This document shows positions 1-64,000 of a DNA stretch of 64,000 bases, in pieces. The first letter of the stretch is position 1. Each line of letters starts with the position of its first letter. Under the pieces are notes generated by a model. The model was not told the origin of the DNA. It worked only from the letters and a program-made list of their open reading frames with translations, and ran no database searches. A program made the position numbers and the translations under genes. Source of the DNA: the human T2T-CHM13v2.0 reference genome, Homo sapiens; assembly GCA_009914755.4 (NCBI GenBank), contig CP086569.2, forward strand, positions 10,816,001 to 10,880,000, read 5' to 3'.

Positions 1-513
1 TACACAATAGGCAGAAAAGTGCTCCAAATATCCACTTGAAGATTCTACAAAAACCGTGTTTCAAAACTGCCGAATCAAAAGAAAGGTTCAACTCTGTGAG
101 ATGAATGCACACATAACAAAGGAGTTTCTCAGAATGCTTCTGTGTAGCTTTTATATGAAGACATTTAGTTTTCCACAACAGGCCTCAAAGCTCTCTCCAT
201 ATCCACTTGCAGATTCTACCGAAAGAGTGCTTCCAAACTGCTCAATCAAAAGAGACATTCAAATCTGTGAGGTGAATGCAGACATCGTAAAGAAGTTTCT
301 CAGAATGCTTCTGTGTATTTTTTGTGTGAAGTTATTCGTTTTTGCACCATAGGCCTCCAAGCGTTCTAAATATCCACTTCTAGATTCTACAAAAAGAGAG
401 TTTCAAAACTACTCAAACAAAAGGTTCAATTCTGTGAGTTGAAAGCAAACATCACAAAGAAGTTTCTCAGAATGCGTCTGTGTAGTTTTTATGTGAAGAT
501 ATTTCCTTTTCAC

Positions 514-685
514 AGTAGAATGCAAAGGGCTCCAAATATCCACTTGGAGATTCTACAAAAAGAGTTTCAAAACCGCTCTGTCAAATGATAGGTTGAACTC
601 CCGGAGGTGAATACACACATCACAAAGAGGTTTCTCAGCATGCTTCTGTGTAGTTTTTATGTAAACATATTTCCGTTTCTATCAT
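514..685. other. Exact match to the Y-alphoid sexing-PCR primer pair (Y22 forward, Y11 reverse complement), giving a 172-bp amplicon; once per HOR copy
   Basis: 514-533 reads agtagaatgcaaagggctcc. 666-685 reads catatttccgtttctatcat, which is the reverse complement of atgatagaaacggaaatatg. I recall both primers from memory as the Y-specific alphoid primers that give a ~170-bp product. The same pair recurs at +6127 and then at +5784/5785. Copy 9 has a G>A change at 47477 and copy 6 a T>C change at 30278 inside the primer sites. Confidence 0.75.
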
Positions 686-2708
686 AGGCCTCAAAGTGCT
701 CCAAATATTCACTTGTACATTCTACCAAACGAGTATTTCAAAACTGCTCAATCAAATGGAAGGTTCAAAACTGTGACATGAATGCCCACATCACAAAGTA
801 GTTTCTCAGAATGCTTCTGTGTAGTTTTTATGTGAAGATATTTCCTTTTCCACAACAGCGTGCAAAACGCTTCAAATATGCCCTTAGAGATTCCACAAAA
901 AGAGTGTTTCCAAACTACTCAAATCAAAAAATGATTTCAACTCTGTGAGATGAATGCACACATCACAAACTAGTTTCTCAGAATGTTTCTGCCTGGTTCT
1001 CATGCGAAGATAGTTCCTTTTTCACCATAGGCCGCAATGTACTCCAAATATCCACCTGCAGATTCTACAAAAGTGAGTTTCAAAACTGCTCTATCAAAAG
1101 ATCAGTTCGTCTCTGTGAGTTGAATGCATACATCAAAAAGAAGCTTCTCAAAATGCTTCTGTGTGGTTTTTCGGTGAAGATAGTTCTTTTTCTACCATAG
1201 GTCTCAAACCACTCCAAATATCCACTTGTAGATTCTATAAAAAGGAATGTTCAAAATTGCTCAATAAAAATAAAGTTTCAACACCGTGAGATGAGTGCAC
1301 AAATCACAAAGAAGTTTCTCAAAATGCTTCTGGGTAGTTTTTCTGTGAAGATAGTTCCTTTTCTACCATGGGCCACAAAGGGCTCCAAATACCCACTTGC
1401 AGATTCTACAAAAAGAGAGTTTCACAACTGCTCTATCAAACAATATGTTCAACTTTGTGGGTTGAACACAAATATCACAAGAATTTTCTCCCAATGCTTC
1501 TGTGTAGTTTTTATGTGAAGACATTTCTTTTCCCTCCATAGTCCACAAAGTGCTCCAAATATCCACTTACATATTCTAGAAAAAGATTGCTTGGAAACTG
1601 CACAATGAAAAGAAAGGTCCAAATATATGAGATGAATGCACACATCACAAAGAAGTTTCTCAGAATCTCTCTGTGTAATTTTTATGTGAAGATATTTCCT
1701 TTCCCACCTTAGGTCTTAAAACGCTCCAAATATCCACTTGCAGATACTACAAGAAGATTGTTTCAAAACTGCACAAAAAAAGAAATGTTCAATTCTGTTT
1801 GATGAATGCACACATCACAAAGAAGTTTCTCAGAATGCTTCTCTGTAGTTTTTATGTGAAGATATTTCCTTTTCCACAATAGGCCTCAAAGGGCTCCAAA
1901 TATCCACTTCCAGATTCTATGAAAAGAATATTTCCAAACTGCTCAATCATAGGAAATGTTCAACTCTGTGAGATGAATGCACACATCACAAGAAATTTCT
2001 CAGAATCCTTCAGTGTAGGTTTTATGAGAAGATAATTCCTTTTCCACAATAGTTCTCAAAGCACTCAAAATATCCACTTGCAGATTCTACAAAAGGAGTA
2101 TTTCAAAACTGCTCAATCAAAAGAAAGGTTCAACTCTGTGGGATGAATGGACACATCACAAAGAAGTTTCTCAGAATGCTTCTGTGTAGTATTTTTGTGA
2201 AGATATTTCTTTTCCACCATAGACCGCCAGGGGACACAAATATCCACTTTCAGATTCTACAACAAGAGAGGTTCAAAACTACTCGATCAAGAGATGGTTT
2301 CAACTATGTGAGTTGAATGCACACATCACAAAGAACTATGTCGGAATTCTTCTGTGTAGTTTTTATGTGAAGATATTTCCTTTTCCACAATAGACGTCAA
2401 AGTGATCCAGATATCCACTTGCAGATTCCACAAAAAGAGTGTTTCAAAAGTGCACAACCAAAAGAAAGGTTCAACTAGGTGAGATGAATGCACACATCAG
2501 AAGGAAGTTTCTCAGAATGCTTCTGCATAGCTTTTAAGGGAAGATACTTCCTTTTCCAACATAGGCCTCAAAGCACTCCAAATATCCTCCTGGAGATACC
2601 ACAAAAAGAGTGTTTGCAAACTGCTCAATCAAAAGAAAGATTTAACTCTGTGAGATGAATCCACACATGACAAAGAAGTTTCTCAGAATGCTTCTGTGTA
2701 GTTTTTAA

Positions 2709-3050
2709 TTGAAGATATTTCTTTTTCCACAATAGGCCTCAAAGCGCTCAAAATATCCACTTTCACATTCTACAAAAAGAGTGTTTCAAAACTGCACAAT
2801 CAAAAGATAGTTCAACTCTGTGAGTTGAATGCGCACAACAAAAAGATGTTTCTCAGAATTATTTCTGTGTAGTTTTTATGTGAAGATATTTCCTTTTCCA
2901 CAATGGGCCTCAAAGTGCTCCAAATATCCACTTGCAGATTCTACAAAAAGAGTTTTCCAAAACTGCTCCATCAAAAGAAAGCTTCACCTCTGTGAGATGA
3001 ATGCACATACCACAAAGAAGTGTCTCAGAATGCTTCTGTGTAGTTTTTAT
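2709..3050 (-). repeat. Two-monomer (~342 bp) segment present only in the 36-mer form (copy 1)
   Basis: Alignment by eye of copy 1 (2631-3110) against copy 3 (14881-15010). The short form joins ...tgtgtagttttta directly to tgtgaagatatttccttttccacaataagaccc and skips about 342 bp. Confidence 0.85.
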
Positions 3051-4059
3051 ATGAAGATATTTCCTTTTCCACAATAAGACCCAAAAGGCTCCAAATATTC
3101 ACTTGCAGATTCTAAAAAAAACAGTGTTTCAAAACTGCTCAATCAAAAGATAGTTCAACTCTGTGAGAAGAATGCTCACATCACTGAGAAGTTTCTCAGA
3201 ATGCTTCTGTGTAGTTTTTATATGAAGATATTTCCTTTCCCACCGTAGGCCACAAAAGGCTCCAAATATCCACTTGCAGATACTATGAAAAGAGAGTTTC
3301 AAAACTGCTCATTCAAAAGATAGGTTCAACTCTGTGGTTTGAATGCACACAGCACAAAGAAGTTTCACAGAATGTGTCTGTGTAGTTTTTATGTGCGGAT
3401 GTTTCCTTTTCCACCATATGCCTAAATATTTCCCAATTTCCACTTGCAGATTCCACAAGAAGAGTGTTTCAAAACTGCTGTATCAAATAAAGTTGAACTC
3501 TGTGAGGTGAATGCACACAGCACAAAATGGTTTCTCAGAATGCTTCCTTGTTGTTTTTATATGAAGATGTTTCCTTTTCAACAATAGGCCTCAAAGTGCT
3601 TCAAATGTCCACTTGCAGATTCTACAAAAAGAGTGTTTCAAAACTGCTCAATCAAAAGAAAGGTTCGACTCTGGGAAATTAATGCACACATCACAAAGAA
3701 GTTTCTCAGCTTCTGTGTAGTTTTCATGTGAAGTTATTTCCTTTTCCACAATAGGCCGCAAAGGGCTCCAAATATCAACTTACAGATTCTAGGAAAAGAG
3801 AGTTTCAAAACTGCTCTACGAAAAGATAGGTTGAACTCTGTGAGATGAATGCACACATCACAAAGAAGTTTCTCAGAATGCATCTGTGTAGTTTTTACGG
3901 GAAGATATTTTCTTTTCCACCATCTTCCACAAAGGTCTCCAAGTAACCACTTGCAGACTCTACAGAAAGACACTTTAAAAACTGCTCTATCAAAAGATCA
4001 GTTCAAGTCTGTGGTTTGAATGCACACATCACAAAGAATTTTCTCAGAATGCTTCTGTG

Positions 4060-5079
4060 TAGTTTTCATATGAAGATATTTCCTTTTCCACCATAGGCCT
4101 CAAAGCACTCCAAATATCCACTTGCAGATTCTACAAAAAGAGATTTTCAAAACTAGTCAATCAAAAGAAAGGTTCAACTCTGTCAGTTGAATGCACATAT
4201 CACAAACAAGTTTCTCGGAATGCGTCTGTGTAGTTTTTATGTGAAGATATTTCCTTCTCCACAACAGGCCTCAAAGTGCTCCGAATATCCACTTGCAGAT
4301 TTTACTAAAGAGTGTTTCCAAACTGCTCAATCAAGAGGAAGTTTCAAGTCTGTGAGCTGAACGCACACATCACAAAGTAGTTTCTGAGAATGCTTCTGTG
4401 TAGTTTTTATGTGAAGATGTTTCCTTTTCCACCATAGGCTGCAAAGGGCTCCAAATATCCACTTGCAGATTCTACAAAAAGAGAGTCTCAAAAGTGCTCT
4501 ATCAAAAGATAGGTTCAACTATGTGATATGAATGCACACATCACAAAGTAGTTTCTCAGAATGCTTCTGTGTAGTTTTTATGTAAAGATATTTCCTTTTC
4601 CACCATAGGCCTCAAAGCACTCCAAATATCCACTTGCAGATTCTACAAAAAGAGATGTTCAAAACTATTTAATCAAAAGAAAGGTTCAAATCTGTCAGTT
4701 GAAGGTACATATCACAAACAAGTTTATTGGAATGCTTCTGTGTAGTTTTTATGTGAAGATATTTCCTTTTCCACAACAGGCCTCAAGGTGCTCCAAATAT
4801 CCACTTGCAGATTTCACTAAAAGTGTGTTTCCAAGCTGCTCAATCAAGAGGAAGTTTCAAGTCTGTGAGGTGAATGCACACATTACAAAGTAGTTACTGA
4901 GAATGCTTCTGTGTAGTTTTTATGTGAAGATATTTCCTTTTCCACCGCAGGCCTCAAAGCGCTGCAAATATCCACTTGCAGATTCTATAAAAAGAGAGTT
5001 TCAAAACTGCTGTATCAAAAGATAGGGTCAACTCTGCGAGTTGAATAAACACATCACAAATAAGTTTCTGGGAACGCTT
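4060..5079 (-). repeat. Ancient internal tandem duplication of a three-monomer block (~510 bp x2) inside the HOR (shown for copy 1; recurs in every copy)
   Basis: Monomer triplets at about 4060-4569 and about 4570-5079 share distinctive strings in the same order (ctgtcagttgaa...cacatatcacaaacaagttt; ccacaacaggcctcaa...caatcaagaggaagtttcaagtctgtgag; ...caaagtagtt). By eye they are roughly 90% identical to each other, which is much closer than other monomer pairs within the HOR. Confidence 0.7.
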
Positions 5080-6127
5080 CTGTATAGTTTTATGTGAATA
5101 TATTTCCTTTTCCACCATATGCCTCAAAGCACTCCAAATATCCACTTGCACATTATAGAAACATAGTCTTTCAAAACTTGTCAATCAAAGAAAGGTTCAA
5201 CTCCGTGAGATGAGTGCACACATCACAGAGAAGTTTCTCGGAATGTTTCTGTGTAGTTTTTATGTGAAGATATTGCCTTTTCCACAATAGGCCTCAAAGC
5301 GTTCCAAATATCCAATTGCAGATTCCACAAAAAAAGTTTTTTAAAACTGCTCAATCAAATGATAGATTAAACTCTGTGAGATTAGTGCACACATGTCAAA
5401 AAAGTTTCTCAGAATGCTTCTGTGTACTTTTTAGGGGAAGATATTTCCTTTTCCACCATCGGCCACAAAGGACTCCAAATAACCACATGCAGATTCTAGT
5501 AACACAGAGTTTCAAAACTGCTCTATCAAAAGATAAGTTCAACTCTGAGAGTTTAGTGCAACCATCGTGAAGAAGTTTCTCAGAATGCTTCTGAGTAGTG
5601 TTTATGTGAAGATATTTCCTTTTCCACCATAGGCCTGAAAGCCCTCCAAATATCCACTTGCAGATCCTACAAAAAGAAAGTTTCGAAATGCTCTCTCAAA
5701 CGATAGTTTCGACTCTGTGGTATGAATACACACATCACAAAGAAGTTTCTCAGAATGCTTCTGTGTAGTTTTTAAATGAAGATATTTCTTTTTCCACCAT
5801 AGGCCTCAAAGCACTCCAAATATGCACTTCCAGATTCTACAAAAAGAGTGTTTCAGAACTGCTCAATCAAAAGGAAGGTTCCAGTCTGAGACAAATACAC
5901 ACATCAAAAGGTAGTTTCTCAGAATGCTTCTGTGTAGTTTTTATGTGAAGATATTTTCCTTTCCACCATAGGCCACAAATGGCTCTAAATACCCACTTAC
6001 ATTTTCCACAAAAAGAGAGTTTCAAAACTGCTCTACCAAAGGTAAGTTTAACGCTGTGAGTTAAGAACATCACAAAGAAGTTTCTCAGAATGCTTCTGTG
6101 TAGTTCTTACGTAAAGATATTTCCTTT

Positions 6128-9100
6128 TACACAATAGGCAGAAAAGTGCTCCAAATATCCACTTGAAGATTCTACAAAAACCGTGTTTCAAAACTGCCGA
6201 ATCAAAAGAAAGGTTCAACTCTGTGAGATGAATGCACACATAACAAAGGAGTTTCTCAGAATGCTTCTGTGTAGCTTTTATATGAAGACATTTAGTTTTC
6301 CACAACAGGCCTCAAAGCTCTCTCCATATCCACTTGCAGATTCTACCGAAAGAGTGCTTCCAAACTGCTCAATCAAAAGAGACATTCAAATCTGTGAGGT
6401 GAATGCAGACATCGTAAAGAAGTTTCTCAGAATGCTTCTGTGTATTTTTTGTGTGAAGTTATTCGTTTTTGCACCATAGGCCTCCAAGCGTTCTAAATAT
6501 CCACTTCTAGATTCTACAAAAAGAGAGTTTCAAAACTACTCAAACAAAAGGTTCAATTCTGTGAGTTGAAAGCAAACATCACAAAGAAGTTTCTCAGAAT
6601 GCGTCTGTGTAGTTTTTATGTGAAGATATTTCCTTTTCACAGTAGAATGCAAAGGGCTCCAAATATCCACTTGGAGATTCTACAAAAAGAGTTTCAAAAC
6701 CGCTCTGTCAAATGATAGGTTGAACTCCCGGAGGTGAATACACACATCACAAAGAGGTTTCTCAGCATGCTTCTGTGTAGTTTTTATGTAAACATATTTC
6801 CGTTTCTATCATAGGCCTCAAAGTGCTCCAAATATTCACTTGTACATTCTACCAAACGAGTATTTCAAAACTGCTCAATCAAATGGAAGGTTCAAAACTG
6901 TGACATGAATGCCCACATCACAAAGTAGTTTCTCAGAATGCTTCTGTGTAGTTTTTATGTGAAGATATTTCCTTTTCCACAACAGCGTGCAAAACGCTTC
7001 AAATATGCCCTTAGAGATTCCACAAAAAGAGTGTTTCCAAACTACTCAAATCAAAAAATGATTTCAACTCTGTGAGATGAATGCACACATCACAAACTAG
7101 TTTCTCAGAATGTTTCTGCCTGGTTCTCATGCGAAGATAGTTCCTTTTTCACCATAGGCCGCAATGTACTCCAAATATCCACCTGCAGATTCTACAAAAG
7201 TGAGTTTCAAAACTGCTCTATCAAAAGATCAGTTCGTCTCTGTGAGTTGAATGCATACATCAAAAAGAAGCTTCTCAAAATGCTTCTGTGTGGTTTTTCG
7301 GTGAAGATAGTTCTTTTTCTACCATAGGTCTCAAACCACTCCAAATATCCACTTGTAGATTCTATAAAAAGGAATGTTCAAAATTGCTCAATAAAAATAA
7401 AGTTTCAACACCGTGAGATGAGTGCACAAATCACAAAGAAGTTTCTCAAAATGCTTCTGGGTAGTTTTTCTGTGAAGATAGTTCCTTTTCTACCATGGGC
7501 CACAAAGGGCTCCAAATACCCACTTGCAGATTCTACAAAAAGAGAGTTTCACAACTGCTCTATCAAACAATATGTTCAACTTTGTGGGTTGAACACAAAT
7601 ATCACAAGAATTTTCTCCCAATGCTTCTGTGTAGTTTTTATGTGAAGACATTTCTTTTCCCTCCATAGTCCACAAAGTGCTCCAAATATCCACTTACATA
7701 TTCTAGAAAAAGATTGCTTGGAAACTGCACAATGAAAAGAAAGGTCCAAATATATGAGATGAATGCACACATCACAAAGAAGTTTCTCAGAATCTCTCTG
7801 TGTAATTTTTATGTGAAGATATTTCCTTTCCCACCTTAGGTCTTAAAACGCTCCAAATATCCACTTGCAGATACTACAAGAAGATTGTTTCAAAACTGCA
7901 CAAAAAAAGAAATGTTCAATTCTGTTTGATGAATGCACACATCACAAAGAAGTTTCTCAGAATGCTTCTCTGTAGTTTTTATGTGAAGATATTTCCTTTT
8001 CCACAATAGGCCTCAAAGGGCTCCAAATATCCACTTCCAGATTCTATGAAAAGAATATTTCCAAACTGCTCAATCATAGGAAATGTTCAACTCTGTGAGA
8101 TGAATGCACACATCACAAGAAATTTCTCAGAATCCTTCAGTGTAGGTTTTATGAGAAGATAATTCCTTTTCCACAATAGTTCTCAAAGCACTCAAAATAT
8201 CCACTTGCAGATTCTACAAAAGGAGTATTTCAAAACTGCTCAATCAAAAGAAAGGTTCAACTCTGTGGGATGAATGGACACATCACAAAGAAGTTTCTCA
8301 GAATGCTTCTGTGTAGTATTTTTGTGAAGATATTTCTTTTCCACCATAGACCGCCAGGGGACACAAATATCCACTTTCAGATTCTACAACAAGAGAGGTT
8401 CAAAACTACTCGATCAAGAGATGGTTTCAACTATGTGAGTTGAATGCACACATCACAAAGAACTATGTCGGAATTCTTCTGTGTAGTTTTTATGTGAAGA
8501 TATTTCCTTTTCCACAATAGACGTCAAAGTGATCCAGATATCCACTTGCAGATTCCACAAAAAGAGTGTTTCAAAAGTGCACAACCAAAAGAAAGGTTCA
8601 ACTAGGTGAGATGAATGCACACATCAGAAGGAAGTTTCTCAGAATGCTTCTGCATAGCTTTTAAGGGAAGATACTTCCTTTTCCAACATAGGCCTCAAAG
8701 CACTCCAAATATCCTCCTGGAGATACCACAAAAAGAGTGTTTGCAAACTGCTCAATCAAAAGAAAGATTTAACTCTGTGAGATGAATCCACACATGACAA
8801 AGAAGTTTCTCAGAATGCTTCTGTGTAGTTTTTAATTGAAGATATTTCTTTTTCCACAATAGGCCTCAAAGCGCTCAAAATATCCACTTTCACATTCTAC
8901 AAAAAGAGTGTTTCAAAACTGCACAATCAAAAGATAGTTCAACTCTGTGAGTTGAATGCGCACAACAAAAAGATGTTTCTCAGAATTATTTCTGTGTAGT
9001 TTTTATGTGAAGATATTTCCTTTTCCACAATGGGCCTCAAAGTGCTCCAAATATCCACTTGCAGATTCTACAAAAAGAGTTTTCCAAAACTGCTCCATCA

Positions 9101-12100
9101 AAAGAAAGCTTCACCTCTGTGAGATGAATGCACATACCACAAAGAAGTGTCTCAGAATGCTTCTGTGTAGTTTTTATATGAAGATATTTCCTTTTCCACA
9201 ATAAGACCCAAAAGGCTCCAAATATTCACTTGCAGATTCTAAAAAAAACAGTGTTTCAAAACTGCTCAATCAAAAGATAGTTCAACTCTGTGAGAAGAAT
9301 GCTCACATCACTGAGAAGTTTCTCAGAATGCTTCTGTGTAGTTTTTATATGAAGATATTTCCTTTCCCACCGTAGGCCACAAAAGGCTCCAAATATCCAC
9401 TTGCAGATACTATGAAAAGAGAGTTTCAAAACTGCTCATTCAAAAGATAGGTTCAACTCTGTGGTTTGAATGCACACAGCACAAAGAAGTTTCACAGAAT
9501 GTGTCTGTGTAGTTTTTATGTGCGGATGTTTCCTTTTCCACCATATGCCTAAATATTTCCCAATTTCCACTTGCAGATTCCACAAGAAGAGTGTTTCAAA
9601 ACTGCTGTATCAAATAAAGTTGAACTCTGTGAGGTGAATGCACACAGCACAAAATGGTTTCTCAGAATGCTTCCTTGTTGTTTTTATATGAAGATGTTTC
9701 CTTTTCAACAATAGGCCTCAAAGTGCTTCAAATGTCCACTTGCAGATTCTACAAAAAGAGTGTTTCAAAACTGCTCAATCAAAAGAAAGGTTCGACTCTG
9801 GGAAATTAATGCACACATCACAAAGAAGTTTCTCAGCTTCTGTGTAGTTTTCATGTGAAGTTATTTCCTTTTCCACAATAGGCCGCAAAGGGCTCCAAAT
9901 ATCAACTTACAGATTCTAGGAAAAGAGAGTTTCAAAACTGCTCTACGAAAAGATAGGTTGAACTCTGTGAGATGAATGCACACATCACAAAGAAGTTTCT
10001 CAGAATGCATCTGTGTAGTTTTTACGGGAAGATATTTCCTTTTCCACCATCTTCCACAAAGGTCTCCAAGTAACCACTTGCAGACTCTACAGAAAGACAC
10101 TTTAAAAACTGCTCTATCAAAAGATCAGTTCAAGTCTGTGGTTTGAATGCACACATCACAAAGAATTTTCTCAGAATGCTTCTGTGTAGTTTTCATATGA
10201 AGATATTTCCTTTTCCACCATAGGCCTCAAAGCACTCCAAATATCCACTTGCAGATTCTACAAAAAGAGATTTTCAAAACTAGTCAATCAAAAGAAAGGT
10301 TCAACTCTGTCAGTTGAATGCACATATCACAAACAAGTTTCTCGGAATGCGTCTGTGTAGTTTTTATGTGAAGATATTTCCTTCTCCACAACAGGCCTCA
10401 AAGTGCTCCGAATATCCACTTGCAGATTTTACTAAAGAGTGTTTCCAAACTGCTCAATCAAGAGGAAGTTTCAAGTCTGTGAGCTGAACGCACACATCAC
10501 AAAGTAGTTTCTGAGAATGCTTCTGTGTAGTTTTTATGTGAAGATGTTTCCTTTTCCACCATAGGCTGCAAAGGGCTCCAAATATCCACTTGCAGATTCT
10601 ACAAAAAGAGAGTCTCAAAAGTGCTCTATCAAAAGATAGGTTCAACTATGTGATATGAATGCACACATCACAAAGTAGTTTCTCAGAATGCTTCTGTGTA
10701 GTTTTTATGTAAAGATATTTCCTTTTCCACCATAGGCCTCAAAGCACTCCAAATATCCACTTGCAGATTCTACAAAAAGAGATGTTCAAAACTATTTAAT
10801 CAAAAGAAAGGTTCAAATCTGTCAGTTGAAGGTACATATCACAAACAAGTTTATTGGAATGCTTCTGTGTAGTTTTTATGTGAAGATATTTCCTTTTCCA
10901 CAACAGGCCTCAAGGTGCTCCAAATATCCACTTGCAGATTTCACTAAAAGTGTGTTTCCAAGCTGCTCAATCAAGAGGAAGTTTCAAGTCTGTGAGGTGA
11001 ATGCACACATTACAAAGAAGTTACTGAGAATGCTTCTGTGTAGTTTTTATGTGAAGATATTTCCTTTTCCACCGCAGGCCTCAAAGCGCTGCAAATATCC
11101 ACTTGCAGATTCTACAAAAAGAGAGTTTCAAAACTGCTGTATCAAAAGATAGGGTCAACTCTGCGAGTTGAATAAACACATCACAAATAAGTTTCTGGGA
11201 ACGCTTCTGTATAGTTTTATGTGAATATATTTCCTTTTCCACCATATGCCTCAAAGCACTCCAAATATCCACTTGCACATTATAGAAACATAGTCTTTCA
11301 AAACTTGTCAATCAAAGAAAGGTTCAACTCCGTGAGATGAGTGCACACATCACAGAGAAGTTTCTCGGAATGTTTCTGTGTAGTTTTTATGTGAAGATAT
11401 TGCCTTTTCCACAATAGGCCTCAAAGCGTTCCAAATATCCAATTGCAGATTCCACAAAAAAAGTTTTTTAAAACTGCTCAATCAAATGATAGATTAAACT
11501 CTGTGAGATTAGTGCACACATGTCAAAAAAGTTTCTCAGAATGCTTCTGTGTACTTTTTAGGGGAAGATATTTCCTTTTCCACCATCGGCCACAAAGGAC
11601 TCCAAATAACCACATGCAGATTCTAGTAACACAGAGTTTCAAAACTGCTCTATCAAAAGATAAGTTCAACTCTGAGAGTTTAGTGCAACCATCGTGAAGA
11701 AGTTTCTCAGAATGCTTCTGAGTAGTGTTTATGTGAAGATATTTCCTTTTCCACCATAGGCCTGAAAGCCCTCCAAATATCCACTTGCAGATCCTACAAA
11801 AAGAGAGTTTCGAAATGCTCTCTCAAACGATAGTTTCGACTCTGTGGTATGAATACACACATCACAAAGAAGTTTCTCAGAATGCTTCTGTGTAGTTTTT
11901 AAATGAAGATATTTCTTTTTCCACCATAGGCCTCAAAGCACTCCAAATATGCACTTCCAGATTCTACAAAAAGAGTGTTTCAGAACTGCTCAATCAAAAG
12001 GAAGGTTCCAGTCTGAGACAAATACACACATCAAAAGGTAGTTTCTCAGAATGCTTCTGTGTAGTTTTTATGTGAAGATATTTTCCTTTCCACCATAGGC

Positions 12101-12254
12101 CACAAATGGCTCTAAATACCCACTTACATTTTCCACAAAAAGAGAGTTTCAAAACTGCTCTACCAAAGGTAAGTTTAACGCTGTGAGTTAAGAACATCAC
12201 AAAGAAGTTTCTCAGAATGCTTCTGTGTAGTTCTTACGTAAAGATATTTCCTTT
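6128..12254 (-). repeat. HOR copy 2, long form (36 monomers, 6127 bp)
   Basis: Offset 6127 to the next copy (ORF 6183 to 12310). It contains the two-monomer segment at about 8836-9177. It differs from copy 1 at only a few SNVs, e.g. 4891 T vs 11018 A and 4988 T vs 11115 C. Confidence 0.9.
8836..9177 (-). repeat. Two-monomer segment specific to the 36-mer form (copy 2)
   Basis: Same sequence as 2709-3050 shifted by 6127 bp. Confidence 0.85.
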
Positions 12255-15200
12255 TACACAATAGGCAGAAAAGTGCTCCAAATATCCACTTGAAGATTCT
12301 ACAAAAACCGTGTTTCAAAACTGCCGAATCAAAAGAAAGGTTCAACTCTGTGAGATGAATGCACACATAACAAAGGAGTTTCTCAGAATGCTTCTGTGTA
12401 GCTTTTATATGAAGACATTTAGTTTTCCACAACAGGCCTCAAAGCTCTCTCCATATCCACTTGCAGATTCTACCGAAAGAGTGCTTCCAAACTGCTCAAT
12501 CAAAAGAGACATTCAAATCTGTGAGGTGAATGCAGACATCGTAAAGAAGTTTCTCAGAATGCTTCTGTGTATTTTTTGTGTGAAGTTATTCGTTTTTGCA
12601 CCATAGGCCTCCAAGCGTTCTAAATATCCACTTCTAGATTCTACAAAAAGAGAGTTTCAAAACTACTCAAACAAAAGGTTCAATTCTGTGAGTTGAAAGC
12701 AAACATCACAAAGAAGTTTCTCAGAATGCGTCTGTGTAGTTTTGATGTGAAGATATTTCCTTTTCACAGTAGAATGCAAAGGGCTCCAAATATCCACTTG
12801 GAGATTCTACAAAAAGAGTTTCAAAACCGCTCTGTCAAATGATAGGTTGAACTCCCGGAGGTGAATACACACATCACAAAGAGGTTTCTCAGCATGCTTC
12901 TGTGTAGTTTTTATGTAAACATATTTCCGTTTCTATCATAGGCCTCAAAGTGCTCCAAATATTCACTTGTACATTCTACCAAACGAGTATTTCAAAACTG
13001 CTCAATCAAATGGAAGGTTCAAAACTGTGACATGAATGCCCACATCACAAAGTAGTTTCTCAGAATGCTTCTGTGTAGTTTTTATGTGAAGATATTTCCT
13101 TTTCCACAACAGCGTGCAAAACGCTTCAAATATGCCCTTAGAGATTCCACAAAAAGAGTGTTTCCAAACTACTCAAATCAAAAAATGATTTCAACTCTGT
13201 GAGATGAATGCACACATCACAAACTAGTTTCTCAGAATGTTTCTGCCTGGTTCTCATGCGAAGATAGTTCCTTTTTCACCATAGGCCGCAATGTACTCCA
13301 AATATCCACCTGCAGATTCTACAAAAGTGAGTTTCAAAACTGCTCTATCAAAAGATCAGTTCGTCTCTGTGAGTTGAATGCATACATCAAAAAGAAGCTT
13401 CTCAAAATGCTTCTGTGTGGTTTTTCGGTGAAGATAGTTCTTTTTCTACCATAGGTCTCAAACCACTCCAAATATCCACTTGTAGATTCTATAAAAAGGA
13501 ATGTTCAAAATTGCTCAATAAAAATAAAGTTTCAACACCGTGAGATGAGTGCACAAATCACAAAGGAGTTTCTCAAAATGCTTCTGGGTAGTTTTTCTGT
13601 GAAGATAGTTCCTTTTCTACCATGGGCCACAAAGGGCTCCAAATACCCACTTGCAGATTCTACAAAAAGAGAGTTTCACAACTGCTCTATCAAACAATAT
13701 GTTCAACTTTGTGGGTTGAACACAAATATCACAAGAATTTTCTCCCAATGCTTCTGTGTAGTTTTTATGTGAAGACATTTCTTTTCCCTCCATAGTCCAC
13801 AAAGTGCTCCAAATATCCACTTACATATTCTAGAAAAAGATTGCTTGGAAACTGCACAATGAAAAGAAAGGTTCAAATATATGAGATGAATGCACACATC
13901 ACAAAGAAGTTTCTCAGAATCTCTCTGTGTAATTTTTATGTGAAGATATTTCCTTTCCCACCTTAGGTCTTAAAACGCTCCAAATATCCACTTGCAGATA
14001 CTACAAGAAGATTGTTTCAAAACTGCACAAAAAAAGAAATGTTCAATTCTGTTTGATGAATGCACACATCACAAAGAAGTTTCTCAGAATGCTTCTCTGT
14101 AGTTTTTATGTGAAGATATTTCCTTTTCCACAATAGGCCTCAAAGGGCTCCAAATATCCACTTCCAGATTCTATGAAAAGAATATTTCCAAACTGCTCAA
14201 TCATAGGAAATGTTCAACTCTGTGAGATGAATGCACACATCACAAGAAATTTCTCAGAATCCTTCAGTGTAGGTTTTATGAGAGATAATTCCTTTTCCAC
14301 AATAGTTCTCAAAGCACTCAAAATATCCACTTGCAGATTCTACAAAAGGAGTATTTCAAAACTGCTCAATCAAAAGAAAGGTTCAACTCTGTGGGATGAA
14401 TGGACACATCACAAAGAAGTTTCTCAGAATGCTTCTGTGTAGTATTTTTGTGAAGATATTTCTTTTCCACCATAGACCGCCAGGGGACACAAATATCCAC
14501 TTTCAGATTCTACAACAAGAGAGGTTCAAAACTACTCGATCAAGAGATGGTTTCAACTATGTGAGTTGAATGCACACATCACAAAGAACTATGTCGGAAT
14601 TCTTCTGTGTAGTTTTTATGTGAAGATATTTCCTTTTCCACAATAGACGTCAAAGTGATCCAGATATCCACTTGCAGATTCCACAAAAAGAGTGTTTCAA
14701 AAGTGCACAACCAAAAGAAAGGTTCAACTAGGTGAGATGAATGCACACATCAGAAGGAAGTTTCTCAGAATGCTTCTGCATAGCTTTTAAGGGAAGATAC
14801 TTCCTTTTCCAACATAGGCCTCAAAGCACTCCAAATATCCTCCTGGAGATACCACAAAAAGAGTGTTTGCAAACTGCTCAATCAAAAGAAAGATTTAACT
14901 CTGTGAGATGAATCCGCACATGACAAAGAAGTTTCTCAGAATGCTTCTGTGTAGTTTTTATGTGAAGATATTTCCTTTTCCACAATAAGACCCAAAAGGC
15001 TCCAAATATTCACTTGCAGATTCTAAAAAAAACAGTGTTTCAAAACTGCTCAATCAAAAGATAGTTCAACTCTGTGAGAAGAATGCTCACATCACTGAGA
15101 AGTTTCTCAGAATGCTTCTGTGTAGTTTTTATATGAAGATATTTCCTTTCCCACCGTAGGCCACAAAAGGCTCCAAATATCCACTTGCAGATACTATGAA

Positions 15201-18038
15201 AAGAGAGTTTCAAAACTGCTCATTCAAAAGATAGGTTCAACTCTGTGGTTTGAATGCACACAGCACAAAGAAGTTTCACAGAATGTGTCTGTGTAGTTTT
15301 TATGTGCGGATGTTTCCTTTTCCACCATATGCCTAAATATTTCCCAATTTCCACTTGCAGATTCCACAAGAAGAGTGTTTCAAAACTGCTGTATCAAATA
15401 AAGTTGAACTCTGTGAGGTGAATGCACACAGCACAAAATGGTTTCTCAGAATGCTTCCTTGTTGTTTTTATATGAAGATGTTTCCTTTTCAACAATAGGC
15501 CTCAAAGTGCTTCAAATGTCCACTTGCAGATTCTACAAAAAGAGTGTTTCAAAACTGCTCAATCAAAAGAAAGGTTCGACTCTGGGAAATTAATGCACAC
15601 ATCACAAAGAAGTTTCTCAGCTTCTGTGTAGTTTTCATGTGAAGTTATTTCCTTTTCCACAATAGGCCGCAAAGGGCTCCAAATATCAACTTACAGATTC
15701 TAGGAAAAGAGAGTTTCAAAACTGCTCTACGAAAAGATAGGTTGAACTCTGTGAGATGAATGCACACATCACAAAGAAGTTTCTCAGAATGCATCTGTGT
15801 AGTTTTTACGGGAAGATATTTCCTTTTCCACCATCTTCCACAAAGGTCTCCAAGTAACCACTTGCAGACTCTACAGAAAGACACTTTAAAAACTGCTCTA
15901 TCAAAAGATCAGTTCAAGTCTGTGGTTTGAATGCACACATCACAAAGAATTTTCTCAGAATGCTTCTGTGTAGTTTTCATATGAAGATATTTCCTTTTCC
16001 ACCATAGGCCTCAAAGCACTCCAAATATCCACTTGCAGATTCTACAAAAAGAGATTTTCAAAACTAGTCAATCAAAAGAAAGGTTCAACTCTGTCAGTTG
16101 AATGCACATATCACAAACAAGTTTCTCGGAATGCGTCTGTGTAGTTTTTATGTGAAGATATTTCCTTCTCCACAACAGGCCTCAAAGTGCTCCGAATATC
16201 CACTTGCAGATTTTACTAAAGAGTGTTTCCAAACTGCTCAATCAAGAGGAAGTTTCAAGTCTGTGAGCTGAACGCACACATCACAAAGTAGTTTCTGAGA
16301 ATGCTTCTGTGTAGTTTTTATGTGAAGATGTTTCCTTTTCCACCATAGGCTGCAAAGGGCTCCAAATATCCACTTGCAGATTCTACAAAAAGAGAGTTTC
16401 AAAAGTGCTCTATCAAAAGATAGGTTCAACTATGTGATATGAATGCACACATCACAAAGTAGTTTCTCAGAATGCTTCTGTGTAGTTTTTATGTAAAGAT
16501 ATTTCCTTTTCCACCATAGGCCTCAAAGCACTCCAAATATCCACTTGCAGATTCTACAAAAAGAGATTTTCAAAACTATTTAATCAAAAGAAAGGTTCAA
16601 ATCTGTCAGTTGAAGGTACATATCACAAACAAGTTTATTGGAATGCTTCTGTGTAGTTTTTATGTGAAGATATTTCCTTTTCCACAACAGGCCTCAAGGT
16701 GCTCCAAATATCCACTTGCAGATTTCACTAAAAGTGTGTTTCCAAGCTGCTCAATCAAGAGGAAGTTTCAAGTCTGTGAGGTGAATGCACACATTACAAA
16801 GAAGTTACTGAGAATGCTTCTGTGTAGTTTTTATGTGAAGATATTTCCTTTTCCACCGCAGGCCTCAAAGCGCTGCAAATATCCACTTGCAGATTCTACA
16901 AAAAGAGAGTTTCAAAACTGCTGTATCAAAAGATAGGGTCAACTCTGCGAGTTGAATAAACACATCACAAATAAGTTTCTGGGAACGCTTCTGTATAGTT
17001 TTATGTGAATATATTTCCTTTTCCACCATATGCCTCAAAGCACTCCAAATATCCACTTGCACATTATAGAAACATAGTCTTTCAAAACTTGTCAATCAAA
17101 GAAAGGTTCAACTCCGTGAGATGAGTGCACACATCACAGAGAAGTTTCTCGGAATGTTTCTGTGTAGTTTTTATGTGAAGATATTGCCTTTTCCACAATA
17201 GGCCTCAAAGCGTTCCAAATATCCAATTGCAGATTCCACAAAAAAAGTTTTTTAAAACTGCTCAATCAAATGATAGATTAAACTCTGTGAGATTAGTGCA
17301 CACATGTCAAAAAAGTTTCTCAGAATGCTTCTGTGTACTTTTTAGGGGAAGATATTTCCTTTTCCACCATCGGCCACAAAGGACTCCAAATAACCACATG
17401 CAGATTCTAGTAACACAGAGTTTCAAAACTGCTCTATCAAAAGATAAGTTCAACTCTGAGAGTTTAGTGCAACCATCGTGAAGAAGTTTCTCAGAATGCT
17501 TCTGAGTAGTGTTTATGTGAAGATATTTCCTTTTCCACCATAGGCCTGAAAGCCCTCCAAATATCCACTTGCAGATCCTACAAAAAGAAAGTTTCGAAAT
17601 GCTCTCTCAAACGATAGTTTCGACTCTGTGGTATGAATACACACATCACAAAGAAGTTTCTCAGAATGCTTCTGTGTAGTTTTTAAATGAAGATATTTCT
17701 TTTTCCACCATAGGCCTCAAAGCACTCCAAATATGCACTTCCAGATTCTACAAAAAGAGTGTTTCAGAACTGCTCAATCAAAAGGAAGGTTCCAGTCTGA
17801 GACAAATACACACATCAAAAGGTAGTTTCTCAGAATGCTTCTGTGTAGTTTTTATGTGAAGATATTTTCCTTTCCACCATAGGCCACAAATGGCTCTAAA
17901 TACCCACTTACATTTTCCACAAAAAGAGAGTTTCAAAACTGCTCTACCAAAGGTAAGTTTAACGCTGTGAGTTAAGAACATCACAAAGAAGTTTCTCAGA
18001 ATGCTTCTGTGTAGTTCTTACGTAAAGATATTTCCTTT
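12255..18038 (-). repeat. HOR copy 3, short form (34 monomers, 5784 bp, carries a 1-bp deletion)
   Basis: Offset 5784 (ORF 12310 to 18094). It lacks the two-monomer segment, with the hybrid junction near 14955. A 1-bp deletion near 14284 (atgagagataatt vs atgagaagataatt) creates the unique ORF 14173-14442. Private SNVs at 13566 and 14916. Confidence 0.9.
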
Positions 18039-21000
18039 TACACAATAGGCAGAAAAGTGCTCCAAATATCCACTTGAAGATTCTACAAAAACCGTGTTTC
18101 AAAACTGCCGAATCAAAAGAAAGGTTCAACTCTGTGAGATGAATGCACACATAACAAAGGAGTTTCTCAGAATGCTTCTGTGTAGCTTTTATATGAAGAC
18201 ATTTAGTTTTCCACAACAGGCCTCAAAGCTCTCTCCATATCCACTTGCAGATTCTACCGAAAGAGTGCTTCCAAACTGCTCAATCAAAAGAGACATTCAA
18301 ATCTGTGAGGTGAATGCAGACATCGTAAAGAAGTTTCTCAGAATGCTTCTGTGTATTTTTTGTGTGAAGTTATTCGTTTTTGCACCATAGGCCTCCAAGC
18401 GTTCTAAATATCCACTTCTAGATTCTACAAAAAGAGAGTTTCAAAACTACTCAAACAAAAGGTTCAATTCTGTGAGTTGAAAGCAAACATCACAAAGAAG
18501 TTTCTCAGAATGCGTCTGTGTAGTTTTGATGTGAAGATATTTCCTTTTCACAGTAGAATGCAAAGGGCTCCAAATATCCACTTGGAGATTCTACAAAAAG
18601 AGTTTCAAAACCGCTCTGTCAAATGATAGGTTGAACTCCCGGAGGTGAATACACACATCACAAAGAGGTTTCTCAGCATGCTTCTGTGTAGTTTTTATGT
18701 AAACATATTTCCGTTTCTATCATAGGCCTCAAAGTGCTCCAAATATTCACTTGTACATTCTACCAAACGAGTATTTCAAAACTGCTCAATCAAATGGAAG
18801 GTTCAAAACTGTGACATGAATGCCCACATCACAAAGTAGTTTCTCAGAATGCTTCTGTGTAGTTTTTATGTGAAGATATTTCCTTTTCCACAACAGCGTG
18901 CAAAACGCTTCAAATATGCCCTTAGAGATTCCACAAAAAGAGTGTTTCCAAACTACTCAAATCAAAAAATGATTTCAACTCTGTGAGATGAATGCACACA
19001 TCACAAACTAGTTTCTCAGAATGTTTCTGCCTGGTTCTCATGCGAAGATAGTTCCTTTTTCACCATAGGCCGCAATGTACTCCAAATATCCACCTGCAGA
19101 TTCTACAAAAGTGAGTTTCAAAACTGCTCTATCAAAAGATCAGTTCGTCTCTGTGAGTTGAATGCATACATCAAAAAGAAGCTTCTCAAAATGCTTCTGT
19201 GTGGTTTTTCGGTGAAGATAGTTCTTTTTCTACCATAGGTCTCAAACCACTCCAAATATCCACTTGTAGATTCTATAAAAAGGAATGTTCAAAATTGCTC
19301 AATAAAAATAAAGTTTCAACACCGTGAGATGAGTGCACAAATCACAAAGAAGTTTCTCAAAATGCTTCTGGGTAGTTTTTCTGTGAAGATAGTTCCTTTT
19401 CTACCATGGGCCACAAAGGGCTCCAAATACCCACTTGCAGATTCTACAAAAAGAGAGTTTCACAACTGCTCTATCAAACAATATGTTCAACTTTGTGGGT
19501 TGAACACAAATATCACAAGAATTTTCTCCCAATGCTTCTGTGTAGTTTTTATGTGAAGACATTTCTTTTCCCTCCATAGTCCACAAAGTGCTCCAAATAT
19601 CCACTTACATATTCTAGAAAAAGATTGCTTGGAAACTGCACAATGAAAAGAAAGGTTCAAATATATGAGATGAATGCACACATCACAAAGAAGTTTCTCA
19701 GAATCTCTCTGTGTAATTTTTATGTGAAGATATTTCCTTTCCCACCTTAGGTCTTAAAACGCTCCAAATATCCACTTGCAGATACTACAAGAAGATTGTT
19801 TCAAAACTGCACAAAAAAAGAAATGTTCAATTCTGTTTGATGAATGCACACATCACAAAGAAGTTTCTCAGAATGCTTCTCTGTAGTTTTTATGTGAAGA
19901 TATTTCCTTTTCCACAATAGGCCTCAAAGGGCTCCAAATATCCACTTCCAGATTCTATGAAAAGAATATTTCCAAACTGCTCAATCATAGGAAATGTTCA
20001 ACTCTGTGAGATGAATGCACACATCACAAGAAATTTCCCAGAATCCTTCAGTGTAGGTTTTATGAGAAGATAATTCCTTTTCCACAATAGTTCTCAAAGC
20101 ACTCAAAATATCCACTTGCAGATTCTACAAAAGGAGTATTTCAAAACTGCTCAATCAAAAGAAAGGTTCAACTCTGTGAGATGAATGGACACATCACAAA
20201 GAAGTTTCTCAGAATGCTTCTGTGTAGTATTTTTGTGAAGATATTTCTTTTCCACCATAGACCGCCAGGGGACACAAATATCCACTTTCAGATTCTACAA
20301 CAAGAGAGGTTCAAAACTACTCGATCAAGAGATGGTTTCAACTATGTGAGTTGAATGCACACATCACAAAGAACTATGTCGGAATTCTTCTGTGTAGTTT
20401 TTATGTGAAGATATTTCCTTTTCCACAATAGACGTCAAAGTGATCCAGATATCCACTTGCAGATTCCACAAAAAGAGTGTTTCAAAAGTGCACAACCAAA
20501 AGAAAGGTTCAACTAGGTGAGATGAATGCACACATCAGAAGGAAGTTTCTCAGAATGCTTCTGCATAGCTTTTAAGGGAAGATACTTCCTTTTCCAACAT
20601 AGGCCTCAAAGCACTCCAAATATCCTCCTGGAGATACCACAAAAAGAGTGTTTGCAAACTGCTCAATCAAAAGAAAGATTTAACTCTGTGAGATGAATCC
20701 ACACATGACAAAGAAGTTTCTCAGAATGCTTCTGTGTAGTTTTTATGTGAAGATATTTCCTTTTCCACAATAAGACCCAAAAGGCTCCAAATATTCACTT
20801 GCAGATTCTAAAAAAAACAGTGTTTCAAAACTGCTCAATCAAAAGATAGTTCAACTCTGTGAGAAGAATGCTCACATCACTGAGAAGTTTCTCAGAATGC
20901 TTCTGTGTAGTTTTTATATGAAGATATTTCCTTTCCCACCGTAGGCCACAAAAGGCTCCAAATATCCACTTGCAGATACTATGAAAAGAGAGTTTCAAAA

Positions 21001-23823
21001 CTGCTCATTCAAAAGATAGGTTCAACTCTGTGGTTTGAATGCACACAGCACAAAGAAGTTTCACAGAATGTGTCTGTGTAGTTTTTATGTGCGGATGTTT
21101 CCTTTTCCACCATATGCCTAAATATTTCCCAATTTCCACTTGCAGATTCCACAAGAAGAGTGTTTCAAAACTGCTGTATCAAATAAAGTTGAACTCTGTG
21201 AGGTGAATGCACACAGCACAAAATGGTTTCTCAGAATGCTTCCTTGTTGTTTTTATATGAAGATGTTTCCTTTTCAACAATAGGCCTCAAAGTGCTTCAA
21301 ATGTCCACTTGCAGATTCTACAAAAAGAGTGTTTCAAAACTGCTCAATCAAAAGAAAGGTTCGACTCTGGGAAATTAATGCACACATCACAAAGAAGTTT
21401 CTCAGCTTCTGTGTAGTTTTCATGTGAAGTTATTTCCTTTTCCACAATAGGCCGCAAAGGGCTCCAAATATCAACTTACAGATTCTAGGAAAAGAGAGTT
21501 TCAAAACTGCTCTACGAAAAGATAGGTTGAACTCTGTGAGATGAATGCACACATCACAAAGAAGTTTCTCAGAATGCATCTGTGTAGTTTTTACGGGAAG
21601 ATATTTCCTTTTCCACCATCTTCCACAAAGGTCTCCAAGTAACCACTTGCAGACTCTACAGAAAGACACTTTAAAAACTGCTCTATCAAAAGATCAGTTC
21701 AAGTCTGTGGTTTGAATGCACACATCACAAAGAATTTTCTCAGAATGCTTCTGTGTAGTTTTCATATGAAGATATTTCCTTTTCCACCATAGGCCTCAAA
21801 GCACTCCAAATATCCACTTGCAGATTCTACAAAAAGAGATTTTCAAAACTAGTCAATCAAAAGAAAGGTTCAACTCTGTCAGTTGAATGCACATATCACA
21901 AACAAGTTTCTCGGAATGCGTCTGTGTAGTTTTTATGTGAAGATATTTCCTTCTCCACAACAGGCCTCAAAGTGCTCCGAATATCCACTTGCAGATTTTA
22001 CTAAAGAGTGTTTCCAAACTGCTCAATCAAGAGGAAGTTTCAAGTCTGTGAGCTGAACGCACACATCACAAAGTAGTTTCTGAGAATGCTTCTGTGTAGT
22101 TTTTATGTGAAGATGTTTCCTTTTCCACCATAGGCTGCAAAGGGCTCCAAATATCCACTTGCAGATTCTACAAAAAGAGAGTTTCAAAAGTGCTCTATCA
22201 AAAGATAGGTTCAACTATGTGATATGAATGCACACATCACAAAGTAGTTTCTCAGAATGCTTCTGTGTAGTTTTTATGTAAAGATATTTCCTTTTCCACC
22301 ATAGGCCTCAAAGCACTCCAAATATCCACTTGCAGATTCTACAAAAAGAGATTTTCAAAACTATTTAATCAAAAGAAAGGTTCAAATCTGTCAGTTGAAG
22401 GTACATATCACAAACAAGTTTATTGGAATGCTTCTGTGTAGTTTTTATGTGAAGATATTTCCTTTTCCACAACAGGCCTCAAGGTGCTCCAAATATCCAC
22501 TTGCAGATTTCACTAAAAGTGTGTTTCCAAGCTGCTCAATCAAGAGGAAGTTTCAAGTCTGTGAGGTGAATGCACACATTACAAAGAAGTTACTGAGAAT
22601 GCTTCTGTGTAGTTTTTATGTGAAGATATTTCCTTTTCCACCGCAGGCCTCAAAGCGCTGCAAATATCCACTTGCAGATTCTACAAAAAGAGAGTTTCAA
22701 AACTGCTGTATCAAAAGATAGGGTCAACTCTGCGAGTTGAATAAACACATCACAAATAAGTTTCTGGGAACGCTTCTGTATAGTTTTATGTGAATATATT
22801 TCCTTTTCCACCATATGCCTCAAAGCACTCCAAATATCCACTTGCACATTATAGAAACATAGTCTTTCAAAACTTGTCAATCAAAGAAAGGTTCAACTCC
22901 GTGAGATGAGTGCACACATCACAGAGAAGTTTCTCGGAATGTTTCTGTGTAGTTTTTATGTGAAGATATTGCCTTTTCCACAATAGGCCTCAAAGCGTTC
23001 CAAATATCCAATTGCAGATTCCACAAAAAAAGTTTTTTAAAACTGCTCAATCAAATGATAGATTAAACTCTGTGAGATTAGTGCACACATGTCAAAAAAG
23101 TTTCTCAGAATGCTTCTGTGTACTTTTTAGGGGAAGATATTTCCTTTTCCACCATCGGCCACAAAGGACTCCAAATAACCACATGCAGATTCTAGTAACA
23201 CAGAGTTTCAAAACTGCTCTATCAAAAGATAAGTTCAACTCTGAGAGTTTAGTGCAACCATCGTGAAGAAGTTTCTCAGAATGCTTCTGAGTAGTGTTTA
23301 TGTGAAGATATTTCCTTTTCCACCATAGGCCTGAAAGCCCTCCAAATATCCACTTGCAGATCCTACAAAAAGAGAGTTTCGAAATGCTCTCTCAAACGAT
23401 AGTTTCGACTCTGTGGTATGAATACACACATCACAAAGAAGTTTCTCAGAATGCTTCTGTGTAGTTTTTAAATGAAGATATTTCTTTTTCCACCATAGGC
23501 CTCAAAGCACTCCAAATATGCACTTCCAGATTCTACAAAAAGAGTGTTTCAGAACTGCTCAATCAAAAGGAAGGTTCCAGTCTGAGACAAATACACACAT
23601 CAAAAGGTAGTTTCTCAGAATGCTTCTGTGTAGTTTTTATGTGAAGATATTTTCCTTTCCACCATAGGCCACAAATGGCTCTAAATACCCACTTACATTT
23701 TCCACAAAAAGAGAGTTTCAAAACTGCTCTACCAAAGGTAAGTTTAACGCTGTGAGTTAAGAACATCACAAAGAAGTTTCTCAGAATGCTTCTGTGTAGT
23801 TCTTACGTAAAGATATTTCCTTT
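18039..23823 (-). repeat. HOR copy 4, short form (34 monomers, 5785 bp)
   Basis: Offset 5785 (ORF 18094 to 23879). Private SNV about 20038 (tttccca vs tttctca). Confidence 0.9.
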
Positions 23824-26800
23824 TACACAATAGGCAGAAAAGTGCTCCAAATATCCACTTGAAGATTCTACAAAAACCGTGTTTCAAAACTGCCGAATCA
23901 AAAGAAAGGTTCAACTCTGTGAGATGAATGCACACATAACAAAGGAGTTTCTCAGAATGCTTCTGTGTAGCTTTTATATGAAGACATTTAGTTTTCCACA
24001 ACAGGCCTCAAAGCTCTCTCCATATCCACTTGCAGATTCTACCGAAAGAGTGCTTCCAAACTGCTCAATCAAAAGAGACATTCAAATCTGTGAGGTGAAT
24101 GCAGACATCGTAAAGAAGTTTCTCAGAATGCTTCTGTGTATTTTTTGTGTGAAGTTATTCGTTTTTGCACCATAGGCCTCCAAGCGTTCTAAATATCCAC
24201 TTCTAGATTCTACAAAAAGAGAGTTTCAAAACTACTCAAACAAAAGGTTCAATTCTGTGAGTTGAAAGCAAACATCACAAAGAAGTTTCTCAGAATGCGT
24301 CTGTGTAGTTTTGATGTGAAGATATTTCCTTTTCACAGTAGAATGCAAAGGGCTCCAAATATCCACTTGGAGATTCTACAAAAAGAGTTTCAAAACCGCT
24401 CTGTCAAATGATAGGTTGAACTCCCGGAGGTGAATACACACATCACAAAGAGGTTTCTCAGCATGCTTCTGTGTAGTTTTTATGTAAACATATTTCCGTT
24501 TCTATCATAGGCCTCAAAGTGCTCCAAATATTCACTTGTACATTCTACCAAACGAGTATTTCAAAACTGCTCAATCAAATGGAAGGTTCAAAACTGTGAC
24601 ATGAATGCCCACATCACAAAGTAGTTTCTCAGAATGCTTCTGTGTAGTTTTTATGTGAAGATATTTCCTTTTCCACAACAGCGTGCAAAACGCTTCAAAT
24701 ATGCCCTTAGAGATTCCACAAAAAGAGTGTTTCCAAACTACTCAAATCAAAAAATGATTTCAACTCTGTGAGATGAATGCACACATCACAAACTAGTTTC
24801 TCAGAATGTTTCTGCCTGGTTCTCATGCGAAGATAGTTCCTTTTTCACCATAGGCCGCAATGTACTCCAAATATCCACCTGCAGATTCTACAAAAGTGAG
24901 TTTCAAAACTGCTCTATCAAAAGATCAGTTCGTCTCTGTGAGTTGAATGCATACATCAAAAAGAAGCTTCTCAAAATGCTTCTGTGTGGTTTTTCGGTGA
25001 AGATAGTTCTTTTTCTACCATAGGTCTCAAACCACTCCAAATATCCACTTGTAGATTCTATAAAAAGGAATGTTCAAAATTGCTCAATAAAAATAAAGTT
25101 TCAACACCGTGAGATGAGTGCACAAATCACAAAGAAGTTTCTCAAAATGCTTCTGGGTAGTTTTTCTGTGAAGATAGTTCCTTTTCTACCATGGGCCACA
25201 AAGGGCTCCAAATACCCACTTGCAGATTCTACAAAAAGAGAGTTTCACAACTGCTCTATCAAACAATATGTTCAACTTTGTGGGTTGAACACAAATATCA
25301 CAAGAATTTTCTCCCAATGCTTCTGTGTAGTTTTTATGTGAAGACATTTCTTTTCCCTCCATAGTCCACAAAGTGCTCCAAATATCCACTTACATATTCT
25401 AGAAAAAGATTGCTTGGAAACTGCACAATGAAAAGAAAGGTTCAAATATATGAGATGAATGCACACATCACAAAGAAGTTTCTCAGAATCTCTCTGTGTA
25501 ATTTTTATGTGAAGATATTTCCTTTCCCACCTTAGGTCTTAAAACGCTCCAAATATCCACTTGCAGATACTACAAGAAGATTGTTTCAAAACTGCACAAA
25601 AAAAGAAATGTTCAATTCTGTTTGATGAATGCACACATCACAAAGAAGTTTCTCAGAATGCTTCTCTGTAGTTTTTATGTGAAGATATTTCCTTTTCCAC
25701 AATAGGCCTCAAAGGGCTCCAAATATCCACTTCCAGATTCTATGAAAAGAATATTTCCAAACTGCTCAATCATAGGAAATGTTCAACTCTGTGAGATGAA
25801 TGCACACATCACAAGAAATTTCTCAGAATCCTTCAGTGTAGGTTTTATGAGAAGATAATTCCTTTTCCACAATAGTTCTCAAAGCACTCAAAATATCCAC
25901 TTGCAGATTCTACAAAAGGAGTATTTCAAAACTGCTCAATCAAAAGAAAGGTTCAACTCTGTGAGATGAATGGACACATCACAAAGAAGTTTCTCAGAAT
26001 GCTTCTGTGTAGTATTTTTGTGAAGATATTTCTTTTCCACCATAGACCGCCAGGGGACACAAATATCCACTTTCAGATTCTACAACAAGAGAGGTTCAAA
26101 ACTACTCGATCAAGAGATGGTTTCAACTATGTGAGTTGAATGCACACATCACAAAGAACTATGTCGGAATTCTTCTGTGTAGTTTTTATGTGAAGATATT
26201 TCCTTTTCCACAATAGACGTCAAAGTGATCCAGATATCCACTTGCAGATTCCACAAAAAGAGTGTTTCAAAAGTGCACAACCAAAAGAAAGGTTCAACTA
26301 GGTGAGATGAATGCACACATCAGAAGGAAGTTTCTCAGAATGCTTCTGCATAGCTTTTAAGGGAAGATACTTCCTTTTCCAACATAGGCCTCAAAGCACT
26401 CCAAATATCCTCCTGGAGATACCACAAAAAGAGTGTTTGCAAACTGCTCAATCAAAAGAAAGATTTAACTCTGTGAGATGAATCCACACATGACAAAGAA
26501 GTTTCTCAGAATGCTTCTGTGTAGTTTTTATGTGAAGATATTTCCTTTTCCACAATAAGACCCAAAAGGCTCCAAATATTCACTTGCAGATTCTAAAAAA
26601 AACAGTGTTTCAAAACTGCTCAATCAAAAGATAGTTCAACTCTGTGAGAAGAATGCTCACATCACTGAGAAGTTTCTCAGAATGCTTCTGTGTAGTTTTT
26701 ATATGAAGATATTTCCTTTCCCACCGTAGGCCACAAAAGGCTCCAAATATCCACTTGCAGATACTATGAAAAGAGAGTTTCAAAACTGCTCATTCAAAAG

Positions 26801-29608
26801 ATAGGTTCAACTCTGTGGTTTGAATGCACACAGCACAAAGAAGTTTCACAGAATGTGTCTGTGTAGTTTTTATGTGCGGATGTTTCCTTTTCCACCATAT
26901 GCCTAAATATTTCCCAATTTCCACTTGCAGATTCCACAAGAAGAGTGTTTCAAAACTGCTGTATCAAATAAAGTTGAACTCTGTGAGGTGAATGCACACA
27001 GCACAAAATGGTTTCTCAGAATGCTTCCTTGTTGTTTTTATATGAAGATGTTTCCTTTTCAACAATAGGCCTCAAAGTGCTTCAAATGTCCACTTGCAGA
27101 TTCTACAAAAAGAGTGTTTCAAAACTGCTCAATCAAAAGAAAGGTTCGACTCTGGGAAATTAATGCACACATCACAAAGAAGTTTCTCAGCTTCTGTGTA
27201 GTTTTCATGTGAAGTTATTTCCTTTTCCACAATAGGCCGCAAAGGGCTCCAAATATCAACTTACAGATTCTAGGAAAAGAGAGTTTCAAAACTGCTCTAC
27301 GAAAAGATAGGTTGAACTCTGTGAGATGAATGCACACATCACAAAGAAGTTTCTCAGAATGCATCTGTGTAGTTTTTACGGGAAGATATTTCCTTTTCCA
27401 CCATCTTCCACAAAGGTCTCCAAGTAACCACTTGCAGACTCTACAGAAAGACACTTTAAAAACTGCTCTATCAAAAGATCAGTTCAAGTCTGTGGTTTGA
27501 ATGCACACATCACAAAGAATTTTCTCAGAATGCTTCTGTGTAGTTTTCATATGAAGATATTTCCTTTTCCACCATAGGCCTCAAAGCACTCCAAATATCC
27601 ACTTGCAGATTCTACAAAAAGAGATTTTCAAAACTAGTCAATCAAAAGAAAGGTTCAACTCTGTCAGTTGAATGCACATATCACAAACAAGTTTCTCGGA
27701 ATGCGTCTGTGTAGTTTTTATGTGAAGATATTTCCTTCTCCACAACAGGCCTCAAAGTGCTCCGAATATCCACTTGCAGATTTTACTAAAGAGTGTTTCC
27801 AAACTGCTCAATCAAGAGGAAGTTTCAAGTCTGTGAGCTGAACGCACACATCACAAAGTAGTTTCTGAGAATGCTTCTGTGTAGTTTTTATGTGAAGATG
27901 TTTCCTTTTCCACCATAGGCTGCAAAGGGCTCCAAATATCCACTTGCAGATTCTACAAAAAGAGAGTCTCAAAAGTGCTCTATCAAAAGATAGGTTCAAC
28001 TATGTGATATGAATGCACACATCACAAAGTAGTTTCTCAGAATGCTTCTGTGTAGTTTTTATGTAAAGATATTTCCTTTTCCACCATAGGCCTCAAAGCA
28101 CTCCAAATATCCACTTGCAGATTCTACAAAAAGAGATGTTCAAAACTATTTAATCAAAAGAAAGGTTCAAATCTGTCAGTTGAAGGTACATATCACAAAC
28201 AAGTTTATTGGAATGCTTCTGTGTAGTTTTTATGTGAAGATATTTCCTTTTCCACAACAGGCCTCAAGGTGCTCCAAATATCCACTTGCAGATTTCACTA
28301 AAAGTGTGTTTCCAAGCTGCTCAATCAAGAGGAAGTTTCAAGTCTGTGAGGTGAATGCACACATTACAAAGAAGTTACTGAGAATGCTTCTGTGTAGTTT
28401 TTATGTGAAGATATTTCCTTTTCCACCGCAGGCCTCAAAGCGCTGCAAATATCCACTTGCAGATTCTACAAAAAGAGAGTTTCAAAACTGCTGTATCAAA
28501 AGATAGGGTCAACTCTGCGAGTTGAATAAACACATCACAAATAAGTTTCTGGGAACGCTTCTGTATAGTTTTATGTGAATATATTTCCTTTTCCACCATA
28601 TGCCTCAAAGCACTCCAAATATCCACTTGCACATTATAGAAACATAGTCTTTCAAAACTTGTCAATCAAAGAAAGGTTCAACTCCGTGAGATGAGTGCAC
28701 ACATCACAGAGAAGTTTCTCGGAATGTTTCTGTGTAGTTTTTATGTGAAGATATTGCCTTTTCCACAATAGGCCTCAAAGCGTTCCAAATATCCAATTGC
28801 AGATTCCACAAAAAAAGTTTTTTAAAACTGCTCAATCAAATGATAGATTAAACTCTGTGAGATTAGTGCACACATGTCAAAAAAGTTTCTCAGAATGCTT
28901 CTGTGTACTTTTTAGGGGAAGATATTTCCTTTTCCACCATCGGCCACAAAGGACTCCAAATAACCACATGCAGATTCTAGTAACACAGAGTTTCAAAACT
29001 GCTCTATCAAAAGATAAGTTCAACTCTGAGAGTTTAGTGCAACCATCGTGAAGAAGTTTCTCAGAATGCTTCTGAGTAGTGTTTATGTGAAGATATTTCC
29101 TTTTCCACCATAGGCCTGAAAGCCCTCCAAATATCCACTTGCAGATCCTACAAAAAGAGAGTTTCGAAATGCTCTCTCAAACGATAGTTTCGACTCTGTG
29201 GTATGAATACACACATCACAAAGAAGTTTCTCAGAATGCTTCTGTGTAGTTTTTAAATGAAGATATTTCTTTTTCCACCATAGGCCTCAAAGCACTCCAA
29301 ATATGCACTTCCAGATTCTACAAAAAGAGTGTTTCAGAACTGCTCAATCAAAAGGAAGGTTCCAGTCTGAGACAAATACACACATCAAAAGGTAGTTTCT
29401 CAGAATGCTTCTGTGTAGTTTTTATGTGAAGATATTTTCCTTTCCACCATAGGCCACAAATGGCTCTAAATACCCACTTACATTTTCCACAAAAAGAGAG
29501 TTTCAAAACTGCTCTACCAAAGGTAAGTTTAACGCTGTGAGTTAAGAACATCACAAAGAAGTTTCTCAGAATGCTTCTGTGTAGTTCTTACGTAAAGATA
29601 TTTCCTTT
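23824..29608 (-). repeat. HOR copy 5, short form (34 monomers, 5785 bp)
   Basis: Offset 5785 (ORF 23879 to 29664). Confidence 0.9.
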
Positions 29609-32600
29609 TACACAATAGGCAGAAAAGTGCTCCAAATATCCACTTGAAGATTCTACAAAAACCGTGTTTCAAAACTGCCGAATCAAAAGAAAGGTTCAAC
29701 TCTGTGAGATGAATGCACACATAACAAAGGAGTTTCTCAGAATGCTTCTGTGTAGCTTTTATATGAAGACATTTAGTTTTCCACAACAGGCCTCAAAGCT
29801 CTCTCCATATCCACTTGCAGATTCTACCGAAAGAGTGCTTCCAAACTGCTCAATCAAAAGAGACATTCAAATCTGTGAGGTGAATGCAGACATCGTAAAG
29901 AAGTTTCTCAGAATGCTTCTGTGTATTTTTTGTGTGAAGTTATTCGTTTTTGCACCATAGGCCTCCAAGCGTTCTAAATATCCACTTCTAGATTCTACAA
30001 AAAGAGAGTTTCAAAACTACTCAAACAAAAGGTTCAATTCTGTGAGTTGAAAGCAAACATCACAAAGAAGTTTCTCAGAATGCGTCTGTGTAGTTTTTAT
30101 GTGAAGATATTTCCTTTTCACAGTAGAATGCAAAGGGCTCCAAATATCCACTTGGAGATTCTACAAAAAGAGTTTCAAAACCGCTCTGTCAAATGATAGG
30201 TTGAACTCCCGGAGGTGAATACACACATCACAAAGAGGTTTCTCAGCATGCTTCTGTGTAGTTTTTATGTAAACATACTTCCGTTTCTATCATAGGCCTC
30301 AAAGTGCTCCAAATATTCACTTGTACATTCTACCAAACGAGTATTTCAAACTGCTCAATCAAATGGAAGGTTCAAAACTGTGACATGAATGCCCACATCA
30401 CAAAGTAGTTTCTCAGAATGCTTCTGTGTAGTTTTTATGTGAAGATATTTCCTTTTCCACAACAGCGTGCAAAACGCTTCAAATATGCCCTTAGAGATTC
30501 CACAAAAAGAGTGTTTCCAAACTACTCAAATCAAAAAATGATTTCAACTCTGTGAGATGAATGCACACATCACAAACTAGTTTCTCAGAATGTTTCTGCC
30601 TGGTTCTCATGCGAAGATAGTTCCTTTTTCACCATAGGCCGCAATGTACTCCAAATATCCACCTGCAGATTCTACAAAAGTGAGTTTCAAAACTGCTCTA
30701 TCAAAAGATCAGTTCGTCTCTGTGAGTTGAATGCATACATCAAAAAGAAGCTTCTCAAAATGCTTCTGTGTGGTTTTTCGGTGAAGATAGTTCTTTTTCT
30801 ACCATAGGTCTCAAACCACTCCAAATATCCACTTGTAGATTCTATAAAAAGGAATGTTCAAAATTGCTCAATAAAAATAAAGTTTCAACACCGTGAGATG
30901 AGTGCACAAATCACAAAGAAGTTTCTCAAAATGCTTCTGGGTAGTTTTTCTGTGAAGATAGTTCCTTTTCTACCATGGGCCACAAAGGGCTCCAAATACC
31001 CACTTGCAGATTCTACAAAAAGAGAGTTTCACAACTGCTCTATCAAACAATATGTTCAACTTTGTGGGTTGAACACAAATATCACAAGAATTTTCTCCCA
31101 ATGCTTCTGTGTAGTTTTTATGTGAAGACATTTCTTTTCCCTCCATAGTCCACAAAGTGCTCCAAATATCCACTTACATATTCTAGAAAAAGATTGCTTG
31201 GAAACTGCACAATGAAAAGAAAGGTTCAAATATATGAGATGAATGCACACATCACAAAGAAGTTTCTCAGAATCTCTCTGTGTAATTTTTATGTGAAGAT
31301 ATTTCCTTTCCCACCTTAGGTCTTAAAACGCTCCAAATATCCACTTGCAGATACTACAAGAAGATTGTTTCAAAACTGCACAAAAAAAGAAATGTTCAAT
31401 TCTGTTTGATGAATGCACACATCACAAAGAAGTTTCTCAGAATGCTTCTCTGTAGTTTTTATGTGAAGATATTTCCTTTTCCACAATAGGCCTCAAAGGG
31501 CTCCAAATATCCACTTCCAGATTCTATGAAAAGAATATTTCCAAACTGCTCAATCATAGGAAATGTTCAACTCTGTGAGATGAATGCACACATCACAAGA
31601 AATTTCTCAGAATCCTTCAGTGTAGGTTTTATGAGAAGATAATTCCTTTTCCACAATAGTTCTCAAAGCACTCAAAATATCCACTTGCAGATTCTACAAA
31701 AGGAGTATTTCAAAACTGCTCAATCAAAAGAAAGGTTCAACTCTGTGAGATGAATGGACACATCACAAAGAAGTTTCTCAGAATGCTTCTGTGTAGTATT
31801 TTTGTGAAGATATTTCTTTTCCACCATAGACCGCCAGGGGACACAAATATCCACTTTCAGATTCTACAACAAGAGAGGTTCAAAACTACTCGATCAAGAG
31901 ATGGTTTCAACTATGTGAGTTGAATGCACACATCACAAAGAACTATGTCGGAATTCTTCTGTGTAGTTTTTATGTGAAGATATTTCCTTTTCCACAATAG
32001 ACGTCAAAGTGATCCAGATATCCACTTGCAGATTCCACAAAAAGAGTGTTTCAAAAGTGCACAACCAAAAGAAAGGTTCAACTAGGTGAGATGAATGCAC
32101 ACATCAGAAGGAAGTTTCTCAGAATGCTTCTGCATAGCTTTTAAGGGAAGATACTTCCTTTTCCAACATAGGCCTCAAAGCACTCCAAATATCCTCCTGG
32201 AGATACCACAAAAAGAGTGTTTGCAAACTGCTCAATCAAAAGAAAGATTTAACTCTGTGAGATGAATCCACACATGACAAAGAAGTTTCTCAGAATGCTT
32301 CTGTGTAGTTTTTATGTGAAGATATTTCCTTTTCCACAATAAGACCCAAAAGGCTCCAAATATTCACTTGCAGATTCTAAAAAAAACAGTGTTTCAAAAC
32401 TGCTCAATCAAAAGATAGTTCAACTCTGTGAGAAGAATGCTCACATCACTGAGAAGTTTCTCAGAATGCTTCTGTGTAGTTTTTATATGAAGATATTTCC
32501 TTTCCCACCGTAGGCCACAAAAGGCTCCAAATATCCACTTGCAGATACTATGAAAAGAGAGTTTCAAAACTGCTCATTCAAAAGATAGGTTCAACTCTGT

Positions 32601-35392
32601 GGTTTGAATGCACACAGCACAAAGAAGTTTCACAGAATGTGTCTGTGTAGTTTTTATGTGCGGATGTTTCCTTTTCCACCATATGCCTAAATATTTCCCA
32701 ATTTCCACTTGCAGATTCCACAAGAAGAGTGTTTCAAAACTGCTGTATCAAATAAAGTTGAACTCTGTGAGGTGAATGCACACAGCACAAAATGGTTTCT
32801 CAGAATGCTTCCTTGTTGTTTTTATATGAAGATGTTTCCTTTTCAACAATAGGCCTCAAAGTGCTTCAAATGTCCACTTGCAGATTCTACAAAAAGAGTG
32901 TTTCAAAACTGCTCAATCAAAAGAAAGGTTCGACTCTGGGAAATTAATGCACACATCACAAAGAAGTTTCTCAGCTTCTGTGTAGTTTTCATGTGAAGTT
33001 ATTTCCTTTTCCACAATAGGCCGCAAAGGGCTCCAAATATCAACTTACAGATTCTAGGAAAAGAGAGTTTCAAAACTGCTCTACGAAAAGATAGGTTGAA
33101 CTCTGTGAGATGAATGCACACATCACAAAGAAGTTTCTCAGAATGCATCTGTGTAGTTTTTACGGGAAGATATTTCCTTTTCCACCATCTTCCACAAAGG
33201 TCTCCAAGTAACCACTTGCAGACTCTACAGAAAGACACTTTAAAAACTGCTCTATCAAAAGATCAGTTCAAGTCTGTGGTTTGAATGCACACATCACAAA
33301 GAATTTTCTCAGAATGCTTCTGTGTAGTTTTCATATGAAGATATTTCCTTTTCCACCATAGGCCTCAAAGCACTCCAAATATCCACTTGCAGATTCTACA
33401 AAAAGAGATTTTCAAAACTAGTCAATCAAAAGAAAGGTTCAACTCTGTCAGTTGAATGCACATATCACAAACAAGTTTCTCGGAATGCGTCTGTGTAGTT
33501 TTTATGTGAAGATATTTCCTTCTCCACAACAGGCCTCAAAGTGCTCCGAATATCCACTTGCAGATTTTACTAAAGAGTGTTTCCAAACTGCTCAATCAAG
33601 AGGAAGTTTCAAGTCTGTGAGCTGAACGCACACATCACAAAGTAGTTTCTGAGAATGCTTCTGTGTAGTTTTTATGTGAAGATGTTTCCTTTTCCACCAT
33701 AGGCTGCAAAGGGCTCCAAATATCCACTTGCAGATTCTACAAAAAGAGAGTCTCAAAAGTGCTCTATCAAAAGATAGGTTCAACTATGTGATATGAATGC
33801 ACACATCACAAAGTAGTTTCTCAGAATGCTTCTGTGTAGTTTTTATGTAAAGATATTTCCTTTTCCACCATAGGCCTCAAAGCACTCCAAATATCCACTT
33901 GCAGATTCTACAAAAAGAGATGTTCAAAACTATTTAATCAAAAGAAAGGTTCAAATCTGTCAGTTGAAGGTACATATCACAAACAAGTTTATTGGAATGC
34001 TTCTGTGTAGTTTTTATGTGAAGATATTTCCTTTTCCACAACAGGCCTCAAGGTGCTCCAAATATCCACTTGCAGATTTCACTAAAAGTGTGTTTCCAAG
34101 CTGCTCAATCAAGAGGAAGTTTCAAGTCTGTGAGGTGAATGCACACATTACAAAGAAGTTACTGAGAATGCTTCTGTGTAGTTTTTATGTGAAGATATTT
34201 CCTTTTCCACCACAGGCCTCAAAGCGCTGCAAATATCCACTTGCAGATTCTACAAAAAGAGAGTTTCAAAACTGCTGTATCAAAAGATAGGGTCAACTCT
34301 GCGAGTTGAATAAACACATCACAAATAAGTTTCTGGGAACGCTTCTGTATAGTTTTATGTGAATATATTTCCTTTTCCACCATATGCCTCAAAGCACTCC
34401 AAATATCCACTTGCACATTATAGAAACATAGTCTTTCAAAACTTGTCAATCAAAGAAAGGTTCAACTCCGTGAGATGAGTGCACACATCACAGAGAAGTT
34501 TCTCGGAATGTTTCTGTGTAGTTTTTATGTGAAGATATTGCCTTTTCCACAATAGGCCTCAAAGCGTTCCAAATATCCAATTGCAGATTCCACAAAAAAA
34601 GTTTTTTAAAACTGCTCAATCAAATGATAGATTAAACTCTGTGAGATTAGTGCACACATGTCAAAAAAGTTTCTCAGAATGCTTCTGTGTACTTTTTAGG
34701 GGAAGATATTTCCTTTTCCACCATCGGCCACAAAGGACTCCAAATAACCACATGCAGATTCTAGTAACACAGAGTTTCAAAACTGCTCTATCAAAAGATA
34801 AGTTCAACTCTGAGAGTTTAGTGCAACCATCGTGAAGAAGTTTCTCAGAATGCTTCTGAGTAGTGTTTATGTGAAGATATTTCCTTTTCCACCATAGGCC
34901 TGAAAGCCCTCCAAATATCCACTTGCAGATCCTACAAAAAGAAAGTTTCGAAATGCTCTCTCAAACGATAGTTTCGACTCTGTGGTATGAATACACACAT
35001 CACAAAGAAGTTTCTCAGAATGCTTCTGTGTAGTTTTTAAATGAAGATATTTCTTTTTCCACCATAGGCCTCAAAGCACTCCAAATATGCACTTCCAGAT
35101 TCTACAAAAAGAGTGTTTCAGAACTGCTCAATCAAAAGGAAGGTTCCAGTCTGAGACAAATACACACATCAAAAGGTAGTTTCTCAGAATGCTTCTGTGT
35201 AGTTTTTATGTGAAGATATTTTCCTTTCCACCATAGGCCACAAATGGCTCTAAATACCCACTTACATTTTCCACAAAAAGAGAGTTTCAAAACTGCTCTA
35301 CCAAAGGTAAGTTTAACGCTGTGAGTTAAGAACATCACAAAGAAGTTTCTCAGAATGCTTCTGTGTAGTTCTTACGTAAAGATATTTCCTTT
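29609..35392 (-). repeat. HOR copy 6, short form (34 monomers, 5784 bp, carries a 1-bp homopolymer deletion)
   Basis: Offset 5784 (ORF 29664 to 35448). A4 becomes A3 at about 30347-30350 (gtatttcaaactgctc vs gtatttcaaaactgctc). SNVs at 30278 (T>C) and 34212 (G>A). Confidence 0.9.
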
Positions 35393-38300
35393 TACACAAT
35401 AGGCAGAAAAGTGCTCCAAATATCCACTTGAAGATTCTACAAAAACCGTGTTTCAAAACTGCCGAATCAAAAGAAAGGTTCAACTCTGTGAGATGAATGC
35501 ACACATAACAAAGGAGTTTCTCAGAATGCTTCTGTGTAGCTTTTATATGAAGACATTTAGTTTTCCACAACAGGCCTCAAAGCTCTCTCCATATCCACTT
35601 GCAGATTCTACCGAAAGAGTGCTTCCAAACTGCTCAATCAAAAGAGACATTCAAATCTGTGAGGTGAATGCAGACATCGTAAAGAAGTTTCTCAGAATGC
35701 TTCTGTGTATTTTTTGTGTGAAGTTATTCGTTTTTGCACCATAGGCCTCCAAGCGTTCTAAATATCCACTTCTAGATTCTACAAAAAGAGAGTTTCAAAA
35801 CTACTCAAACAAAAGGTTCAATTCTGTGAGTTGAAAGCAAACATCACAAAGAAGTTTCTCAGAATGCGTCTGTGTAGTTTTGATGTGAAGATATTTCCTT
35901 TTCACAGTAGAATGCAAAGGGCTCCAAATATCCACTTGGAGATTCTACAAAAAGAGTTTCAAAACCGCTCTGTCAAATGATAGGTTGAACTCCCGGAGGT
36001 GAATACACACATCACAAAGAGGTTTCTCAGCATGCTTCTGTGTAGTTTTTATGTAAACATATTTCCGTTTCTATCATAGGCCTCAAAGTGCTCCAAATAT
36101 TCACTTGTACATTCTACCAAACGAGTATTTCAAAACTGCTCAATCAAATGGAAGGTTCAAAACCGTGACATGAATGCCCACATCACAAAGTAGTTTCTCA
36201 GAATGCTTCTGTGTAGTTTTTATGTGAAGATATTTCCTTTTCCACAACAGCGTGCAAAACGCTTCAAATATGCCCTTAGAGATTCCACAAAAAGAGTGTT
36301 TCCAAACTACTCAAATCAAAAAATGATTTCAACTCTGTGAGATGAATGCACACATCACAAACTAGTTTCTCAGAATGTTTCTGCCTGGTTCTCATGCGAA
36401 GATAGTTCCTTTTTCACCATAGGCCGCAATGTACTCCAAATATCCACCTGCAGATTCTACAAAAGTGAGTTTCAAAACTGCTCTATCAAAAGATCAGTTC
36501 GTCTCTGTGAGTTGAATGCATACATCAAAAAGAAGCTTCTCAAAATGCTTCTGTGTGGTTTTTCGGTGAAGATAGTTCTTTTTCTACCATAGGTCTCAAA
36601 CCACTCCAAATATCCACTTGTAGATTCTATAAAAAGGAATGTTCAAAATTGCTCAATAAAAATAAAGTTTCAACACCGTGAGATGAGTGCACAAATCACA
36701 AAGAAGTTTCTCAAAATGCTTCTGGGTAGTTTTTCTGTGAAGATAGTTCCTTTTCTACCATGGGCCACAAAGGGCTCCAAATACCCACTTGCAGATTCTA
36801 CAAAAAGAGAGTTTCACAACTGCTCTATCAAACAATATGTTCAACTTTGTGGGTTGAACACAAATATCACAAGAATTTTCTCCCAATGCTTCTGTGTAGT
36901 TTTTATGTGAAGACATTTCTTTTCCCTCCATAGTCCACAAAGTGCTCCAAATATCCACTTACATATTCTAGAAAAAGATTGCTTGGAAACTGCACAATGA
37001 AAAGAAAGGTTCAAATATATGAGATGAATGCACACATCACAAAGAAGTTTCTCAGAATCTCTCTGTGTAATTTTTATGTGAAGATATTTCCTTTCCCACC
37101 TTAGGTCTTAAAACGCTCCAAATATCCACTTGCAGATACTACAAGAAGATTGTTTCAAAACTGCACAAAAAAAGAAATGTTCAATTCTGTTTGATGAATG
37201 CACACATCACAAAGAAGTTTCTCAGAATGCTTCTCTGTAGTTTTTATGTGAAGATATTTCCTTTTCCACAATAGGCCTCAAAGGGCTCCAAATATCCACT
37301 TCCAGATTCTATGAAAAGAATATTTCCAAACTGCTCAATCATAGGAAATGTTCAACTCTGTGAGATGAATGCACACATCACAAGAAATTTCTCAGAATCC
37401 TTCAGTGTAGGTTTTATGAGAAGATAATTCCTTTTCCACAATAGTTCTCAAAGCACTCAAAATATCCACTTGCAGATTCTACAAAAGGAGTATTTCAAAA
37501 CTGCTCAATCAAAAGAAAGTTTCAACTCTGTGAGATGAATGGACACATCACAAAGAAGTTTCTCAGAATGCTTCTGTGTAGTATTTTTGTGAAGATATTT
37601 CTTTTCCACCATAGACCGCCAGGGGACACAAATATCCACTTTCAGATTCTACAACAAGAGAGGTTCAAAACTACTCGATCAAGAGATGGTTTCAACTATG
37701 TGAGTTGAATGCACACATCACAAAGAACTATGTCGGAATTCTTCTGTGTAGTTTTTATGTGAAGATATTTCCTTTTCCACAATAGACGTCAAAGTGATCC
37801 AGATATCCACTTGCAGATTCCACAAAAAGAGTGTTTCAAAAGTGCACAACCAAAAGAAAGGTTCAACTAGGTGAGATGAATGCACACATCAGAAGGAAGT
37901 TTCTCAGAATGCTTCTGCATAGCTTTTAAGGGAAGATACTTCCTTTTCCAACATAGGCCTCAAAGCACTCCAAATATCCTCCTGGAGATACCACAAAAAG
38001 AGTGTTTGCAAACTGCTCAATCAAAAGAAAGATTTAACTCTGTGAGATGAATCCACACATGACAAAGAAGTTTCTCAGAATGCTTCTGTGTAGTTTTTAT
38101 GTGAAGATATTTCCTTTTCCACAATAAGACCCAAAAGGCTCCAAATATTCACTTGCAGATTCTAAAAAAAACAGTGTTTCAAAACTGCTCAATCAAAAGA
38201 TAGTTCAACTCTGTGAGAAGAATGCTCACATCACTGAGAAGTTTCTCAGAATGCTTCTGTGTAGTTTTTATATGAAGATATTTCCTTTCCCACCGTAGGC

Positions 38301-41177
38301 CACAAAAGGCTCCAAATATCCACTTGCAGATACTATGAAAAGAGAGTTTCAAAACTGCTCATTCAAAAGATAGGTTCAACTCTGTGGTTTGAATGCACAC
38401 AGCACAAAGAAGTTTCACAGAATGTGTCTGTGTAGTTTTTATGTGCGGATGTTTCCTTTTCCACCATATGCCTAAATATTTCCCAATTTCCACTTGCAGA
38501 TTCCACAAGAAGAGTGTTTCAAAACTGCTGTATCAAATAAAGTTGAACTCTGTGAGGTGAATGCACACAGCACAAAATGGTTTCTCAGAATGCTTCCTTG
38601 TTGTTTTTATATGAAGATGTTTCCTTTTCAACAATAGGCCTCAAAGTGCTTCAAATGTCCACTTGCAGATTCTACAAAAAGAGTGTTTCAAAACTGCTCA
38701 ATCAAAAGAAAGGTTCGACTCTGGGAAATTAATGCACACATCACAAAGAAGTTTCTCAGCTTCTGTGTAGTTTTCATGTGAAGTTATTTCCTTTTCCACA
38801 ATAGGCCGCAAAGGGCTCCAAATATCAACTTACAGATTCTAGGAAAAGAGAGTTTCAAAACTGCTCTACGAAAAGATAGGTTGAACTCTGTGAGATGAAT
38901 GCACACATCACAAAGAAGTTTCTCAGAATGCATCTGTGTAGTTTTTACGGGAAGACATTTCCTTTTCCACCATCTTCCACAAAGGTCTCCAAGTAACCAC
39001 TTGCAGATTCTACAGAAAGACACTTTAAAAACTGCTCTATCAAAAGATCAGTTCAAGTCTGTGGTTTGAATGCACACATCACAAAGAATTTTCTCAGAAT
39101 GCTTCTGTGTAGTTTTCATATGAAGATATTTCCTTTTCCACCATAGGCCTCAAAGCACTCCAAATATCCACTTGCAGATTCTACAAAAAGAGATTTTCAA
39201 AACTAGTCAATCAAAAGAAAGGTTCAACTCTGTCAGTTGAATGCACATATCACAAACAAGTTTCTCGGAATGCGTCTGTGTAGTTTTTATGTGAAGATAT
39301 TTCCTTCTCCACAACAGGCCTCAAAGTGCTCCGAATATCCACTTGCAGATTTTACTAAAGAGTGTTTCCAAACTGCTCAATCAAGAGGAAGTTTCAAGTC
39401 TGTGAGCTGAACGCACACATCACAAAGTAGTTTCTGAGAATGCTTCTGTGTAGTTTTTATGTGAAGATGTTTCCTTTTCCACCATAGGCTGCAAAGGGCT
39501 CCAAATATCCACTTGCAGATTCTACAAAAAGAGAGTTTCAAAAGTGCTCTATCAAAAGATAGGTTCAACTATGTGATATGAATGCACACATCACAAAGTA
39601 GTTTCTCAGAATGCTTCTGTGTAGTTTTTATGTAAAGATATTTCCTTTTCCACCATAGGCCTCAAAGCACTCCAAATATCCACTTGCAGATTCTACAAAA
39701 AGAGATTTTCAAAACTATTTAATCAAAAGAAAGGTTCAAATCTGTCAGTTGAAGGTACATATCACAAACAAGTTTATTGGAATGCTTCTGTGTAGTTTTT
39801 ATGTGAAGATATTTCCTTTTCCACAACAGGCCTCCAGGTGCTCCAAATATCCACTTGCAGATTTCACTAAAAGTGTGTTTCCAAGCTGCTCAATCAAGAG
39901 GAAGTTTCAAGTCTGTGAGGTGAATGCACACATTACAAAGAAGTTACTGAGAATGCTTCTGTGTAGTTTTTATGTGAAGATATTTCCTTTTCCACCGCAG
40001 GCCTCAAAGCGCTGCAAATATCCACTTGCAGATTCTACAAAAAGAGAGTTTCAAAACTGCTGTATCAAAAGATAGGGTCAACTCTGCGAGTTGAATAAAC
40101 ACATCACAAATAAGTTTCTGGGAACGCTTCTGTATAGTTTTATGTGAATATATTTCCTTTTCCACCATATGCCTCAAAGCACTCCAAATATCCACTTGCA
40201 CATTATAGAAACATAGTCTTTCAAAACTTGTCAATCAAAGAAAGGTTCAACTCCGTGAGATGAGTGCACACATCACAGAGAAGTTTCTCGGAATGTTTCT
40301 GTGTAGTTTTTATGTGAAGATATTGCCTTTTCCACAATAGGCCTCAAAGCGTTCCAAATATCCAATTGCAGATTCCACAAAAAAAGTTTTTTAAAACTGC
40401 TCAATCAAATGATAGATTAAACTCTGTGAGATTAGTGCACACATGTCAAAAAAGTTTCTCAGAATGCTTCTGTGTACTTTTTAGGGGAAGATATTTCCTT
40501 TTCCACCATCGGCCACAAAGGACTCCAAATAACCACATGCAGATTCTAGTAACACAGAGTTTCAAAACTGCTCTATCAAAAGATAAGTTCAACTCTGAGA
40601 GTTTAGTGCAACCATCGTGAAGAAGTTTCTCAGAATGCTTCTGAGTAGTGTTTATGTGAAGATATTTCCTTTTCCACCATAGGCCTGAAAGCCCTCCAAA
40701 TATCCACTTGCAGATCCTACAAAAAGAAAGTTTCGAAATGCTCTCTCAAACGATAGTTTCGACTCTGTGGTATGAATACACACATCACAAAGAAGTTTCT
40801 CAGAATGCTTCTGTGTAGTTTTTAAATGAAGATATTTCTTTTTCCACCATAGGCCTCAAAGCACTCCAAATATGCACTTCCAGATTCTACAAAAAGAGTG
40901 TTTCAGAACTGCTCAATCAAAAGGAAGGTTCCAGTCTGAGACAAATACACACATCAAAAGGTAGTTTCTCAGAATGCTTCTGTGTAGTTTTTATGTGAAG
41001 ATATTTTCCTTTCCACCATAGGCCACAAATGGCTCTAAATACCCACTTACATTTTCCACAAAAAGAGAGTTTCAAAACTGCTCTACCAAAGGTAAGTTTA
41101 ACGCTGTGAGTTAAGAACATCACAAAGAAGTTTCTCAGAATGCTTCTGTGTAGTTCTTACGTAAAGATATTTCCTTT
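35393..41177 (-). repeat. HOR copy 7, short form (34 monomers, 5785 bp)
   Basis: Offset 5785. Variants shared with copies 8 and 9: 38956 (T>C) and 39009 (C>T). 36174 (T>C) is shared with copies 8 and 10. 39835 (A>C) is private. Confidence 0.9.
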
Positions 41178-44100
41178 TACACAATAGGCAGAAAAGTGCT
41201 CCAAATATCCACTTGAAGATTCTACAAAAACCGTGTTTCAAAACTGCCGAATCAAAAGAAAGGTTCAACTCTGTGAGATGAATGCACACATAACAAAGGA
41301 GTTTCTCAGAATGCTTCTGTGTAGCTTTTATATGAAGACATTTAGTTTTCCACAACAGGCCTCAAAGCTCTCTCCATATCCACTTGCAGATTCTACCGAA
41401 AGAGTGCTTCCAAACTGCTCAATCAAAAGAGACATTCAAATCTGTGAGGTGAATGCAGACATCGTAAAGAAGTTTCTCAGAATGCTTCTGTGTATTTTTT
41501 GTGTGAAGTTATTCGTTTTTGCACCATAGGCCTCCAAGCGTTCTAAATATCCACTTCTAGATTCTACAAAAAGAGAGTTTCAAAACTACTCAAACAAAAG
41601 GTTCAATTCTGTGAGTTGAAAGCAAACATCACAAAGAAGTTTCTCAGAATGCGTCTGTGTAGTTTTTATGTGAAGATATTTCCTTTTCACAGTAGAATGC
41701 AAAGGGCTCCAAATATCCACTTGGAGATTCTACAAAAAGAGTTTCAAAACCGCTCTGTCAAATGATAGGTTGAACTCCCGGAGGTGAATACACACATCAC
41801 AAAGAGGTTTCTCAGCATGCTTCTGTGTAGTTTTTATGTAAACATATTTCCGTTTCTATCATAGGCCTCAAAGTGCTCCAAATATTCACTTGTACATTCT
41901 ACCAAACGAGTATTTCAAAACTGCTCAATCAAATGGAAGGTTCAAAACCGTGACATGAATGCCCACATCACAAAGTAGTTTCTCAGAATGCTTCTGTGTA
42001 GTTTTTATGTGAAGATATTTCCTTTTCCACAACAGCGTGCAAAACGCTTCAAATATGCCCTTAGAGATTCCACAAAAAGAGTGTTTCCAAACTACTCAAA
42101 TCAAAAAATGATTTCAACTCTGTGAGATGAATGCACACATCACAAACTAGTTTCTCAGAATGTTTCTGCCTGGTTCTCATGCGAAGATAGTTCCTTTTTC
42201 ACCATAGGCCGCAATGTACTCCAAATATCCACCTGCAGATTCTACAAAAGTGAGTTTCAAAACTGCTCTATCAAAAGATCAGTTCGTCTCTGTGAGTTGA
42301 ATGCATACATCAAAAAGAAGCTTCTCAAAATGCTTCTGTGTGGTTTTTCGGTGAAGATAGTTCTTTTTCTACCATAGGTCTCAAACCACTCCAAATATCC
42401 ACTTGTAGATTCTATAAAAAGGAATGTTCAAAATTGCTCAATAAAAATAAAGTTTCAACACCGTGAGATGAGTGCACAAATCACAAAGAAGTTTCTCAAA
42501 ATGCTTCTGGGTAGTTTTTCTGTGAAGATAGTTCCTTTTCTACCATGGGCCACAAAGGGCTCCAAATACCCACTTGCAGATTCTACAAAAAGAGAGTTTC
42601 ACAACTGCTCTATCAAACAATATGTTCAACTTTGTGGGTTGAACACAAATATCACAAGAATTTTCTCCCAATGCTTCTGTGTAGTTTTTATGTGAAGACA
42701 TTTCTTTTCCCTCCATAGTCCACAAAGTGCTCCAAATATCCACTTACATATTCTAGAAAAAGATTGCTTGGAAACTGCACAATGAAAAGAAAGGTTCAAA
42801 TATATGAGATGAATGCACACATCACAAAGAAGTTTCTCAGAATCTCTCTGTGTAATTTTTATGTGAAGATATTTCCTTTCCCACCTTAGGTCTTAAAACG
42901 CTCCAAATATCCACTTGCAGATACTACAAGAAGATTGTTTCAAAACTGCACAAAAAAAGAAATGTTCAATTCTGTTTGATGAATGCACACATCACAAAGA
43001 AGTTTCTCAGAATGCTTCTCTGTAGTTTTTATGTGAAGATATTTCCTTTTCCACAATAGGCCTCAAAGGGCTCCAAATATCCACTTCCAGATTCTATGAA
43101 AAGAATATTTCCAAACTGCTCAATCATAGGAAATGTTCAACTCTGTGAGATGAATGCACACATCACAAGAAATTTCTCAGAATCCTTCAGTGTAGGTTTT
43201 ATGAGAAGATAATTCCTTTTCCACAATAGTTCTCAAAGCACTCAAAATATCCACTTGCAGATTCTACAAAAGGAGTATTTCAAAACTGCTCAATCAAAAG
43301 AAAGTTTCAACTCTGTGAGATGAATGGACACATCACAAAGAAGTTTCTCAGAATGCTTCTGTGTAGTATTTTTGTGAAGATATTTCTTTTCCACCATAGA
43401 CCGCCAGGGGACACAAATATCCACTTTCAGATTCTACAACAAGAGAGGTTCAAAACTACTCGATCAAGAGATGGTTTCAACTATGTGAGTTGAATGCACA
43501 CATCACAAAGAACTATGTCGGAATTCTTCTGTGTAGTTTTTATGTGAAGATATTTCCTTTTCCACAATAGACGTCAAAGTGATCCAGATATCCACTTGCA
43601 GATTCCACAAAAAGAGTGTTTCAAAAGTGCACAACCAAAAGAAAGGTTCAACTAGGTGAGATGAATGCACACATCAGAAGGAAGTTTCTCAGAATGCTTC
43701 TGCATAGCTTTTAAGGGAAGATACTTCCTTTTCCAACATAGGCCTCAAAGCACTCCAAATATCCTCCTGGAGATACCACAAAAAGAGTGTTTGCAAACTG
43801 CTCAATCAAAAGAAAGATTTAACTCTGTGAGATGAATCCACACATGACAAAGAAGTTTCTCAGAATGCTTCTGTGTAGTTTTTATGTGAAGATATTTCCT
43901 TTTCCACAATAAGACCCAAAAGGCTCCAAATATTCACTTGCAGATTCTAAAAAAAACAGTGTTTCAAAACTGCTCAATCAAAAGATAGTTCAACTCTGTG
44001 AGAAGAATGCTCACATCACTGAGAAGTTTCTCAGAATGCTTCTGTGTAGTTTTTATATGAAGATATTTCCTTTCCCACCGTAGGCCACAAAAGGCTCCAA

Positions 44101-46962
44101 ATATCCACTTGCAGATACTATGAAAAGAGAGTTTCAAAACTGCTCATTCAAAAGATAGGTTCAACTCTGTGGTTTGAATGCACACAGCACAAAGAAGTTT
44201 CACAGAATGTGTCTGTGTAGTTTTTATGTGCGGATGTTTCCTTTTCCACCATATGCCTAAATATTTCCCAATTTCCACTTGCAGATTCCACAAGAAGAGT
44301 GTTTCAAAACTGCTGTATCAAATAAAGTTGAACTCTGTGAGGTGAATGCACACAGCACAAAATGGTTTCTCAGAATGCTTCCTTGTTGTTTTTATATGAA
44401 GATGTTTCCTTTTCAACAATAGGCCTCAAAGTGCTTCAAATGTCCACTTGCAGATTCTACAAAAAGAGTGTTTCAAAACTGCTCAATCAAAAGAAAGGTT
44501 CGACTCTGGGAAATTAATGCACACATCACAAAGAAGTTTCTCAGCTTCTGTGTAGTTTTCATGTGAAGTTATTTCCTTTTCCACAATAGGCCGCAAAGGG
44601 CTCCAAATATCAACTTACAGATTCTAGGAAAAGAGAGTTTCAAAACTGCTCTACGAAAAGATAGGTTGAACTCTGTGAGATGAATGCACACATCACAAAG
44701 AAGTTTCTCAGAATGCATCTGTGTAGTTTTTACGGGAAGACATTTCCTTTTCCACCATCTTCCACAAAGGTCTCCAAGTAACCACTTGCAGATTCTACAG
44801 AAAGACACTTTAAAAACTGCTCTATCAAAAGATCAGTTCAAGTCTGTGGTTTGAATGCACACATCACAAAGAATTTTCTCAGAATGCTTCTGTGTAGTTT
44901 TCATATGAAGATATTTCCTTTTCCACCATAGGCCTCAAAGCACTCCAAATATCCACTTGCAGATTCTACAAAAAGAGATTTTCAAAACTAGTCAATCAAA
45001 AGAAAGGTTCAACTCTGTCAGTTGAATGCACATATCACAAACAAGTTTCTCGGAATGCGTCTGTGTAGTTTTTATGTGAAGATATTTCCTTCTCCACAAC
45101 AGGCCTCAAAGTGCTCCGAATATCCACTTGCAGATTTTACTAAAGAGTGTTTCCAAACTGCTCAATCAAGAGGAAGTTTCAAGTCTGTGAGCTGAACGCA
45201 CACATCACAAAGTAGTTTCTGAGAATGCTTCTGTGTAGTTTTTATGTGAAGATGTTTCCTTTTCCACCATAGGCTGCAAAGGGCTCCAAATATCCACTTG
45301 CAGATTCTACAAAAAGAGAGTTTCAAAAGTGCTCTATCAAAAGATAGGTTCAACTATGTGATATGAATGCACACATCACAAAGTAGTTTCTCAGAATGCT
45401 TCTGTGTAGTTTTTATGTAAAGATATTTCCTTTTCCACCATAGGCCTCAAAGCACTCCAAATATCCACTTGCAGATTCTACAAAAAGAGATTTTCAAAAC
45501 TATTTAATCAAAAGAAAGGTTCAAATCTGTCAGTTGAAGGTACATATCACAAACAAGTTTATTGGAATGCTTCTGTGTAGTTTTTATGTGAAGATATTTC
45601 CTTTTCCACAACAGGCCTCAAGGTGCTCCAAATATCCACTTGCAGATTTCACTAAAAGTGTGTTTCCAAGCTGCTCAATCAAGAGGAAGTTTCAAGTCTG
45701 TGAGGTGAATGCACACATTACAAAGAAGTTACTGAGAATGCTTCTGTGTAGTTTTTATGTGAAGATATTTCCTTTTCCACCGCAGGCCTCAAAGCGCTGC
45801 AAATATCCACTTGCAGATTCTACAAAAAGAGAGTTTCAAAACTGCTGTATCAAAAGATAGGGTCAACTCTGCGAGTTGAATAAACACATCACAAATAAGT
45901 TTCTGGGAACGCTTCTGTATAGTTTTATGTGAATATATTTCCTTTTCCACCATATGCCTCAAAGCACTCCAAATATCCACTTGCACATTATAGAAACATA
46001 GTCTTTCAAAACTTGTCAATCAAAGAAAGGTTCAACTCCGTGAGATGAGTGCACACATCACAGAGAAGTTTCTCGGAATGTTTCTGTGTAGTTTTTATGT
46101 GAAGATATTGCCTTTTCCACAATAGGCCCCAAAGCGTTCCAAATGTCCAATTGCAGATTCCACAAAAAAAGTTTTTTAAAACTGCTCAATCAAATGATAG
46201 ATTAAACTCTGTGAGATTAGTGCACACATGTCAAAAAAGTTTCTCAGAATGCTTCTGTGTACTTTTTAGGGGAAGATATTTCCTTTTCCACCATCGGCCA
46301 CAAAGGACTCCAAATAACCACATGCAGATTCTAGTAACACAGAGTTTCAAAACTGCTCTATCAAAAGATAAGTTCAACTCTGAGAGTTTAGTGCAACCAT
46401 CGTGAAGAAGTTTCTCAGAATGCTTCTGAGTAGTGTTTATGTGAAGATATTTCCTTTTCCACCATAGGCCTGAAAGCCCTCCAAATATCCACTTGCAGAT
46501 CCTACAAAAAGAAAGTTTCGAAATGCTCTCTCAAACGATAGTTTCGACTCTGTGGTATGAATACACACATCACAAAGAAGTTTCTCAGAATGCTTCTGTG
46601 TAGTTTTTAAATGAAGATATTTCTTTTTCCACCATAGGCCTCAAAGCACTCCAAATATGCACTTCCAGATTCTACAAAAAGAGTGTTTCAGAACTGCTCA
46701 ATCAAAAGGAAGGTTCCAGTCTGAGACAAATACACACATCAAAAGGTAGTTTCTCAGAATGCTTCTGTGTAGTTTTTATGTGAAGATATTTTCCTTTCCA
46801 CCATAGGCCACAAATGGCTCTAAATACCCACTTACATTTTCCACAAAAAGAGAGTTTCAAAACTGCTCTACCAAAGGTAAGTTTAACGCTGTGAGTTAAG
46901 AACATCACAAAGAAGTTTCTCAGAATGCTTCTGTGTAGTTCTTACGTAAAGATATTTCCTTT
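41178..46962 (-). repeat. HOR copy 8, short form (34 monomers, 5785 bp)
   Basis: Offset 5785. Private SNVs at 46139 (T>C) and 46145 (A>G). Confidence 0.9.
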
Positions 46963-49900
46963 TACACAATAGGCAGAAAAGTGCTCCAAATATCCACTTG
47001 AAGATTCTACAAAAACCGTGTTTCAAAACTGCCGAATCAAAAGAAAGGTTCAACTCTGTGAGATGAATGCACACATAACAAAGGAGTTTCTCAGAATGCT
47101 TCTGTGTAGCTTTTATATGAAGACATTTAGTTTTCCACAACAGGCCTCAAAGCTCTCTCCATATCCACTTGCAGATTCTACCGAAAGAGTGCTTCCAAAC
47201 TGCTCAATCAAAAGAGACATTCAAATCTGTGAGGTGAATGCAGACATCGTAAAGAAGTTTCTCAGAATGCTTCTGTGTATTTTTTGTGTGAAGTTATTCG
47301 TTTTTGCACCATAGGCCTCCAAGCGTTCTAAATATCCACTTCTAGATTCTACAAAAAGAGAGTTTCAAAACTACTCAAACAAAAGGTTCAATTCTGTGAG
47401 TTGAAAGCAAACATCACAAAGAAGTTTCTCAGAATGCGTCTGTGTAGTTTTTATGTGAAGATATTTCCTTTTCACAATAGAATGCAAAGGGCTCCAAATA
47501 TCCACTTGGAGATTCTACAAAAAGAGTTTCAAAACCGCTCTGTCAAATGATAGGTTGAACTCCCGGAGGTGAATACACACATCACAAAGAGGTTTCTCAG
47601 CATGCTTCTGTGTAGTTTTTATGTAAACATATTTCCGTTTCTATCATAGGCCTCAAAGTGCTCCAAATATTCACTTGTACATTCTACCAAACGAGTATTT
47701 CAAAACTGCTCAATCAAATGGAAGGTTCAAAACTGTGACATGAATGCCCACATCACAAAGTAGTTTCTCAGAATGCTTCTGTGTAGTTTTTATGTGAAGA
47801 TATTTCCTTTTCCACAACAGCGTGCAAAACGCTTCAAATATGCCCTTAGAGATTCCACAAAAAGAGTGTTTCCAAACTACTCAAATCAAAAAATGATTTC
47901 AACTCTGTGAGATGAATGCACACATCACAAACTAGTTTCTCAGAATGTTTCTGCCTGGTTCTCATGCGAAGATAGTTCCTTTTTCACCATAGGCCGCAAT
48001 GTACTCCAAATATCCACCTGCAGATTCTACAAAAGTGAGTTTCAAAACTGCTCTATCAAAAGATCAGTTCGTCTCTGTGAGTTGAATGCATACATCAAAA
48101 AGAAGCTTCTCAAAATGCTTCTGTGTGGTTTTTCGGTGAAGATAGTTCTTTTTCTACCATAGGTCTCAAACCACTCCAAATATCCACTTGTAGATTCTAT
48201 AAAAAGGAATGTTCAAAATTGCTCAATAAAAATAAAGTTTCAACACCGTGAGATGAGTGCACAAATCACAAAGAAGTTTCTCAAAATGCTTCTGGGTAGT
48301 TTTTCTGTGAAGATAGTTCCTTTTCTACCATGGGCCACAAAGGGCTCCAAATACCCACTTGCAGATTCTACAAAAAGAGAGTTTCACAACTGCTCTATCA
48401 AACAATATGTTCAACTTTGTGGGTTGAACACAAATATCACAAGAATTTTCTCCCAATGCTTCTGTGTAGTTTTTATGTGAAGACATTTCTTTTCCCTCCA
48501 TAGTCCACAAAGTGCTCCAAATATCCACTTACATATTCTAGAAAAAGATTGCTTGGAAACTGCACAATGAAAAGAAAGGTTCAAATATATGAGATGAATG
48601 CACACATCACAAAGAAGTTTCTCAGAATCTCTCTGTGTAATTTTTATGTGAAGATATTTCCTTTCCCACCTTAGGTCTTAAAACGCTCCAAATATCCACT
48701 TGCAGATACTACAAGAAGATTGTTTCAAAACTGCACAAAAAAAGAAATGTTCAATTCTGTTTGATGAATGCACACATCACAAAGAAGTTTCTCAGAATGC
48801 TTCTCTGTAGTTTTTATGTGAAGATATTTCCTTTTCCACAATAGGCCTCAAAGGGCTCCAAATATCCACTTCCAGATTCTATGAAAAGAATATTTCCAAA
48901 CTGCTCAATCATAGGAAATGTTCAACTCTGTGAGATGAATGCACACATCACAAGAAATTTCTCAGAATCCTTCAGTGTAGGTTTTATGAGAAGATAATTC
49001 CTTTTCCACAATAGTTCTCAAAGCACTCAAAATATCCACTTGCAGATTCTACAAAAGGAGTATTTCAAAACTGCTCAATCAAAAGAAAGGTTCAACTCTG
49101 TGAGATGAATGGACACATCACAAAGAAGTTTCTCAGAATGCTTCTGTGTAGTATTTTTGTGAAGATATTTCTTTTCCACCATAGACCGCCAGGGGACACA
49201 AATATCCACTTTCAGATTCTACAACAAGAGAGGTTCAAAACTACTCGATCAAGAGATGGTTTCAACTATGTGAGTTGAATGCACACATCACAAAGAACTA
49301 TGTCGGAATTCTTCTGTGTAGTTTTTATGTGAAGATATTTCCTTTTCCACAATAGACGTCAAAGTGATCCAGATATCCACTTGCAGATTCCACAAAAAGA
49401 GTGTTTCAAAAGTGCACAACCAAAAGAAAGGTTCAACTAGGTGAGATGAATGCACACATCAGAAGGAAGTTTCTCAGAATGCTTCTGCATAGCTTTTAAG
49501 GGAAGATACTTCCTTTTCCAACATAGGCCTCAAAGCACTCCAAATATCCTCCTGGAGATACCACAAAAAGAGTGTTTGCAAACTGCTCAATCAAAAGAAA
49601 GATTTAACTCTGTGAGATGAATCCACACATGACAAAGAAGTTTCTCAGAATGCTTCTGTGTAGTTTTTATGTGAAGATATTTCCTTTTCCACAATAAGAC
49701 CCAAAAGGCTCCAAATATTCACTTGCAGATTCTAAAAAAAACAGTGTTTCAAAACTGCTCAATCAAAAGATAGTTCAACTCTGTGAGAAGAATGCTCACA
49801 TCACTGAGAAGTTTCTCAGAATGCTTCTGTGTAGTTTTTATATGAAGATATTTCCTTTCCCACCGTAGGCCACAAAAGGCTCCAAATATCCACTTGCAGA

Positions 49901-52747
49901 TACTATGAAAAGAGAGTTTCAAAACTGCTCATTCAAAAGATAGGTTCAACTCTGTGGTTTGAATGCACACAGCACAAAGAAGTTTCACAGAATGTGTCTG
50001 TGTAGTTTTTATGTGCGGATGTTTCCTTTTCCACCATATGCCTAAATATTTCCCAATTTCCACTTGCAGATTCCACAAGAAGAGTGTTTCAAAACTGCTG
50101 TATCAAATAAAGTTGAACTCTGTGAGGTGAATGCACACAGCACAAAATGGTTTCTCAGAATGCTTCCTTGTTGTTTTTATATGAAGATGTTTCCTTTTCA
50201 ACAATAGGCCTCAAAGTGCTTCAAATGTCCACTTGCAGATTCTACAAAAAGAGTGTTTCAAAACTGCTCAATCAAAAGAAAGGTTCGACTCTGGGAAATT
50301 AATGCACACATCACAAAGAAGTTTCTCAGCTTCTGTGTAGTTTTCATGTGAAGTTATTTCCTTTTCCACAATAGGCCGCAAAGGGCTCCAAATATCAACT
50401 TACAGATTCTAGGAAAAGAGAGTTTCAAAACTGCTCTACGAAAAGATAGGTTGAACTCTGTGAGATGAATGCACACATCACAAAGAAGTTTCTCAGAATG
50501 CATCTGTGTAGTTTTTACGGGAAGACATTTCCTTTTCCACCATCTTCCACAAAGGTCTCCAAGTAACCACTTGCAGATTCTACAGAAAGACACTTTAAAA
50601 ACTGCTCTATCAAAAGATCAGTTCAAGTCTGTGGTTTGAATGCACACATCACAAAGAATTTTCTCAGAATGCTTCTGTGTAGTTTTCATATGAAGATATT
50701 TCCTTTTCCACCATAGGCCTCAAAGCACTCCAAATATCCACTTGCAGATTCTACAAAAAGAGATTTTCAAAACTAGTCAATCAAAAGAAAGGTTCAACTC
50801 TGTCAGTTGAATGCACATATCACAAACAAGTTTCTCGGAATGCGTCTGTGTAGTTTTTATGTGAAGATATTTCCTTCTCCACAACAGGCCTCAAAGTGCT
50901 CCGAATATCCACTTGCAGATTTTACTAAAGAGTGTTTCCAAACTGCTCAATCAAGAGGAAGTTTCAAGTCTGTGAGCTGAACGCACACATCACAAAGTAG
51001 TTTCTGAGAAGGCTTCTGTGTAGTTTTTATGTGAAGATGTTTCCTTTTCCACCATAGGCTGCAAAGGGCTCCAAATATCCACTTGCAGATTCTACAAAAA
51101 GAGAGTCTCAAAAGTGCTCTATCAAAAGATAGGTTCAACTATGTGATATGAATGCACACATCACAAAGTAGTTTCTCAGAATGCTTCTGTGTAGTTTTTA
51201 TGTAAAGATATTTCCTTTTCCACCATAGGCCTCAAAGCACTCCAAATATCCACTTGCAGATTCTACAAAAAGAGATGTTCAAAACTATTTAATCAAAAGA
51301 AAGGTTCAAATCTGTCAGTTGAAGGTACATATCACAAACAAGTTTATTGGAATGCTTCTGTGTAGTTTTTATGTGAAGATATTTCCTTTTCCACAACAGG
51401 CCTCAAGGTGCTCCAAATATCCACTTGCAGATTTCACTAAAAGTGTGTTTCCAAGCTGCTCAATCAAGAGGAAGTTTCAAGTCTGTGAGGTGAATGCACA
51501 CATTACAAAGAAGTTACTGAGAATGCTTCTGTGTAGTTTTTATGTGAAGATATTTCCTTTTCCACCGCAGGCCTCAAAGCGCTGCAAATATCCACTTGCA
51601 GATTCTACAAAAAGAGAGTTTCAAAACTGCTGTATCAAAAGATAGGGTCAACTCTGCGAGTTGAATAAACACATCACAAATAAGTTTCTGGGAACGCTTC
51701 TGTATAGTTTTATGTGAATATATTTCCTTTTCCACCATATGCCTCAAAGCACTCCAAATATCCACTTGCACATTATAGAAACATAGTCTTTCAAAACTTG
51801 TCAATCAAAGAAAGGTTCAACTCCGTGAGATGAGTGCACACATCACAGAGAAGTTTCTCGGAATGTTTCTGTGTAGTTTTTATGTGAAGATATTGCCTTT
51901 TCCACAATAGGCCTCAAAGCGTTCCAAATATCCAATTGCAGATTCCACAAAAAAAGTTTTTTAAAACTGCTCAATCAAATGATAGATTAAACTCTGTGAG
52001 ATTAGTGCACACATGTCAAAAAAGTTTCTCAGAATGCTTCTGTGTACTTTTTAGGGGAAGATATTTCCTTTTCCACCATCGGCCACAAAGGACTCCAAAT
52101 AACCACATGCAGATTCTAGTAACACAGAGTTTCAAAACTGCTCTATCAAAAGATAAGTTCAACTCTGAGAGTTTAGTGCAACCATCGTGAAGAAGTTTCT
52201 CAGAATGCTTCTGAGTAGTGTTTATGTGAAGATATTTCCTTTTCCACCATAGACCTGAAAGCCCTCCAAATATCCACTTGCAGATCCTACAAAAAGAAAG
52301 TTTCGAAATGCTCTCTCAAACGATAGTTTCGACTCTGTGGTATGAATACACACATCACAAAGAAGTTTCTCAGAATGCTTCTGTGTAGTTTTTAAATGAA
52401 GATATTTCTTTTTCCACCATAGGCCTCAAAGCACTCCAAATATGCACTTCCAGATTCTACAAAAAGAGTGTTTCAGAACTGCTCAATCAAAAGGAAGGTT
52501 CCAGTCTGAGACAAATACACACATCAAAAGGTAGTTTCTCAGAATGCTTCTGTGTAGTTTTTATGTGAAGATATTTTCCTTTCCACCATAGGCCACAAAT
52601 GGCTCTAAATACCCACTTACATTTTCCACAAAAAGAGAGTTTCAAAACTGCTCTACCAAAGGTAAGTTTAACGCTGTGAGTTAAGAACATCACAAAGAAG
52701 TTTCTCAGAATGCTTCTGTGTAGTTCTTACGTAAAGATATTTCCTTT
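46963..52747 (-). repeat. HOR copy 9, short form (34 monomers, 5785 bp)
   Basis: Offset 5785. Private SNVs at 47477 (G>A, inside the Y22 primer site), 51011 (T>G) and 52253 (G>A). Confidence 0.9.
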
Positions 52748-55700
52748 TACACAATAGGCAGAAAAGTGCTCCAAATATCCACTTGAAGATTCTACAAAAA
52801 CCGTGTTTCAAAACTGCCGAATCAAAAGAAAGGTTCAACTCTGTGAGATGAATGCACACATAACAAAGGAGTTTCTCAGAATGCTTCTGTGTAGCTTTTA
52901 TATGAAGACATTTAGTTTTCCACAACAGGCCTCAAAGCTCTCTCCATATCCACTTGCAGATTCTACCGAAAGAGTGCTTCCAAACTGCTCAATCAAAAGA
53001 GACATTCAAATCTGTGAGGTGAATGCAGACATCGTAAAGAAGTTTCTCAGAATGCTTCTGTGTATTTTTTGTGTGAAGTTATTCGTTTTTGCACCATAGG
53101 CCTCCAAGCGTTCTAAATATCCACTTCTAGATTCTACAAAAAGAGAGTTTCAAAACTACTCAAACAAAAGGTTCAATTCTGTGAGTTGAAAGCAAACATC
53201 ACAAAGAAGTTTCTCAGAATGCGTCTGTGTAGTTTTGATGTGAAGATATTTCCTTTTCACAGTAGAATGCAAAGGGCTCCAAATATCCACTTGGAGATTC
53301 TACAAAAAGAGTTTCAAAACCGCTCTGTCAAATGATAGGTTGAACTCCCGGAGGTGAATACACACATCACAAAGAGGTTTCTCAGCATGCTTCTGTGTAG
53401 TTTTTATGTAAACATATTTCCGTTTCTATCATAGGCCTCAAAGTGCTCCAAATATTCACTTGTACATTCTACCAAACGAGTATTTCAAAACTGCTCAATC
53501 AAATGGAAGGTTCAAAACCGTGACATGAATGCCCACATCACAAAGTAGTTTCTCAGAATGCTTCTGTGTAGTTTTTATGTGAAGATATTTCCTTTTCCAC
53601 AACAGCGTGCAAAACGCTTCAAATATGCCCTTAGAGATTCCACAAAAAGAGTGTTTCCAAACTACTCAAATCAAAAAATGATTTCAACTCTGTGAGATGA
53701 ATGCACACATCACAAACTAGTTTCTCAGAATGTTTCTGCCTGGTTCTCATGCGAAGATAGTTCCTTTTTCACCATAGGCCGCAATGTACTCCAAATATCC
53801 ACCTGCAGATTCTACAAAAGTGAGTTTCAAAACTGCTCTATCAAAAGATCAGTTCGTCTCTGTGAGTTGAATGCATACATCAAAAAGAAGCTTCTCAAAA
53901 TGCTTCTGTGTGGTTTTTCGGTGAAGATAGTTCTTTTTCTACCATAGGTCTCAAACCACTCCAAATATCCACTTGTAGATTCTATAAAAAGGAATGTTCA
54001 AAATTGCTCAATAAAAATAAAGTTTCAACACCGTGAGATGAGTGCACAAATCACAAAGAAGTTTCTCAAAATGCTTCTGGGTAGTTTTTCTGTGAAGATA
54101 GTTCCTTTTCTACCATGGGCCACAAAGGGCTCCAAATACCCACTTGCAGATTCTACAAAAAGAGAGTTTCACAACTGCTCTATCAAACAATATGTTCAAC
54201 TTTGTGGGTTGAACACAAATATCACAAGAATTTTCTCCCAATGCTTCTGTGTAGTTTTTATGTGAAGACATTTCTTTTCCCTCCATAGTCCACAAAGTGC
54301 TCCAAATATCCACTTACATATTCTAGAAAAAGATTGCTTGGAAACTGCACAATGAAAAGAAAGGTTCAAATATATGAGATGAATGCACACATCACAAAGA
54401 AGTTTCTCAGAATCTCTCTGTGTAATTTTTATGTGAAGATATTTCCTTTCCCACCTTAGGTCTTAAAACGCTCCAAATATCCACTTGCAGATACTACAAG
54501 AAGATTGTTTCAAAACTGCACAAAAAAAGAAATGTTCAATTCTGTTTGATGAATGCACACATCACAAAGAAGTTTCTCAGAATGCTTCTCTGTAGTTTTT
54601 ATGTGAAGATATTTCCTTTTCCACAATAGGCCTCAAAGGGCTCCAAATATCCACTTCCAGATTCTATGAAAAGAATATTTCCAAACTGCTCAATCATAGG
54701 AAATGTTCAACTCTGTGAGATGAATGCACACATCACAAGAAATTTCTCAGAATCCTTCAGTGTAGGTTTTATGAGAAGATAATTCCTTTTCCACAATAGT
54801 TCTCAAAGCACTCAAAATATCCACTTGCAGATTCTACAAAAGGAGTATTTCAAAACTGCTCAATCAAAAGAAAGGTTCAACTCTGTGAGATGAATGGACA
54901 CATCACAAAGAAGTTTCTCAGAATGCTTCTGTGTAGTATTTTTGTGAAGATATTTCTTTTCCACCATAGACCGCCAGGGGACACAAATATCCACTTTCAG
55001 ATTCTACAACAAGAGAGGTTCAAAACTACTCGATCAAGAGATGGTTTCAACTATGTGAGTTGAATGCACACATCACAAAGAACTATGTCGGAATTCTTCT
55101 GTGTAGTTTTTATGTGAAGATATTTCCTTTTCCACAATAGACGTCAAAGTGATCCAGATATCCACTTGCAGATTCCACAAAAAGAGTGTTTCAAAAGTGC
55201 ACAACCAAAAGAAAGGTTCAACTAGGTGAGATGAATGCACACATCAGAAGGAAGTTTCTCAGAATGCTTCTGCATAGCTTTTAAGGGAAGATACTTCCTT
55301 TTCCAACATAGGCCTCAAAGCACTCCAAATATCCTCCTGGAGATACCACAAAAAGAGTGTTTGCAAACTGCTCAATCAAAAGAAAGATTTAACTCTGTGA
55401 GATGAATCCACACATGACAAAGAAGTTTCTCAGAATGCTTCTGTGTAGTTTTTATGTGAAGATATTTCCTTTTCCACAATAAGACCCAAAAGGCTCCAAA
55501 TATTCACTTGCAGATTCTAAAAAAAACAGTGTTTCAAAACTGCTCAATCAAAAGATAGTTCAACTCTGTGAGAAGAATGCTCACATCACTGAGAAGTTTC
55601 TCAGAATGCTTCTGTGTAGTTTTTATATGAAGATATTTCCTTTCCCACCGTAGGCCACAAAAGGCTCCAAATATCCACTTGCAGATACTATGAAAAGAGA

Positions 55701-58532
55701 GTTTCAAAACTGCTCATTCAAAAGATAGGTTCAACTCTGTGGTTTGAATGCACACAGCACAAAGAAGTTTCACAGAATGTGTCTGTGTAGTTTTTATGTG
55801 CGGATGTTTCCTTTTCCACCATATGCCTAAATATTTCCCAATTTCCACTTGCAGATTCCACAAGAAGAGTGTTTCAAAACTGCTGTATCAAATAAAGTTG
55901 AACTCTGTGAGGTGAATGCACACAGCACAAAATGGTTTCTCAGAATGCTTCCTTGTTGTTTTTATATGAAGATGTTTCCTTTTCAACAATAGGCCTCAAA
56001 GTGCTTCAAATGTCCACTTGCAGATTCTACAAAAAGAGTGTTTCAAAACTGCTCAATCAAAAGAAAGGTTCGACTCTGGGAAATTAATGCACACATCACA
56101 AAGAAGTTTCTCAGCTTCTGTGTAGTTTTCATGTGAAGTTATTTCCTTTTCCACAATAGGCCGCAAAGGGCTCCAAATATCAACTTACAGATTCTAGGAA
56201 AAGAGAGTTTCAAAACTGCTCTACGAAAAGATAGGTTGAACTCTGTGAGATGAATGCACACATCACAAAGAAGTTTCTCAGAATGCATCTGTGTAGTTTT
56301 TACGGGAAGATATTTCCTTTTCCACCATCTTCCACAAAGGTCTCCAAGTAACCACTTGCAGACTCTACAGAAAGACACTTTAAAAACTGCTCTATCAAAA
56401 GATCAGTTCAAGTCTGTGGTTTGAATGCACACATCACAAAGAATTTTCTCAGAATGCTTCTGTGTAGTTTTCATATGAAGATATTTCCTTTTCCACCATA
56501 GGCCTCAAAGCACTCCAAATATCCACTTGCAGATTCTACAAAAAGAGATTTTCAAAACTAGTCAATCAAAAGAAAGGTTCAACTCTGTCAGTTGAATGCA
56601 CATATCACAAACAAGTTTCTCGGAATGCGTCTGTGTAGTTTTTATGTGAAGATATTTCCTTCTCCACAACAGGCCTCAAAGTGCTCCGAATATCCACTTG
56701 CAGATTTTACTAAAGAGTGTTTCCAAACTGCTCAATCAAGAGGAAGTTTCAAGTCTGTGAGCTGAACGCACACATCACAAAGTAGTTTCTGAGAATGCTT
56801 CTGTGTAGTTTTTATGTGAAGATGTTTCCTTTTCCACCATAGGCTGCAAAGGGCTCCAAATATCCACTTGCAGATTCTACAAAAAGAGAGTCTCAAAAGT
56901 GCTCTATCAAAAGATAGGTTCAACTATGTGATATGAATGCACACATCACAAAGTAGTTTCTCAGAATGCTTCTGTGTAGTTTTTATGTAAAGATATTTCC
57001 TTTTCCACCATAGGCCTCAAAGCACTCCAAATATCCACTTGCAGATTCTACAAAAAGAGATTTTCAAAACTATTTAATCAAAAGAAAGGTTCAAATCTGT
57101 CAGTTGAAGGTACATATCACAAACAAGTTTATTGGAATGCTTCTGTGTAGTTTTTATGTGAAGATATTTCCTTTTCCACAACAGGCCTCAAGGTGCTCCA
57201 AATATCCACTTGCAGATTTCACTAAAAGTGTGTTTCCAAGCTGCTCAATCAAGAGGAAGTTTCAAGTCTGTGAGGTGAATGCACACATTACAAAGAAGTT
57301 ACTGAGAATGCTTCTGTGTAGTTTTTATGTGAAGATATTTCCTTTTCCACCGCAGGCCTCAAAGCGCTGCAAATATCCACTTGCAGATTCTACAAAAAGA
57401 GAGTTTCAAAACTGCTGTATCAAAAGATAGGGTCAACTCTGCGAGTTGAATAAACACATCACAAATAAGTTTCTGGGAACGCTTCTGTATAGTTTTATGT
57501 GAATATATTTCCTTTTCCACCATATGCCTCAAAGCACTCCAAATATCCACTTGCACATTATAGAAACATAGTCTTTCAAAACTTGTCAATCAAAGAAAGG
57601 TTCAACTCCGTGAGATGAGTGCACACATCACAGAGAAGTTTCTCGGAATGTTTCTGTGTAGTTTTTATGTGAAGATATTGCCTTTTCCACAATAGGCCTC
57701 AAAGCGTTCCAAATATCCAATTGCAGATTCCACAAAAAAAGTTTTTTAAAACTGCTCAATCAAATGATAGATTAAACTCTGTGAGATTAGTGCACACATG
57801 TCAAAAAAGTTTCTCAGAATGCTTCTGTGTACTTTTTAGGGGAAGATATTTCCTTTTCCACCATCGGCCACAAAGGACTCCAAATAACCACATGCAGATT
57901 CTAGTAACACAGAGTTTCAAAACTGCTCTATCAAAAGATAAGTTCAACTCTGAGAGTTTAGTGCAACCATCGTGAAGAAGTTTCTCAGAATGCTTCTGAG
58001 TAGTGTTTATGTGAAGATATTTCCTTTTCCACCATAGGCCTGAAAGCCCTCCAAATATCCACTTGCAGATCCTACAAAAAGAAAGTTTCGAAATGCTCTC
58101 TCAAACGATAGTTTCGACTCTGTGGTATGAATACACACATCACAAAGAAGTTTCTCAGAATGCTTCTGTGTAGTTTTTAAATGAAGATATTTCTTTTTCC
58201 ACCATAGGCCTCAAAGCACTCCAAATATGCACTTCCAGATTCTACAAAAAGAGTGTTTCAGAACTGCTCAATCAAAAGGAAGGTTCCAGTCTGAGACAAA
58301 TACACACATCAAAAGGTAGTTTCTCAGAATGCTTCTGTGTAGTTTTTATGTGAAGATATTTTCCTTTCCACCATAGGCCACAAATGGCTCTAAATACCCA
58401 CTTACATTTTCCACAAAAAGAGAGTTTCAAAACTGCTCTACCAAAGGTAAGTTTAACGCTGTGAGTTAAGAACATCACAAAGAAGTTTCTCAGAATGCTT
58501 CTGTGTAGTTCTTACGTAAAGATATTTCCTTT
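52748..58532 (-). repeat. HOR copy 10, short form (34 monomers, 5785 bp)
   Basis: Offset 5785 (ORF 52803 to 58588). Confidence 0.9.
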
Positions 58533-61500
58533 TACACAATAGGCAGAAAAGTGCTCCAAATATCCACTTGAAGATTCTACAAAAACCGTGTTTCAAAACT
58601 GCCGAATCAAAAGAAAGGTTCAACTCTGTGAGATGAATGCACACATAACAAAGGAGTTTCTCAGAATGCTTCTGTGTAGCTTTTATATGAAGACATTTAG
58701 TTTTCCACAACAGGCCTCAAAGCTCTCTCCATATCCACTTGCAGATTCTACCGAAAGAGTGCTTCCAAACTGCTCAATCAAAAGAGACATTCAAATCTGT
58801 GAGGTGAATGCAGACATCGTAAAGAAGTTTCTCAGAATGCTTCTGTGTATTTTTTGTGTGAAGTTATTCGTTTTTGCACCATAGGCCTCCAAGCGTTCTA
58901 AATATCCACTTCTAGATTCTACAAAAAGAGAGTTTCAAAACTACTCAAACAAAAGGTTCAATTCTGTGAGTTGAAAGCAAACATCACAAAGAAGTTTCTC
59001 AGAATGCGTCTGTGTAGTTTTGATGTGAAGATATTTCCTTTTCACAGTAGAATGCAAAGGGCTCCAAATATCCACTTGGAGATTCTACAAAAAGAGTTTC
59101 AAAACCGCTCTGTCAAATGATAGGTTGAACTCCCGGAGGTGAATACACACATCACAAAGAGGTTTCTCAGCATGCTTCTGTGTAGTTTTTATGTAAACAT
59201 ATTTCCGTTTCTATCATAGGCCTCAAAGTGCTCCAAATATTCACTTGTACATTCTACCAAACGAGTATTTCAAAACTGCTCAATCAAATGGAAGGTTCAA
59301 AACTGTGACATGAATGCCCACATCACAAAGTAGTTTCTCAGAATGCTTCTGTGTAGTTTTTATGTGAAGATATTTCCTTTTCCACAACAGCGTGCAAAAC
59401 GCTTCAAATATGCCCTTAGAGATTCCACAAAAAGAGTGTTTCCAAACTACTCAAATCAAAAAATGATTTCAACTCTGTGAGATGAATGCACACATCACAA
59501 ACTAGTTTCTCAGAATGTTTCTGCCTGGTTCTCATGCGAAGATAGTTCCTTTTTCACCATAGACCGCAATGTACTCCAAATATCCACCTGCAGATTCTAC
59601 AAAAGTGAGTTTCAAAACTGCTCTATCAAAAGATCAGTTCGTCTCTGTGAGTTGAATGCATACATCAAAAAGAAGCTTCTCAAAATGCTTCTGTGTGGTT
59701 TTTCGGTGAAGATAGTTCTTTTTCTACCATAGGTCTCAAACCACTCCAAATATCCACTTGTAGATTCTATAAAAAGGAATGTTCAAAATTGCTCAATAAA
59801 AATAAAGTTTCAACACCGTGAGATGAGTGCACAAATCACAAAGAAGTTTCTCAAAATGCTTCTGGGTAGTTTTTCTGTGAAGATAGTTCCTTTTCTACCA
59901 TGGGCCACAAAGGGCTCCAAATACCCACTTGCAGATTCTACAAAAAGAGAGTTTCACAACTGCTCTATCAAACAATATGTTCAACTTTGTGGGTTGAACA
60001 CAAATATCACAAGAATTTTCTCCCAATGCTTCTGTGTAGTTTTTATGTGAAGACATTTCTTTTCCCTCCATAGTCCACAAAGTGCTCCAAATATCCACTT
60101 ACATATTCTAGAAAAAGATTGCTTGGAAACTGCACAATGAAAAGAAAGGTTCAAATATATGAGATGAATGCACACATCACAAAGAAGTTTCTCAGAATCT
60201 CTCTGTGTAATTTTTATGTGAAGATATTTCCTTTCCCACCTTAGGTCTTAAAACGCTCCAAATATCCACTTGCAGATACTACAAGAAGATTGCTTCAAAA
60301 CTGCACAAAAAAAGAAATGTTCAATTCTGTTTGATGAATGCACACATCACAAAGAAGTTTCTCAGAATGCTTCTCTGTAGTTTTTATGTGAAGATATTTC
60401 CTTTTCCACAATAGGCCTCAAAGGGCTCCAAATATCCACTTCCAGATTCTATGAAAAGAATATTTCCAAACTGCTCAATCATAGGAAATGTTCAACTCTG
60501 TGAGATGAATGCACACATCACAAGAAATTTCTCAGAATCCTTCAGTGTAGGTTTTATGAGAAGATAATTCCTTTTCCACAATAGTTCTCAAAGCACTCAA
60601 AATATCCACTTGCAGATTCTACAAAAGGAGTATTTCAAAACTGCTCAATCAAAAGAAAGGTTCAACTCTGTGAGATGAATGGACACATCACAAAGAAGTT
60701 TCTCAGAATGCTTCTGTGTAGTATTTTTGTGAAGATATTTCTTTTCCACCATAGACCGCCAGGGGACACAAATATCCACTTTCAGATTCTACAACAAGAG
60801 AGGTTCAAAACTACTCGATCAAGAGATGGTTTCAACTATGTGAGTTGAATGCACACATCACAAAGAACTATGTCGGAATTCTTCTGTGTAGTTTTTATGT
60901 GAAGATATTTCCTTTTCCACAATAGACGTCAAAGTGATCCAGATATCCACTTGCAGATTCCACAAAAAGAGTGTTTCAAAAGTGCACAACCAAAAGAAAG
61001 GTTCAACTAGGTGAGATGAATGCACACATCAGAAGGAAGTTTCTCAGAATGCTTCTGCATAGCTTTTAAGGGAAGATACTTCCTTTTCCAACATAGGCCT
61101 CAAAGCACTCCAAATATCCTCCTGGAGATCCCACAAAAAGAGTGTTTGCAAACTGCTCAATCAAAAGAAAGATTTAACTCTGTGAGATGAATCCACACAT
61201 CACAAAGAAGTTTCTCAGAATGCTTCTGTGTAGTTTTTAATTGAAGATATTTCTTTTTCCACAATAGGCCTCAAAGCGCTCAAAATATCCACTTTCACAT
61301 TCTACAAAAAGAGTGTTTCAAAACTGCACAATCAAAAGATAGTTCAACTCTGTGAGTTGAATGCGCACAACAAAAAGATGTTTCTCGGAATTATTTCTGT
61401 GTAGTTTTTATGTGAAGATATTTCCTTTTCCACAATGGGCCTCAAAGTGCTCCAAATATCCACTTGCAGATTCTACAAAAAGAGTTTTCCAAAACTGCTC

Positions 61501-62620
61501 CATCAAAAGAAAGTTTCACCTCTGTGAGATGAATGCACATACCACAAAGAAGTGTCTCAGAATGCTTCTGTGTAGTTTTTATGTGAAGATATTTCCTTTT
61601 CCACAATAAGCCCCAAAAGGCTCCAAATATTCACTTGCAGATTCTAAAAAAACAGTGTTTCAAAACTGCTCAATCAAAAGAAAGGTTCAACTCTGTGAGA
61701 AGAATGCTCACATCACTGAGAAGTTTCTCAGAATGCTTCTGTGTAGTTTTTATATGAAGATATTTCCTTTCCCACCGTAGGCCACAAAAGGCTCCAAATA
61801 TCCACTTGCAGATACTATGAAAAGAGAGTTTCAAAACTGCTCATTCAAAAGATAGGTTCAACTCTGTGGTTTGAATGCACACAGCACAAAGAAGTTTCAC
61901 AGAATGTGTCTGTGTAGTTTTTATGTGCGGATGTTTCCTTTTCCACCATATGCCTAAATATTTCCCAATTTCCACTTGCAGATTCTACAAGAAGAGTGTT
62001 TCAAAACTGCTGTATCAAATAAAGTTGAACTCTGTGAGGTGAATGCACACAGCACAAAATGGTTTCTCAGAATGCTTCCTTGTTGTTTTTATATGAAGAT
62101 GTTTCCTTTTCAACAATAGGCCTCAAAGTGCTTCAAATGTCCACTTGCAGATTCTACAAAAAGAGTGTTTCAAAACTGCTCAATCAAAAGAAAGGTTCGA
62201 CTCTGGGAAATTAATGCACACATCACAAAGAAGTTTCTCAGCTTCTGTGTAGTTTTCATGTGAAGTTATTTCCTTTTCCACAATAGGCCGCAAAGGGCTC
62301 CAAATATCAACTTACAGATTCTAGGAAAAGAGAGTTTCAAAACTGCTCTACGAAAAGATAGGTTGAACTCTGTGAGATGAATGCACACATCACAAAGAAG
62401 TTTCTCAGAATGCATCTGTGTAGTTTTTACGGGAAGATATTTCCTTTTCCACCATCTTCCACAAAGGTCTCCAAGTAACCACTTGCAGATTCTACAGAAA
62501 GACACTTTAAAAACTGCTCTATCAAAAGATCAGTTCAAGTCTGTGGTTGGAATGCACACATCACAAAGAATTTTCTCAGAATGCTTCTGTGTAGTTTTCA
62601 TATGAAGATATTTTCTTTTC
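58533..62620 (-). repeat. HOR copy 11, partial (~4.1 kb), long-form type with the two-monomer segment; more diverged copy at the array edge
   Basis: It is in phase with the earlier copies. It again contains the two-monomer segment (ORF 61361-61609 is homologous to 2829-3077 and 8956-9204). It carries more private substitutions than the internal copies (e.g. 59573, 60293, 61201-61210 aatccacacatcac, 61611 aagcccc, 62549 gtggttgg). Homology to the HOR is lost at about 62620-62640. Confidence 0.8.
61241..61581 (-). repeat. Two-monomer segment specific to the 36-mer form (copy 11, diverged version)
   Basis: Homologous to 2709-3050 but with several substitutions. The downstream monomer reads tagtttttatgtgaag, which matches the junction of the short form rather than the tatatgaag seen in copies 1 and 2. 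Confidence 0.8.
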
Positions 62621-64000
62621 CACCATAGGCCTCAAAGTGCTCCAAATATCCACTTGCAGATTCTACAAAAAGAGTGTTTCAAAACTGCTCAATCAAAAGA
62701 AAGGTACAACTCTTTTTGATGAATTCACTAATAACAAAGACGTTTCTCACAATGCTTCTCTGTAGTTTTTATGTGAAGATCTTTCCTTTTCTACCATAGG
62801 CATCAAAGCACTACAAATATCCAATAGCAGATTCTACAAAAAGAGTGTTTCAAAACTGTTCAATCAAATGAAACGTTCAACCCTGTGAGATGAATGCAGA
62901 CATTAAAAGATAGTTTCTCATTATGGTTCTGGGTAGTTTTTATGTGAACTTATTTCCTTTTCCAAAATAGGCCGGAAAGTGCTCCAAGTATCCACTTGCA
63001 GATTCTACAAAAAGAGATTCAAAACTCCTCCATCAAAAGATAGGTTGAACTCCGTGAGATTAATGCATACATCACAACGAAGTTTCTCAGAGGGCTTCAT
63101 TGTAGTTTTATGGGAAGATATTTCCTTTTCCACTATATGTCTCAAAGATATCCAAATATACACTTGCAGATTCTACAAAATGAGAGTTTCAAAACTGCTC
63201 TGTCAAAAAAAGAGGTTCAGCTGCATGAGTTGAATGCACACATCACAAAGAAGTTTCTCAGAATGCTTCTGTGTATTTTTTATGTTAAGATATTTTCTTT
63301 TCCACCATAGGCTGCAAAGGGCTCCAAATATCCACTTGCAGATTCTACAAAAAGAGATTTTCAAAACTGCTCAATCAAAAGAAAGGCTCAACTCTGTGAG
63401 ATGAATGCACACAAAACAAAGGAGTTTCTGCAAATGCTTCTGTGTAGTTTTTAAGTGAAGATACTTCCTTTTCCACAATAGGTCTCGAAGCCCTCCAAAT
63501 ATCCAAATGTGGATTCTACAAAAAGAGTGTTTCAAAACTGCTCAATCAAATGGAAGCTTCAACTCTAAGAAATGAATACACACCTGACAAAGAAGTTTCT
63601 CAGAATGATTTTGTGTAGTTTTTTGGGGAAGGCGTTTTCCTTTCCACCATCGGTCACAAAGGCCTCCAAATAACCACATGCAGATTCTACACAAGGAGAG
63701 TTTCAAAACTGCTCTGTCAAAAGATAGGTTCAGCTCTGCGAGTTGAATGCACACATCACAGACAAGTTTCTCAGAATGCTTCTGTGTAGTTTTCATGTGA
63801 AGATATTTCCTTTTCCACTTTAGGCCACAAAGCACTCCAAATATCCACTTGCAGAAACTACAAAAAGAGTCTTTCAAAACTGCTCAAGCAAAAGAAAAGT
63901 TCAACTCTGTGAGATGAATGCACACATCACAAAGGAGTTTCTGAGAATGCTTCTGTGTAGTTTTTATGTGAAATATTTCCTTTTCCACCATAGGCTTCAA
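62621..64000 (-). repeat. Diverged (monomeric or different-family) alpha-satellite monomers flanking the HOR array
   Basis: The ~171-bp alphoid periodicity and signature motifs are still present (tccaaatatccacttgcagattctacaaaaagag, ttctcagaatgcttctgtgtagttttt). The monomers are far more diverged from the HOR and from each other (e.g. 62700-62760 aaaggtacaactctttttgatgaattcactaataacaaagacgtttctcac). The upstream HOR does not recur here. Confidence 0.8.

What the first reader, a model, noticed from the sequence alone, without database searches (positions are those of the whole stretch)
62400..64000. Array boundary: the HOR ends at about 62.6 kb and is followed by diverged alpha satellite, and the last HOR copy is degraded
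Copy 11 matches the HOR up to about 62620. After that the monomers keep the alphoid hallmarks but are strongly diverged, and no HOR periodicity reappears. Copy 11 carries more private substitutions than copies 1-10, with differences visible at 59573, 60293, about 61204, 61611, 61640, 62549 and 62595. This is the expected gradient of reduced homogenisation toward an array edge. The junction is a natural place to look for non-satellite insertions or the transition to pericentromeric sequence just beyond the window.
Basis: seen in the sequence. Interest (0 to 1): 0.5.

Follow-up and report, generated by a model that had tools for sequence, protein, structure and literature searches.

The report
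Last, ancestral-type repeat of Y centromere
This is the q-arm end of the human Y-chromosome centromere satellite (DYZ3): the repeat pattern stops at 62.6 kb because the last copy keeps ten old monomers that every inner copy has lost, a structure already published for this assembly.

Summary
The whole window is human Y-centromere alpha satellite (DYZ3 / S4CYH1L): 376 monomers in unbroken register. In my own phase there are two 36-mer copies (the first cut by the window start), eight 34-mer copies of about 5,785 bp, and one last copy.

The observation largely holds. Near-perfect repeat identity ends at 62,614-62,675. The 7.8 monomers after that are only 73-87% alike, and no repeat period returns inside the window. 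The last copy has 10 private differences against 0-3 in the others (Poisson P about 4e-9).

"Degraded" overstates it, because that copy is still 99.66% identical. Its largest difference, "about 61204", is a retained 342-bp two-monomer segment, not substitutions.

The copy order, the distances between landmarks, two published marker sequences and a to-the-base coordinate fit place the window at T2T-CHM13v2.0 chrY:10,816,001-10,880,000. There the last copy is the published terminal "complete 46-mer" (HOR #54).

The break at 62,663 is the monomer 26|25 junction. The "diverged" tail is monomers 25-18 of ten ancestral monomers deleted from all inner copies. By that annotation, repeat homology resumes about 0.35 kb past the window and the array ends at least 2.6 kb further on.

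Verdict: already known, low interest.

The parts
1..12806 (-). 36-monomer (6,127 bp) DYZ3 HOR copies. They are the tail of HOR #43 (1-552), #44 (553-6679) and #45 (6680-12806) in the published phase, the right part of the '36-mer island'.
   Evidence: Lag 6127. A 342-bp segment is present here relative to the 34-mers. The published island end, chrY:10,828,806, equals window 12,806.
12807..59084 (-). Eight canonical 34-monomer DYZ3 HOR copies (#46-#53), 5,784-5,785 bp each, 99.87-100% identical to the consensus over monomers 46-26.
   Evidence: The Y-alphoid primer pair hits once per copy with a 172-bp amplicon.
59085..62662 (-). Monomers 46-26 of the terminal long HOR copy (#54, the 'complete 46-mer'). 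It is 99.66% identical to the array consensus and carries all 10 (+2) private differences of the last copy.
   Evidence: The published monomer 31/32 sequence maps to 61575-61750, straddling the derived 32|31 border.
61213..61554 (-). Two-monomer (342 bp) segment (part of monomer 34, all of 33, part of 32). It is retained in the terminal copy and the 36-mers, and deleted in the 34-mers, which have the 32/34 hybrid monomer.
   Evidence: MAFFT gap at columns 3857-4199 in all eight 34-mers. BLAST segment jump. Published HOR definitions.
62602..62675 (.). Interval holding the point where the terminal copy departs from the inner copies. The annotated monomer 26|25 border is 62,662|62,663. The first discordant base is 62,614. 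The junction lies in the most conserved part of the monomer, and register is kept.
   Evidence: Alignment, mismatch list, monomer borders.
62663..64000 (-). Monomers 25 to 18 (18 is cut by the window end) of the ten extra monomers (25-16) found only in the flanking long HOR copies. All are A-type, none has a CENP-B box, and they are 73-87% alike.
   Evidence: The identification with monomers 25-16 rests on the published annotation and on the position of the junction.

Best explanation
The window is the q-arm (right) end region of the human Y-centromere DYZ3 (S4CYH1L) array, most likely T2T-CHM13v2.0 chrY:10,816,001-10,880,000. Alpha satellite runs on the reverse strand.

The HOR match ends at 62.6 kb because the last copy is the published terminal 'complete 46-mer'. 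It keeps ten monomers (25-16) between monomers 26 and 15, and it keeps the two-monomer segment 32-34. The inner copies are deletion derivatives: 46-mer to 36-mer to 34-mer. They were later amplified and homogenised.

The tail at 62,663-64,000 is therefore monomers 25-18 of that relic copy, not yet the non-HOR flank.

The excess of private differences in this copy, rising toward the ten-monomer block, reflects its exclusion from homogenisation. An edge copy has partners on one side only. The heterologous block should also stop unequal exchange and conversion tracts.

Shown here: the structure, the junction position, the excess of differences and the identity of the array. Inferred: the mechanism of exclusion and the direction of the deletions. 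Taken from the literature and not seen here: the HOR resumes beyond the window.
For: Identity of the array:
- 171-bp array throughout, with a 5,785-bp period.
- The Y-alphoid primer pair listed in PMC2789407 and PMC6737488 hits once per copy and gives the 172-bp amplicon.
- There are no CENP-B boxes, and A-type boxes occur in 366 monomers, including every tail monomer.

Match to the published T2T-Y structure (Rhie et al. supplement):
- That structure reads HORs #42-45 36-mers, #46-53 eight 34-mers, #54 46-mer, on the reverse strand. The window reads 36, 36, 8 x 34, then a long copy.
- If the window starts at a multiple of 64,000, the published island end 10,828,806 falls on window 12,806, exactly a monomer border.
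- The published monomer 31/32 sequence maps to 61575-61750 across the derived 32|31 border. Probe C2 for monomer 6 maps where that numbering predicts, at 58125.
- The break lies six monomers after the 32-34 segment, which is the 26|15 junction.

Reduced homogenisation:
- 10 private differences against a mean of 0.7, P = 4e-9. There are none in 57,356-59,084.
- 2 lie in the first half and 9 in the second half of monomers 46-26, p = 0.03.
- The private alleles are a mix of consensus-like (probably ancestral) and non-consensus (probably new) bases.

Independent report: long 44/46-mer variants at the array ends of T2T-CHM13v2.0 Y (PMC12428378).
Against: - The window stops after 7.8 of the ten extra monomers, so I could not see the HOR resume.
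- Four public-collection scans for tail sequence and one for a Y-alphoid primer found nothing to extend it.
- The ten extra monomers occur nowhere else in the window, so their identity as monomers 25-16 rests on junction position and on the literature.
- The source's array end (10,882,579) is about 510 bp, or three monomers, short of what a 46-mer plus a 1-mer would reach from the window geometry. I cannot explain this.
- The within-copy trend is weak (p about 0.03-0.04, 11 sites).
Confidence: 0.88

Rival explanations
1. One reading: the HOR array truly ends at about 62.6 kb. Everything to the right is the non-HOR monomeric (SF4) pericentromeric flank, and no HOR homology returns.
For: Inside the window nothing HOR-like returns. 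Tail monomers match HOR monomers no better than HOR monomers match each other (0.82-0.89 against a mean of 0.81) and show no colinear order.
Against: - The break sits exactly at the 26|15 junction, where the published terminal copy carries ten extra monomers.
- The order of copies and a to-the-base coordinate fit identify the published locus.
- That annotation places 15 more HOR monomers plus one after the block.
- Only 7.8 monomers remain in the window, so absence of a return is expected either way.
Confidence: 0.07
2. The window comes from a different Y haplotype or assembly that shares the 36-mer / 34-mer layout but has a different, unpublished right-edge structure.
For: Y centromere arrays vary widely between haplogroups. 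RP11 and HG002 differ in the body of the array.
Against: - The coordinate fit to T2T-CHM13v2.0 is exact, at a 64,000-multiple start.
- The count of eight 34-mers between the island and the terminal copy matches HG002.
- The right-flank 46-mer is reported to be the same in HG002 and RP11, so even another haplotype would probably share it.
Confidence: 0.04
3. The extra differences in the last copy are assembly or consensus errors at a repeat edge, not real divergence.
For: Two of the differences are an indel pair around a homopolymer (61645 and 61684), a typical error type. The RP11 ONT assembly is known to have such errors.
Against: - Ten of the differences are substitutions, several of them toward the monomer-family consensus.
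- The structural features (two-monomer segment, ten-monomer block) are reported independently in HG002 and RP11.
- The neighbouring copies are clean.
Confidence: 0.01

Closest known systems
[quoted passage not shown] 2023, supplement)
   Same: - Position after eight 34-mers that follow the 36-mer island.
- Reverse-strand orientation.
- Retained monomers 32-34.
- Extra monomers starting right after monomer 26.
- Coordinates fit to the base.
   Different: No difference was found in the part that can be seen. Monomers 17-1 of the copy and the solitary monomer 46 lie outside the window. The source's array-end coordinate is about three monomers short of the monomer count it gives.
Generic HOR-array edge: homogeneous core, increasingly divergent HORs toward the periphery, then monomeric alpha satellite layers (Altemose 2022 model; Hallast et al. 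2023 for the Y)
   Same: The edge copy is less homogenised than the core copies, and older alpha satellite lies distal to it.
   Different: There is no multi-copy decay. Nine or ten copies at 99.87-100% are followed by a single relic copy at 99.66% with a different structure. The sequence change at 62.6 kb is an indel inside a HOR copy, not the HOR-to-monomeric transition.
[quoted passage not shown]
   Same: The last copy shares the two-monomer segment with the 36-mers at 1-12,806. Only 2 differences occur in those 342 bp.
   Different: It does not share the 36-mers' point variants at alignment columns 2795, 3317 and 4227. Unlike the 36-mers, it has not lost monomers 25-16.

Membership tests
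Human DYZ3 / S4CYH1L alpha-satellite HOR array (Y centromere) | Head-to-tail monomers of about 171 bp, organised in a 34-monomer HOR of about 5.8 kb with >99% identity between copies | tested here: met
   TRF period 171 over 16-64000. Lag 5785. Copies are 99.8-100% identical.
Human DYZ3 / S4CYH1L alpha-satellite HOR array (Y centromere) | Y-specific alphoid PCR primer pair giving a 172-bp product | tested here: met
   Both primers hit 11 times, once per copy, 172 bp apart. The primers are listed as Y alphoid, and the 172-bp product is stated, in PMC2789407 and PMC6737488.
Human DYZ3 / S4CYH1L alpha-satellite HOR array (Y centromere) | SF4 composition: A-type monomers and no CENP-B boxes | tested here: met
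   No matches to TTCGNNNNANNCGGG on either strand. 366 A-type box matches. M1 is listed as type A in PMC4496801.
Human DYZ3 / S4CYH1L alpha-satellite HOR array (Y centromere) | Published S4CYH1L sequence markers (monomer 31/32 segment; monomer-6 probe C2) | tested here: met
   The 172-nt published segment hits once per copy at 96-97%; the gaps are homopolymer errors known in RP11. Probe C2 hits exactly, 10 times.
Terminal 46-mer HOR copy of the Y array (right / q-arm flank) | Lies directly after the run of eight 34-mers that follows the four-copy 36-mer island | tested here: met
   compared. The coordinate fit is exact.
Terminal 46-mer HOR copy of the Y array (right / q-arm flank) | Monomers 32, 33 and 34 intact, with no 32/34 hybrid | tested here: met
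   The 342-bp segment is present at 61,213-61,554. Monomer table.
Terminal 46-mer HOR copy of the Y array (right / q-arm flank) | Ten additional monomers (25-16) between monomers 26 and 15, followed by monomers 15-1 | tested here: inconclusive
   Non-HOR monomers do start exactly at the end of monomer 26. The window ends after 7.8 of them, so the count of ten and the return of monomers 15-1 could not be seen. Extension searches failed.
   This needs sequence beyond 64,000. The published annotation puts the array end at chrY:10,882,579, which is 2,579 bp past the inferred window end.
   Differences from consensus per copy are 4, 3, 4, 1, 0, 2, 4, 4, 2, 1, 11. There is no trend before the last copy.

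The most novel reading that the evidence does not exclude
Inside the terminal relic copy, unhomogenised differences are absent for the first 0.5 kb and then grow denser toward the heterologous ten-monomer block: 2 in the first half and 9 in the second half of 3.5 kb. The adjoining 1.7 kb of the previous copy has none. If this is a real decay and not chance, it measures how far exchange or conversion with inner copies reaches toward a heterology in a human centromere, roughly 1.5-2 kb. That could be tested across the dozens of assembled Y centromeres.
Probability: 0.25. Interest if true: 0.3.

Novelty: already known. Interest (0 to 1): 0.1.

Why it matters
It matters little beyond correct annotation. 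The feature is a textbook-type relic at the edge of a centromeric array, and it is already described for this assembly.

Its value is as a record of how the Y-centromere repeat evolved, from 46-mer to 36-mer to 34-mer. It is also a caution: a loss of higher-order periodicity near a window edge can be an indel inside a repeat copy and not the end of the array.

Tried and rejected
- **Extending the window.** I made exact-match scans for two tail-specific sequences in metagenome contigs and in bacterial/archaeal genome contigs. I also scanned viral contigs for one tail sequence and for one Y-alphoid primer. All found nothing.
- **Tail as a diverged copy of the missing HOR monomers.** In-register identity is about 0.82 and then background. 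Best hits are scattered over unrelated monomers, mostly one consensus-like monomer, so there is no colinearity. Rejected.
- **Short HOR inside the tail.** Pairwise identity is at most 0.87, so there is none at periods of 1-7 monomers.
- **HOR resuming after only seven extra monomers.** This would have reconciled the published array-end coordinate. The monomer at 63,845-64,000 does not match monomer 15. Rejected.
- **Private alleles all ancestral, or all new.** They are mixed, so neither simple story holds.
- **A first BLAST pass** forced a 93.8% alignment through to 63,133. That was an artefact of register slipping across the 342-bp segment. A stricter search resolved it.

Full report
**What the window is.** Tandem Repeats Finder reports one 171-bp array over 16-64,000. 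A conserved anchor finds 376 monomers spaced 166-172 bp apart with no interruption, including across 62.6 kb. The strongest long-range lag is 5,785 bp, or 34 monomers.

The Y-chromosome alphoid primer pair ATGATAGAAACGGAAATATG / AGTAGAATGCAAAGGGCTCC hits once per repeat copy, 11 times each. The sites are 172 bp apart. PMC2789407 lists the pair as Y alphoid and PMC6737488 gives a 172-bp product.

There is no CENP-B box on either strand. Almost every monomer, including all tail monomers, has the A-type box. This fits the SF4 class assigned to DYZ3 (PMC4496801). The window is human DYZ3 / S4CYH1L.

**Copy structure.** A strict BLAST of one unit against the window, plus a MAFFT alignment of the copies, gives the following in my own phase:
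- one partial and one full 6,127-bp copy (1-11,077);
- eight copies of 5,784-5,785 bp (11,078-57,355);
- a last copy starting at 57,356.

The 6,127-bp copies and the last copy share a 342-bp (two-monomer) segment that the eight middle copies lack. In the last copy it lies at about 61,213-61,554. It is structural, not a cluster of substitutions.

**The break.** I compared the last copy with the full 36-mer copy at 4,951. It is near-identical up to 62,613. Mismatches then appear at 62,614, 62,638/39, 62,675/76 and 62,687/88, and become dense after 62,706.

The last HOR-specific variants it shares are near 62,601. The first 60 bp after the monomer border are the most conserved part of alpha satellite, which explains the apparently gradual decay.

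Beyond that point the 171-bp windows find only inconsistent lags, at 0.63-0.90 identity. The tail monomers are 73-87% alike. They match HOR monomers at 0.82-0.89 at best, with no colinear order. That is about as far apart as the HOR monomers are from each other (mean 0.81). So the observed end of HOR identity at about 62.62 kb is correct.

**Divergence of the last copy.**
- In 4,917 shared columns the last copy has 11 differences from the consensus, 10 of them private. The other copies have 0-3 private differences.
- Two more differences lie in the two-monomer segment, judged against the two 36-mers.
- In the published HOR phase, every one of these falls in the final HOR (59,085-62,662). None falls in 57,356-59,084.
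- Over monomers 46-26 the count is 10 private against a mean of 0.7, Poisson P = 4e-9. Identity is 99.66% against 99.87-100%.
- Inside that copy, 2 differences lie in the first half and 9 in the second (binomial p = 0.03, KS p = 0.04).
- Using the monomer family as a rough outgroup, the private alleles are mixed. Some are family-consensus, probably ancestral states the array has since replaced: 61201, 61611, 61682, 61986, 62639. Some are non-consensus, probably new mutations never erased: 59563, 60293, 61387, 62549, 62614.
- Across the other ten copies there is no trend toward the edge.

**What it really is.** The T2T-Y paper's supplement (bioRxiv 10.1101/2022.12.01.518724, supplementary file 1) describes the HG002 Y centromere as follows:
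- The array lies at chrY:10,565,751-10,882,579 on the reverse strand.
- It has 55 HORs: #1 is a 42-mer, #42-45 are four 36-mers (10,804,299-10,828,806), #46-53 are eight 34-mers, #54 is a "complete 46-mer" and #55 is a single monomer 46. The remaining copies are 34-mers.
- The 36-mer is 1-15_26-46. The 34-mer is 1-15_26-31_32/34_35-46.
- The two flanking copies carry ten additional monomers (16-25).

The window shows exactly this order: 36, 36, eight 34-mers, then a long copy.

- **Coordinate fit.** If the window starts at 169 x 64,000 + 1 = chrY:10,816,001, the published end of the 36-mer island falls on window 12,806. That is exactly a monomer border, 13 bp into my anchor. From memory, this is the usual HumAS monomer phase.
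- **Numbering.** Counting down from there puts monomer 26 at 62,492-62,662 and monomer 25 at 62,663.
- **First marker check.** The published monomer 31/32 segment maps to 61,575-61,750, across my derived 32|31 border at 61,643/61,644.
- **Second marker check.** The monomer-6 probe C2 maps at 58,125, inside the predicted monomer 6 of HOR #53.

The break is therefore the point where the inner copies join monomer 26 to monomer 15, and where the terminal copy still has monomers 25-16. The tail in the window is monomers 25 to 18.

An independent analysis also reports 44/46-mer variants at the ends of the T2T-CHM13v2.0 Y array (PMC12428378).

**Consequences for the finding.** The array does not end at 62.6 kb according to the published annotation. 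About two more unique monomers, then monomers 15-1 and a solitary monomer 46, should follow beyond the window.

After that come about 5 kb of non-HOR SF4 alpha satellite with one Alu at chrY:10,883,788-10,884,095, and then HSat3 (Hallast et al.). I could not read that sequence, and the searches I made of the available public collections found no matching contig.

One detail is unexplained. From the window geometry, a 46-mer plus a 1-mer would end near chrY:10,883,089. The source gives 10,882,579, which is three monomers less.

**Mechanism (inferred).** The source proposes the order 46-mer, then 36-mer by loss of ten monomers, then 34-mer by loss of two. Hallast et al. likewise call the 36-mer ancestral to the 34-mer.

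The inner copies are kept alike by unequal exchange and conversion. A terminal copy has partners on one side only. Here it also abuts a block with no partner, so exchange tracts should seldom reach its distal part. That fits three things seen here:
- clean sequence in the proximal part of the copy and in the neighbouring copy;
- differences accumulating toward the block;
- a mix of retained ancestral bases and uncorrected new ones.

**Verdict.** The interpretation as an array boundary is only partly right. The feature is already published for this very assembly, so novelty is nil and interest is low.

Noticed in passing
window 1-12806: The left end of the window holds 36-monomer (6,127 bp) HOR copies, the right part of the published four-copy '36-mer island'. 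The 34-mer next to them shares one of their point variants (alignment column 3317, G in the first three copies). This fits the published 'green' HOR haplotype that extends two copies either side of the island.
   Followed up: partly
window 34216-51570 (alignment columns 1948, 3304, 5083, 5135): Three or four adjacent 34-mer copies share point variants absent from the rest. They form small local haplotype blocks, as expected from short-range duplication or exchange between neighbours.
   Followed up: no
window 61645-61684: The terminal copy has a 1-bp deletion in an A-run (8 to 7 A) and a compensating 1-bp insertion 38 bp later (GATA-G to GAAAGG). An ungapped comparison therefore shows a false cluster of about 22 mismatches.
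   Followed up: yes
beyond the window (chrY:10,880,001-10,883,100 by inference): The published array end (chrY:10,882,579) is about 510 bp, or three monomers, short of where a 46-mer plus a 1-mer would end by the window geometry. The left side of the published coordinates is self-consistent for a 42-mer.
   Followed up: partly
whole window: No CENP-B box is present on either strand, in line with the known absence of CENP-B boxes on the human Y. 366 of 376 monomers keep an A-type box within 4 mismatches.
   Followed up: yes
window 30274-30293 and 47476-47495: Single-copy point variants fall inside the classic Y-alphoid PCR primer sites, one in each primer and in different HOR copies. This has no practical consequence but shows intra-array polymorphism at diagnostic sites.
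   Followed up: no
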